64,000 nucleotides of DNA from Minutocellus sp. GHC0000111. Its lineage: Eukaryota. The position numbers and the translations under genes were made by a program. The DNA is taken from the NCBI GenBank assembly GCA_977018835.1, contig OZ361260.1:806001-870000 (forward strand), written 5' to 3'. The notes beneath the pieces were generated by a model. The model had not been told where the DNA came from. It did no database searches and was given only the letters and a program-made list of their open reading frames with translations. Shown here piece after piece: positions 1 through 64,000 of this stretch; position 1 is the stretch's first letter; the number at the start of each line of letters is the position of its first letter.

Positions 1-642
1 AAGGAAGCTGCCTGCGGTCAGCACTTGCATGAACATATTTGGGCGCAATACACAGTAGTTCCCGTCGCAGTTCGCACGAAGATATTCCTCTACAACTCGA
101 TGTTCCTTGGCATATGCTGATGCTCCCTCTCCATCGTTTGCATCCATTATCGGTGTCGCTGTGCTTAGCTTTGTAGTGAACAGATTGTTATCCGTGCTTT
201 TTGTATGAGCAATTGCTTCTTTCAACACATTCAACTCAAGATTTGCTTGGTCTGGTACGTTGCCACACGACAAAAATAAGCGGCATTCGTCGGTGGAAGG
301 GATAGATTCAAAAGCGTCCCTCAATTGCTCTGGACTTGAATAATCTGCCTCCATTATGGAGAGACCAGCGATGGCATCGTCAACGCCACCTGTATTCTTC
401 ATCATCGTCTTGAGTTTGTTGGCATCTCGAACCAACGCTACAATCTGGTTGGATGGTTCGCCATCATTGTTATTCAGCAGCTCACGAAGCAGCCGTGAAC
501 CTACTTTGCCACAGGCTCCGCTCACAACAATCGTTGTGGATGGGCTTGCGAGTGCCATCGCGTGGGAATAATGAGAAAATAAGAGTGCGTGCAAAAATAC
601 AATCGGAAAGATAATATCGAATGGTAATTGGAAATACCTCAT
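1..642 (-). CDS. NmrA-like/atypical SDR NAD(P)-binding protein with N-terminal signal peptide (3' end outside window)
   Basis: Manual translation from ATG 642: MRYFQLPFDIIFPIVFLHALLFSHYSHAMALASPSTTIVVSGACGKVGSRLLRELL...IVALVRD...ADY...AKEHRVVEEYLRA...YCVLRPNMFMQ. Rossmann GxxGxxG and NmrA-type LRPxxFMQ motifs. Alternative ATG at 558. Not in ORF track because there is no stop in the window. Confidence 0.8.
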   Translation of the reverse strand, partial: MRYFQLPFDIIFPIVFLHALLFSHYSHAMALASPSTTIVVSGACGKVGSRLLRELLNNNDGEPSNQIVALVRDANKLKTMMKNTGGVDDAIAGLSIMEADYSSPEQLRDAFESIPSTDECRLFLSCGNVPDQANLELNVLKEAIAHTKSTDNNLFTTKLSTATPIMDANDGEGASAYAKEHRVVEEYLRANCDGNYCVLRPNMFMQVLTAGSFL

Positions 643-817
643 CTTTACATGAGGTAGCTTCCTTGATTGATTGTGCACGTTCTGGTGCCGGTGGGTGACT
701 GGCTTGCTTGGCTGGCGATCAGCCGTGTGGCAGCGTGGTAGGCCTAGCTAGCCTACGTACGTACGTAGCTGTGGTAGCCGGTGAGTCAGCCACTCCGGGT
801 TTCTTTCGAGGTGGTTT

Positions 818-915
818 GCTTTCAAGGGCGTCGAAGAGTATCTCTTCCATCACTTCACTTGAACGTGCTTTCAAGGGCGTCAAAGAGTATCTTTTCCATC
901 ACTTCACTTGAACGT
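818..915. repeat. 49-bp tandem duplication (2 copies, 2 mismatches)
   Basis: gctttcaagggcgtcgaagagtatctcttccatcacttcacttgaacgt at 818-866, repeated at 867-915. Confidence 0.9.
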
Positions 916-969
916 GAAGCCAAAAAGCATTCCAACTTCAATCCAATTCTTGAAATTGCATTTATCACC

Positions 970-1634
970 ATGGGTAAGTCGCGCGGCGCCATCTATCCGC
1001 GCTTAGAGGCAGGCCGTCGTCAGGGGCTGGAGGCTCCTGGTGGCTAATGGCTTATCGTCTCATCTTGGATCGCCATGGCATTTTCTCATCAATAACAATC
1101 ACAATTCGGGCCATCGTCAGAGGCTGGAGGCTCGTGGTGGCTTAAAAATGGCACATGACACATCTTCTCATCTTGGGTCGCAATGGTTTTCTCATCAGTA
1201 ACAATCACGCTTCAACTCATCGCGTCCACATTTCTTGTCATTTCCCTTGTCATTCCCTTTTTTATTTGGCAGCCACTATTTCTCCTAACGAGTGCGAGAG
1301 GTTGAACGACTACCTCGGCCCGAAGACTCCCGGCGGTTGTTTCGTACTGGGCCACAACGACGGCGATGATCCCTTTACGCATGGCGTCGAGAAGGGCGAA
1401 ACTCCTTTCCAGGGCAAGGATGCCACCCATCATCGCAACTCGTGGCTTTGGCCCAAGTTGGCCCGTCGTGTGACGAAAAACAGTGACCTTCATCAGTCGC
1501 GCTGGCGCCGCCCTGTCGAAGTCAGCGGTGATGAGTGCAACCGCATCTACAATCTTCTCAAGCTCAAGCTTGAAGATAGCCAGGAGGCCCTCGATGAGCT
1601 CCCCGTGGGATGCAAGAAGTTTGTCATGTCGTAG
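970..1634 (+). CDS. Small hypothetical protein (~121 aa), join(970..973,1273..1634)
   Basis: ATGG|gtaagt donor at 974 and ttggcag| acceptor at 1272 join in frame to give MATISPNECERLNDYLGPKTPGGCFVLG...CKKFVMS*. Coding-like codon usage starts only after the acceptor. Confidence 0.6.
1013..1209. repeat. Imperfect ~100-bp tandem duplication inside the predicted intron
   Basis: ggctggaggctc(c/g)tggtggct ... tctcatcttgg(a/g)tcgc ... ttttctcatca(a/g)taacaatcac occurs twice. Confidence 0.75.
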
Positions 1635-1892
1635 ATCCAATTCAGATTGTTTTTATTGTATGAGTATGGCGGGCTGGATCAATGTTTGTTTTGCTCATTC
1701 GAGGAGAGGCGGAGGCAACGAGAGGAAGTCGACAAGCTGGAGAAAAATAGCGTGGTGTTGTAATTTTTTAAAAGAAGATATATGCTAATTGTGGAAATGC
1801 CTTATTTTGCAGCAGGCAACAGATTCCTTTTCGTCTCTACATCTATCTTTTACACATCTACTAGGTATCTATTACTTTCACATCATCAACAG

Positions 1893-3140
1893 TTATTTGA
1901 ATTGTTCAAATACATTTGTCGGGTCTAATCTCATGCCCAGGGCACAATGCAAGTTATTGAGACCCTGGGTACTGGACAAGCTCAGCCAGGCCATGCTGTA
2001 AAAGGAGTGGAGCAAATCGGGATACACACCCAGAACCTTGCTGAAGCCGCCCATATCAGTTTGGCACGAGAGCACAAAGTGCGTGAGGGCTTCCGTGTCG
2101 AGCAGATTGTCACAGCCCAACAGTCGCAACGTCCCACCGATCCAATAACTATAGCAGGTATCCTCAACCTTGTTTGGACGGCCCTGCAACCCACCCAATT
2201 GTCGCGAGACGCACCATCTGATGAGCTCATTTCTCCACCCATCTTCGGCCAGAACATCCTCAGCCTTTCCCATGAGCGTGAGTGCAGATATCGCACAAAA
2301 AGTACTTCCACCGTGACCTTCCTGTCCGGGGAGGAGGGATATAGCTCCATCGTACGATCGGCAGCTTCGAATGAAATCAACGGCCCTGTCTACGTCCACC
2401 CCCGACCAGTCATTGAGCATGTACGATACGGCGCAGGCACAAAAGAGGAACCTCATGTCGTTCTCGCTCCCGAAATGGATGCATTGGAAACTGCCGTCGT
2501 CCAATTGCAACTTCTTTAGGGACTGGATGGCACCATAACGGTCGAATCGGGACAGATCGTCTCCCAATGCCGCCAAGGTGCAAAGTGCCGTGTACGTCAT
2601 TGCCACGTGGCTATGATCGTATTCAAATCCATCGTAGGGAAGGCACCTGTATTTGCTCTTGCTGTTGCTGTTGCCGTTGCTGCCGTTGCCATCGGAGAGT
2701 TCCGCATCCTCTATCATTTTTTCGTACTGAGCGCCCGGCCCGCCGAGGAAGCCTCCGCCCTTGAATCCTCCACCTGCTTGGCTCTCATCACTTGTTCTGT
2801 TCTTGATTGGTTCGTCGTTTTGCCCGTCGTCGTTATCATCTTCGGCGCCGGCCGATGGTGACGAAGGCAGCTTCTGGAGGGAGTAGATCCAATCCACAAT
2901 CTCATCCTTGCGTATGCCCAACGTTTCCAGTTGCTCGTCGTCGTCCAGCACTCCCAGTAGGTCGAGGGAATGGACGGCAAAGTGACAGAGCGTGAGCCGA
3001 TTCGTATCGAGGTGTGCGTATGCGGCGGGCAAACTTTTCAGGGAATGTCCAAAGTAGCGAATGTGACGAGGTCGATCAAAGGGTTCAGGGGAGGACGGCG
3101 GCTCATTGCTATCGTCGTTAGGAGATGGAGGTGACGACAT
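1893..3140 (-). CDS. PGGT1B: Geranylgeranyl transferase type-I beta subunit
   Basis: Prenyltransferase repeats and motifs: HIRYF..L..LP..Y..LDTNRLTL, HVAMTYTAL, ENDMRFLFCA, EGHGGSTFCA, GRPNKVEDTCYSYWIG, DLLHSFY. ATG at 3140, intronless. Confidence 0.9.
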   Translation of the reverse strand: MSSPPSPNDDSNEPPSSPEPFDRPRHIRYFGHSLKSLPAAYAHLDTNRLTLCHFAVHSLDLLGVLDDDEQLETLGIRKDEIVDWIYSLQKLPSSPSAGAEDDNDDGQNDEPIKNRTSDESQAGGGFKGGGFLGGPGAQYEKMIEDAELSDGNGSNGNSNSKSKYRCLPYDGFEYDHSHVAMTYTALCTLAALGDDLSRFDRYGAIQSLKKLQLDDGSFQCIHFGSENDMRFLFCACAVSYMLNDWSGVDVDRAVDFIRSCRSYDGAISLLPGQEGHGGSTFCAISALTLMGKAEDVLAEDGWRNELIRWCVSRQLGGLQGRPNKVEDTCYSYWIGGTLRLLGCDNLLDTEALTHFVLSCQTDMGGFSKVLGVYPDLLHSFYSMAWLSLSSTQGLNNLHCALGMRLDPTNVFEQFK

Positions 3141-3344
3141 GGCCACCAGCTACACGCAGCACCGATGCAGGTCGGCCATTGAGGCAGGTCTCGGCCGAAT
3201 AAAAAATGAGGCAGGCAAACCTTTGCGGATTTCAGGATGCTAAAGAGTGGTCTGTCCGTCGCCTCCGTGTGCTTTGCTTTGCGCGCCGCCGGCCGCCGCT
3301 CAAATTTCTCCTTCCTGCGTCATTGCACTTCCATCACTGCAACC

Positions 3345-5093
3345 ATGCTCGCCCCAAGCCTCGCCATCCTGCGCCGCTCGGCCGCCAGCTCCTCGCGCAT
3401 CGTCGGTGCCGCCCGCCACCTCACCGGCGGGTCCGCCAACATCAGCGTCGATCACTACTCGTCCGGCTGGAAGATTGACGACATTGCCGATTTCACCAAG
3501 GAGGGCAAGTTCCACATCAAAACGTACAACAAGATTAGCGAGGAGGTACGTAAGCAAGCAAGCAAGGTGGAATGACAGCACAAATTCACGTAAATCGTGA
3601 GACATAATAACCAGCAGGTCAACATTCCCACACCATGCTCGGTCGCTATCTCACGGAAAGTAACTCGTTTTCAGTGATGAGAGGGCACGTGTTCATGCTT
3701 GCATTTCTTCTGACCTCCCATTTTTTGGCCAGATGCAAGATGGGACGGGCCTTACATCTATTTTTCTAATCAATGTATTGCGATTCAGTTTACTCACAAT
3801 AATTACTATTCTCAATGCAATGATACGCGGTGTGGTCCAAATGTATATGTGCGTACCTACGTGTAGGGTCTCAAGCAATTCCCCGAGGAAAAGTATGAGA
3901 TCAAGCCCTCGGAGTGGGATGCCTTCAACGCGCATGCCATCCTCCTCCGCTCTCACAAGCTGCAGGAGTCCGAGGTCGACGTCAGTGTCCGTGCCATCGC
4001 CCGATGCGGTGCCGGCACCAACAACGTTCCCGTCGCCCGCATGACCGAGTTGGGCATCCCGGTGTTCAACACCCCCGGTGCCAACGCCAACGCCGTCAAG
4101 GAGCTCGTCCTTTGCGGTATGCTCCTCGGCTCTCGTCGTGTCGTTGACGGCATCAACCACATGAAGGAGCTCGGTGCGGCTGGCCAGGCCCGTGAGCTCG
4201 TGGAGAAGGACAAGGCCATGTTCGGTGGTCGGGAGCTCAAGGGAAAAACTCTCGCCGTCGTTGGTTTGGGACACATTGGTGCCTCCACTGCTCGTGATGC
4301 TGCCGCTCTTGGCATGGACATTGTCGGATACGACCCCGGTCTTTCGATCGATTCGGCTCTGAAGCTTCCCCGTGAGATCACTCTTGTGGACAGCATCTCG
4401 AGCGCTGTTGCCAACGCCGATTACATCTCGTTGAACATCCCCTACATCAAGGGCTCGCCTAAGCAGGGTGGAACTCACGGCATCTTTGGCAACGATGTCA
4501 TTTCTCACCTCAAGTCGGATGCTGTCATTCTCAACTTTGCTCGCGGTGAACTTGTGGATTCGGATGCCATGAAGTCCTTCCTTGACAGTGGCGATGGACG
4601 GTACGTTACCGATTTCCCCGACGATGTTTGCTGGGACCACAAGAACGCGGTCGTTCTTCCCCATCTCGGTGCCTCGACGGAGGAAGCCGAGGATCAGGCC
4701 GCCGCCATGGCTGCCAACACCATTCGGGATTACGTTGAGACCGGTGCCATCAAGAACTCGGTGAACTTCCCGGAAACCGCCCTCCCCGACAGACCGGCCA
4801 ATTCCATCCGTATGACTGTCGTGAACAAGAACATTCCTGGTATGCTTGCCCACATCACCGAGGCCTTCGCCAAGGCTGACCTCAACATTATCCAACAGAT
4901 CAACCACTCCCGGGGTGACATTGCGTACAATGTGTTGGACATTGATCCCACCAGTAACGGCGGTGACGGCATCTGCCTCAAGGACTTGCAAAGGGAGCTG
5001 ACCATGCTTGAGGGTGTTTTGAGCAGCCGAGTTCTCTTCGATTGCCCTGGCGCTGGATATGCCCGAAACATTGAGGGATCGTACTTCATCTAA
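3345..5093 (+). CDS. serA: D-3-phosphoglycerate dehydrogenase with C-terminal ACT domain and mitochondrial-type presequence, join(3345..3545,3867..5093)
   Basis: IARCGAGTNN, FNTPGANANAVKEL, GLGHIG, LNFARGELVD, PHLGASTEEAE, ACT-like NKNIPGML. The GT..AG intron 3546-3866 restores the frame (KISEE|GLKQFP). Arg/Ser/Ala-rich leader. Confidence 0.92.
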
Positions 5094-5497
5094 ATATTCT
5101 GTAGAAAGTAATAAAATAACGGAAAACGCTACATAGACATGCCTTGTTACTCTTTTGAAGGGTTGGGTACTGCACAGGGGCAGATCTTATTGATCTGCCG
5201 ACATCATCGGGGTTTTCGGAGTTTCGCGTACTGGTTCGAGTGAGTCCATGATTTGATTCATTCGACTCTCAAACAAACAGTTGGTGAAGGCAGGGCAAGG
5301 GCTATTTTGGTCTGATTTTGAATCTTGCCGCCGACGAAAGTAGCGTCTGAGTGCAAGGGCTGTTGCAAAGTGTCACAAGCATGACGATTTTGGTCGTATC
5401 CTGGACTAAAGGGCTTTCAAATCTCTATTTCACTTGCCGCTCCCGCCGATAATTTCCTCATTTTTCATCACAAAGTAAATATCCAACCACAAACAAA

Positions 5498-5966
5498 ATG
5501 ATTGCCCAACGATTCTTCACCCTTGCCATCATCGTCGCTGTCGCCGTTGTAGCCAATGCCGACCCGCGTCTTCGCGCCACTGCTGACCTTGTCAACACCG
5601 AGGAGGTGGGTGAAAACAGTTTTTAGCTTGGTCTGATTTGATTGATATTTATTCGTAGCAACATTCTCTTGCATGAGGCGTATTTTCTATTCTTTCCCAC
5701 AATCGGTTTTCATTCCTTTCTCACGCATATCCTTGTCCACGCATTATTTTGCATCATGATTTTCTTCTTTCGTCATTTTCTTACAGATGAATGAGGATGC
5801 CACCTTCTGGGGCCGTGAGCTCGGTGGCTCCAGCACTAGCTCGAGCAGCGGAAAGGGCAAGGGCAAAGGTGGTTCCAGTTCAAAGGGTTCCAAGGGAAGT
5901 AAGGGATCAAAGAGCAGCAAGAAGTCTGGAAAGGGCAAGGGCAAGGGAGGTTCGAAGTCGAGGTAA
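5498..5966 (+). CDS. Small secreted silaffin-like Lys/Ser/Gly-rich protein (~95 aa), join(5498..5605,5787..5966)
   Basis: MIAQRFFTLAIIVAVAVVANADPRLRATADLVNTEE|MNEDATFWGRELGGSSTSSSSGKGKGKGGSSSKGSKGSKGSKSSKKSGKGKGKGGSKSR*. Signal peptide, REL (RXL) site, KxxK repeats, phase-0 GT..ttacAG intron. A further exon via ag|gtaaac at 5963 is possible. Confidence 0.75.
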
Positions 5967-6243
5967 ACGTGTCGTGTCTTTTTGCAATACAATATCAAAT
6001 ATTATTTTGTACGTGTGACCTTCACTTCATCATCGATTCCAGCAAAAGAGCGCCCACAATGAAATGCATCGATGATAATGCATATTTGATTGATGGATAG
6101 AGTAGTAGTAGCAGCTCCTCATCGTCGGTTCATTGATGAACGCAATATGTAATTTAGAATTTTGTTTAAATACGGTCTTATTGGCATTGGACAAAAATCA
6201 ATTCTACATTATAATTGTATTTCGCATTTCAATTTTTCTCGTT

Positions 6244-8277
6244 CTAAATTCGCCACGCACACAGAGGCCTGCGCATGTATGGCTTTTCCTTCTCCTCTTC
6301 ATCGACATCGTGCTCGCTCTCCATGCCCAACGTATCGCCCGACTCTCGAAAGCATATAGCAGCTGTGGCACCAATCGCGCCGACACTTGCAATGGCTTCC
6401 GCCGATGTCAGTCCAACAGTCACAATGCCCATGAGAATACTTTCCGTGCCAACAACCGCAGCGAGGCCTGCCATCGCAAACGGCATTGCCACAGTTGTCC
6501 CGACAGCAATGGATGTGCCAATGGCAAAGGTCTTGATCTTCCCACTCGACACAGCCCTCGGTAGGACAGGATCGACTCGCCACACTTCTCTTTGATCGTC
6601 ACCGATTTCGGTGACAGTACAAAGCTTGGGATTAATCTTGGAGTTGGCAGATTGAGATTCTTCTGCACTACTACTGGTATCCTGTCCTTCAAAATGGTAG
6701 GACAACATGCGGCCATCGTGCTGAACAGAATGAAACACATATCCACCATCAGTTCTCGACATGTCCATCTTCCAAAGCTCCGAATTTCCAGCGTCCGCTG
6801 CTAAGCACACATCTCCACCTTCCTCAGCGCCAATATATTTCTCCTCCTTGACGTGATACAAGCGCACCAAGCCCTCTGCATCGAGCTGTTCCACAACGAC
6901 TTCATCCAATTGCTTCTTGTTGTCAGTGACGAAAGGAAATGGTCCCAGAGTTTTGGGCATGTTGTATAACGATGCAAGCGAGTACTTTTGAGAATGCCCA
7001 GCATTGAGATGCCAGAGCGATGCCTTCTCGTCAAAATGTACTGATATAAACACGCCCTCTTCGGTGTGGCACAGAAAATCTCCAAGTCGCTTGGAAGACG
7101 CCGATCGGATCACGACGCCCTCGGAAGCGTACTGCCCAGGAGCCTTCTCGACATACCATTCATCCATCCCAATCTCTGGCCCTTCGTCAACAATGTGGGA
7201 TGCACTGCACATTATTACTGACCCGTCTTCTGGGTTACAGCACAAAAAGTGCTGGCTGTGCATCCAAGAACAGATACGAAGTTTGCCACCACCACACTCG
7301 ATGAAACGAAATACCTCCCATCCCTTGGCGGTCGAGGTCAGAGTAAGTCGGCCCATCATGTCGCAACGCAGTTGTTTCTGTATCGACGGCGCCGACATGA
7401 AACATAGTTCACCAGTCACGAGTTCTACGTTCCAACTCTCCGCCTTGTTATTCTGATCTTGGAGGCATATGTGGGTGGCATTGCTCGAGGATGGAATAAG
7501 CGACGAGGTTGACATCGATTTTGCTGATGCCGACATCATTGACGTGCGCAATGATGAGAACGAGGAGGAGAACCGATCCTTGGCCGATATTGGTGCCGAT
7601 GCCGGTGCCGCAGTTGTCGGTGCTGCCGCCGCTTCTGCCGATGCAGATGCCACCGCAGCTACTGCCAAGTTCTTTTCATTCTGCTTTGACACCAAGAAAT
7701 GACCACCGTGAGGGCTGCGCATCAACAACCATGCTGCTGATTCGTCCGGTTTGGCATCTGGATTTTCCTTGGTCGCAAATTCTGTGGTGCTGATGGTCCC
7801 ATCGGCCGATGAGGTGAGATACCGCCCGAACTTGTACGATTTGATATGGAACAGTACTTTTTGCTGTGGCTGCTGCTGCGATGTTATTTCGCCGGTGCCT
7901 TCCGCTTGAGATTCGTCGTCTGTTGCGCTGGAGGGCACGGGTAACAAAAAGAACTGATCCTTCTCACCACGATTCTTGGTCAGCGATACCCCTCCCTTCT
8001 TGGTTGAGGTTAGGCGACGGTGTGGCTGCGATAATGAATTGATGAAACACCGAGATGGTTGTTCGATGCATGGCAATATCCCGAGGCCCTTGGAAAGTTC
8101 ACGACCTCCTTGCGTTTCGGCGGTGCTCGTTTCCTCCTCGTTGCTTTCGGCCGTGGTTCCGTTGCCAGAAATATCAGTGGTAGCAACACTATTTGCGATA
8201 GCAACAGTATCGGGCGCATCAGTGCCAGTGCTCTGATCGCCAGTGCTACCGGCAGTGGCGGTACCTGTAACGGTCAT
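6244..8277 (-). CDS. Hypothetical protein with fascin/beta-trefoil-like repeats and a C-terminal hydrophobic Gly/Ala-rich hairpin
   Basis: 677-aa ORF with repeated units such as FHIKSYKFGRYLTS..DG, GWEVFRFIE..GGKLRICSW..HFL, ELWKM...DGGYVFHS. C-terminal hydrophobic TFAIGTSIAVG...IGATAAIC. Confidence 0.6.
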   Translation of the reverse strand: MTVTGTATAGSTGDQSTGTDAPDTVAIANSVATTDISGNGTTAESNEEETSTAETQGGRELSKGLGILPCIEQPSRCFINSLSQPHRRLTSTKKGGVSLTKNRGEKDQFFLLPVPSSATDDESQAEGTGEITSQQQPQQKVLFHIKSYKFGRYLTSSADGTISTTEFATKENPDAKPDESAAWLLMRSPHGGHFLVSKQNEKNLAVAAVASASAEAAAAPTTAAPASAPISAKDRFSSSFSSLRTSMMSASAKSMSTSSLIPSSSNATHICLQDQNNKAESWNVELVTGELCFMSAPSIQKQLRCDMMGRLTLTSTAKGWEVFRFIECGGGKLRICSWMHSQHFLCCNPEDGSVIMCSASHIVDEGPEIGMDEWYVEKAPGQYASEGVVIRSASSKRLGDFLCHTEEGVFISVHFDEKASLWHLNAGHSQKYSLASLYNMPKTLGPFPFVTDNKKQLDEVVVEQLDAEGLVRLYHVKEEKYIGAEEGGDVCLAADAGNSELWKMDMSRTDGGYVFHSVQHDGRMLSYHFEGQDTSSSAEESQSANSKINPKLCTVTEIGDDQREVWRVDPVLPRAVSSGKIKTFAIGTSIAVGTTVAMPFAMAGLAAVVGTESILMGIVTVGLTSAEAIASVGAIGATAAICFRESGDTLGMESEHDVDEEEKEKPYMRRPLCAWRI

Positions 8278-8581
8278 GGTCGTTCGGTCGTTCGTGAGAA
8301 AATGGGCGAGGTGGCAAAAGAGTCAAAGCCACAATGCTACAAAAGAACCCGGAGAATTTTAGCCATCGCATCAGAGCAGAGAGCTCAAGATCTCTGTCAA
8401 AGACGTATCCTCTCCGTGTTCCATCCAGCCGGCACCAAGGGATGGTAGATCTAGATCTACATGTGATCAAACTACCGGTACGGTACTACGGGCAGCTAGA
8501 TATAGTCTCTAGGCCTAGTACTTCGTGCACTGTAGACTACATGAAAACATCTAACATCTAGCTAGACTCTACGTGGGTAGT

Positions 8582-11044
8582 TTAGACAAAAGCAATCTCG
8601 TTCCAGTCTCTTGTCGAAAAGCGGTCAGGGTCGTTGTCAACTTCCATGTCTCTATTCTCCTCTTTCGGTTCGTCTTTGTTATTGTTGCTGTTTCTTTTCT
8701 TTCCACCTTTCCGTCCAAGTACCGTAAAAAGAATGCTGGCTGCAGAACTGCTCTCGTCGTCATTGTATGCATACTCTTGTGTAAAGAATGACTTCCTCGA
8801 GCTTGCAGTACAAGTACTACCTGGGCTACCAATGCTGCCGCACGGAGGAGGAAATGGTGGAATCAGGCTATCTTCGTCTTTGAGTTGCATGTGATCAGGG
8901 GTGATGAACGGGTCGTTGGTGCTGGTAGCCTCGGAAGAGTGCATTGAATCGGCGTCGTTATCATTGAAATCCCACTCGGATGGTTCGAATGTAGGCTGGT
9001 CGAATTCCACTTCCTTTCCGAGAGATGACACACGGTCCAAAGTCAGCGGGATCAGGGGTGGCAACTTTGATGGCAGTGCAGTGCCTACACCGTCATCGTC
9101 TGTTTTCGTTTCTTCCTCCTCATCTATGGGGTCAGCAACTGGCGCTGGGGTTGTGACCGACAGGCCTACTGGAGATGAAACAATCTTTGGCTCAATCATC
9201 TTCAGCTGTTTTGGAGATGTGGGTTCATCTACGACACTGGTCTGCATTTCCGCCTCTTCTTCGTTCTTGAAATGTTGAGGACTTTTCGATGGACTAGTAA
9301 ATGTAGAGTTTGGACTGGACGAGGAGGGTGAAATTTGAGAAGATGGTGAAAGGGGAGCTGTGTCGTTGTCATCATCGGTACTTCCATCTCCTTCAGGAAT
9401 GTTGAGAAGCAGGGGTCGGTTCGTTTTGGACTTTGTCCCGGTGTGTATTGCAATGTCGGCTCCACCGCCGACCAAATCAGCTACAATGTCATGGCATTCG
9501 TCGGGAGCTGTGTCTCTTGATGTGTCCAGCGTCTTATTCTCCTCATCGTTGTCGTATTCAAAGGCATCTGCACGCAAAGATCCATCATCGTATGCGTGAA
9601 GAGCATCGAGATTGCGAAGTTGCGTGGACTTGTCTCCATTGATATTGGTCCTTGAAGCAGATGGCCCAGCCCCAGCTTCACCACTAGTCGTCGCCGTATC
9701 ATATTCCTTTTGATTGCGGCGACGGCGGTGGACAAAGAATGCGGCCAACAAAAGGATTGCAAGAGTTGTTACTACTGCGACGGCCATCAGAGAAGTCTTA
9801 TTACCGCCAATCTCGTCAGGTGAGTTTCCTCCGTCCGTAGCTTTTGAGACGTTATCCTCGGGCGGGGGTGCTGGTGATGAGTCGATTTCGTTGTCTCCCA
9901 TATCCTCTGAATCCTCCTTTGTACCAATATCAATACCACCTTCCTTCAGCGTGGATTCCATCGTTGGCTGATCTGTACGCAGCGCCGTTGTTGGCTCTTT
10001 GGTTGGATCCGATGTTGGCTCCGACGTCGGTTCCAATGTATACCGAACAGGCGCTCGTGTAGGAGAGGGCGTTACTGGCATCTCCGTTGGATCAGAGATA
10101 GGTTCGGATGTAAAGACGACTGGGGCTCGGGTTGGTTTCGCCGTCGGTGATAACGACGTCGGTGGCGAGGAAGTGGGGCTTTCTGTTACAAGGCCACTCA
10201 CACCTGCCTTTAAAGTCTCCACCGCATAAAATGAGCCTCTTTTGATGTTGATGGGAAAGCCAAGCTCCTCGTTGAGCGCATCGACAAAGACTGACTCGTC
10301 CCTGTCACCAACATCTGCTTCGTCGTCTCCAGAAGGGAGTAGGCTCGAGGTGATCATAGAAAACAAACTCAGTTGATCTGGCAAGTCCGATGGCGAGTCC
10401 GCAGTAACGACGATGTACCCACCGATGGGGTGCTCGGATTTGATCATCACCTCTCGTTTCTCCACCGGTGGAGGTGCATTGGGGTCACAACACTCTTGGA
10501 TGTGTTCGTAGGACCGGCCCTCCAACCAGCACGTGTACTCACACGCCCTATGTTCCACCCAGTACGGATCCTCTCGACAACGCTTTCCGATGGCATCGTA
10601 TGCCTTGGGGCAGGTTATTCCTCGTCGAATCATGTTGACGGTTGGCTCGTCCGTGCACACTGTGCACTCGGCATCTCGTCTTTGTGCCTCCATGCCCTCA
10701 CCGCGCAGTTGTCGTTGTCGGCGCTTGAAGAGCTTGTTGTCGTCATGAAACGACCAGCTCCGTAAATCGAACGAAACATCATCCGCAATCACGCCATCGT
10801 TTGCCAGCTGGTTGCCGAGGTAGTTCTGCGCCGTCTCAGCGGCAATAGTGAGTATTGCTCGTGCCGACTTCTTATCGAAATCTGATGCCGGAACCGGAAA
10901 GAGAGTCAGGCGGAAAGCCGGGACGGCCACACTGTACTGCTCGGCAGCGGCAGAAGCCACCAAGGTCGACGAGACGATGCCAGATAGTAATAGGGTACTG
11001 CCGCAGCGCTGACGTCGACGTGGGGACGTCATGGTTGCTTGCAT
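8582..11044 (-). CDS. Type-I membrane glycoprotein: signal peptide, RQLR motif, Cys-rich module, PT-repeat stalk, TM helix, acidic/Ser-rich cytoplasmic tail
   Basis: LLLSGIVSSTLVASAAA leader; RRQRQLRG; CTVCTDEP..C..C..W....C...C...CC; PTxxP repeats; TM LMAVAVVTTLAILLLAAFFV followed by HRRRR. Start ATG 11044 or 11032. Confidence 0.75.
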   Translation of the reverse strand: MQATMTSPRRRQRCGSTLLLSGIVSSTLVASAAAEQYSVAVPAFRLTLFPVPASDFDKKSARAILTIAAETAQNYLGNQLANDGVIADDVSFDLRSWSFHDDNKLFKRRQRQLRGEGMEAQRRDAECTVCTDEPTVNMIRRGITCPKAYDAIGKRCREDPYWVEHRACEYTCWLEGRSYEHIQECCDPNAPPPVEKREVMIKSEHPIGGYIVVTADSPSDLPDQLSLFSMITSSLLPSGDDEADVGDRDESVFVDALNEELGFPINIKRGSFYAVETLKAGVSGLVTESPTSSPPTSLSPTAKPTRAPVVFTSEPISDPTEMPVTPSPTRAPVRYTLEPTSEPTSDPTKEPTTALRTDQPTMESTLKEGGIDIGTKEDSEDMGDNEIDSSPAPPPEDNVSKATDGGNSPDEIGGNKTSLMAVAVVTTLAILLLAAFFVHRRRRNQKEYDTATTSGEAGAGPSASRTNINGDKSTQLRNLDALHAYDDGSLRADAFEYDNDEENKTLDTSRDTAPDECHDIVADLVGGGADIAIHTGTKSKTNRPLLLNIPEGDGSTDDDNDTAPLSPSSQISPSSSSPNSTFTSPSKSPQHFKNEEEAEMQTSVVDEPTSPKQLKMIEPKIVSSPVGLSVTTPAPVADPIDEEEETKTDDDGVGTALPSKLPPLIPLTLDRVSSLGKEVEFDQPTFEPSEWDFNDNDADSMHSSEATSTNDPFITPDHMQLKDEDSLIPPFPPPCGSIGSPGSTCTASSRKSFFTQEYAYNDDESSSAASILFTVLGRKGGKKRNSNNNKDEPKEENRDMEVDNDPDRFSTRDWNEIAFV

Positions 11045-11327
11045 ATTGGCTTTGGATGGAGAATGAGGCGTTTGTGACAGCGCACCGGCCCGGCAGGCTT
11101 TGCTTTGCTGTTGGTGCCGGGACTGAACTCGTTCTCCTATCCGTACTGAGGGGTTTTTTATTTGCCATATTGAGTCGAATGAATCAGTCGAATGATTTGC
11201 CGAAACGGTGGTGGTGGTTGGTGGCTGCTGCTTGTGGCATGTCAATTTTACATACTTTACGTACCGGTAGCTAGACTCTACTCTTGCTTGTGGCATGTAA
11301 TTACGTAGCTAGTAGTGCCTTACATTC

Positions 11328-12130
11328 CTACAGAGTTACAGCCTCGTTTACATCCGACAACACCAAAGCTCCCTGCCTCAGAGAACCCGAGATCAATTTC
11401 AGCTCGGCCCTCAGGGCTTGTGCGGCGGGGTGGCTCATGTCTCTTGGAACTCCTATTCTTTTCCGAAGATAATCGACACAATCAGCGACAGCCTGAGTAG
11501 TTTCTGCTCCAAACTCACCAGATGAGAGAGAACTGATCGATGCATCGACGGCACCGCCGTTTCTAGACGTCGAACCTGGAAGCAGTGTTCCAAACATTCC
11601 ACCCCCTCCAGATGATAAAAGTGCATCCACCGTATGCCTCAACATAAGGTCAACTGCAGGCTCGGCATCTTCGTTTGGATTGTCCCTAGGACCAGCGAGA
11701 GGTGCTGCCGATGCCGGCAGACCGGGAGTTCCGGCAGCACGAGAGGCGAATCTGACAATATTTTCGTGGTTGGAGATGATTCGCTCGGCAGCTTCTCGTC
11801 GAGCAGCAGCCATGTCCCCCGAGCACCAATCCCAGCCAGGTTCGATCCAAATATCATCCCCCGATGTCGATTCTACAGCATCCGAAGGTCCCTCAGGTAA
11901 GTCATCAATCAATGCTTGCATCTCTTTTACCTCCTGGCCTTTGCCGGGTACGGAATCGGCCGACAGTTGGGGAGGAAGAGCACGGCTGTGCGTATACCAG
12001 TCGCTCTTTGTTGCTTGATATGACGGTCTGGACTCCATCGCTTCGAGCCAACGCATAAGATTTGGCCGTCGTTGTTTATCAGCACGGTAGTCAACACCCT
12101 TGAAATAGGCCAATGATGCCATCTGACGTT
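11328..12130 (-). pseudogene. Glutathione S-transferase family protein (cyanobacterial/algal type), C-terminal part only
   Basis: RQMASLAYFKG..YR....PNLMRWLEAMESRPSYQATKSDWYTHSRALPPQL and YLRKRIGVPRDMSHPAAQALRAEL match the C-terminal portion of this GST group. No N-terminal thioredoxin-like domain; the sequence abuts the HA gene out of frame. Confidence 0.7.
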
Positions 12131-13197
12131 TGCTGCGTGGGCACCTTCAGATGTCCGTGCGTTGCCTTGAACTGGCGGAGCTGCTCCAGCCGCTCCTCCC
12201 AGCTGAGGAACTTCTCTCTGCGCTCAAAGACGAAGCCTATGTCGTTGAGCTTGACCACATGGTCGGCCGTCAGCTTGGAACTGTTCCCCTTGCCCTCCTT
12301 GAACTTGCGATATTCCTTCTGCTGCTGATAGATCCACGTCGCGAGTTTGCTGTACTCGGATTTTTCGGTGGGGACCAGACAGTCTCCATGGGCCTCCTTG
12401 TACGCGCACAGCTGGGCGTACATTTCATTCCACCGCGCCACGTACTGGAGGCGGCGGTTGGAGTTGCGTATGTCGACGCCGAGGGCCTCGAACCGATCGA
12501 TCTTGGATTGGAGGTGGGGCGACAGCGATTCGCCCTGCTCCTCGGCCTTGGTGAGACTTTGGTTGAGCTGGGATCTCTGATTCACCAGCCACTTGCGCAG
12601 GTCGTCGTTGGCCTTGTCGGATGCGGCGATCTTGGTCGAACCGCCGTGGGTGGCGTGGTAATGCACGAGGCGATCGTACAGCAGATTCCACTTCTCGGTC
12701 GGTTCGCGTGCCATTCGTCCGGCGACCGCCGCCTTCTTCTTCTTTTTGCTCCTCTTGGACTTCGTGGAGCGTTTTGATGACAACTTCTTGAGGACCTCGT
12801 TGTCATCTTCGTCGTCTTCTTCGTAATCTTGGTCGTCCTGGTCACCACCGGCATTGGCACGCTTGCGCTTGTCTCCAGCGGCCGCTGCGGCAGCGGCAGC
12901 TGGGGCCTGTGCTGGCGGAGCTCCGTCGGCGATAAGATACGCGGCTGCCTCCTCCATGGATCCAAACTCCTGATATTCGGCGCCGGCGGCGTTGGGTCCG
13001 GTCACGTGAGCTTTCGCATCGGACCAATGGAGGAAGATGGCATTCTGGATACCACTTCCTCCATCATCACCACCTCCGCGGCGGACGGCAATGTACCGAA
13101 GAGAACCATCGTCGTCCGTTGGTAGGGAAGGAGCGACTGGGTCCTCGTCTTCGCCTGCGATGCCGACGACGGGTCCGGGAAGCGGCGGTGGTTCCAT
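12091..13197 (-). CDS. RNase H1 N-terminal (HBD/Cauli_VI-like) domain + helicase-associated (HA) repeats; truncated in the third HA repeat
   Basis: YIAVRRG..IFLHWSDAKAHVTG..AEYQEFGSMEEAAAYL; basic NLS-like stretch; HA repeats KWNLLYDRLVHYHATHG..LRKWLVNQR, WNEMYAQLCAYKEAHGDCLVP..LATWIYQQQ..KLNDIGFVF, WEERLEQLRQFKATHGHLKVP. Confidence 0.8.
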   Translation of the reverse strand: MEPPPLPGPVVGIAGEDEDPVAPSLPTDDDGSLRYIAVRRGGGDDGGSGIQNAIFLHWSDAKAHVTGPNAAGAEYQEFGSMEEAAAYLIADGAPPAQAPAAAAAAAAGDKRKRANAGGDQDDQDYEEDDEDDNEVLKKLSSKRSTKSKRSKKKKKAAVAGRMAREPTEKWNLLYDRLVHYHATHGGSTKIAASDKANDDLRKWLVNQRSQLNQSLTKAEEQGESLSPHLQSKIDRFEALGVDIRNSNRRLQYVARWNEMYAQLCAYKEAHGDCLVPTEKSEYSKLATWIYQQQKEYRKFKEGKGNSSKLTADHVVKLNDIGFVFERREKFLSWEERLEQLRQFKATHGHLKVPTQQTSDGIIGLFQGC

Positions 13198-13499
13198 CGT
13201 TGCTGCTGCTGCTGCTGCTCCAAGTGTGGTAGGTATCCGTGGGTATCTTGATTTGTTTGAATTTGATGCACCGATAACAGGTATTTCACTTCAGTCCCAA
13301 CACATCATGTGTTCGTTTTTCTGACGGTTCAGTCAAGTGGCAAGCCCAAGGGCTGATGAAAAAGGAGAAAAATCCCGAGTAATGGTATTGGTAGAAACTA
13401 CCGAATAATGGGCGAAACCACGCACGAAAATCGAAACTGCAAAACCATGACGAACCGCCAGTCCATCCATCACCCATCGGCATTTGTTGCGTGATCAGC

Positions 13500-15572
13500 A
13501 TGACCCCCGAACGCCGGCGCCGGCGCATCCATAGTGATCCGGGTGGTGTTTCTGCAGCGGCACGCACATTTCCTGTCGCAACATGTGCCGTTTTCCTCCT
13601 TTCCACCGCAGGCAACGGCATGTGCCAATGTAGCGCCTTCCATCCACCGATGCCGATAATACATGTACAACATGTAGTTCGTCGTCGTGGCCCTATCAAT
13701 CAAAATGGCGGGTTTGCTTCACCAACGATGTCTTCAAGCATGAGCCGATTGCATGCATCTACAATGAAATCTCAGGCCACCGATACCACTGCTCCTCGAG
13801 ATGACCTGCAGCAAGTGGTAGTGATGGGCGACACTGACAATGCTGGCATTGCTGGCGAAAGTGCAGACGATTTGGCATCGTTGTCATCATCGAAGGATGC
13901 AAGCGGCGATATTAAAGGCGCGAATGGCGATCTTACTTCCTTGCTCGAATCTTCGTCGCCTGAAGTTGAATTGCTCGGCGACACATCATCTGCAATGTCG
14001 TCGTCGTCGTCATCATCCATTTCATCCACCTCGTATCCACCGGTCCCATCCCTTCGAGAATGTCTCTCCTTTATGCTTCCAGCCCTGGGCATCTACGCCG
14101 CCCCACCCCTCATGTCCCTGATTGACGCCGCATTTGTCGGTCGAACGTCCTCGGTGGAGTTGGCGGCGTTGGGACCAGCCTCGTCCATCAGCGACAGTGC
14201 CTCCCTGCCTCTGCTGTTCCTTTCGATTGCCGCGACGAATTTGATTGCCAAGTCCACGTCCAAGGGCAACGTCGACGAAAGCCGGCGAGTGACGCGTGCG
14301 TGCTTGGGATTGGGAACTGTCGGTGGCACTATGATTGCCCTCGCTGTGTTCGTCAAGCGACTTTGGTTGTCGTCCGTGTATTGTGGTGAACCTCTTGCTG
14401 CGGCGGCTGCTGCTGGAACTGCGTCGCTTACACCCTACTTTTCCAGCTATACTGCCATACGAACCCTGGGCCTGCCGGCTGTCGTTGTGGCCTCCATTGC
14501 TCAGGCTGTGTGCATCGGTGTCAAAGATACTAGAACCCCAATGGTTGCTGTCCTTTTGGCTGCGGCTCTCAATTTGGTGGGAGATTTCGTCGCGGTTTCT
14601 GGACTTGGTTTGGGCATTGCCGGTGCTGCGTGGGCGACAACAATATCTCAGATATGTGCTGCAGGTCTACTGCTTAGAGTGCTGGCGAAGCGGGGACTGT
14701 TGCGTGGACGCGGCGATAGCCAGGAATCGTACGCTCCGGTCCGAAGCAATGTGGCTGAAACTGCAGAAGATGGTGAAGCAACTGTGTTCTGTGAAAGCAG
14801 CACCTGGGAGACCATATCGAGTATTTTGTCCTTCATCCCCTTCCTATTCGTAATGGCAGTCAAGATCGGCATGCACAATACTGCCGCAGCGACGGCGGCA
14901 TCGCTTGGCGGGGCTCCAGCAGCGGCGCATACGGCTCTGTTTGCAGTGGGAATGTTATGCTTCACCTTTGGGGATACCGGTAGCAGTCTTTCGCAGGCAT
15001 TTTTGCCGAAATTTGCATCGAACGATTGCGAAATTGATCCAAATAATCCCGGCAGTCCTAGGGGCAGAAGGAAGTCACCCGTATCGTTTGATGTAGAAGC
15101 TGCAAAGCCCACCATCGCACGACTTATCAAGTGCACATTTGGTGTCTCGGCGACGGTCATTGCCATCTCGTCAGCGATGTTGACCATCTTTGCTTCTCAA
15201 ATTACCAATGATCCGGCCGTCATACATCAGATGCGCAGGGCATTGCCCTTCATGGTCGGCACACTCTCCCTTCATGGCACGGCTGTGACTCTAGAGGGTC
15301 TGCTCCTTGCCCAGCAAAACTTTCGTGGCCTTACGGCAACTTACTCGGCCGTTGCCCTTACCATCGCTGCTGCAATGGGATACGTTCGAACCTCCGGCGT
15401 TGGCCTGCTCGGTGTTTGGGCTACATATGTGTGGTTTCAGGCGTCGCGAGTTGTTGCCTTCTCGGCGTTCGGCGGGTTACTTCCGAAGCTCGGGCTTGGG
15501 GGACTTTGGAAGCGATTGCGGGGGCGAACCTGTTCTTCTGACGACGAACAGATGCTGGCAGATGGTGCGTGA
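13500..15572 (+). CDS. MATE (multidrug and toxic compound extrusion) family transporter, probably plastid-targeted
   Basis: PALGIYAAPPLMSLIDAAFVG...ELAALGPA, IGVKDTRTP, NLVGD...GIAGAAWAT; about 12 hydrophobic segments; leader ending QCSAFHPP (ASAFAP-like). Confidence 0.88.
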   Translation: MTPERRRRRIHSDPGGVSAAARTFPVATCAVFLLSTAGNGMCQCSAFHPPMPIIHVQHVVRRRGPINQNGGFASPTMSSSMSRLHASTMKSQATDTTAPRDDLQQVVVMGDTDNAGIAGESADDLASLSSSKDASGDIKGANGDLTSLLESSSPEVELLGDTSSAMSSSSSSSISSTSYPPVPSLRECLSFMLPALGIYAAPPLMSLIDAAFVGRTSSVELAALGPASSISDSASLPLLFLSIAATNLIAKSTSKGNVDESRRVTRACLGLGTVGGTMIALAVFVKRLWLSSVYCGEPLAAAAAAGTASLTPYFSSYTAIRTLGLPAVVVASIAQAVCIGVKDTRTPMVAVLLAAALNLVGDFVAVSGLGLGIAGAAWATTISQICAAGLLLRVLAKRGLLRGRGDSQESYAPVRSNVAETAEDGEATVFCESSTWETISSILSFIPFLFVMAVKIGMHNTAAATAASLGGAPAAAHTALFAVGMLCFTFGDTGSSLSQAFLPKFASNDCEIDPNNPGSPRGRRKSPVSFDVEAAKPTIARLIKCTFGVSATVIAISSAMLTIFASQITNDPAVIHQMRRALPFMVGTLSLHGTAVTLEGLLLAQQNFRGLTATYSAVALTIAAAMGYVRTSGVGLLGVWATYVWFQASRVVAFSAFGGLLPKLGLGGLWKRLRGRTCSSDDEQMLADGA

Positions 15573-15861
15573 AGGTAGAATACCTATGCTACTCTAGATC
15601 TCGATAGATACATGACAGATATGGTCTCTATTTGGTATTAACTTTGTTCGAGCGAAATTTATTTACAGCTCAAATCTTATACGAATGACTTATTATCAAA
15701 CGAGGCTTTATCTCGGGCCGTTCCCCTGTTTGGCCCAGAAATCTTCTCATATAATACACGTATGTTCAGTGGTTGTACCGATTCGATCCCAAGTAAGTTA
15801 GAATGGGTCGCTGCACGGCAGTTGGATGGCCTTGTTATCGAGGACATCTCTCCAAATATAT

Positions 15862-15906
15862 ATGTTCAAAAATGTGTTCAAAATGTGTTCAAAAATGTGT
15901 TCAAAA
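15862..15906. repeat. Minisatellite (tgtgttcaaaa[a]) x~4
   Basis: tatgttcaaaaatgtgttcaaaatgtgttcaaaaatgtgttcaaaa. Confidence 0.85.
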
Positions 15907-16032
15907 TCTTTTGCGGCTTGGTCTTGTCGCAATCAAAACTGGCATTATTGCCTTGGCTTGGTGTGGATGATGGGGAAAGTGGTGTGATTCGTATTTATTT
16001 GACGCGCAGTGCATATTCATAACCGTTGCTCA

Positions 16033-16662
16033 TCATTGAAGGCGATGGCCACCGGTGTTGCCTGCGCCGCTGTGCCTACCGACGGTGCCAGTCGTACGTG
16101 CAGGAGGACTACCAGTACGACGCTGGATCGAGGCGCGATGACGGTCGTGGTTGTCCTCGGCGCTGGCGCTGGATGCCCTCTCCAACACGTGGAGAAGGTG
16201 GCTGCGACTGGGGTGGTATTGCTGTTGGACGTTGGCAGGTAGCGGCATCGGCGCGGAGATGGCGCATGCGCTTTCCAGGATGGAGAGGAGGCGAGTACGA
16301 CGGCAGTCCCCTTCTTCCGCACGGCAGCGGGAAGTTGTCGTCGGCGAAGTAGTAGAAGACGACGACTGATGATTGCGGTTAAAGACATCATCGTCTGCGC
16401 ACAAAGAGATGATTTGATTTTAAATGGTGGCATCCGTAAAGCATGGTTTGGATTGGGGTGAGAAGATTCATTCATTCGGTTTGTTGCCGGTTGGTAGATG
16501 CATGAGATTGCATCACACTCATAACACAAAACTTGGCACAGGGCAAGCACAAATAAAAATACGAAACTCACCGCCCAGGCTGCTGCTGCTGCTGCTGCTG
16601 CTGCTTAGTAGGGACCTGAGCGACGGGGGGTCCGTCCCTTGGAATCTGTTGTCGTTGATCAT
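16033..16662 (-). CDS. Small low-complexity hypothetical protein (~150 aa), complement(join(16033..16394,16572..16662))
   Basis: G|gtgagt donor and tgcgcag| acceptor join in frame: MINDNRFQGTDPPSLRSLL(S)nLG|DDDVFNRN... with two amphipathic LLSILESA / LLHVLERA motifs. Confidence 0.55.
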
Positions 16663-17405
16663 TATCCTTTTACGATTTCCTGGTTCAAGGCCGAGATTTT
16701 ATGAGTGAATCAAGTGGTAATCCAGCGGAAACCAACGTAAGCTACTACGTGTACTAGTATGACCGGTGTGTTCAGGGAGGGCAAGCAAATCAGGTGAACA
16801 TAAAGACATGAAACATGACACGAAGTGTGGATTGAGGATCTATCGGGGATCAAACGAGTGGCCGAAAGTGGAGCTCAGGCGTGTCGTCGCAGCCATTTCC
16901 GGGTGTTTCTCAGTCTTTCTGAACTGCGTCAGCCATGTTGCAATTTCCGATGCGTCATCAAAAGGCGCGGCCGGCGCGCGGCTCTCACCAAGCACCTCTC
17001 ATTTTGAAAGACGTGCTGCGAAGCGTGTGCTGACTGTGCGTGGAAAGATACCGCCGGTACCGGTACCTACCTGCGCCCGCATCCCTCTTGCATCCGCAGC
17101 GGTCGTCGATACGGATCCCGCTCCACGCGCCCGTCTTTGTTTTGTCGCGACCGACCGAATAATCGGTGGTCGGCAACCGCGCTCATGTTTTGTCGGTCGA
17201 AAAAATTGGGCTAGTTGGTGCCTTGAATTTCAAAAAAAAAACTCTGCGAAGTCTGCACGCTCGATCGAAGGACCTTCCGGCCTTTGTGTCCACCGCTTGG
17301 AGGAAATAAGTCGTTGGCATCGAATATTCGGCCGTAGGCACGCGGGTATCCAGTAACTTCACCAGCGAGCGCAGCCGGCAACAACACAACAGCAGCAGCG
17401 CAGCC

Positions 17406-20400
17406 ATGCCCCGCGGAGGACGGTCGTCCCGCTCCCCCACCGCGTCCGGCTCGGGCTCGGGCGGCGGCGGTTCCATGCTCACCCGCAAGCCCGCGACGCA
17501 TCCCGACGAGAACACCCCGCAGCACAAGGCCAACCTGGTCCGGAACCTCGGCCGCAACGACGCCGAGATCGCCGCCATCGTCCGGTGCAACCGGTCCCTG
17601 CGGACGTTGCGCGACGAGATCCGGCAGCGGCACGGCGAGGAAACCCTCCTCGACGTCGGGGAGGGGACCATCCGCCTCAAGACGGGGGAGCTGGGCGGCA
17701 CGGCCTGCCCGACGGTCGTCCGGATGGTTCCTGGGGTCATTGTCGATGCCGATGGATATCGCAAGCTCATCGAGGACAGGATGGCCGAGGTGATGAAGGA
17801 GAGGGCTCTCCGACAGGCGGATGGCAATGCTGGTAGTGACGATGCTGATGATGCCAACGCCGACGACGAGGCCAATGCCGCCAAGCAGTCGGATGCAGCA
17901 GATGGTGATGGTGCCACCGTCATCAACACCATCCCCCCCGACGAGGTGCCGCTGGACGACCCCGACCACGAGTCCGACCCCACCAACCCCCGAACCCGGA
18001 CCAACCTCATCCGCGCCTTCCTCCTCCGCCTCCACCTCCGCCGTCGCCTGCTCAACCTTCTCTTCCGCCGGATGAACCGCCTGGCCCGGGCCATGGACGG
18101 CGAATCGGCCATCAGCTCCGGCCTCAACGGACCGACGCCGCCGCGGTACGGGGACTTTCGATTCCTCCTCGACGAGACGCAGGACGAGTTCCGGCAGTTC
18201 GAGGCGCAGTTCCAAAAGAAGGTCGAGGCCAGGCGGAACGTCGAGGAGCGCCGGGCCCTCCGGCGCAACAAGGAGCTTGGTCTGGTCAAGGGCGATGACG
18301 ACGATGATGATGGCAGCGCTGAGGATGAAGTCATGGCCGATGCCGATACCGCCGAGGCCAAGCCCGAGGAAGTGGACGGACCCACCTCGTCGTCATCGTC
18401 TCCCTCGGATGCTACCATTGCCAAGTTGATCCTGCCGCAGGAAGATATCGACGATCTCAACGTCCTCATGGAGACCGACGTCGGGCGGGACAAGATGGTC
18501 ACGTACCAGGATCTGACCAAGCCCCTCCAGGCCCTGGGCGGGGGCGGTTCAGGGTCTCCCAACAAGAGCAAGACTCCCGCCGCCGCCAAGAAGAGTACCC
18601 CGTCGTCCAAGATGGATGCCGCCGTCGAGAAGGAGACGGCCGCCAACACCGAAGCCGTCGCCGCCGACATTGACGCCGAGGCTACGGCCGAAGATGCCGA
18701 TAGGGCTGGCCAAGCCGAGGCTGGAACCAAGACCGAGGGTCCACCGTCCGCCATCGAGGTCAAGGCCGAGGCTACCGAGGAGAACAACGGTGTTGCCAAC
18801 GACGGTACGTCCGATACACCCGCCGTCAAGGCCGACGACAAGAAGGCAGATGATGAAGAAGAAGAGTTGCCGCCCCTCCCCGAGCTCGTCCCCGGCAAGA
18901 TCCGCAAGATCGTCACCCTTCCCCTCGCCTCGTCCGACCCAGGCCCGGAGGAGAGGGACTTCGCCTCCGCCAAGTTCACCGCCGCGGGCGGCGGTGGCAT
19001 TGGCGCCTTCAACCGGTCCATGAACAGCCGCGAGAGGGAGGTCGAGTTCAACCGTTGGAAGACCGACGTCCTGGCCAAGGTCCCCGAGCAGCCCACCTTC
19101 GCCGAGCTTGGTCTGGAGAACCGCGTCTTTGGCCTCGAGGCTCGTAGGAAGAAGGCAGCAGAGGCGGCTGCTGCCGCCGCCGCCGCCAATGGTGGTGACA
19201 AGATGGAGGACGACGACGACGACAAGGCTGCTGACGATGATGATGCCATGGACGTTGACGACGAAGGCAAATCAAGGAAGAGATCCGCCGACGATGCCGA
19301 TGAAGGAAATGAGGAGGAGGAGGAGAATGAAGGTGACGACAACGGCGCCGATAAGTCCAAGGAGGAGGCTGGCAAGGAGAAGATCAAGAGGCCCGATATC
19401 TTCAAGAAGAAGAAGCTCATCTCTCTGGCAGCCGCCCCCTCGTTCCACATGCAGGATCAGCACCGGGTCCGGGAGGTCCACAAGGAACTGCTCGTGCGAT
19501 CCAGGTATGAAAAGACTCAGAAAATGGTGGACGAGGCCAATGCAGCGTACAACAAGGCCTACGCCGTTTCCACTGAGGTTCACAACCGAAAGAATCAACA
19601 GACCAATGAGCTCAATATGCAGTCTGCTCGTGTTCGGATGGTAGAGAACAGTGCTAATGCCACACACCAAGCTACTACCAACGCGCAGCGTGCACTTTGG
19701 CAAAAGGCCTATGAGCAGTGGTGCAGCCGAAGAATGAAGGCCGGCCTTGCTGTCCCTCCCATGCCTATCGAACAGCAGGCCCCTGCTACTGCTGCTGCTT
19801 CCCAGAATGGAAATACTGCGGCTACTCCCACCAGCGGCGCCGATACTAGGCCTAGTGCTGTCAATGGCACTCCTCTCACTGCCGCCAAATCCTCGGACTC
19901 GGCCGCCACAGAGGAGGAGCGAGAGGCTGCATCGGCTTTGGGCGCCGTGGTTGATAAGGTTGCCAAGGAAGAGGGTGGAGAAAAGAAGGAACCTGTCTAC
20001 AACGATCCTTCTGTTCTGGAGAATGTACCCGCCGAGGCCGAAAACTTCCCTGCATTCACAGTTCCGCCCATGAATGCCGATCTAGCAGCCGCTCTTGCAA
20101 AGGAGAGGCAAAAGGAGGCAGCCCTTCGCAAGCAGGTGACCGAAGATACGGTCAAGCTAAACGCTGCCGAGGAGGAGAGGAAGAAGGCTTGGAGGCAGAT
20201 GCTCAAGCTGAAGGGGGAACTGCAGACGGCGCAGGCCGGTGGTTCTGCCGGAAGCGGGTCCAGAAGCCAAAGGCGCAGGCCACCGGCGTCCCGCCGCGCT
20301 CCCGCACCGGCCCCTGCAGCCGCGACATACCGAGCTCCGGCACCCGCAGCCCGGGCTCCTGCCGCCGCCGCCACCACCGCCTACGCTGGCCATTCGGCTG

Positions 20401-21008
20401 TTTACGGTCAGGCGCAGCAAGTCCAGCAGAATTATGCTCACTCGCAAGCCGCCATGGCCGCTTACCAGGCCCATGCTTCTGCGGCCGGTGCGGCACGAGC
20501 TCCGGCGGCTCCTGCCAACTACTACGGTTACGGATATCCGCAGCAGCAGCAACAGCAGTACGTTCCTACTCAGCAGACGTCAAGACCAGGAATGCCGACT
20601 GCGCCCACTGGTACCATGGCCATGGCTGCTGCTGCCGGTGCAGCAGCGACGGCACCTACGGCTGCTGCTGCTGTTCAGCAACCGCCGCAGCAGCAACAGG
20701 CCCCGACCCAGGTTGCTCAGCAGGCCTTGGCGGCATATCAGGCTCAGCAGCCGCAGGCGCAAATCGCTGCACCAGCAGGTGCAGCGGCAGCGGCTTCCTC
20801 GACGAACAGTGTCACCCATCAACAGAGGTATTCGCAAGAGGCCATCAGAAATCGCACATACGGCGATGGTAGCGTTGCGCCGGCTGTCCCTCCCAAACGG
20901 GACGACAACGGTCTCTTCCAGCGACCCTCTGGCAGGTCAAGGAAAGGAATGGACTGGGACGCCGTGCACGGAGTTTGGCGCCCATCCCTAGGCGGTGATG
21001 TGAGCTAA
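17406..21008 (+). CDS. 1200-aa hypothetical nuclear coiled-coil/low-complexity protein with C-terminal RPxGRxRKGxxWDxxxGxW motif
   Basis: Long ORF with strong GC3 bias; acidic tracts, coiled coils, A/Q/Y-rich tail, terminal FQRPSGRSRKGMDWDAVHGVWRP. Confidence 0.8.
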   Translation: MPRGGRSSRSPTASGSGSGGGGSMLTRKPATHPDENTPQHKANLVRNLGRNDAEIAAIVRCNRSLRTLRDEIRQRHGEETLLDVGEGTIRLKTGELGGTACPTVVRMVPGVIVDADGYRKLIEDRMAEVMKERALRQADGNAGSDDADDANADDEANAAKQSDAADGDGATVINTIPPDEVPLDDPDHESDPTNPRTRTNLIRAFLLRLHLRRRLLNLLFRRMNRLARAMDGESAISSGLNGPTPPRYGDFRFLLDETQDEFRQFEAQFQKKVEARRNVEERRALRRNKELGLVKGDDDDDDGSAEDEVMADADTAEAKPEEVDGPTSSSSSPSDATIAKLILPQEDIDDLNVLMETDVGRDKMVTYQDLTKPLQALGGGGSGSPNKSKTPAAAKKSTPSSKMDAAVEKETAANTEAVAADIDAEATAEDADRAGQAEAGTKTEGPPSAIEVKAEATEENNGVANDGTSDTPAVKADDKKADDEEEELPPLPELVPGKIRKIVTLPLASSDPGPEERDFASAKFTAAGGGGIGAFNRSMNSREREVEFNRWKTDVLAKVPEQPTFAELGLENRVFGLEARRKKAAEAAAAAAAANGGDKMEDDDDDKAADDDDAMDVDDEGKSRKRSADDADEGNEEEEENEGDDNGADKSKEEAGKEKIKRPDIFKKKKLISLAAAPSFHMQDQHRVREVHKELLVRSRYEKTQKMVDEANAAYNKAYAVSTEVHNRKNQQTNELNMQSARVRMVENSANATHQATTNAQRALWQKAYEQWCSRRMKAGLAVPPMPIEQQAPATAAASQNGNTAATPTSGADTRPSAVNGTPLTAAKSSDSAATEEEREAASALGAVVDKVAKEEGGEKKEPVYNDPSVLENVPAEAENFPAFTVPPMNADLAAALAKERQKEAALRKQVTEDTVKLNAAEEERKKAWRQMLKLKGELQTAQAGGSAGSGSRSQRRRPPASRRAPAPAPAAATYRAPAPAARAPAAAATTAYAGHSAVYGQAQQVQQNYAHSQAAMAAYQAHASAAGAARAPAAPANYYGYGYPQQQQQQYVPTQQTSRPGMPTAPTGTMAMAAAAGAAATAPTAAAAVQQPPQQQQAPTQVAQQALAAYQAQQPQAQIAAPAGAAAAASSTNSVTHQQRYSQEAIRNRTYGDGSVAPAVPPKRDDNGLFQRPSGRSRKGMDWDAVHGVWRPSLGGDVS

Positions 21009-21200
21009 TGCAGTTTTCTCATTGGATTGTGAGTACTTTCTTGTGGGTCAAGAGAGGAACCAAATCGTGTGAATTTGGTGGGAGATGCAATCAAGGAAAT
21101 ATGGAGTGGCATCGCGCGATGGATAGTGGTAAAACAGTTTAAGACAAAGCAAATTGCTGAAAAAAGCAGCGAGCTTCGTGGCTTATTTTATGCACACCGC

Positions 21201-24200
21201 CTACGCCTCCGTTGCCATGGCAAACACTGTGGAGCTGTAGGCTCCGGAGCCCATCTTATTTCTAGCCAATACTCGAACGTAGTAAATGCGGCCGGGGATG
21301 AGACCCTCAACTGTCGTTGCCAGTTGGTTGGTTGTCTTTCGAATGCTACCGTGGTGGAATCCTTCCTCTTGGTTCAGTTCCACCTCGTACTCCTGAACGG
21401 CGCTGCCCCCGTTGGAAGCTGAGAGACTGGAACCATAGGGCGTTGGACAGGGTGCAGGATCATTCTCTGTGCCGCTGCAGGGTATGGAGTGGTGAGGAAA
21501 AACGGGATGGAGCCACGATATGTCAATCGATCCGACCAAGGACCCGGACGTTGCAGTCGGCGAGTAGGGCTTGCCTGGTACTTGGTTGGCAGGGATGACA
21601 TGGCTTGGGTTGGCAACGCGAGACATTCCTACCCCGGCACTGTTGATGGCCCCGACACGAACGTAGTACGCCTTTCGTTTGTTGAGCAATTCAATCGTAA
21701 AAGATTCATTGGACGCATCAATGTCCCTGTAGCCCTTGTTGGGTGGCATGGCGTAGGAGATGAAGTCTTCTCGTTCGTCCCATTCGACGCGATACTTGGT
21801 GATGGAATCACCACCGTCGCTCATGGGCGGTGACCATCCGACCGTCACCATGGTTTCGCTCGTTGATGCGAGTACAATCGACCTGGGAGGGTCTGGAGTA
21901 CGATGAGGATTGAGGCTGGGAGGAGTACTGGACTGCCATTGGCCCTGGCCCATTTCATTCACAGCACTCACCCGTACGTAGTAGTTTGTGCCAGGGGAAA
22001 GGCCTTCAATCGTCTTGTAAAATGGTGCTCCTCCGGAGAGATATTCCACCGACGAAGTCTCGGCATTGCTAAAGTCGCTCGAGGTGCTCCACTGCACCAT
22101 GTATTGGATAATCCCAGCCCCTCCATTGTCACTGGGTGGGGCAAACATGACAATAAGTTCTGTGTCAGATGCAACATCCAACGACACGCTCGTCGGGGGT
22201 CCAGGAATCACCATCGGAGCCTGAGGCTCGGATGCAATCGCCGGCAACGAATACCCTTCGGAATTGACCTCCAAGACACGGGCGTGGTACGCCAAGCCCT
22301 TTACCAGTCCGCCCAGACTTGGAACGGTCAAGGTGCCGTGACAAGCCTCGTATGACTCTCCTCGAGTCAAGAGTCTAGCCGATACGCTGGCCGAGCCAAC
22401 GTCGTTGGCTGTGGTGAGTGATGCCGTTCCCAGGCTGATATCAAAGTCGCTGCCTGAAGGTAGGGCATCGTCCAAAAAGGTAATCCTCCAAACGAAGGTG
22501 TTGCTGTCGCTGGGCCCATCGCGATCAACGAGGACACCAGCTGTAATGGCGTGCGTCAGGTCTTGTAACTTGCTTTGCATACTACCACTTTGCTTCTCGC
22601 TTTCCTCAGAGCAAAGCATTGCATCGATTTGGCAATGGATTCGTGATGACAGAGGATCCCCCCGGCCGCCATAGTGGCGAGTCGTTGCCGCTTGAAGCCC
22701 GTCGATGCCTACAAAGGGTTCCGTGAGGATAATGAGGTTGGTTGCCACGGATTGGACTTGGTAATACTTGAAGGGCGCCGATTGGCCACTGAACCGTACG
22801 CGATCGCCCTCAAATACTATGGTCTCGACGTCCGTTGCAGGCACGGTGAGCACGGTAGCACTGCCACTTGTGGTGGAAAATATAGCCGGCAATTCATCGA
22901 TTGTGCCCGTTTCGTTGTACTGCAGAGCTGGTGCATCGTAGGGTATGTCAGATGTAATGTAATTGTAGCCGTTGACCTGAACGTTGAGTGTGAAGGACCC
23001 ACCCGAAACGACGCCCTCTTCTGCCGTGGTCGTTTCGACTCTCCACACCGTACGTTTGTTGTTGTTGGGACAGGTGAATTCCTCCACTATTGGGTTGTCA
23101 AATGAGGGCGATGGATCCAACTCCACGCGGTAGCGCAATATGTCGTCGCCGCCGTCGCTGACTGGCGGACTAAAGCTCACCTTGACGCTATCACTGTACC
23201 CATTATTGACGTCCAGTGTCACATCAGAGGGCCTTACGGGTATTTGAATCGGTGGAATTATAGACGATGGCGAAGGAATCATTCGAGGACCGTAGCCATG
23301 CTTTTCATTTCTTGCCGAAACAGCAACTGCATACTCCTCTCCTGGAGTCAGATTGGAAATTGTATAGGAGTGAACTGATGCATCCAGCTCCTCGATCGAT
23401 CCATAATTAACGGGCTCTTCTCCTGGAATAGCTGCCGAATCTTTTACATCAAAAGCGTTGACGGAGTTGTCTCCATCAAAGACTCTTACCCTGGCCTGAT
23501 TAGGAGATGGCGACGTCGTTGTTGTGAGATGGGCATCGTCCACCAATAATCGGTCCACATTGCCAACGTTCGACACAAAAGTTATTTCGTAGTGATGGAG
23601 CAGATGTGTACCCGATGGATCGTCTGTGCCTGTAGTCGCCTCTTGAATAACGCTGTCGTTCTGAACAACAATGACGTCGCCCACGGTCGATAACTGTTCC
23701 AGAGCCAACTCCAATTCCGAAGCTTCTGCGTGAGCTGAAATGTATGGGGTGTACTCGGATCCTGCAAATTTAAGCCTGTAGAAGCCCCCGACGTGGTCGA
23801 CACTCGAAACAGATCCAGATCCCACCACTTGGAGATATTGCACCTCGCTCTGTCCCATGGCCCTTTGGCCATCCTGCGTAGTTGCGACTGTAATCGTTGG
23901 TGACCCGGCATCTCCATTTGCCGACACACTGCCCACTAGAGCAACAATGTCGCCATCATTAGTGTCTCGATCGGGATGGTTGCCAAAGGTTACGTGCCAT
24001 GCATAGCCATTGGTCAACGTCGAACGAGACACATGCACGTCCTGCAAAAGGTTGGGATCTTCGGTCTCGCTCCAACCCAGATTGATGAGCTCACGTCGGA
24101 CCAGGTCGGCTGGTGCATCCCATGGCAACATGGCCGTCTCCTTCTTCATCTCGGGCGTAGGACTGTAGCTTAAACTAAACTTGGTATTGGAAAGACCAAA

Positions 24201-24635
24201 TGTCGAATACTGCAGCTTGATGACTTGGACCTCGGGTGCCTTGCATGAGATACAGTACCATTCCGCCTTGTATCCCGAAACAGAAGGAGCGGTGGAAGGT
24301 GCATCCCAAGTGACGGTAGCTTCTGTGATGGGGAGAGGCGAATGAGAAAGTGTAGCGAGATAGCCATTCGACGGTGCGTTGGGTGGACCAGATGGTGAAA
24401 TGGGAGTGGCTACAATGGAATTTCCGACGCCGACTCCATTCCTTGCGGCTATTGAAATTGTATAATCGTTGTCTGGTAACAAGGCTTCGTCATCGATGAG
24501 GTTGTACACGTATCTACCATCAGGTAGTCTGTCCAATTGGTCTACTGATACCTCGATTGACTTGGCCGAAGCCGAAGTTACTACTAGTAGAGCGAAGAGA
24601 AGCAGAAGGCCGAGCAGAACGATGAATGGTGGCAT
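21201..24635 (-). CDS. Giant FN3 cluster gene D (~1140 aa): secreted FN3/EVQ-repeat protein starting with a half FN3 domain
   Basis: Signal peptide MPPFIVLLGLLLLFALLVVTSASA; multiple FN3 repeats (PP.SDGG..I..Y.VEW ... L.PG..YYVRV.A.N..G); open frame; no TM or GPI-like tail. Confidence 0.8.
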   Translation of the reverse strand: MPPFIVLLGLLLLFALLVVTSASAKSIEVSVDQLDRLPDGRYVYNLIDDEALLPDNDYTISIAARNGVGVGNSIVATPISPSGPPNAPSNGYLATLSHSPLPITEATVTWDAPSTAPSVSGYKAEWYCISCKAPEVQVIKLQYSTFGLSNTKFSLSYSPTPEMKKETAMLPWDAPADLVRRELINLGWSETEDPNLLQDVHVSRSTLTNGYAWHVTFGNHPDRDTNDGDIVALVGSVSANGDAGSPTITVATTQDGQRAMGQSEVQYLQVVGSGSVSSVDHVGGFYRLKFAGSEYTPYISAHAEASELELALEQLSTVGDVIVVQNDSVIQEATTGTDDPSGTHLLHHYEITFVSNVGNVDRLLVDDAHLTTTTSPSPNQARVRVFDGDNSVNAFDVKDSAAIPGEEPVNYGSIEELDASVHSYTISNLTPGEEYAVAVSARNEKHGYGPRMIPSPSSIIPPIQIPVRPSDVTLDVNNGYSDSVKVSFSPPVSDGGDDILRYRVELDPSPSFDNPIVEEFTCPNNNKRTVWRVETTTAEEGVVSGGSFTLNVQVNGYNYITSDIPYDAPALQYNETGTIDELPAIFSTTSGSATVLTVPATDVETIVFEGDRVRFSGQSAPFKYYQVQSVATNLIILTEPFVGIDGLQAATTRHYGGRGDPLSSRIHCQIDAMLCSEESEKQSGSMQSKLQDLTHAITAGVLVDRDGPSDSNTFVWRITFLDDALPSGSDFDISLGTASLTTANDVGSASVSARLLTRGESYEACHGTLTVPSLGGLVKGLAYHARVLEVNSEGYSLPAIASEPQAPMVIPGPPTSVSLDVASDTELIVMFAPPSDNGGAGIIQYMVQWSTSSDFSNAETSSVEYLSGGAPFYKTIEGLSPGTNYYVRVSAVNEMGQGQWQSSTPPSLNPHRTPDPPRSIVLASTSETMVTVGWSPPMSDGGDSITKYRVEWDEREDFISYAMPPNKGYRDIDASNESFTIELLNKRKAYYVRVGAINSAGVGMSRVANPSHVIPANQVPGKPYSPTATSGSLVGSIDISWLHPVFPHHSIPCSGTENDPAPCPTPYGSSLSASNGGSAVQEYEVELNQEEGFHHGSIRKTTNQLATTVEGLIPGRIYYVRVLARNKMGSGAYSSTVFAMATEA

Positions 24636-25366
24636 AAGGCATGGATAGTTGATAGTTTGGGCGTGCGTGTGGAGTTGGGCGGGGTGCTGCTTGGATGGAG
24701 TGAGCGAGGAGGATTGCGTGGATGGATGGAGGTTGAGTACGGAAGAATCGCAAGGCTGAGGATGTAGGTACATGTAGGGGCGTCAGATCTGTCAGACGAC
24801 ATTTCATATTTGTGTCTCATATTAATATCGATGCGGAATGAAATGAATTAGTTATGCTGTGTAGATTCTTGAAGAAGCAATCGCAGTGTACGTAACTAGA
24901 AGTGATGAATTACTGGCTCTCTAGCTACGAAGCGATATCTGTCTGTAACTTGGGTGGAGGGTAGGCCCTGTCTACGTCTAAGTCTAAGTCTAAGTGTGTT
25001 TATATTTACAGTGGCAACTCCACGATCCTAGTATTGGATAATCGCCGCTGGGGAGCAGATTCCACTAGCACGTCCTTTCCACCGGTTCCGGGGGCCCACT
25101 TCTGCGGCTGGCCGGGGCAGATGTTCAGTGCTCCCATTTGTACGGGCCCTGTATGGGAGGTGGATTGTTGATTGATATTTGCTTTCCCCTTGTTCTCGAA
25201 AAAAATGCTCCACTGACTTCTAGACTGCAATTACGACGTATTTATGTCATTTTCTACGCACCACCGGGCTGGCCGGGCATCGCTGAATCCTTCTACCTCA
25301 TGCCGACATCCGCTACGCCTGCGGTTCCCGACAATTTATGCATGTATGCTTGCCTGCAAAATCTCG

Positions 25367-28300
25367 TCACCACGATATCACAAACGTCTCAATCTCGCTT
25401 CCACCATCTCTGCTTGGGGGGTCGATGATCAATTGCAGCCCATTTCTCGACCACGCGGACACATGCAAACCCTCTGATGCGTTTGGTGCAATACCAACCG
25501 GGCTTGCGGATAACGGAATACTCCACTTTCTGTTCCCCTGCTCTTGCACTTCGTTGACTACCGCAACTCTCACGTAGTACTGCGTTCCAGCGTCTAGACC
25601 ACAAATGAGCAGCTGACATGGTGAAACATCGCAGGATACGCTTGTGCTGGCCACTGAAGAAGGGAATTCTTGGACCAAATCGTATTGGATCAGATAAGAA
25701 GAGATCCTGCCGCTATCAAGCGGAGCAGAGAAGAACAGTTCCAAGCAGTCTCCCGAAATAACGTCTAGTCTCATGTTGGTAGGAGCCGACGGCACAGCCA
25801 TGGCCGTGCCTGTAGCAGTGCTCCAATTGCTGGGACCTCGCTCATTCGTTACTCTTGCTCGGATGTTGTACTCCTTCCAAGGCAAAAGGTTTGCAATGTA
25901 GAGACATTTCAAGCAGTCCAGAAGTCTGATTTCAATAGATGCATCTCTCGGGTACAAATTGTTGCTTCCGCTGCTGCCGCTGACAGTTCCGCCGCCCCCG
26001 CCGACAACAAGAGGTTTCACCGTTGCTCCGACGACGGAATGAAACGTAATGATCCATCCACCGCCGCCGTCGCGGCCGTCATCGTCGTTCGTGACGACTC
26101 CCACAGTATTGACGGAATTCAATTTCTCGAGGGCCCTCTTCATTTGCTTTTCGTTGGCATTGACAGGTATATCATCGGTCAACTCGTTGTCGTAGGATAG
26201 TCGGAAGGAACCGCTCAAGACGGCCACGCCATCATTGCCGTTTCGAATGCTAACAATTTGAACGGAATAATCTGCACCAAGTTGAATGTTGCTTGTGTCG
26301 CCGATGAATTCCTCGTGTAGGTCAGCCTGGATATTTGTGCTGGTGATTGGAGAACCAGAAGAGTGATTTGGCATCTCATAACTAATGACCAGGGCATCTC
26401 CCCGAGCGGTGCTACCCTTTCTTTCCTCGCGGACGGTAACTACGGCACCAACTCCAGATAGTTGCGATGAGTCGGCATGCAAAAGTGGTCGGTCACCTCC
26501 AACAGAATCGCTGTCATTGTCCACAAAAGTAACCCGAAAGGACCTACCACCTTCCGAATCCATTGAAGAGTTGTCTTTGGAGATTTCCACTTCACCGACG
26601 CCCAGGTCGCTCTCCAGAATAAAACCCTTGAGTGTATCAGCATCTGCATCAAAGGGAATGGGTTCTGTTGTGGCGTCGCCACCATACGAGAGGGTAAATG
26701 TCCCTCCGATCTCGTTACCCTTAGTAATTTCTCGTACTTGAATGGCCGCATCTTTGCCCTGCAGGGAGGAGTACACAGCCAGCTCATAGACATCTCCACA
26801 ACTCCCACCACCAACTCCTCCAGCAGAGTGGAGAGAAAGGTAACGTCCCAGGAATAGCCCTCCTGGCCATCTGGTTCCGATCTTGTCACGCTGACATTGT
26901 CAATTCCGTTCATTCCTTCAATTGCAGCCTCCACTTGGGCCGCAGATGCGTCGTGTGGGATAGGCTCTGACGAATCCACATAAAAATATCCACCGAGGGC
27001 ATTTCCATCCATTACCGTCTGTGCCGTGCACGTTGCTGTCTCGAGAAGCAGGAGATCTTCATCGCCGTTACAGACAAGTCCGGGGACATTTCCATTGTCT
27101 TCCCCAAATGTTAGCGTGTAGGTGACACCTTTTTCGTCGTCCTCTAGACTTTGAGCCACCAATATGTTGCTGGAGTCAAAATGCATGGGCATTGCGTCCA
27201 GGAGAGAGCTGGCAACGTCATGAATACTTAGATCCGATGCCACTGCCGAAAGGGTACTCGGGCCGCCCCGATAGGTAGATTCAATTGTAACTCTAGCTTC
27301 GGCATCGTCAATGGATTCAAAGTCGGTAAGGACATTGTCCTTGAAAGCTTTGAAGGAATTGCACGACGACGAAGCGCCGATAATCACATCAAAGTTGCTG
27401 CCTTGGGTGGGGTCGAATCCAGCAAACGCATTCGACCCATCAGTGTGCATTGCATGGCCATCAAAGTAGATGTTGAATCGGCGTTGGAAGGTGGAGGGTT
27501 CCAATGAGTTGTTGTCATTGTCAGCTACAGCGACGATGGTATCATCCAAATCAACCAGAACAGAGTCAATGTTCTCCAGGGCCTCGAGAGCTTGTTCAAT
27601 CTTCTGCGCACTAGCATCCCAATCGATGCAACTGGTGATTTGAACACCGCCGAGGTAGTTGACGCTGAGTTGGTAGGAACCCTCAACGATATCGACACCA
27701 CCAGTGGATTCAATCAAAATCTGTGTCCGGGCAGTATCAGTCCCGACAGCGAGAGAATCATTGTTGGTTGCAATTTGTACGCGCGCGTCATTGGAAGGAG
27801 AATCGAATGCCTCACAAGACAACGTGTCCCATACCAGTTCGCCAATATTACCTCGAAAGGCAGAACCAATAAATTCAATCTCATGGGAATACCCAAACTT
27901 CGAGGAATAGGACGCATCTCCTGATCGTGCAACTCGCCACAGCTCCATTTCCGAGAGGATTCACTGTTGATGCTTCTGTTTCGAGAGCAGCCTGCACCGT
28001 CTCGGCCGATGCTGACCAAGGAATACACGCCGTTGTCATGGTCTGCGTTACAATCTGCCCGGTACCGGTACCACCCAAGGCAGTGGATGCGATGGGGTCG
28101 ACGTATTGCAAAGTCAATGCGTAAGCACCGGCTGCAATCGGGCTCGACGATGAGATTTGAATCGTTTGCTTCTCGGGGATCCTCAGGGAAAACGCCGCAC
28201 CAGTAATGGTGTTTTGCTGCTGTCACCTGGTATTGCTGCCACTACAACCTCTTGTACCTCGGGCATCGGAGAGGCGCTGGTTGTGATGCGTTGAACTTCG

Positions 28301-31300
28301 GGGATGTGAGTTGCAGCCAGAGTGATGGACTGAACCTCATCGACCTGCAAAGCATGGCCGACGGAGAGATTTGTAGGAGGCGGTGGCACGTCACTTGGTA
28401 TCGCCATGTCGCTGCTGCTGGATAGACCATCACCAACGTCGGATGAGGCTGTGATCCGAGCGAAATGCGGTACTCCCGTTTTGAGGGGATTCAATGCAAT
28501 GCTCGTTGGGTTGACTCCAGTCAAAACATTGTCGAATACTCGTGCATCAGCCGACTGCGGAAGCGATCCCATTGAGATTTCCATTGATGGAACATCGCCC
28601 AAATATTCGTCAAAGGTGGCAGTCCACAGAGTTCCAGTGACGCGGTAAAGTGCCAGATCTTGCGCACTGCTACCGTGCCATCTGCTACTGGAATCAAGGC
28701 CAACGTGTGGGAGCGAAGACGACACTTGTTGAGATTCAAAAGGGCCAACAAGAGGTCCCAGAGGAAGCTGCGATGACGTGTAAGCCATGGACGCAGATCC
28801 ATTCCGAATCGTTTTCACTTGTGCCGATTCACCTCCAGCGGGTATAAATGGCGTGCAATCCGAGTTGGCAGTATCGATCGTCAATTCTGGAACGTCTCCT
28901 CCATTTGTCGCCGCCATTGCCTCTCCATTGAAGTAAATGGTAAAGATAAATCCGTTCGGAGCTTGGACTGGATCGACGGCTCTTGTTACAGTAACACAAT
29001 GGTTGTTGCCGCTATTGTTGCCGCTGATGCTGCCGCTGATACCATCGCTGGAACTGGAAGAGCAAAGTCCCGAAAGAGCGCCCAGTGCTTCCTCCACTTG
29101 AGATTCTGTGCTCTGGTAGGAAAGACAGCCAGTCTCTTCAACACCATCATAAATCAATTTGAAGGAAGGATCGGCAAGTGCTGCATCTCCACCCCAGATG
29201 GCTCCATTATTCGCGTCCTTGACGATGACTTGTTGCACTTCGAATGTGTCCTCGTGGACGGTGTAGATTGGAGGCAAGAGATGGACTGGTGTCTCGTCGA
29301 CCTCATCCTGTGGCTCAATGACACGGTCCAGAACAACATTTCTTGTTGTCTCACCGCTAATCTCGCCGACGCCACCATTTTTCATCGTGGACACGGCAAT
29401 GTTGCGATTCATTCCACCCTGAACATTGGTAATATCGGCCTCGCACGTGCCATCACCAAAGACGGAAACCTCCATATCGGGAACATCGGACCAACCCGAA
29501 CCAGTGAAGTAAATGTCGTAGATGTATTCGTCGACTCCAGGACGAAGGACGGATATGTCAACGTGCGGTATGCCGCCATCTACAATCGAGATGGATGCCA
29601 TTTCGGCGACAGAGATACCAACAAACGGCTCGTCGAGCGTCAGCATCATTCCATCCTCACTGACTTCCTGGATAGTGTACGTCTTGGTGATACTGGACGA
29701 TGCATCAATCCTGACCCGACTACCGGCCTGAATGTGGCCGGCGAGATAATCCAAGCTGGAGACGCTATCACTGCCGGTGGTCACAGTAATCCGACTACTG
29801 ACCAATGTCTCTTCACCCCCGGCATCGGAGCATCCGCCATCATCGCCAATGAGTCCTCCGGCGGCAATTTCGATAGTGGGTGCTCCACTGCCCAGGACAG
29901 TACTTACACCATTGCCGCTGTTGGACGATCCCCTGCTTTCCAGCCGATAGGAAAAGCCAAAGCCTGACTCGATGCTGCCATCGCCCTGCCGCGTCACGAC
30001 AATGTGCCCGTCATCGCCTTCATCAATGACGCCATCGAGGTTGTAATCAAACAATCCATCCAGCTCCGATTGGATGGTATCTGCAGATGCCCCGTACTGG
30101 ATACAGGAGGTCGTTTCCTCAATGCCTTGATGTGTCAAGCGAAGTTTGAACAAACCCCTGTCGCCTGGTGCAGCAACGACGGCGGAGTCGGAATACATTG
30201 TGATTGCAGTAATCTCGGTGGAGCTACCGCCACGAGAGGACGAGAATGACGACGACGATTCGATAATCGATGCATCCTTTTCGACGGCAATGACTTCACC
30301 AATGGCAGCGCTGCAGCCTTGGGGAGCTTGCATGTGAAAGGACAATCCGTCTTCCCGAACAAAACCAGCCACCCGACCTCGACAAGAGTCGCCGACATTG
30401 ACCATATCGCCCATCAAGATGGTTCCTTGGACAAAGGACGATGCCTGGATCTGGTACAGATGCGGTGTACCATTTCCATCGTAAAACGAAGCAATTCCAC
30501 CGGCACCGACTGTGAATACGGCGCGCGAAAAGGCACCATTCAAAACATTGGCCAATTCTAGCGATGGTGCTCCCCACTCGATACACGGCGAGGTGACGGA
30601 ACTACTATAGTCGTCGTCATAAAAAGTAATCCTGTAGGCTGGAACAGGTGCGGTAACACCCGCATCGGCCGCCAGAGTGATGCGCTGGTGTTCAACACTG
30701 CCGCCGTCGCGGATGGTATTCACAGTGACGTGTGAGTTGGTATCATCAACACCAGTGGGCAAACCCAGGGAGCAATCAATCGCAACAATCTCGGGCAAAT
30801 CACCCAATCTCAAAAGATTTTCCCCAATGAAATAGATGCGGTACAGGTGGGCATCACCCAACGTCCCTGTGGGAGAATCCGACCTGGAAACCACGACATC
30901 GCCCTCTTGGAAGAATGATAGCTCTTCGAGAGCATGTTGCACGTCAGAGGCCGAGGCATCAAACTTGAGACAAGAAGACGAAGATTCCGTCACATCTTCA
31001 ATCGTTGCTTGGAGATGATAAAAGTAGTCATCGGCCTGACCATTTGCTCTGGCGACCGCAAGGCTTTGTACTTCGATCGAATTTCGGACAATGTTGTACA
31101 CACTCCCTCGCACTCGGAAGTGTTCTCCGACATAAAGATTGAGTTGCGACTCAGAGGACGTGGACGATGCCGTTGACGTGGACGTGGACGATGAAAGATT
31201 TATAACGGGTGAATTGGCAGTAAGCCGAGCCGAGCCAATCTCAATGGCTCCATCGGGATCGTCATCGGTACCACCATCGCCGAAGCCAGCAACACGAAAT

Positions 31301-34300
31301 CGGTCACCGGGGGCAAGATGATTCCTGACATCGTCACTGCCAGCCTGGATGCGGAGAACCGATGCATCGCGATCGACGCTCACCAGCACATTACGAATTG
31401 CCTTGGTTGCCGCATCACGAGTTTGAACCGATATGCGCCCGGTATTGCTCAGATCAAACAGAGACTGCTCAAGAGTGGTAGAGTCGGCGGCATATGGTAT
31501 TGGTGCCGTTGGCTCGCCGTCAATCTCTAGATGGAATGTCCCCGTGAGTGGTAGTGATCCCTCTACGACATTGGCGCTTTCAACCAGCGCTAACGATCCT
31601 CCAAGTGCATCGGCATCAATGCTTGGCGAATCAATCGAGCCGCTTCCTGGGGGGAAGGTGACACCATTGTAAATGCCAGGATTCTCCAAAAAGTAAATCT
31701 TCCATTCCAGTCCACCCCGTGTGGGTGTGGTGCTTGTCCCATCGACGGCAATGTCGCCCCAACCACCTGACAAACAGTCCGGAAAGCAATCTCGTGTCAC
31801 GTGAACCTTGCCCACAGTGCTCATTTCAGATAGCTTGGCGGCCAATCTCGAGGCTGATTCGTCGTACGCGACCTGTCGTGGCCCCGAAGAAGAGAAGTAT
31901 CCATGAGGAATGATCCCCGACAAACCTGACGAACCCTTTTGAATCTCATTGACAATGGGAGTACTTGTGGTGCCTCCAGTATCAGATGCCTGCACAACAT
32001 GTAGCAAAGGAACGTCGCCGGCACAAGGAGGTGTCTCACTAGGATTGCCAATAAACGTCAGTTCCCACTCGATGGCGCCGTACTTGTCCAAAACCGTTCG
32101 AGTCACATCGACCTTCCTCTGGGAAGTAGCCAAGATGTGAGCCGCAACCTCTGCTGGTGATGCATCCCACGACAACGTCGCAGCAGTGCCTCCGCCGACC
32201 CCATCACCGCCGTCATCAAATGCAGTGAAATCACCACGCTGAACGACGCCATCGACACAATCAGAGCAGGTGGTGCTGTGAATTGTCCCGTCGGATATAC
32301 TTTCAACGATGACTTGTTGTCCCATGCCAAAGTCATTGGCGCCGCCAACACTGCCACAGGTTCCAGGAGCAAAGGATGCGGTAATGGGAGGGAAATCCCC
32401 AGCGTTGTAGATGCTAACGTAGTAGAGAAAGCCATTGGGAGCGTCCACTTCGGATCGAATCCTTTCCACCTTGACCACACCTTGTTCGCTACTACTGCTA
32501 CTTGTATCGGCATCGAGCACGGCTTGAATTTTGGTGGCAACATCATCTGCCTCAGCATTGTGCCGAATCCAATCCGTTTCAATACCATTCACATGCAATT
32601 TGAACTCGGCAAATGTGTCGCTCGCGGCAACGACCGACCCATCGGCCCAGCCCAGGTAATTGGAGTCCATCACCCGAATGAGTTGCCGTTCCGCCGATCC
32701 CATTGGTCGGACACTGTTGGCATAATCTGTGGCATCCATGACGACTAGCTTGGAACACTCGCCTGGTCGCTCACAGCTTCCGCTCAGACCACCGACATCG
32801 CAAAATGAATCGGCACTGGTGGTGCTACTAGTACTGCACAACTTGGGCACATTGCCCGGTGCATTGCACAATCCAGTACCATCGTCCTTTTGCTGACACG
32901 GACCGTCCACATCGCGGAGAAATTCAATGGTCCAGGAATAGCCGCCGTTCCTTGGATTGACAGCGCTCCGAGTTACCGCAATGTCGCCAATATTGTCGAG
33001 CTGCTCGAGCCTTTCTTCCATCGATGACCCATCGCCGCCGCTTTCGATAGCCGATGCCGGGGCGTTGTGAGCAATCATGTCGGTACAAGCGGTGGTCTCC
33101 ACACTCATGACGCCGTTGGAATTCGTCCCAGCAGAGTCGAGACACAGTTTGAAGCCACCTCCAATCGGGTCCGTACCGCGTACGAGCTCGGCGACCGTGC
33201 ATCCATTGCTGGGAAATCCACCATTCGTTGTGGAAAGACCCGAATCGACACATTCCATCATTGGCACGTTACCGACATTTTTGCCCCAGGCCTTGGGAAA
33301 CCCCGACGATTCCCATACATCGTCATGGCTCGCAGAGGCGGCGATGGAGGGACCGAACCAATTGCCTGGCACATCCGACAAATCGTGAGGCTCCGTGGAG
33401 TCCTTCCACATATTGGAGGCAAAGGTGACGGTCCATACGTAGCCGCCGACCTGCGTGCTGCTGCCGCTACTTCCATCGGCGGGGCCGGTCCTGATGGGTT
33501 CGGGAGTACGTGAAACGATGACAGCGGAAGGTGCAATGGAAGTCAATTGATTCAAAGCAGCTTCCACATCCTCGGCGGATGCATCGTGATTGATGGGACG
33601 AGTCGTCTCGCCATTGAAACGAAGCTGAGAGGTTCCACGAATTGAGGTGCCCCGAACGCTCTCCGTTACAGTTGCTACGGCGCCTTGGCCAATCAGCGAG
33701 GATGCTGTAGGAACGTATGTCAGGGACGCAACGTCCCCTCCAACGTCTTGATGTTGAAAGATGACTGTGTACGCATAAGACATCCATTGTGTGGGAGTTG
33801 GAGATCGAATGACATGGATTTGGTCGGGCCTGCCGCCAAAAATGTGCTGTGTGAGGAGTGACTGCATATCCGCAGCTGACAACGCCATAAATCGATTGGC
33901 ACCCGAACTACCGGTTTGGATTGCAAATATACTCGCCGAAGGAGATACTGCCGGGTGGCGAAGATTGCCATCCCAAGACAAGGCAAAGGATCCAGCAACC
34001 TGGTTTCCATCGCGAGATGTTCCTGGGTCGTCCATGGAAAACGACGCGCTATTGTGTGCACCCTGATAGACATCGGCATCGCCAGAATCCTCATCAGATA
34101 CCTCGAGCTGCACATCGGAACCGATGAGATTGACACCACCATCGGTACCGAGAGCTGGAATGTTACCGCCACGAGAGGCAAAGGTGATGGTCCAGGTATA
34201 TCCACCCGATCACCGAAGCTGCGACGAGGGGACATAGGGCTCACGGGAAACATTGAGGGTCCCAAATACGCGACTATCGCCATCCGTAATGGCCTCCAGC

Positions 34301-36594
34301 TCCTGCTTGAGAGTGTTGGCATCGATATTGGCAGAAAGAGAGCTGGAAGTGTAAGTTCCCGGCATCTCCACCTCGTACTCGTGGGGCCAAGTGGTCGAAA
34401 GAGAAAAGGTTCCATCAATCATTGACGATTCCTGCACGGTTTCAACAGAGCAGGTGACATCCCCCGAGATGGTACTGCATGACATTTCGTGGACAGATCC
34501 GGGCTGTTTCTCAAAGGTAATACTCCAAACAAATCCAATATTCGCTGAAAGGTCTGGAACAAGACGTCTTGACACTGCGATGCCCGTGGAATCGATCACA
34601 GACAGACCACCCAGCTTTCCCTCCCAATCGGTCTGAGATATCGACGCTACCTTGGTTCCTACATCAATGGGCAATGTCGTGTGGACACGAGACGCAAGGC
34701 AGTGGCTGCTCACACCCGTTCCATCGCCATCAGCCTCGTCCCAATCGGAATGATAGGTGCCATACTCCACGTCGGTATAATCTGTGCTCGGTGGTGCGGA
34801 GCTCTCCAGTGTGATTTGGTCGGCAGCATCGTCAATGGATACAATCTTGCGATACAAGTCAATGCCATCGCCAGAGCTGAATCGAATGTGCTGGCCTTCC
34901 AACATTCCATCGGTGAAGGCATCGTCGTCAAACGCCGCTTCTGTACCCGAGACAGACGTCGACATGGTAAATCCACTGCCAAGCCTAGTGATGCTGGATT
35001 CGCATTCGTAATCCAATGCTACCAAGCCATTGGGCTGACTGCCCCTGACGGATTCTACAGCCGTATCCGACGCCGAGTTCTCATAAAAGTTGCCATGGTT
35101 CAAATCGGCCGCCGACCCGGTGGGCGTCACGCAACCCTCAGTGAAGTAGGCACTGGGACACATGGTTGTGGTGTAGGAGGTGCTCGTCGTATCAATCTTG
35201 ACTCCACTGTTGACGATTGTGAGCGGTGTGACATCGCCGCTGCTATGATGGGCATCGAATTCAATCGCATACAGAATCTCGTATTCGCCAGAGCACGTGG
35301 CCGGTCCACCTCCCGACGAATCCAACGTGCACGATCCCTTGGTCTTGATGCGACCTGTTCGAGTGACCGTGACGCCCGTCTGCTTGCCTGGCATGCCTGT
35401 TTCCGGCCCAAAGGTCATAAAGGGCGTGCCATTGTCATCAATCATTTCGTTAATGGCCTTCTGCAACGTTCCAGCGTCACCCTCGGTCGCCAAAAGCGAT
35501 GCTGCGCCACCTGGTGTTACCGGCGTCGAAACGCAATGATCACCACCCATTGAAGGATTGGATACGAGACCAGGAGTACAAGAAATAACGCCGGCCGAAG
35601 GGACGTACTGTGAGACGGCCTCCTGGCAGAAATTCGCTCTGCCACCACCATCATTGCCACCGCCGCATTCGTCAAAATCAAACGACACCGTGAAGGAACC
35701 AGACAGCGCCTCCTCAATGTCCTGGCAGGGCTCTCCCACATTGACGCCGTAGCAAGCTGCACTGTTGATATTGCCACCGTCGGTGTTGATGTTGGAAATC
35801 ACAATCCCAAGCCGTTGCACCTCGTTGACCCGTTCCACCGATGCTGTCACCTCTTGAATCTCGGGAACGTCATCGCCATGTGTTCGCACGAGCTGGATCT
35901 CATCGACGTCGTCGGCCAGTATGGCAATGATCTGCTCCTCGTCAGTATCCACTGCCGTGGTGGTTACAGTCTGTACTTCTGCCACAACGTCATCGGCCGT
36001 CGTCGTTACCACCTGAACCTCATCAACTCCCACCACTGTCGATCGGACCGATTGTACTTCGTTGACCACCTCCACTGTGGCTCGGATGGCTTGGACTTCG
36101 GGCTGGACATTGGGCGATTCCACCACGACCATTTGCTTCTCCCTCACCACGGACTTGGTGACGGTCTGAGGATTGTCGTCAAAGGCAGGAGACGTATCGT
36201 ACTGCACATTGTATCTGTCGATGGCACTGCCACCATCCAATAAAGGCGTATCAAAGTCCACCCGCAGTGTGCTGTCATCCGAAACAGATACAACATCAGC
36301 AAGGGTGGGTGCATCCGGTGTAAGGTCATGAAGCGGCCCGACTTGCACGGCATCGCTCGTTTTCGACGCGCCTAGCTCATTGAACGCCGTGAGGCGCACC
36401 GAATATCGAGCGCCAGGGTCGAGGATTGTTGCTTCTGCTCCCGTGATGACATTTCTGCCTCCGAGGTGGTAACTTGTCGCATCTCCATCGATGGTGGTGG
36501 AATAGACGAGCCTTTCGTTGGTGGGTGACGAAGCGCTTGCTGCATGCACTTGCGCGAGGAGAAGGAAGGCAAGGAGCTTTTTCATTATTATCAT
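25367..36594 (-). CDS. Giant FN3 cluster gene C (~3700 aa), interrupted by one in-frame TGA (34210-34212) and frameshifts near 28213, 27937 and 26828
   Basis: Signal peptide MIIMKKLLAFLLLAQVHAASASS. ORFs 34210-36699, 28183-34113, 27881-28117, 26440-27948 and 25367-26776 read as one continuous repeat protein across the lesions (e.g. QLR*SGGYTWTITF). Confidence 0.75.
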
Positions 36595-37102
36595 GGCGCC
36601 ATTGGCTGTGTATTCTAGCAATACGTCTTCCCCTCTTGCGAGAGAAGAATGTACGATGGTGCCGACTGCAGATCTTGGTCGGGTTTTGTGATTTGTCATT
36701 TCAGTGTCACATCATGTGTCGCATTCGATTCGCGCCTCTTCCGCCGACACATTCATTATTTGCAGATGGCGAAAAGAACAAATAGATGCATGCACTAGCC
36801 AGCTGCACAGCTGCATGCTGGCAACATTTAGCACACTGCTTCCAGTCATCTCCTCGGCAGGCATCATCACAGTCATCAGGCTCTCTCGAGTGAGAGTTGC
36901 CATCATCATTGCTGCAGGCGAGCGAGGCGTGCAATTGCCTTCATTCGCCGGCCCGGCCGTTTGCGGTGCGACTTAGTGTATGCATTCACCCAAACCCACA
37001 AGTCAAGCTATGGGTAGTGACGCTAGTAAAATTCACCGTGCTACCAAAATGCAATTCATGACAACTGACCCCACCAAACTACTCTACACTATGTTGAGTT
37101 AA

Positions 37103-38400
37103 TCATAGTTCGACATCTTTTTGTATCTCACTGCCGTTCGGCCTCTGGAAAGGGACACATCTTATACGATGGAAGAACGAAGTTTCTTTTTCCATATTCA
37201 AAAAAATATTTTTCATATTTGTAAATACGAAATTGTCATATTCGATTTCTTCCCCTCGAGCCAATTTGCTCATTAAGATACGGAGCAATGCCCTACATGC
37301 TGAATCTAGATATGCCGCCAATACATCATATATGCCTTCTCTTATCCATTTGTATACGTTGATATCTTCAGTGGCCTCAAATCACGTGTTGGTAAATAAA
37401 AATAAAGAAGATACAGAAGTGCCCGATTTCCACCTGTTTTCTGGAGATTGCAATTGATTCTTCATCTAACATGGCCCCGTATCATCCGGAAAACGGCTTA
37501 TATCATCATAAATATAAGAAGATGGGTCTATGCCGCCCCTGGTACACAAATAGTAGATATTGGCTACGAACTTTGGTTTCATTTATTAGCTTTCTACCTG
37601 GCATCGTCACTCTGGCCTGACGAAATCCCAACCACATCACCACGACGTTCTTTCATCATCAACACCGCCTAAATAGCTAGTAAAACCATGTGTCATACCA
37701 TCTCTGACATGAATCCACCGAATGAGCAGTTTGGATACGGTCGTGGCCGAACTAGCACCTTCCACAGGCAATGAACAAACATGAATTATTGTTCTGCGTA
37801 AACAAAAAGGCATTGATTGCAAATTCTCACCGTTGCTCTCGATACATTTCCCCTCCGCCGCCCCAAGACGGAGTAGGAGCTACCAAAATGCCATCACGGT
37901 CGTGTCGATCGCTTTCTACTGCGTTGAGAGTGGCAAACTTGCAGTTCAGATCAAAACAAATGAACGAGGACGAAAGACATTCAATTCCGAAAGGACCGGC
38001 ACTCCTCCTCCCTTTTCTGCACGCCGGAAACGAATGCGATCGTCTCCAGTCGATGGCCAATGATCTTTAATATCGAACACTGTGTGGTAGGGTCGGAATC
38101 ACGATGGATGGGTAATTGGCATCTTCGTTACTACTCTTGCTTTTGTGGGAAGGGAGCACAGCGATTCTGCTCCCGTAACGAAGTGACAATCGTTGCGCCG
38201 GTGCCGATGTTTCCATCCCCCAGACCACAAACACGCTCTTGGCAACACACCATACCATATCTCGTCGAAGAATATAATGCCAGATTGGGCATCTGCTCTC
38301 GGTACATCCATGCTGCATGTCCCTCTTGGTTGGGCGGTCGTGGAGTCGACGCCGTCCGACCGCCGCAGATGCAGCAACGCCAAACCACCCCAAAATCCAG
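37103..38400 (-). pseudogene. Heavily decayed coding relic of unknown family (possibly a TE remnant)
   Basis: AT-richer tract. Minus frames read protein-like but carry several stops explicable as CAA/CAG/CGA>TAA/TAG/TGA (e.g. FMMI*AVFRMIRGHVR*RIN...NG*EGIYDVLAAYLDSACRALLRIL). Confidence 0.3.
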
Positions 38401-39572
38401 AACAGTTGTGTTCGGCATCAGAAGCGTACATCGTATCTCATTGGACGAAGATTTAGGAGGCAAATATCGACATTGATTGGGGTAAAAGGTCGGTCGTGGG
38501 TCAATAAGTCATGCAGAGGGTGTCGTCAGAAGCCGTTTTGCCGAGTTGTGCAGGAAAAGCACAACACGAGATGTGCTGGGAGCTCCAAAATCGCAGATTC
38601 GCATAATGCTGTGCGAATGAATACTTTTGACGATAGTTGGTGGAAGAAGTACCGAGAAATGAGGTTGTGGGAGCGAATGGTGGAGCCCATCCGATAGTTG
38701 CCTCGATTGTGAGGTTGAAGAGAAAACGTCATGCTTTTTACGCGGAAACGTCCGATTCAACGAACATTTATGGGGTGTATAAAGATGAGGGGAAATCTCG
38801 AGAAAGATGTGGAACTAGCATGGACTTTTCATATCACACGAAAGCCCTTTGAGAGGGGAAGCGGCTCATATGAAAAGTCCCTGCTATCTCAGCCATATGA
38901 AGGCAAGGGACGCGGAATTCGCCGAGCGGCAGCATCGGAAAAAATTCCCATGGTGGAGACGTTTTTTATGGCGTGCGAGGTTTTCTACGAAAAAAACGAA
39001 TTTTGCAAAATTTTGTGCTTTTTTTACTAGCGTCACTACCCATAGCAGCCAACAAGGCCGAGAATGACAGTATCCTCCTCTCGCCTCCCTCTCTTCACAC
39101 TGACTTCACACATAAATGGAGGGATACACATGCAAAGAATGTTCTTCCTACCTTACAGTCAAAAACCTTTGCGCCTTCAACGGATGGGCAGGCGCGCCAA
39201 ATCTTGCTTGCTTCACATTCAAAATCCTCTCTCTGACGCCAAAGTGTGCCTACACAGCAATGCAGCGCCACACAGCATGAGGCGTTGGATTCTTCTGAAA
39301 GCAGCCGCAGTAGGCAGTCTCTCTCCATTTATTTATTTGCTTTCAGGATTTTCTGCACCACTCCACCAAACACAAAGCATCGGTTATCCCTCATTACAAA
39401 GGCTTGCTCCGATTGGTTGCAGGGAGAGAAAAGGTGAGGAGTTGTAAATGTTAACTTCATGCAGTTCGATCTGATACTTCACAATTTCTTTCGACTTCGG
39501 TCGCATTGGCTGCTGGCAGTGAAAAGGATATCACATCATAAATCTTTCAACCGAATCTCGAATATCATTTCA

Positions 39573-41365
39573 ATGGAACCATACCTCTCACCAAACAACA
39601 ATACCTCACTGGGTGCAGACGCCGAGGAGGAAGACACATGTAATCATCGTACTTTCGTCATGTCATCTGGTCGTTCGATGTCTCGGCGGAGCCCAAACAG
39701 CTCTCCCTACCGCTCGACCCATCTCCATCCGACTTTGCCGCAGAGCGATGCTCGCCGCTTGGAGCAGCAGATTTATGCAGGTATGCAGCAGTATCCTTCG
39801 CGACCAGGAGGGGTGAGCAGAGGAGGCGCACCCTTCTTTGGGCGGCACCACCAGGCAGCGTTTGAGCGCGGAGAGGTCTATCTTGCACCCTCAGCTACAC
39901 ACACTTACCCAGCATCTCTTCGGGGTCGATCTACCGCAACAGCGTCAATCCAGGCAGGCCTACTCGCCGGCAATTCTCCTCCTCCTGAATTCTTGCGTCG
40001 ACATCACCCTGGTCAGCAGCTGGAAGAACCCATGCTTCGTGCAGCATGCGAATCCGTCGGCAGCCCACCAGATAGAGCAGCAGAGCGTGGCCTCGTCGTC
40101 GGAACCAGCGCTGCTTCTCATCATGGCATGCTGCCGGAATTCGTCGCAGCATCCGCGAACCCTACTCCAAGTCGTCTCCGAGGCCAGCCTCCTGGTGAGG
40201 ATTCCTACTCCGCCGAGTACGGGCCACTGAGGCATCTCCACGGTCCCCATCCTCCTCATTTGAGTTCTCAGCCATTGATGGCATCATACACCGAGCTGGA
40301 GCCACGTCGCCCCTCGCTTTATGGACCCGCCGTAATGACAGCAGTGGCAATGTCTGATCTTCCTCCCCGCATTCTTGAGGAATCGTTTGTGCGTCGTCAT
40401 GACCCCATTGATCCTTCGCTTCCCGCCGCTGAAATCATCAGCTCTAATTTATCTGGAAATCCGTATTATGGACGCTACGAGTCCACCACCCGTCGATCTC
40501 CACCAAGCCATTTCCCCGCGGAAGAAGATGACGAAGAGGACATGCCACCTCTCCCCCCTTTGCCTACTGTTCAGCCACTAGTTCAGCCTCACCGGGAGCT
40601 GGAGCAGGCTTTTCAGGGAGAGAGCCGCCGTCGTCGCCAAGAAGTACAGACGCATAGACGACCTCGCCGCCAGGCGTCGAGGCCTACTACCCCTGTGGCC
40701 CAGGAATTCGCAATCGAAGCAGGAATATTTCAATTTCCTATACCTCTAGGCATCCCATCTGACGCCAAATACCTCACCGAATTCCATTGTTTTCTCCGTT
40801 CCAATCTCATCGAGGTTTTCTGTGCTACCAATGACGACATGAATGGTGAGTTGCATGGGCATATTTTTACAATGGCCTCATCAGAGCCTCGCTGGCTAGG
40901 CAAATACAATTCAATTCACTTACCTAGAAACCAATGCTCCACTCTCTTTACTTATTTCTTTTCCATCGTCAGCCCCACGTCGAGGTAGGAAGAAGCCGGT
41001 GCTCCTGGGCCAGGTTGGTGTTAGGTGTATGTCTTGTCGTCTGGTCTAGGCTTCACAACACCACGTCCTCTCCTTCATCGGTGGCCGCCTCCTCGCCTCA
41101 TGCCAGCCTAGGTGGAAGCGGTGGTAGTCCTGATTCGTGTAGCTTTGGGAGCTTTGGTGATACATGTAGTACCATCACCTCTTCTTCCACCTTGGCCGCT
41201 TCACCTCCAGATACGGCACCAACAGTCTCCGCCACTGCCAACGCAGCAGCTCATTCAAGCGAGGCGGTGGATTCTTCCATCTCTGATGTCGCCCAAATTA
41301 TGCTTGAAATGAAATCTCCAGTGGTTTGGACCGCTGACGAGGCCCAGCATGTGGAACCTATCTAG
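39573..41365 (+). pseudogene. Diatom-type 'GQVGIRC' Cys/His domain protein, domain truncated by an apparent deletion near 41040
   Basis: PIPLGIPSDAKYLTEFHCFLRSNLIEVFCAT..D, intron 40846-40972, then APRRGRKKPVLLGQVGVRCMSCRLV* (stop 41047-41049). A Ser-rich tail continues in another frame to 41365. Confidence 0.65.
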
Positions 41366-41838
41366 TTTAGCTAGATTAGAAGTTGGAGGCGAGCTTCTAT
41401 TTCGAAGAAAAGAATTGAGAGTCGGTAGTGTACCATGAAAATAACGTTCCGAAGAAAAAGAGAATGTTGTGTGTGCCAGTCAACTATTGCCTCGGTACCT
41501 ACTAGATAGAGGCGTTGGCGCTTGAAAAGTACATGCACATGACATACAAACAAACTTCTGTGAAAATCAATTATATAATATAATAATGTTAAGTCCATTG
41601 TTATTCACAGGAATCAAAACTTGATCGCATCAAATCTGTCCCTACAATTCGTTCATTTCATCCATTTGCGATCGCACCATGCAACATGCAGTACGTACTA
41701 CCTAGTATGATTACTCATTCTTTGTACAGGTGAGGAGACAATGACAATGCCGAGATTATACTCGACGACTTGCGGTCTTTGTCGTTGTTGTTCATTTTCC
41801 CCCAAAATTTCTCTTTCTCTACGATCGTACTCACCCAT

Positions 41839-43773
41839 TTATTTGGCATCGACAATTTCGGCTTCGACAGTGGTCGAAAAGCGAGAGATTTGTTGGGTTG
41901 GGTCACACTGATCAAGAGCGCTATGAATAGCATCGGTACAATTGATCATCTGGACGGGTACTCCGTCTGACACTTCGACTAATCGATTGACCAGCTCTTC
42001 AACTCCTGTGAATTCCAGAGCGGTGACACCCTTCAAATCCAATACGATGGGATCTTCATGCGAGTAGTGCCGCTCCTTAATGCGCTCCATCAAGTCATCA
42101 ATCTCAAACATTGACACAAAGTTGATGGGACCGTTCAGCTTGAAGGTGTGCTGTCCAGAATAGCTGCCGGGAAGGAGCGAGCTTGCCTCGTCCTCGAGAT
42201 GAAGAGGAGTCGCCACGATGTGTTCCTGGATATTCATTCGCGCTGAATCAAAGGACATGCCATTGTTCTTCAATTCCATCGCAAGGGCTGTGACGCAACC
42301 GATTCCAATACCTTCGGCGAGTCCCATGGATAACATACCTGCAATGGTCGTTGCGAAAGGAACGGCATCGCCCTTTTGAACGGCGTAGCAATGTTTGAAC
42401 TCCACCGGATTGAGCATACCAATACCAGTGGTAATCAAAACACCGGACAGCGCTGGCATGGGGATAGTGGCAATGCTCGAACTCATAAAGGCAACGCTAC
42501 TGAAGACAAAACCTGCCTGGACCAGAGCCGGCAACCTCGTGGAAGCGTTTAGCCGCACATTCAAACCGGAACGAGCAATCACCGACGTAACGGGCATGCC
42601 CATGAAGAAACCAGAGCCAATATTTGCAAGACCTTGTCCGATAAGTTCTTGATCCGGATTATGTTTGTACGACGTCTTCTTCATTTTCTCCAATGCAGCG
42701 CAGGAAAGGAGGGATTCGACACTTGTCATGGAATAAATAAGCAATGTGGTGGCAACGAGACTGGGAATGGCATCGGTACTGGGCATAGCGGGCAATCCAA
42801 ACTGAAAGGCTTCCAGACCACTGGGTAAACTGCCGATGAGGGCGACATCCAAACCAAATGCATGCGTGGCGGCCGTAGCACCACCGACGGCAATAAGGGC
42901 CGAGGGTATCTTGGGATGGATCTTGGGCAAACCAAACATGGCTGCTGAAGTCCCAATGGCAAGAGCTGCCGAGGCAGGATCCACGGCACTGAGATGAGAA
43001 CCAACATAGCCAATCAATTCGACCGGATTGAGACCAGCGGGGGCTGACATGCCGAGCGCCTTGGGGATTTGGCCAGACAGGATGAGCGTGCCGACACCGA
43101 CAGTGAAGCCTGCAATGACCGATACGGGAACGAGCTTGGCCACGACGCCGACGCGAGTAACGCCCGAGGCAAGCTGCAAGCCGCCGGTGGCCAGAGTGAT
43201 GAAGGGCAATGCTTCCAATCCATGCGCCTGCACTGCGCCGACGACAAGGAGACTGATAGCAGCAGCGGGACCTGTAACGGCCAGAGTTGTTCCTCCCATG
43301 AGCCCCCCGGCAACGCCCGAGACGGCAGCCGTGACAAGTCCCACCTCAGCGGGAACGCCACTGGCCAGAGCAATGGCAAGAGAAAGCGGAACGGCAATGC
43401 AGCCCACGGTGACACCTGCCGATATGTCCGTGAGGAGAGTCGATGAGTTGAACATGTTCTTCCATTCGGGGACAAGAGACGGGATGCCAAGATTTAGAAG
43501 CAGCGGTTTCTTATTGGTCTTCTTGGTGGCTACTTCTTTCTCGTCGTTATCGTCTTTGTTGTTGGTTGAAAGAAAGCGAAACTGCTGCTGCGCCATTTGC
43601 TTCTGAGCAGTGAATGAAGCCATGGGCGGTGCCGATCCCAAAGGAAGAAACGAGCAGCTGCTCAATGTAGAGAGTGGAGCTGCTGATGCCGATGTGCTGG
43701 AAGCTGCCGATGATGCCGCCGCCAACAACCTTGACCGCACCGCATGCCGATGAACGAGAAGTGCCGATCGCAT
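41839..43773 (-). CDS. SulP/SLC26 anion (sulfate/bicarbonate) transporter with STAS domain and mitochondrial-like presequence
   Basis: DISAGVTVGCIAVPLSLAIALASG, GPAAA, VIAGFTVG, NPDQELIGQGLANI..FFMGMP.T.VIARS; STAS LNGPINF..VLDLKGV. Arg-rich leader MRSALLVHRHAVRSRLL. Confidence 0.9.
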   Translation of the reverse strand: MRSALLVHRHAVRSRLLAAASSAASSTSASAAPLSTLSSCSFLPLGSAPPMASFTAQKQMAQQQFRFLSTNNKDDNDEKEVATKKTNKKPLLLNLGIPSLVPEWKNMFNSSTLLTDISAGVTVGCIAVPLSLAIALASGVPAEVGLVTAAVSGVAGGLMGGTTLAVTGPAAAISLLVVGAVQAHGLEALPFITLATGGLQLASGVTRVGVVAKLVPVSVIAGFTVGVGTLILSGQIPKALGMSAPAGLNPVELIGYVGSHLSAVDPASAALAIGTSAAMFGLPKIHPKIPSALIAVGGATAATHAFGLDVALIGSLPSGLEAFQFGLPAMPSTDAIPSLVATTLLIYSMTSVESLLSCAALEKMKKTSYKHNPDQELIGQGLANIGSGFFMGMPVTSVIARSGLNVRLNASTRLPALVQAGFVFSSVAFMSSSIATIPMPALSGVLITTGIGMLNPVEFKHCYAVQKGDAVPFATTIAGMLSMGLAEGIGIGCVTALAMELKNNGMSFDSARMNIQEHIVATPLHLEDEASSLLPGSYSGQHTFKLNGPINFVSMFEIDDLMERIKERHYSHEDPIVLDLKGVTALEFTGVEELVNRLVEVSDGVPVQMINCTDAIHSALDQCDPTQQISRFSTTVEAEIVDAK

Positions 43774-43999
43774 CTTGTGTCCTCTTCGTGCGCGCCGAGT
43801 GAGAGGTGAATAATGGCCAGATGAAGCTCGCTTTGGCGACAAGAAGTCGTATTTGTATCAGCAAGTCCAGGGGAGTACCGATGGTTAAGCACTTTTGGAG
43901 AATCTAATTGATGTGCCGAGAAGAAATGAAGGAACAAGCAGTGTCATCATCTCAATCTTCCGCCTCTTCAACCAACTGCCGGAAGCAGCAGATACGGAA

Positions 44000-44040
44000 T
44001 CGAGTGAGTCGAGTCGAGTCGAGCGAGTCGAGTCGAGTCA
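44000..44040. repeat. (gagtc)n microsatellite
   Basis: cgagtgagtcgagtcgagtcgagcgagtcgagtcgagtca. Confidence 0.85.
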
Positions 44041-44203
44041 ATCGTCAAGAAACAACCTTGGCTGGCAGATCTGAAAAGGAGTGAGTAGGAATAATATCAG
44101 GGTGCCTACGTACATGTAGCTAGATAGCTAGCTAGGTACACGTACATGTACGTGTACAGCTGCACAGCTGTAGAACGAAAGGAAATGTGCAAGGCAAGAG
44201 CAG

Positions 44204-47200
44204 CTAAGCAATACAATTAGTACCGGTAGATGGAATGTTGAGACTTAGACTCGATAGATAGCTCCCGACGGTGTCCCAGGTCGCTCTTGCCCAAGCCAAC
44301 ATGGCACCGGTACCGCTCGTCACGGTTGCCTCAAACTCTGGTTTGGTGGGCAGCTGGAGAGCTGCTCTCACGGGCGAACCCGATGCCTCGACCGAAGAAC
44401 TCCAGCCATAACCATTGTAGCACGACACTCGAACATGCCGTGGCATGGATGCCGAATCCTCGTCAATCGAAATGATGTACTCGTTTTTGCCACCATCGCC
44501 ATCACTAGTAATGCCCTTACTCACAAAGACATGAAAGCCTGGTGAGGAGGCATGGTCGAAGGTGTCCGTAATATCCCACTCTACTCTGTATTTTTCAACA
44601 TCTGATCCTCCGTCATCATCGGGATCTTCCCATCGAACCAAGATTTTGGTGGCTGATAAGGGCATGACCTCTACATTCAGAGGGGCATTTGGCGCCGTCT
44701 TTGATGCTATTGGTGGTGGAGATGCCAGTCGCGAAGCACCGTAGCCTTGGGTGTTCCCGGACCGAATGCTAATAAATAGTGGAGTGCCCTTGGATAAATC
44801 TTGGAGCGTAAGCGATTGTTCCGAGGCTGCCACCTCGATTCGGCCATAATCGTCTCCCTGAACACCGTCTACAATTGACGCTACCCTCGCCCTGGCATTG
44901 GGTCCATTCAGCATTCGGTCATTGATTCCCATGAGAGGTATGTCTCTGCCGTCGCTGCTATCGTCATTGGCATCCACAAAGGTGACAAACCAATTGAAGC
45001 CCTGGGCGTTGCTGTACCTTGTGACCTCCACGGCACCAATACCATGTAAGCTTTCGAGGGCAGCCTTGATTTGGTTTTCGTCTGCATTCCATTCCAACGG
45101 CTCGGTCTTTTCTCCTCCAAAACTCAAATGGAACGTTCCGCTCATCGGTGCAAGACCTCGTCTTGTATGGTGGACAGTGAGAGTTGGATTGTCACCGGCC
45201 CAATTCTCGGCCGGCTCCACCTGTAATAGCGGCTGTTCGCCAATGTGACTCTCGAACACAATCTGCCATTCATACCCATAGGCCCACTTGGACACGTGTG
45301 CTTCGCTTGAGGATGGGCCCGCATAAGCTTCATTCAGAGCGAAGGAAGTTGGGTTCACAGTCGCTACCGTATGTTGCTCGCCTCCAACGATCACTATGTC
45401 ACCAGCAGCAAATAATGACGTCAAGTCGGCTACACTGCTCGCGCCTCGCCCAACATTGGAACTCCCGGTCGTAAGAACAAATACTTCATTTTGGACTGGA
45501 CGAGTAGATATGTCTCGGTTGACTTCCACATTTCCAATTGTCGACAGGCGCTTGAGCTTGGATTCGATTGAATTCTTGCCATCGGCCAATGAATTGTAGG
45601 CGATGGGCTCTGTGCGTTCTCCCTTGAAGCTGAGGGTGAAGAATCCGCTTATGCTATCACTGTCAGCGGCCGAACGAATGGTCTGAACATGAACAACTCC
45701 TCTTGTCGACGACGTGGTGATCTTTTGCACTTCCCTCACGGTTGGAGTCGAGTAGTATTCAATTTCATATCCCAATAGCTCGTCGCCGCTGCCACTGATG
45801 CCACCGTCGTCCAAAGTTGGAGGTGAGAGCCAGGATACGTCCAGCGATGTACCGTGGGAATCGGGCGGAATGCTTACATTGACCATTGCAGGGATTCCAG
45901 GCTGAGACATGGGGGCGGCCGAACAAACAAAGGAGGGCTTGCTCCAGCCAACTTGATTTTGAGCAAATACCCGAGCGTAGTATATCTGACCTTCTGTGAG
46001 TCCACCAATGGTGTATCGTAGAGGTTCCGTTCCCTTGACATTCTCAAAGACTTCGATGGAGGTCACGGTGGGTTCTGAAAGCTGAGCATCGACTATTCTC
46101 AGTAAGTCAATATCACCGGCGCCCTTTCCGCCCTCGTCGATCAAATGAGTAAAGGTGACGATCCATCCAGGCTGTCCATTGAAATTTTGACTCTCTACGT
46201 TGACGGTATGGATAGTCCCCAGAGCCTCCAATGCCGCCTTGACATCATCCTTCGATGCCGACACATCAATTGCATCCGTCGTTTTGTCCTCAAACATGAG
46301 TCGAAATGTTCCGGTAAGCTTAGAAGTGAAGCCAGGTAGCTTCCTTACGTAGACAGTCTGAACCTCATTGGTGAAGGCTCCAGGATAGATGTCGGCAGAG
46401 CCGCCGCCACCAGGATCCCCAACCACCTCTTCCACCCAAACATGAGCGTTGCCGCCATATAGCGAGTGCCCATCGGCCACCAGCTCGCCGAGATTACCAG
46501 GCACATTCGCAAATGTCACCAACCATCGGTATCCAAAACCTTGTCCTCGGCGACTCACTCGAACAGATGTGTCAGTACTGCCATCGCTATTCGCAATCAG
46601 AGCTGCAATTTGCATCTCAACTTCCGGCGCCGTTGCATCGGTAGCAATTGGATCTGTGGTCTTGCCACCCCAGGAGAGGGTGAAGGTGCCATGGCACTTC
46701 GTTCGGCACGACAATACAATTTCTTGTTGTTCAGATTGTGCCGTGATCTCATCAAACGAAACATTCTCAAAGTTGATGGAAGTCGACCATTCGACCTTGT
46801 ACTTGCTGATGGTGGCGCCTCCATCATGAGCCGGTGGCTGGTACGACAAAGACAACTCGTTTGCACGATAGTAATCGCCGAGTCGAACTCCCTGGGGAGC
46901 TCCCGGCAGCATGATGCCGGGCATTGCTGTCGCTACTGTTGATGGTGCGCTGTATCCCTGATCATTGTGGGCCGAAACGCGAATGGAGTGAATTCCATCA
47001 TCAACGTCAGTTGGAACTACTTACTGCGTGGGAACTTGACCATTTGGTCCGATGGCAAAGATGCGTGCCTCCGTACCACCCCAATTTGACTCGGGTGTCA
47101 CAAAGAATTAATCCAGATCTGCGGTATGAGCCATGACGGCAAAGTTGTAGTCCACAGGACCACCCGGAACTGGAGATGGAGCTGCACTCAAAGATGATGC

Positions 47201-48205
47201 TGATATAACCTTGCCAATTCCAACGAGCTGGTGAAGCTCGGCCATAATATCATTCGCTGTTGCGCCCATTGCAATGGGGGCGGTCGTCTCCTCGTCCAAA
47301 TGAATGCGATAGTCACCGACGATGTCACTTTCATCTGCCGAAGTTCTGATGGAAAGGACGGGGTAAATGCCCACCCTAGCTTTCGATCCCGCCGTCCACC
47401 TATCACCAATAACGAGCTCTTCTGTGGATTCTGCCTTGGCCGGATGGCGCACAATCCAGACTTTTCCGTATGCCGAGCGACCCTGATAGGAGCGTTCTTC
47501 GACGGTTGCGGTATCCAGTGCGGGTGATAGTGATCGAATGATTGCCTCCATGCTTTCCGCTGTGCCTTCTGCTAGATCAAGGTCAACAGTGGCGGCTGTA
47601 CCCTTGTAGTAGACATCGAAGGATCCACCGATGGTACTCTCAGCCTCAGCGATGATGGCAAATGTTCTTGGGATTCCGCCGCTGCATCTTGTTTCGTCTC
47701 GAATGGTTGGAGAGGATTGAGACTCGTTGTCGTCGTCGTTTGGGACAACAAGATGGATACTGCCGCAATTGGTGGCATCGCTGTACAAATACGCCGAACC
47801 ATAGCTATCTGAAAGCGAACCAGCTTGCTCTGTGGTAACTGAATACGAGAGGATATCGTCGGGGTTGGTAGACGCAAGATTTGCAAGGTCAACGTCCAGG
47901 TCAAAAGCGTCGCCGAAAGTATCGGTGTCCGAAAACGTGATTTGCCATTCCATGTAATCGTCAGTATGGGAACTCTCGATGGTGACTGGTGATTCTATGG
48001 ATGGCATCGCCGTCAGCGCCGAAGCTAATTCGCTTGAGGATGCAAATGGGGCTATTGGCACAGAGCTTTCGGACCCCATTGTGAGTCGAAAGCTACCCAA
48101 GAGATCATGGTGTGGTAGAGCAGCTAAAGGAGAGGCCAGGGCATTGACGCTGGAATTAGATTGGGCTATGATGAGGCAAAAGGCGAAGAAGAGGTGAACA
48201 GCCAT
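44204..48205 (-). CDS. Giant FN3 cluster gene B (~1330 aa), two in-frame TAA stops (47108-47110, 47021-47023)
   Basis: Signal peptide MAVHLFFAFCLIIAQSNSSVNALA. ORFs 47108-48262 and 44204-46924 are in the same frame: DLD*FFVTPESNWGG...PTQ*VV...HSIRVSAHNDQGYS. Confidence 0.75.
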
Positions 48206-48571
48206 CGCTGGGAGTGGGGGGCTCTTACCTAGGTACGGTTTGGGCAGGAGTCGAGCCAGCACCTCTCAGGAGAAGGTCGAGCCAGTGAAAATGTCAGGAT
48301 TTCATCATTTTTCCGCACTCGGTTGACTGAATAAAAGGAGTGCTGGCTGGTACCGATGCGTATGCAGAAGCGAAAGTGACATACCGGTACTGCAGCCGCA
48401 CACATTGTATGCAGACGCAGGGGGGTTGATTGTTGTTGAAATCTATAGAGAAAGTGTTGATTGTTGCTAGTGTGTGCCCATCATCCCAGTAGTAGCAATC
48501 GCAAATCGACTGATTTGAGTTATCCGATTTTCACGGGCAGGCACCTCTGATCGATCTATTGAATCCCTTCC

Positions 48572-51500
48572 TCATCCACCTCCTCTCGTATTGATGCGAA
48601 TGCGCACAACCTTGCTCGTTCCGAAGGACCCATCAAACTCCGAATTCCACTCCACCTTGTAATGATCAATGCCATCTCCCCGACTATCGGGCTGAGTAAA
48701 CGTCAACGCCGTCTCGGTATTCGATAGAACCTTGGCTGTCGCCACTGGGACGTCCGGAACTGACCTCGCTCTCCTCGCACTTGGAGCCTGTGTCCAGGTT
48801 CCGCTGCCTACTGAGTTAACAGCAGCTACTCTCGCCAAATAATTTCGACCTTCCTCGAGGTCATCGATAATGGCATGCAAGGAAAGTCCAGCACCCTTGG
48901 TCGTCTCTGATATAGCCAGAGAAGTCCCCGGCGATAAATCATCTGTGCTGGCCACAAGGAGAGGAACATCCCCATTACTATCAATAAATGTGATCGACCA
49001 AGTCCTTCGTGCAATGTAAATGCCATCGTTTTCCTCATCGATGCTAGTGTCCTCCCGCTCAACTTCAACAGTACCATGTACATGCGACAGACTTTGCAGC
49101 TTGGTTTTCAGATCAGCGGCAGATTCATTAGCAGAAATCACAATGGTCTCTGAATCATCGACAAATGATAGTGTGAAGTAGCCCTCAAAATGGTTGTTGG
49201 CATCGTCCACGCTGGTTGTCAAATCGATTGCCTGAACCTCAACCTTGGATTCGCTACTAGCAACTGTGTGCGTGGCGACGATGTCATTGAATGGCTCGGC
49301 ACCCTCCATGTCCGAAGCAATCTCAACGACGTAGCTTTCAACAGGAACGCTGCTCAATGGCTCGGCCCAATCCACTCTCACTGTGCTGGAAGATATCGTG
49401 GTTAGCTCTACGCTCTGAACCGAGCCAGGTACATCACTGGGAGTGATTGGAGTTACAATGGAGTCAGAGAAAGGACCCTGGAGGTCACCAGCACTATTGA
49501 CGGCAGCAACTCGAACATAATATGCGACGCCCGGGGTGAGTCCAGTAATCTCTGTGGTGGTCCTTGTAAATCTAGTGGTCGATCCAGCACTTGTTATTAT
49601 CACAATATCTTGTGTCACTGATGGGTCGTCGGCGCCGACAATCAAGTGGCCAATCGGCTGGCCTCCGTCCGAAGTAAAAGCGGGTGATGTATCGTATTGG
49701 ATCACAAACGAGTCGATGGAAGCTCCTCCATTGGACAAAGGCTCTTTCCACGAAACCGACAAGGAGCTTGCATCGAATCCGCGTGAGATGCTGATCTCTT
49801 GAGGTTCCATTGGCGGCTGGACAAAAGTCTGTATCTCGTTCTGCTGGGCGTCCTCAATGACACCACCTCCAACGGCATTGTACGCCTGCACCCGGACGTT
49901 CCATCGGTTGACGCTGGAAAGGCCTTCAATGATGGTCCAATACGTCGATCGGCCAATGACGGGCTGTGGCGAGCCCTTTGTGACCTCACTTACAGATGCG
50001 TTGGGGTCGCTCACCGTCACTAGCGGAACATCTCCTCTCATGGATAAAATTGTGATGAGCACCGTATCACCTGGTGCAATTTCAGTGCTACCGCTACTAC
50101 CACCCTCAGCGCAGGTAGAACACTGGACCACAACGTGACCCACGCCCGGCATTCCGCTGAGCTTTTCCTCGAGCTCATCGAGAGTGCCTTCCGTCGAAAT
50201 TACATCGCTCGTTTGCCCTGCCAAGCTGACGGTAAAGTCGGACGTTCCAATGACAATTTGCTGCGTCTCGGGTTTTGAGGCACCATAAGCCATGGCGTTT
50301 CCTCCGCCAGACAATGACGATGGAACGCATGCTGTCCGTTGAAGATCTGTACATTCCTGCAAATGCGTTCCATCAACCTTGAGCTGATGAGAGTGTCGAT
50401 TAGAACCAAGCCAAGAGGAATAGCGGTAGTATCGATCGCCTGGATCTTCAAAGGTGACAATCCAAGTATAGCCCTCTGGATTCATGCAGCTCTGCGATTG
50501 GTTGTCCCCGCAGTGCAGGTGGCGAGATACGGAAATTTTCCTGCTGCTGCTGCTGCTGCTACTGCTGTCATCGGCCGACACTGACACTGTGCATAGCTCT
50601 TCCAGAGCTTCTTTCACCAATTCGGCCGTGGCATCATGTGGAAGCTGCTTTGTTGTCTGACCATCGAAACTGAGAGCAAATGTTCCCGACAGGTACTTTG
50701 TTGGGCTACCGCTGCCACTGCCGCCGTCGCTCATTTGGATGGTGACAAATTGCACATCCGAAATGCCTCGACGATTGGAAGCAGAGATTGTGGTCGATCC
50801 CAAGGCGCCATTGTTGATGCCACTGCTGAACGTGGACGATGTGTCATATTCCACCTTGTAGTGAGTGACTGGGCTGCCACCATCCTCTGTCGGTGCCTCC
50901 CACTGGACTAGAACCTCGGTATTGGAAATGGCCTGGGCATAAATATGATTGGACGCCGATGGCGTTTGAAGAGATAGTTCGACGGAGGATGGGTTGGATG
51001 CAGCGTATGGACCCATGCCAAACGAATTGACTGCAGAAATGCGAACGTAATGCGGAACTCCCGATGTGATGGACGGCACCGCCACGTGCTGAAGACCAAC
51101 GATGGAAATTGACGGATCGACATGCGCCGCCATGCTCTCGCCATTGATGGTCATGGGCAGTAGAAGTGGCTCGCCACGAGTAGTATACTGTCCTTCCACT
51201 TGTACGTCTCTCGTATCAGCAAAGGTCACATCCCAGGAATATCCATTTCCGTTGATGCTGCGTTCTACGTCCACCTTGCATGCCTGGGATAGATTCTCAA
51301 TGGCCGACTGGACGTCCATGGCCGATGCATCAAAGGGAATCTCTTCGGTAGTCTGAACTTTGTAGAGGGGGACAAACGAGATGGATTCCTGGGCAATGAC
51401 TATCGGCTCGAGATCATTCCTGAATTTGCCACCCGCTTCGCTGTCGCTGGAAGCTTCCAAGCAACCATTCTCACCCACATCAATGACTTGGAGAGGATGG

Positions 51501-54500
51501 ACGTTGCCTCGCACATTATCACCGACAAAAGTGATGATGTACCTGACTCCGGCACCCGTGACGCCTGCTTCATAGTCGATGGATTCTCGGCTCACTTGAA
51601 CGGCATCCACGCCCGCGAGCGTTTCCAATTCTGCCTTCATTTCCGAAAGATCTCCATCCCATTGCAGACAGCCCTTGGCACCGCCCGCAGTGGTTGTGTC
51701 GGTGACTTCGGTCCCAAATCGCAATCGAAAGCCAGAGACGATGTCACTGCTGGGGGTGAGACTGTGAGAAGATTCCTTGGCGACAATTGTGATAGATTGG
51801 ACCTCGTAGGTTGAATGCTTGAGCGACTCGATGGAAATGGAAGCATCGATGCCGGCATCATGGACTGTACCAAGTGGAACATTTTCGGCATCAAAGGCTC
51901 TCGCGGGGTTCGTCGATATACGAAATGTCTCGCCATCATCAGGGTGACCTACGCGGACCAAGTCACCACGAGTCAAAATGTTGGAAATGTCGTTTGGAGA
52001 ACCTGCAGAATCGATGGTGTTGAGGTTTGAATCTCCCAACCTCGGTTGCTTGGCGCTGCCCAGGGACGTATCAAGCACAAAGACTGGAGCGCGGTCCGTG
52101 CCAATGCTTGTTTCATCAACATCATGCGACAAGACTGCCGCGGATGATGCGAGAGTCCAAGCGTCATCGCTGGAACACAGCGGTAGATTGGACTCATCGT
52201 ACGGCAAATCGAGGGCGGCATCCAAACAAATGCGATACTCGTGATGTCCAATTCGGACATAGTCGCCCCGGGGAACGGCAGCGGCAAGATTGTCGTCGCC
52301 TTGGATTCGTTCGGCCACAATTCCTCCTCCTCCTTCTTCTCCTGGCTGGGTGGTGATGCGCACAAGGGTCGCCCCGTTACCAATAGATGACAAGTAATCT
52401 CCGTGAAAATCACCCAGAGACAAAGTGAAGGTAGAGGTGGAATCCCACGGCAGACTGTGAGCGCTGGAGCTGATCCGTTGGATCCGATGATCCAAAGCCT
52501 TTTGAATGGTCGTAGAATTCTCAAAGTTTGGAGATGTGGCCGCTTCGATGATGTAGTGACTAATGGGAGCACCGTTGGATTCTGCTTGCTCTTCGTACGT
52601 TACAAGCAGAGCCTCCGAGTTCAGTGGTCTCACACGAGGAGCTGGAGGAGTTCCAGGAACTTGTCCAGGCGACGCAGCGAAGGGCACAGTGTCCACGGCA
52701 AGGCTCGATCCTCGATCGGCGCTGTTGGCACGGACTCGAGCATAGTACGGCACGGCGGTATCGAGGCCAGTAATGTTGACGACGGTCGTTGCTGGATCGG
52801 AGATGGTGATTTGAGAAAAATTATCGGGTGCAACGCCCTCCACTAGCTTCGACGACCGGAATCCAGCCGGATTGTTGGTTCCGAGTAATGCCTCGGTATC
52901 GACCAGGAGCGATGGCTGTGGGCCAACGTTGGTAAGGAACGTAATGTACCATTTGTACCCACCCTCGTTTCCAGCGGAGCCGGCATCTTCCCGCCGGACG
53001 CTCACCTGGCCAACGGAATCCATATTCTCGAGAGCAACCTTGAGATCGTTAGCCGACACATCGTGCGGTAGCCTTGAAGACTTGACTCGGGTAAAGGCCG
53101 TGGCCGTTTCATCTCGGGCACCATCAAAGGGCTCCGAAAGGGGAAGGACCGACGACGTAAAGGGTCCGACATTCGACACAGTGTACGCCAGGCCATTTAT
53201 TACCAAATCGTCTCCTCGTGACAATAGAGGGGTAAGATCTTGCGTCGTCGCAACAACAGTCGCCCCTGGAACAACCTCAACGGTTCCTGGCAAGGAAAGT
53301 GTCGCCTCATCACCAAAGTAAAGATGAAACCATCCGCCCGTCAATCCCAGTCCAGAAGAATCCAGCTCGACAATCTCTGGAGTGCCAAAGAAGCTAAATG
53401 TTGGACCAACCTCATGACTTCGCGTAAAGTATTCGACGGTGTAGGAGTCAACGTCAATGAGAGTATGATGATTGCTGCTGTCGTTGCTGCTGCTGCTGCT
53501 GCTGCCTTCCCACTCTACCTGCAGCGTATGTTTGTCGACAACACTCAACGATGCGGAAAAGGGTGGAGGAGGCGCCGCTCTGGGAATGGCGCTGGCGGGA
53601 AGAGTCTCCTGAGGCAAGCCGGTGCCCATTTCACCATTCTCGGCAGAAACTCGGACATAATATCGCTCATTGGGGTCCAATCCCTCAATGAGATACTCGG
53701 CACCCAGCACGGTGAGGTCTGTTGCAACCACGTTTCCGCTTCGGCTATTCATTGATTCCAATGAGGAGGCACGCAAATGATCTGCATCGACCTTGATTTG
53801 TGCGTTGGATGCCGACACAATCTTGAAGAGATAGGCCGTGTTGTCGCTGAAGTAAACCATAATCTTGCGCTGCGGATGGAGAAGTCGTTGCATTGCATCA
53901 TCGCCAGAGTAGGTGAAAGTATTGGTCTCGGCATCAAATGATGAAACGCAATTGCTGCAAAGAGCTGCCGAGGAAGGATTGTTTTTGTCATCGCCCGCAA
54001 CTATCGCCGTCGATACGACACTCGTCCTTGCCGACCCAAGAGCAGATCCATCCGACGCAGAATCAAAGGTCGGTGCCTTATCCCATTCTACCACAAAGTA
54101 TGTCAACGGTGCACCGCCATCGTACGTGGGAGGTCCAATCTGAACAAGTAGCGACGTCTCCGACCAAACGCTTAGATGGGGTGGTGAATCTTCGTGGAAC
54201 AGTGATACCGGAAGACCGGGCTTTTGAACGGGCGGGGCAAGGGCAGCGGGAGCCGTTAGTCGGCGAGAACTCAAACCCAATCGATTGCCAGAGGACACTC
54301 GAACAAAGTACTGCTGTCCAGGAACAAGGTTCTCAATAGTGTAACGGAGAGGAACTGACTGTTCGTCAAGATTGGCGATGAGCTTACTGCCATAGGCGGC
54401 ACCCAGAGGAATGCTTCCTGCCGCGATTTGAGTCACCGTCACACCTCCAGGCAAAACGGCATCCGTTCCAGCATCGCGAATGGAATGGCCACTGACAATG

Positions 54501-57500
54501 TCGATGCGATCGACATTTCCCACCTCGCTCAAAAAGGTAACTCGCCAAGTCATGGGCGATGCCAAGGTCACTGCAACGTCTCCTACATTTGGCATGTTTT
54601 CCAACAGTGTTTCCAATTCCTGAGGAGAGATGGAGGCTGGAATGTTGGCACTGAGGTGGACACTACCATTGTTGTTGTTGTCATCGTCGTTCGCTGCTAC
54701 ACCACTGTCTGTGAGCGAATTGCTGGTGTCGATGCTCACTCTAAATTCGCCCTCCACGTTGGTGCCCGTAAGCGTTGAATCTCGGAGTGCTACTTCCCAA
54801 AGAGTTGGTGTATAGGCATCCCAAGGCACCTTGCTCCACTCCACCAAATATGACGTGATGGTATCACCGCCATTTCCAACCTCGTCCGGTCGACCGTTCT
54901 CCGTATCAATCCTGGGAGCATCCCAATCCACCAACAAGGACGTTCCAACGTCATCAGAATCGTGAGAATTGATGGATAGCATGGACAGTGTTGGCGAATG
55001 CGGAGGATCGGGACTGGTCATGGGCTTGACGGGCAATGCGGTCGAGGGCTCTCCGTAGCCACCACTGTTGTGCGCAATAACGCGGACGTGGTACTCTTTG
55101 CCCATGGTGAGACCTTGAATCCAATACTCGGTCTCGGACGTGACGTGAGACTGGATATTCTCCGTGTTGTCTTCCAACGAAGAAGAGGGGGAGGTGGACC
55201 ATTCAATCCTGTATTTGTTGATGGCGTCGCCACTTCCACCACTCGCATCACTCGACGAAGGCTCGTACGATACCAAGAGCGAGTCCTTGGTAAATCGGTT
55301 GGGTCCATCAGAAGCCAAGGGATATGTGGCCACCGTCACCTGCGGTGGTTCGGGAGTCGATCGGGCAAAAATGGCGAATCCTCCACCGTCTGATCCTAAC
55401 ATTCCATTCCACTTTAAGTGACGTGGACGAATCCGGGACGGCATAGACTCGACAATCCTGCGCCAAGCCTGGAGATGATTTGGGTATCTCAACCGGGGGA
55501 GACGCATCGACGAAAGGTCCGACGCCGGCACTGTTGATCGGGGCGATATCGACGTAGTACGATGTACCAGGGACGAGAGAACTGGCATCCATTTCAGTTT
55601 TAACTACAATCGAAACATCACTGGATGGCATGCCATCGACCTCAAAGCTACTATCGCCATCGCCGCCACCTCCACAGGACGCGTCCGACCAGGGTTCGAG
55701 ACTGGATACCACAAACAACTCGTCAACGTGACGAGAGAATGCCGGGCCTGTAAATGTAACATGATAACTCCAACTACTGTCGCCACCGCCACCGCTACTT
55801 CGAGAGACGATAATGTTCTCATTGAATGGTGAATTGTCAAAGTTGAGGCCAATGTGCGTCCTCATGTCCTCTGCGGAATGATCATTGACGAGATCAAAGC
55901 AAGACGTTGGTGGGGTGATATAATAGGCTTGGACAGTAGACGACTCGTCACCAGCGGAGCTGATGCTACCGCCAACCATCCCTCGATATTCGGACGACAG
56001 TGTCAAATGGCTCTGTCCAACCGATTCCACTTGGTATAGCCGATTATCTCTGCCCTCGTCGTCAACATCGTCACCACCAAAACGAATAAAGCGACAATCG
56101 ACGGCGTCGCTGACAGGGACACAATTTCCACCACCGTCGATCCAGGAGTTGGCTGCTTGACTGTGATTGGTCGACTCTGTGGACCAACATACACGACCTT
56201 GAATGAGCCCGCCGTAATACTACTACTGTCCTCTGCAACAGGCTCAATTGCAATGGTCTGAACCTCGGCACCAATCTCCAAAGAGCACGCGTCACCAGGG
56301 CAGCATAGCGTCGGTGATCCATCGCCCGTGATCATCCTGGCGTCGTATTCCATAGGTGATGACATGGAAGGGCGGGTGTCCCAACGAATGCGATACAAAG
56401 AGGCAGCGTCGGGCGTATGGCCGGTATAAGTACCACAGGCATCCAACTCGGTCACGAAGCCTCGTTCGTCATGAGTCGGCAACGACCAATGCAAATCAAG
56501 ACGATCTGGGACTTCCGATGCTGATACGGAGAGATCAACCGACGTGGCAATGTGGAGTGGCACCTTGATGGGCACCGCGGATGCTGGAGTAGCGGAAATG
56601 GCATCGGAATACCCTTCGCTGTTGTAAGCCGAAACTCGCACATAGTACTGGGTGCCCTCCTCCAAACCCTTGATCTGATACGACAGGTTGGCACTATCCA
56701 CCACTTGCGATCGTACCAACGGTCCGTCGACAATGTTGGAATAGCTGTTGGTCGTCGACACGCGGCTATTGTCAAAGCGATACGTTTCATCCCACTCCAC
56801 CAAATACTTCAATACTTCGGATCCACCGTCGTGGACAGGTGGGTCCCACGAAACTCCAAGCTCCGTGCGGGATACCACCGAAAGCTGCACATTAGCTGGC
56901 CCTGATGGATGCGTTGCAAAGGGCTGAACAATCATTTGACTTCCAGATGATGATGATGATGATGATGAGGAGGAGGAGGAGGAGGAGGAGGCGCTAACTC
57001 GAGCATCCTCTACCGTGGCTACGATGCCATCTCCCAAGTTGGTGGAATCAACAACAAGTGACACATCATCACCACCATCGCCATCACCGTCGGCATGCCC
57101 CACAAAGGTAATGCGGTAGACCATTTTGAACGGTGCCGTTCCCTCTCCCGTATTGTCAAACACGGTGGAATGGTCCTCTCTGGAAACAGTGACCAAACCA
57201 ACCCCATCCAAGGCATTGAGGGCATCTTCGACATGTTTGGCCGTGGACAGTACCGACAAACTTGGCGTGCTTTCGCTTTCCGACCCATAAGTGAGATTAA
57301 AGGATTCCGTCAGGTCGGCTGCACCGTCCGAATCGGCCAGCAGTGTCAGCTCTTGCACCTTTCGATAGGAATCCAACGGCACAGCATCCCCCACATCTCC
57401 ATACCCAGCACTCTCACATAGTACGAAGTACTGGGATCGAGGTTGGCAATGGTGTAGCTGTAGCTGTCACCATTGCCACGAGCTGGAACAGTAATACCCT

Positions 57501-58323
57501 CCTGACCAAAGGATGCATCGGTATCCCACTGAACCGAGTAATGCGTGACGATCGTGTCTTCGTTTGGCTCGTCTGGCTCGAAGCTGTCACTATTATCAGT
57601 GTAACGACGAACAGGAGGCGCCCTCCACGAAACTCCCAGTTCGGTATCAGACACTGCATGGACCGATACGTGAGTTGGTGCCAGGGGAGTCTGCTGCGTT
57701 TCCCCCTCCTCGTTGACGTCATCACCGCCATCGTACCCAATAGCATCTGCATCTGCATCTGCGTCTTCCTTCCATGTCGTCACGGCAACCATGGCCGAGC
57801 TTCCCGACATAGTTCCGCCCGTCGCAGCCAGAGACGGCAGAGCGATGCCAGTATCCACCAACATTGACGGTGGCTTCAAAGACGACTCCAAAGGTAATGC
57901 CACGGTCCACTCCATCCCGGGCGAAGATAGAGGCGGGACGGTGCTATGGACCAACCGTCGGGCCGTCACGTCCACGGCGTCAATGGTGGCCATGCCCTCG
58001 AGTGCCGCCTTCATTTGGGCTGCCGTGGCATCGACCGAGATCAGGTCGGACGATTCGCCCATGTAGTGGACTGCGAACGAACCACTCAAGTCCTCTGCCG
58101 AGGCGGTAGCTGTAATGTACTGGACGTGTTGGGGGTAGTGGTGCATCGTAATACTCGTCGCATTGCCGTTGATGGCTGCCTCCAATCGACGCGTGCTGCT
58201 ACGTGTATTGCTACTCGCACTTGGCGTTACAGCACCAACATCAACAGCAGAAATGTCAACACCATGGATCCCACCGTAACATAATGCAGGACACAATAGC
58301 AACAGCAGCGCGCAGAGGATCAT
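48572..58323 (-). CDS. Giant FN3 cluster gene A (~3250 aa), frameshifting deletions near 57410, 56090 and 55400
   Basis: Signal peptide MILCALLLLLCPALCYG then an RRL motif. ORFs 57346-58323, 56003-57394, 55308-56030 and 48572-55588 continue the same FN3/EVQ repeats across frame changes. Confidence 0.75.
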
Positions 58324-58658
58324 CTCGCTTCAGCCTTTGCGTTGGCCGCTTCGGCTGGACCAACAAGTGCTGGCCTGGTGCTTGCGTTTCGAGTGTGCGC
58401 ATCATCGAAAACTCATCTTTTAAAAAAACATTCAGATCAGCAGCCGACGTACTGAAATAGTTTGTAATCGCCGTTCACCTCTTTCCTCGTTGCTTGCCCA
58501 TCACTTCATTGACTGAGATGCATGCCTTGAGCGCATGCGCATCGAGGAGACATCGATGCAGATGAGGGCAGATGCTTTCTTTCTGACACAGTGGCACGTC
58601 AAAAGATTTTTTTGGCGGGCCCGCCAACGAGAACCCGTACCATCACTGTCAAGCATTG

Positions 58659-60155
58659 ATGCCACAACCACCCCTGACCTCCATGAGGAATAACATCAGC
58701 AGCAACAACTATAATTACAACCGAAATCTGCTCTTCCTTCGCCCGTGCTTCCTTCTGTGCCTCTTCCTAACGGCCATATCCTTCGTCCTAAGCGAGATGG
58801 CACCTACCTTCCTTTCCAGATCCAACAACAAGCGCATCGCATCAGCCTTTGTCGCCCAGCACCATCAGACCGGCAAGACCGCACCTGCGCCTCCTCTATC
58901 GTCTCACACGAGCAGTAAGAGCGTGGTGAGCGACACCGCCAGTAATAACAACGACCTGCACCCAGCCGTATCCCTGGCACGCGACCTGATTCAAATCGAA
59001 TCTATAACTCCCAACGACAATGGGTGCCAACCGTTGATCGCGTCGCGTTTGAAGGCCATGGGATTCCACTGCGAGACGATGCAATTCCACGACGTTACCA
59101 ACCTGTGGGCCGTGCGGAATGCCGACATTGTCAACGACAAGGTGGGCACGACGGCCCGTCCACTTGTGGTGTTCGCAGGGCATTCGGACGTCGTGCCAAG
59201 TGGGCCCTCAGATGATTGGACGCATCCACCATTTTCGGGGACGATTGAAACTCACACCTCGCTCAACACAGACAATGAGGTGGTATCTACCGAAGAACGA
59301 TTGTATGGACGAGGTGCCGCCGATATGAAGGGTGGCATTGCGGCGTTTATCACGGCCGTGGAACGATTCGTAGAGGCCCATCCCGAACATAAGGGCAGCA
59401 TCGCTTTCACGAGCGACGAGGAAGGACCTGCCAAACACGGCACCAGAGAGGTGGTCGAGGAGTTAAAGCGAAGAGGTACCGAGATTGATATGTGCATCGT
59501 AGGCGAGCCATCTAGCCAATATATCCTTGGTGATGTCATCAAGGTTGGACGACGAGGTTCCCTATCGGGCGAGCTCATCATCAAGGGAATCCAAGGCCAT
59601 ATTGCCTATCCACGTTTGGCTCGAAATCCAATCCATGAATCGTTGGCAGCACTCAACGAAATGGTCCAGCGCAAGTGGGACGATGGCAACGACAACTTTC
59701 AGCCTACGTCTTTTCAGATCAGTAACATCTTTGGGGGTACTGGTGCAACGAATGTAATTCCAGGAAGCAAGACGGTGAAATTCAATTTCCGCTACAGTCC
59801 CGAGACGACGGATACTGCCCTCAAGGAGTGGGTGGAGGGCATATTGACGAATCATGAATTGGACTACGAGATGAAATGGGGCGATACAGCGTATCCATAT
59901 GAAACGACGAGAGACAATGCTTTGGTTCAGGCGGCACTGGCAAGTGTGACGGAGATCATGCCCGGCGTCGAGCCTCGGGTCTGCACGAGCGGTGGTACGA
60001 GTGATGGACGGTTCATTGCCCCGATGGGAGCGCAGGTTGTGGAGTTGGGACCGCTTTATGCCACCATTCACAAGATTGATGAGTGCTGTGCTACGGCAGA
60101 CTTGGAGAACCTATCGAGGATATATGAGGCATTGCTTGGGAGGTTGCTACTGTAG
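58659..60155 (+). CDS. dapE: Succinyl-diaminopimelate desuccinylase (M20A), bacterial-type, with N-terminal targeting leader
   Basis: FAGHSDVVP, GRGAADMKGG, TSDEEGPA, VGEPSS, GRRGSL, GIQGHIAYP, PTSFQISNI..GTGATNVIPG, TSGGTSDGRFIA, ELGP..ATIHKIDE; intronless; hydrophobic leader and IASAFVAQ. Confidence 0.9.
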   Translation: MPQPPLTSMRNNISSNNYNYNRNLLFLRPCFLLCLFLTAISFVLSEMAPTFLSRSNNKRIASAFVAQHHQTGKTAPAPPLSSHTSSKSVVSDTASNNNDLHPAVSLARDLIQIESITPNDNGCQPLIASRLKAMGFHCETMQFHDVTNLWAVRNADIVNDKVGTTARPLVVFAGHSDVVPSGPSDDWTHPPFSGTIETHTSLNTDNEVVSTEERLYGRGAADMKGGIAAFITAVERFVEAHPEHKGSIAFTSDEEGPAKHGTREVVEELKRRGTEIDMCIVGEPSSQYILGDVIKVGRRGSLSGELIIKGIQGHIAYPRLARNPIHESLAALNEMVQRKWDDGNDNFQPTSFQISNIFGGTGATNVIPGSKTVKFNFRYSPETTDTALKEWVEGILTNHELDYEMKWGDTAYPYETTRDNALVQAALASVTEIMPGVEPRVCTSGGTSDGRFIAPMGAQVVELGPLYATIHKIDECCATADLENLSRIYEALLGRLLL

Positions 60156-60855
60156 GAACTGTAAGGGTGTAGCGAGCTAATGAAAGAATAGAGGCAAATC
60201 ATAAAGCAATGGCATTTGTTACTACTGCTACAGTAGATGTTCGACTTCTACTCTACTTTCAATGATCGACCATACTTGCCGATTTATTCCTCGGATTCCT
60301 CGGGAGGTTGAAGACAAAATGTCAACTTTTCGCTCCCACCATCATGATCGTTCCATGGCATTTCCATACCGTAACTAGCATGGTAGGGTTCAACCATCGC
60401 ATGGGTGAGTTTGTGGAGGAATATTCCTCGATGCTCTATTGTAGAAGCTCAGTCTCCCATCGTCATGTGTGTCACATTCCTTGAACGAAGGATGCCTTTG
60501 GGGCACCATGCTTGGGAACTGCGACGATGGTGATCAGCAAGCTTTCCGTAACGGGAAGTGCTGCATCCCAAAACTCTGGATTTCGGTCTCTGATCTCATG
60601 ATTTCAGAGTGAGTAGGTTGTTGTTGTTTCTCCTATTTTCCCTACGTAGCTACGAGTAGGAGTTTCATGATGGCTGGCCACGCTGCCAGCAGCGAGAGGC
60701 CTCCATGCAGAAAACTGAAAAACGTGAGAATGACATCGCAGAAACTCTTCGAGGAGAGCTCACTCATCAATCGCCACAGCACGGCCAGCCAGGGAGGCAA
60801 CGAGGGCGCTCAGAGCGCCTCGCCTCGCCGCACCTGCGCTGCTCATACAGCGGGG

Positions 60856-63800
60856 ATGAGCACTACGAAACGCAAAAGAGGTGGAACTCCCAGGGCTGGT
60901 CCTGCGGCGGCGGCAGCAGCGTCTGCATTGCCAGCCGTCGCCTCGACATCGGCCGTGGCGGTACCGCCATCGCCCTCTGCCGCTTCTGTGGATTGGGCAC
61001 AGACCGCCACAGGGAGTTTCCACGCTCGTGCTCCTTCTGCCGACGCATCTGCATTTTGCTGGTACCGGTGGCAATATGGAATCCCCTTCTCCCTACAATC
61101 CTGCAAAGCAAGTCACACCATCGCCAAGGACAAGAGAAGAACGATCGGATACGGATAGCGAGGATAGTTCCAGCGACAGCACCAGCTCCGAGGATGATAA
61201 CTTCAAAGCTGACGCCAACACCGCCGGTGCAAGTGTCAATGTCAGCGTGGGGCGAAATCATGCCAATGACGATAAAATTTCCAACAACTGTGATCTTTCC
61301 ACTCACGTGATGGATCGGGCGGTAGATTTGTTCTCGTCGTCATCGTCCTCCAGCTCCTCGTCGGAGGATGACATGCTTGATAGCGACGACGGCGATTCGA
61401 TAACCAAAGAGGTTATGCAAATACTTGAAGAGGAAGTGCGAAGAGGCCAGGAATCGGAGGATGAGATGGGGCGAAATGTTCTGGAATCAGAGAACGAAGC
61501 AGGAGATGCTAATGACGATTCTTTCGCCGGCGCTGATGCCGGGGCTGGAAGAAATAGCAGTCCGACCTTTGAGGTGGAGCGGATATTGGCTAGGCGGTAC
61601 AATCGTCAGCGAAAGCGGATCGAATATCTATTGGCATGGAGGAGTGGCGCCAATGATCCTGCAGAGCATAGCTGGGAACCTCACGAACATTTGGACTACA
61701 GAGCCAAGGATCACGTGCAGGAGAGGTGGGGAGGTTGTCCACATATCAGAGCTTCGGATGGTATAGAAACCAACGATCCAGTCCTGGATGGACCTCGGGT
61801 GGCACAATATCGGCTGTGGGAAAAGCAGCAACTGTCCCTCCACCGGCGACGATGCAAGCCGCAGCTGAAGAAAAAAACTAGTGTGCCAAATCATGGTGTC
61901 GCTAGACGGAAAGCCCTTCCAACCCGCAACAATTTTGCAGCATCACAATTACCAATAGAGGCAGAAAATGCGAGTGCGCCTGATCGGCCGCTTGTCCCTA
62001 TACCTCGACCACTTGTGGCAGAAATTGAAACGATTGAGATCTTTTGGAAGGCAGGCATTCAACCTTTTATGTTACCGACAGATAAATGGGAGTTGGTAGA
62101 TGATTGGAGATTGATCACTGTGTATGAATGGAGGGGAGAAGTGGGATCAGACGGTGGTCTTTGCTGTGTTGGATGTCATCCGCATCGTCACTTTCCGGTG
62201 CGAACTGCGTGGAGAATAGTTTCGAGAGCGGGGCGAAGAGGGCGATCAAGAGTGAGTATTCGTATTTCATATGGCTGCATGCTTTGTTGTACCACCGCAT
62301 CAGCTCTCACCCAATTCTTTTTCAATGCTCCCCTTTTGCAGATCGACCGTCTCACTCTGGACTTTGGTGATGATGGAAGCACGAAACATACACGGAGAAA
62401 GGCCGGCACTAAATCCTCTTTGGTGACTCCGTCTCCATCAATTCCATCGCCGAGACCTGGAGGAGCAAAGCTTAAGCGCCCAAACATGAAGATGAACGTT
62501 TCTGGGGGAGGCGTCAAGCCCGGCCGTAGCTCAGGTTCTTCTCCTGTTCATGGCGCTTCTAGCGGTGTCCGGACAACCAAGGCCGCTGCTTCCTTTACTG
62601 CCAACTCCAAGTATGTTGGAAGACGAGTGTGCAAGTGCTTTGATGGCGTAATACATTTTGGCACAGTGAAGAAATATCTCTCTTCAGTCAATGCAAGGTG
62701 GGCAATTCATTATGACGACGATGATACAGAAGATATGAACAAGAGAGAGCTTGATAGGGCCATTGAGCTTTATGAGAGAAAGAAGAGTGAAGATGTGGGA
62801 AATGCATCGACGGCAAGAGAAGATGTTGACAATGGTTGGGACTTTGGCGAGGATGCTGAAATCGATGATGATCTTTCTCTACTAGTAGCGCCTCAGAAGC
62901 CCATCGGTCTGCCGCAAATAGCTTTGGAGGAAACAATTGAGTTTTTGTGGGAGAAGGGCGTATTTCCTTTTGCGTACAGCGAGAATAGGGCCGAAGTGGT
63001 GGATGACTGGAACGATTACCAGATCTTTCATTGGCACGAGGGCTCAGGGGGGGGCACTGCTATTGTTAGCTACAAATCGCATCCCAAAGTCAAGGTCCGA
63101 GTAAAATGGAGACCCATGAAGGGCCGGCGCCGAAGAAAGGTGAGTGATTGATTATTGTCTATCGGGTATTTATTTGGCGTCTTTATGTACTAGATATGTC
63201 TTGAAGAGTTAAACTTTTCTTGTTCTCTCAATGCAACAACATCTCTTTCCGACCACTGCTATAACATAGACCAATTTTCTGAAACCAGCAAAGGACGTGT
63301 CTTTGAAGAAAGCCTCTCGAGCGCAAGCGCACGCACGCCGTCATTCGCATGGCCGCGCCAAAAAGTCTGCGATCACCATGCTTGAGTTATTCAGTGGATC
63401 AGGTGTTTTGTCCGACTCTTTTCGAGAAAAAGGCGTAGAAAGCTTAACCTTGGACGATGACCCTGCGTGGGAACCAAATCACTGCATGTCAATCGCAGAG
63501 CTAAGAAAGCGGATCGAGGACGACACCGTACCTGAAGGGTTGAATCAACCAAAAGACATTGTTTTTGCGGCGCCGTGTTGGTGAGCTCACTATTATCTAT
63601 CTATGAATGCTTTCAATTTCGTCCGGCTTGCAAATTCTTGTAAACAAGGTTTTATTCGCGGGCTGGCCTCTTACAAGTATCTTTCCTTCGCCCTTTTTTC
63701 ATCAGCACAACCTTTTCAAGAGCGTCCAATGGTCGACACCGCAATGGAGAGAACCTTGGTGGGCACTCGCCAGAAGCGGAAGCGGCAAATGTAATGATCA

Positions 63801-64000
63801 ATGATTTTATTTTCGTTCTGAAATTCTAAAAAAGGCTCAATCCGAGATGTCTTATGGTAATTGAGAACCCCGCGAATTATCTTCAAGAGATGGAATATAA
63901 CGAAATATTTGAGAAAGAAGGCGATGATGAGTTTAGTCTCAAAAGGGTTACTGTCAGCTACTGTATGCTATCAGAAGAAAACAAACTGCCGCGAAAGGAC
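60856..64000 (+). CDS. Chromodomain + Tudor-like + C5 cytosine DNA methyltransferase-like protein (3' end outside window); introns 62252-62341, 63140-63269, 63581-63705
   Basis: Chromo FEVERILARR..IEYLLAW..HSWEP; Tudor-like YVGRRVCKCFDG..FGTV..WAIHYDDDDTEDM; MTase motif I LELFSGSG, IV FAAPC|CTTFS, VI IENP, VIII-like VSYC. Frameshift ~61055 (or start at ATG 61076) and in-frame TAA 63827-63829. Confidence 0.75.

Follow-up and report, generated by a model that had tools for sequence, protein, structure and literature searches.

Structure and splicing of the gene

The window analysed here (64,000 nucleotides of contig OZ361260.1 from Minutocellus sp. GHC0000111) ends in one plus-strand gene with four exons and three GT-AG introns, which spans positions 60856-64000. 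All features given in the following lie on the plus strand. Exon 1 (60856..62251) begins with an ATG matching the start of the ortholog P0001 and encodes a low-complexity N-terminus, a chromodomain and the first copy (A) of an unnamed repeat domain; both of its reading frames can be aligned to P0001 (64% and 63%). Exon 2 (62342..63139) exhibits 67% identity to residues 481-737 of P0001. Exon 3 (63270..63580, 75% identity to P0001) extends from motif I to motif IV (FAAPC), and exon 4 (63706..64000) encodes TTFS..HR, ENP (Glu at 63863), VSYC and the start of motif VIII before it is cut by the window end. Since the gene continues beyond this end, motif X is visible in relatives only. The motifs LELFSGSG (63381), AAPC/C (63567, the slash marking intron 3), IENP (63860) and VSYC (63953), named in an earlier note on this DNA, were all located. 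Directly upstream of the methyltransferase gene lies the host gene dapE.

Splicing and alleles were read from 8 of the 12 public runs in which the stretch is present. Six of these are RNA, with X4 and X5 representing one sample (depth 2.7); in X9 and X10 the introns are retained, and these two runs behave as DNA. The RNA contigs are shallow (depth 3-8), and contigs can mix haplotypes. Contigs of X1, X3, X4 and X5 skip intron 1 (62252..62341, 90 nt, GT-AG), and those of X1, X2, X4 and X5 skip intron 2 (63140..63269, 130 nt, GT-AG), which corresponds to 4 of the 6 RNA runs each; for intron 3 (63581..63705, 125 nt, GT-AG) this was observed in X2 (1 of 6), with a short side of 23 letters. Contigs skipping each of them bear out the three canonical introns proposed from the sequence. 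Intron 3 interrupts the codon of the catalytic cysteine: this near-invariant residue, the second Cys in AAPCC, is formed only once the intron is removed, and P0001 reads through the site as APCCTTFS. A 1025-nt contig (X4/X5) connects the end of exon 1, exon 2 with the Tudor domain and exon 3 with motif I; among the runs examined, no single contig from the window species covers the chromodomain through the catalytic domain.

P0001 is a complete transcript ORF of 1031 aa with the source name Minutocellus polymorphus and the sole protein returned by a search with exon 3. With the joined reading of the window it shares 586 of 893 aligned residues (66%), and it comprises, in the same order as the window, a chromodomain, repeat A, a DIR17-type Tudor domain, repeat B and a C5-methyltransferase of 240 aa. 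At least one further diatom has kept the fusion. The earlier note had joined chromodomain and methyltransferase into one gene; as the complete P0001 transcript contains both, the alternative of two separate genes did not hold. Word-based protein searches returned P0001 alone, or 6 long proteins, and no ortholog locus was found in metagenome scans with P0012 (0 of 264 stretches) or P0001 (0 of 107 stretches) as query.

Chromodomain, Tudor domain and repeats

The chromodomain (61568..61717) scores above the Pfam cut-off (PF00385, E 2.4e-7), so that the profile comparison proposed in the earlier note turned out positive. In an alignment with CDYL, P0001 keeps F244 and W267, and at the third position Leu270 is found where CDYL has Tyr; these three residues we take to be the aromatic cage positions. 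In the window chromodomain the first and second cage aromatics are kept and the third is Gly, and in P0006 the third is Cys. Judged by the sequence alignment, the three-residue aromatic cage of methyl-lysine-reading chromodomains (HP1/CDYL type) is therefore incomplete here.

The PTM/DIR17-like Tudor domain (62618..62758; PF21743, PTM_DIR17_Tudor, E 1.8e-9) was detected above the Pfam cut-off, too. Several of its aromatic positions are retained across 11 aligned members; a comparison with solved structures gave no meaningful match. The literature found to name the domain, including the accessible part of PMC11836899, gives no ligand for the DIR17-type Tudor (PF21743). The missing third cage aromatic and the lack of a ligand in this literature speak against the histone-methyl guidance suggested in the earlier note.

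The unnamed repeat domain of about 80 aa is present as an internal repeat with copy A at 61997..62227 and copy B at 62900..63124. It occurs also in P0004, P0010 and P0026 and has no match in Pfam or the Atlas. By eye it had appeared Tudor-like. This assignment was rejected, as its profile scored 7.5 against the Tudor profile of the family and shuffled sequences reached 10.3.

Class and fold of the catalytic domain

The catalytic domain belongs to a compact phage class. Its best family in P0001 is phrog_757 (E 6.8e-8, profile positions 10-168 of 247), and exon 3 of the window matches the same family (E 0.0018). The match of P0001 to PF00145 (E 0.0035 over 74 aa) lies below the cut-off, and NCBIfam models matched 0 of 5 proteins of the family. 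A tblastn search of phage genomes gave 28 records, mostly DNA methylases of Bacillus phages, with about 28% identity. The SAM-binding motif I (F-x-G-x-G) is present as LELFSGSG in the window and in P0001. Among 46 long relatives forming one clade (see below), the catalytic Cys of motif IV (P-x-C) was found in 42 rows and the ENP Glu of motif VI in all 46. Motif I, Cys and Glu are strictly conserved, which indicates that the family is one of enzymes. Of the 46 rows, 46 have Cys931, 44 have Cys966, 39 have Cys970 and 43 have His980; these residues may form a zinc site, as predicted from this pattern.

Folding of whole P0001 from the single sequence reached a pLDDT of only 34.5. The AlphaFold model of its catalytic domain, based on an alignment of 113 rows, has a pLDDT of 96.7 and, as modelled, the domain has the C5-methyltransferase fold. 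Its nearest folds come from viral proteins of small size (TM 0.76; for Tetraselmis virus 1, TM 0.64), compared with TM values of about 0.5 for DNMT3 and DNMT1. All of the 16 best structural matches are C5 cytosine methyltransferases. Among solved structures DNMT3B ranks best (Z 14.8, rmsd 3.9, 201 aligned residues), although DNMT3, DIM2, MET1 and M.HhaI are practically tied (Z 14.0-14.8, identity 9-13%). The phrog_757 assignment, the sub-threshold PF00145 score and the viral fold matches agree with the view of the earlier note that this is a compact phage-type C5-methyltransferase distinct from DNMT1, DNMT3 and DNMT5.

In motif VIII the usual R-x-R is replaced by K-x-T in 105 of the 107 readable rows (of 151), in phage and diatom proteins alike, whereas canonical enzymes encoded in the same phage loci have R-x-R ahead of Y-W-T-N. 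To place K-x-T against R-x-R, W-T-N served as anchor, together with a profile alignment that is weak (E 0.0016). According to the accessible text of PMC4802922, both motif VIII arginines of Dnmt3a are important for flipping and catalysis, the variants R200K and R202A keeping 4% and 12% of activity, respectively. Because of this replacement ordinary DNA methylation chemistry is in question for the family. The literature searched holds no demonstrated activity for this compact class.

Family and distribution

A search across all cluster representatives yielded 334 proteins (E 0.001 or lower), the best 150 of which were analysed. Rows that were short or misaligned (28) were excluded, and the tree of the remaining 123 of 151 rows splits 56 mostly short from 67 mostly long rows; the long group was first defined from this tree. 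When 22 viral and 14 prokaryotic rows were added, 46 chosen rows of the long clade fell on one side of a branch (SH-aLRT 99). A further 25 viral rows, found with the long-clade alignment, also fall outside, so that none of the 22 and 25 viral and 14 prokaryotic rows lies inside the long clade in these unrooted trees. Since the trees are unrooted, a transfer from phage to diatom can be proposed only as the presumable direction.

Among 58 relatives chosen for their length, 17 have a DIR17 Tudor domain (12 of them above the cut-off), 3 give weak matches to other Tudor-like domains and 1 has a CXXC finger. A chromodomain was detected in 2 of the 58, one of which is placed outside the long clade. 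An organism name is attached to 6 relatives, each time that of a diatom (Minutocellus, two from Mayamaea, Epithemia, two from Bacillariaceae), whereby 5 names came from 21 proteins checked by cluster and one from a separate search; most relatives are nameless.

Stand-alone relatives are common in viral contigs (of the stretches examined, 572 of 600 and 578 of 601) and scattered across prokaryote genomes (156 of 168 stretches); their median lengths are 212 and 220 aa. Examination of 60 of the 150 ORFs flanking 26 viral loci revealed 3 terminases and 8 other DNA methyltransferases, indicating that many of the stand-alone relatives are genes of tailed phages. A link to phage TET clusters was not found in the same 60 ORFs (0 TET matches). 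Viral scans with the P0001 domain (0 of 20 stretches) or the P0001 subclade (0 of 12 stretches) as query were negative. The gene is part of a phage-related clade of reader-fused C5-methyltransferases that is apparently undescribed.

State of the gene copy in the window

Four frame-breaking alleles were detected across the window and the runs. In the window, a run of T (61054..61057) exceeds that of X1, X2, X9 and X10 by one base; due to the extra base at 61054, with which X4 and X5 (one sample, as above) agree, the frame from the ATG at 60856 stops at 61156. Translation could restart at an in-frame ATG at 61076. The run of A (A7-8, 61871..61878) is one base shorter in X2, X6 and X9, which would cause a stop at 61956, and the G8 run (63047..63054) is G7 in X1, X9 and X10 with a stop at 63102, ahead of the methyltransferase. 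These two breaks are present in the runs only, the window being intact there. An in-frame TAA (63827..63829) between motifs IV and VI is found in the window and in X9. The earlier note had suspected that this codon inactivates the copy. It is real but not fixed, as X1 and X10 have TAT (Tyr) at 63827, like P0012 and the ortholog. With four such alleles, the suspicion that the copy is inactive is probably right.

At least one frame-breaking allele is present in 7 of the 8 runs, X3 covering none of the sites well. Among the coding substitutions, 12 of 14 are non-silent (one of the 14, at 61006, may be an alignment artefact), compared with 72-77% expected under neutrality; under a dN/dS of 0.3 this proportion has a P of 0.002-0.007. 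One missense change exchanges Gly for Glu in the Tudor domain. That the breaks stem from an assembly error of the window was rejected: both the TAA and the additional T recur in a public run, and the two other breaks occur in runs only. The window copy is probably a decaying, still-transcribed pseudogene, whereby near-identical paralogs could pass as alleles; the simplest reading is that of a recently relaxed gene that is still spliced.

Comparison with known systems

Lineage-specific eukaryotic C5 methylases are reportedly listed by Iyer, Abhiman and Aravind 2011. Best in sequence and in fold are the compact enzymes of phages and giant viruses (phrog_757, Bacillus phage Bcp1-type, Tetraselmis virus 1), which have a catalytic unit of similar size and share the motifs LELF.G, P-x-C, HR, IENP, YC and K-x-T-x-x-W-T-N. 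The Bcp1-type protein is annotated as 'C-5 cytosine-specific DNA methylase I' and that of Tetraselmis virus 1 as putative cytosine DNA methyltransferase. Unlike the window gene with its three introns, 1031-aa ortholog and host neighbours, these enzymes are intronless, about 212-220 aa long and without reader domains. The diatom proteins form a branch of their own and are only about 28% identical to them. The catalytic domain of DNMT3 is the top match among solved structures (Z 14.8, with DIM2, MET1 and M.HhaI lying within 1 Z); it differs by its low identity (12-14%), by R-x-R in motif VIII and by PWWP/ADD domains, which are absent from the diatom protein.

Chromodomain and cytosine methyltransferase are likewise found in one chain in CMT2, CMT3 and the CMT-like proteins of haptophytes, and a link from histone mark to DNA methylation is proposed in both cases. 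The aromatic cage of the CMT chromodomain is complete. CMTs are of the DNMT1 class, contain BAH and have the chromodomain within the catalytic region, whereas P0001 shows no BAH match and its chromodomain is placed about 490 aa upstream of motif I. ZMET2 matches the modelled fold with no more than Z 12.5 and 9% identity. For the CMT-like proteins of haptophytes, the table in PMC9998398 gives a chromodomain located between PF00145 pieces, after BAH. The convergence with plant chromomethylases claimed in the earlier note thus stands as a functional analogy and fails for the architecture. By comparative analysis, the gene appears to be a member of neither CMT nor DNMT4, and a chromomethylase-like working would be an extrapolation from this analogy.

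A chromodomain upstream of a C-terminal C5-methyltransferase was also described for diatom DNMT4, nine such proteins being reported by Hoguin et al. 2023 (accessible part of PMC9998398). DNMT4-chromo proteins have a full-length PF00145 related to RID/DNMT1, the window gene has a mini domain, a Tudor domain and two unnamed repeats. The identifier of P0001 is absent from 22 of the 23 supplements of this survey by term search. Together with the sub-threshold PF00145 score, this speaks against a placement within a described diatom DNMT clade, which the earlier note had named as a possible refutation. The 'Orphan' DNMTs and ChloroDNMTs (Sarre et al. 2025, accessible part of PMC12344493) are lineage-restricted and thought to be laterally acquired, some from viruses, as proposed here. 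ChloroDNMTs acquired a PWWP reader; orphan DNMTs are described there without companion domains, unlike the reader-fused diatom proteins. That search required a PF00145 E below 1e-4, a filter that P0001 (0.0035) and 56 of the 58 long relatives would miss on hmmscan, as only 2 of the 58 reach this value. By term search, Minutocellus is absent from the supplementary table of PMC12344493. It is likely that the published surveys, as far as accessible, missed this gene. Furthermore, the accessible parts of PMC5890265, PMC11244446, PMC3145265, PMC8256090, bioRxiv 10.64898/2026.05.21.726589 and another preprint do not describe the family, and no description of a reader-fused family was present in the literature searched, with subscription papers and bioRxiv supplements outside its scope. 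The class of C5-methyltransferase itself is known. New at the window locus is the layout of chromodomain and Tudor domain on a compact phage-type enzyme.

Proposed mechanism and alternatives

With moderate confidence we favour the reading that the intact form is a chromatin-guided cytosine methyltransferase derived from a phage-type mini enzyme, and that the copy of this species is decaying. An ancestor of these diatoms would have taken up a phage-type gene once. Afterwards, the gene may have acquired introns and chromatin-binding modules, namely Tudor in most members, a chromodomain here and CXXC in another. The Tudor, chromo and repeat domains might dock the protein onto nucleosomes. Cytosines in the vicinity could then be methylated de novo, with low sequence selectivity, by the catalytic domain, which is small and lacks a large recognition domain. 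A wider claim is possible but rather doubtful: that this is an unrecognised diatom lineage derived from phages, characterised by the K-x-T site, a tiny Cys/His module and Tudor, chromo and CXXC fusions, which evolved chromatin-guided methylation independently and is being lost here.

Alternatively it might be that the protein is a SAM-dependent Cys enzyme other than an ordinary DNA 5mC writer, acting on RNA, single-stranded DNA or another pyrimidine or by another chemistry, and that the modules bring this activity to chromatin. The K-x-T in place of both arginines that matter in Dnmt3a (PMC4802922, accessible text) would fit such an enzyme, as would the absence of a large recognition domain in a unit of about 212-240 aa in total. 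We consider this unlikely, as motif I, P-x-C and ENP hardly vary, C5 cytosine methyltransferases account for all of the 16 best structural matches, and phage members often adjoin DNA methyltransferase genes (the 8 among 60 flanking ORFs); moreover the K-x-T register is weakly supported (E 0.0016), and the conserved His-Arg after motif IV might provide the arginine. It is also conceivable, if quite improbable, that DNA is methylated and the N-terminal domains bind nucleic acid or a partner protein instead of histone methyl marks, in which case the analogy to chromomethylases fails. The third cage aromatic, which both orthologs lack and for which P0006 has Cys, and the literature on PF21743, in whose accessible part no ligand was found, point in this direction. 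Against it, Tudor, chromo, CXXC and Agenet-like modules recur on the same catalytic domain and the aromatic positions of the Tudor domain are kept across the 11 aligned members.

The remaining alternatives concern the locus and its origin. Switching by changes in short A and G run lengths, as in bacterial phase-variable methyltransferases, would make the locus variable rather than decaying. Two of the four breaks indeed lie in A7-8 and G7-8 runs, with both lengths occurring across runs of different studies, and the gene is still spliced. The other two breaks (the T3/T4 run and the TAA) are no slippery tracts, however, and missense changes accumulate at the neutral rate, including the Gly to Glu exchange in the Tudor domain, so that we regard phase variation as very unlikely. 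Chromodomain and mini methyltransferase could also have been joined in a chromovirus-type retrotransposon, with the gene as its domesticated or dead remnant, since elements with chromodomain and DNMT are described in the accessible part of bioRxiv 10.64898/2026.05.21.726589. This is hardly credible for a gene with three introns and the host gene dapE directly upstream: no match to a reverse transcriptase or integrase, as would be expected beside the DNMT of an LTR retrotransposon (EpiLTR type), was detected in P0001, the 58 long relatives or 14 long ORFs of the window, upstream DNA included, and the published EpiLTR DNMTs group with DNMT4. We give virtually no credit to an identity with the diatom DNMT4 described before, in which a chromodomain forms the N-terminal part; this view is suggested by the same host group and a chromodomain ahead of the C5-methyltransferase. 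In the rows for DNMT4 accessible in PMC9998398, PF00145 typically comprises about 250-340 aa compared with the sub-threshold 74 aa here, and this survey lists for Minutocellus DNMT3 and DNMT6 only, under other identifiers.

Implications for diatom DNA methylation

According to the accessible part of the diatom survey PMC9998398, DNMT3, DNMT6 and most DNMT4 proteins have no chromatin-binding domains, and the link between histone marks and DNA methylation is unexplained. The reader-fused family, which lies below the usual Pfam threshold, provides direct candidates for this link. The intact ortholog is the copy to study; the window copy matters less, because it is apparently breaking down. An active C5-methyltransferase of 240 aa would be a compact tool for epigenome editing. 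If the family is active, C5 methylation would be feasible without the motif VIII arginines, and a minimal phage enzyme would prove convertible into a chromatin-targeted writer.

Genomic surroundings of the methyltransferase gene

The upstream neighbour on the plus strand (58650-60155) is dapE, encoding a succinyl-diaminopimelate desuccinylase (above the NCBIfam cut-off). The N-terminal extension of its product contains an ASAF motif, which resembles a diatom plastid-targeting signal. Several very long ORFs rich in fibronectin type III domains are located on the minus strand (21201-36711, 44204-47020 and 48572-58329), the largest in the window comprising 2343 amino acids. These ORFs possibly represent one or two giant surface-protein genes. 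A TTG microsatellite precedes the methyltransferase gene (60594-60662); judging from loose contig ends, its version in the public sequencing run X9 is longer than that of the window.

Relatives and domain fusions of the compact methyltransferase

A Trp-rich domain of about 80 amino acids is present in two copies (61997-62227 and 62900-63124). It was also detected in the related proteins P0004, P0010 (two copies) and P0026, and family and fold searches (Pfam, Atlas) revealed no match for it. The relative P0012 agrees with the Tyr allele of exon 4 (TAT at 63827-63829). Past the first C-terminal Cys, P0012 diverges from every close relative and is devoid of motif X. Another lesion past the window end may account for this, as may an intron that was left unspliced or an assembly error there.

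On some viral contigs the compact methyltransferase adjoins one or two other C5-methyltransferase genes (loci L243, L260, L261 and L301) or N6/N4 methyltransferases (L246, L256 and L293). Two long family members, P0033 and P0107, are encoded by adjoining locus tags of Mayamaea pseudoterrestris (MPSEU_000170600 and 170700).

A second chromodomain fusion was found in P0066, with a weak chromodomain match slightly below the cut-off (24.6 bits). In the tree this protein falls on the side of the stand-alone enzymes, which consists mostly of short proteins, and its position suggests that the P0066 fusion arose in a separate event.
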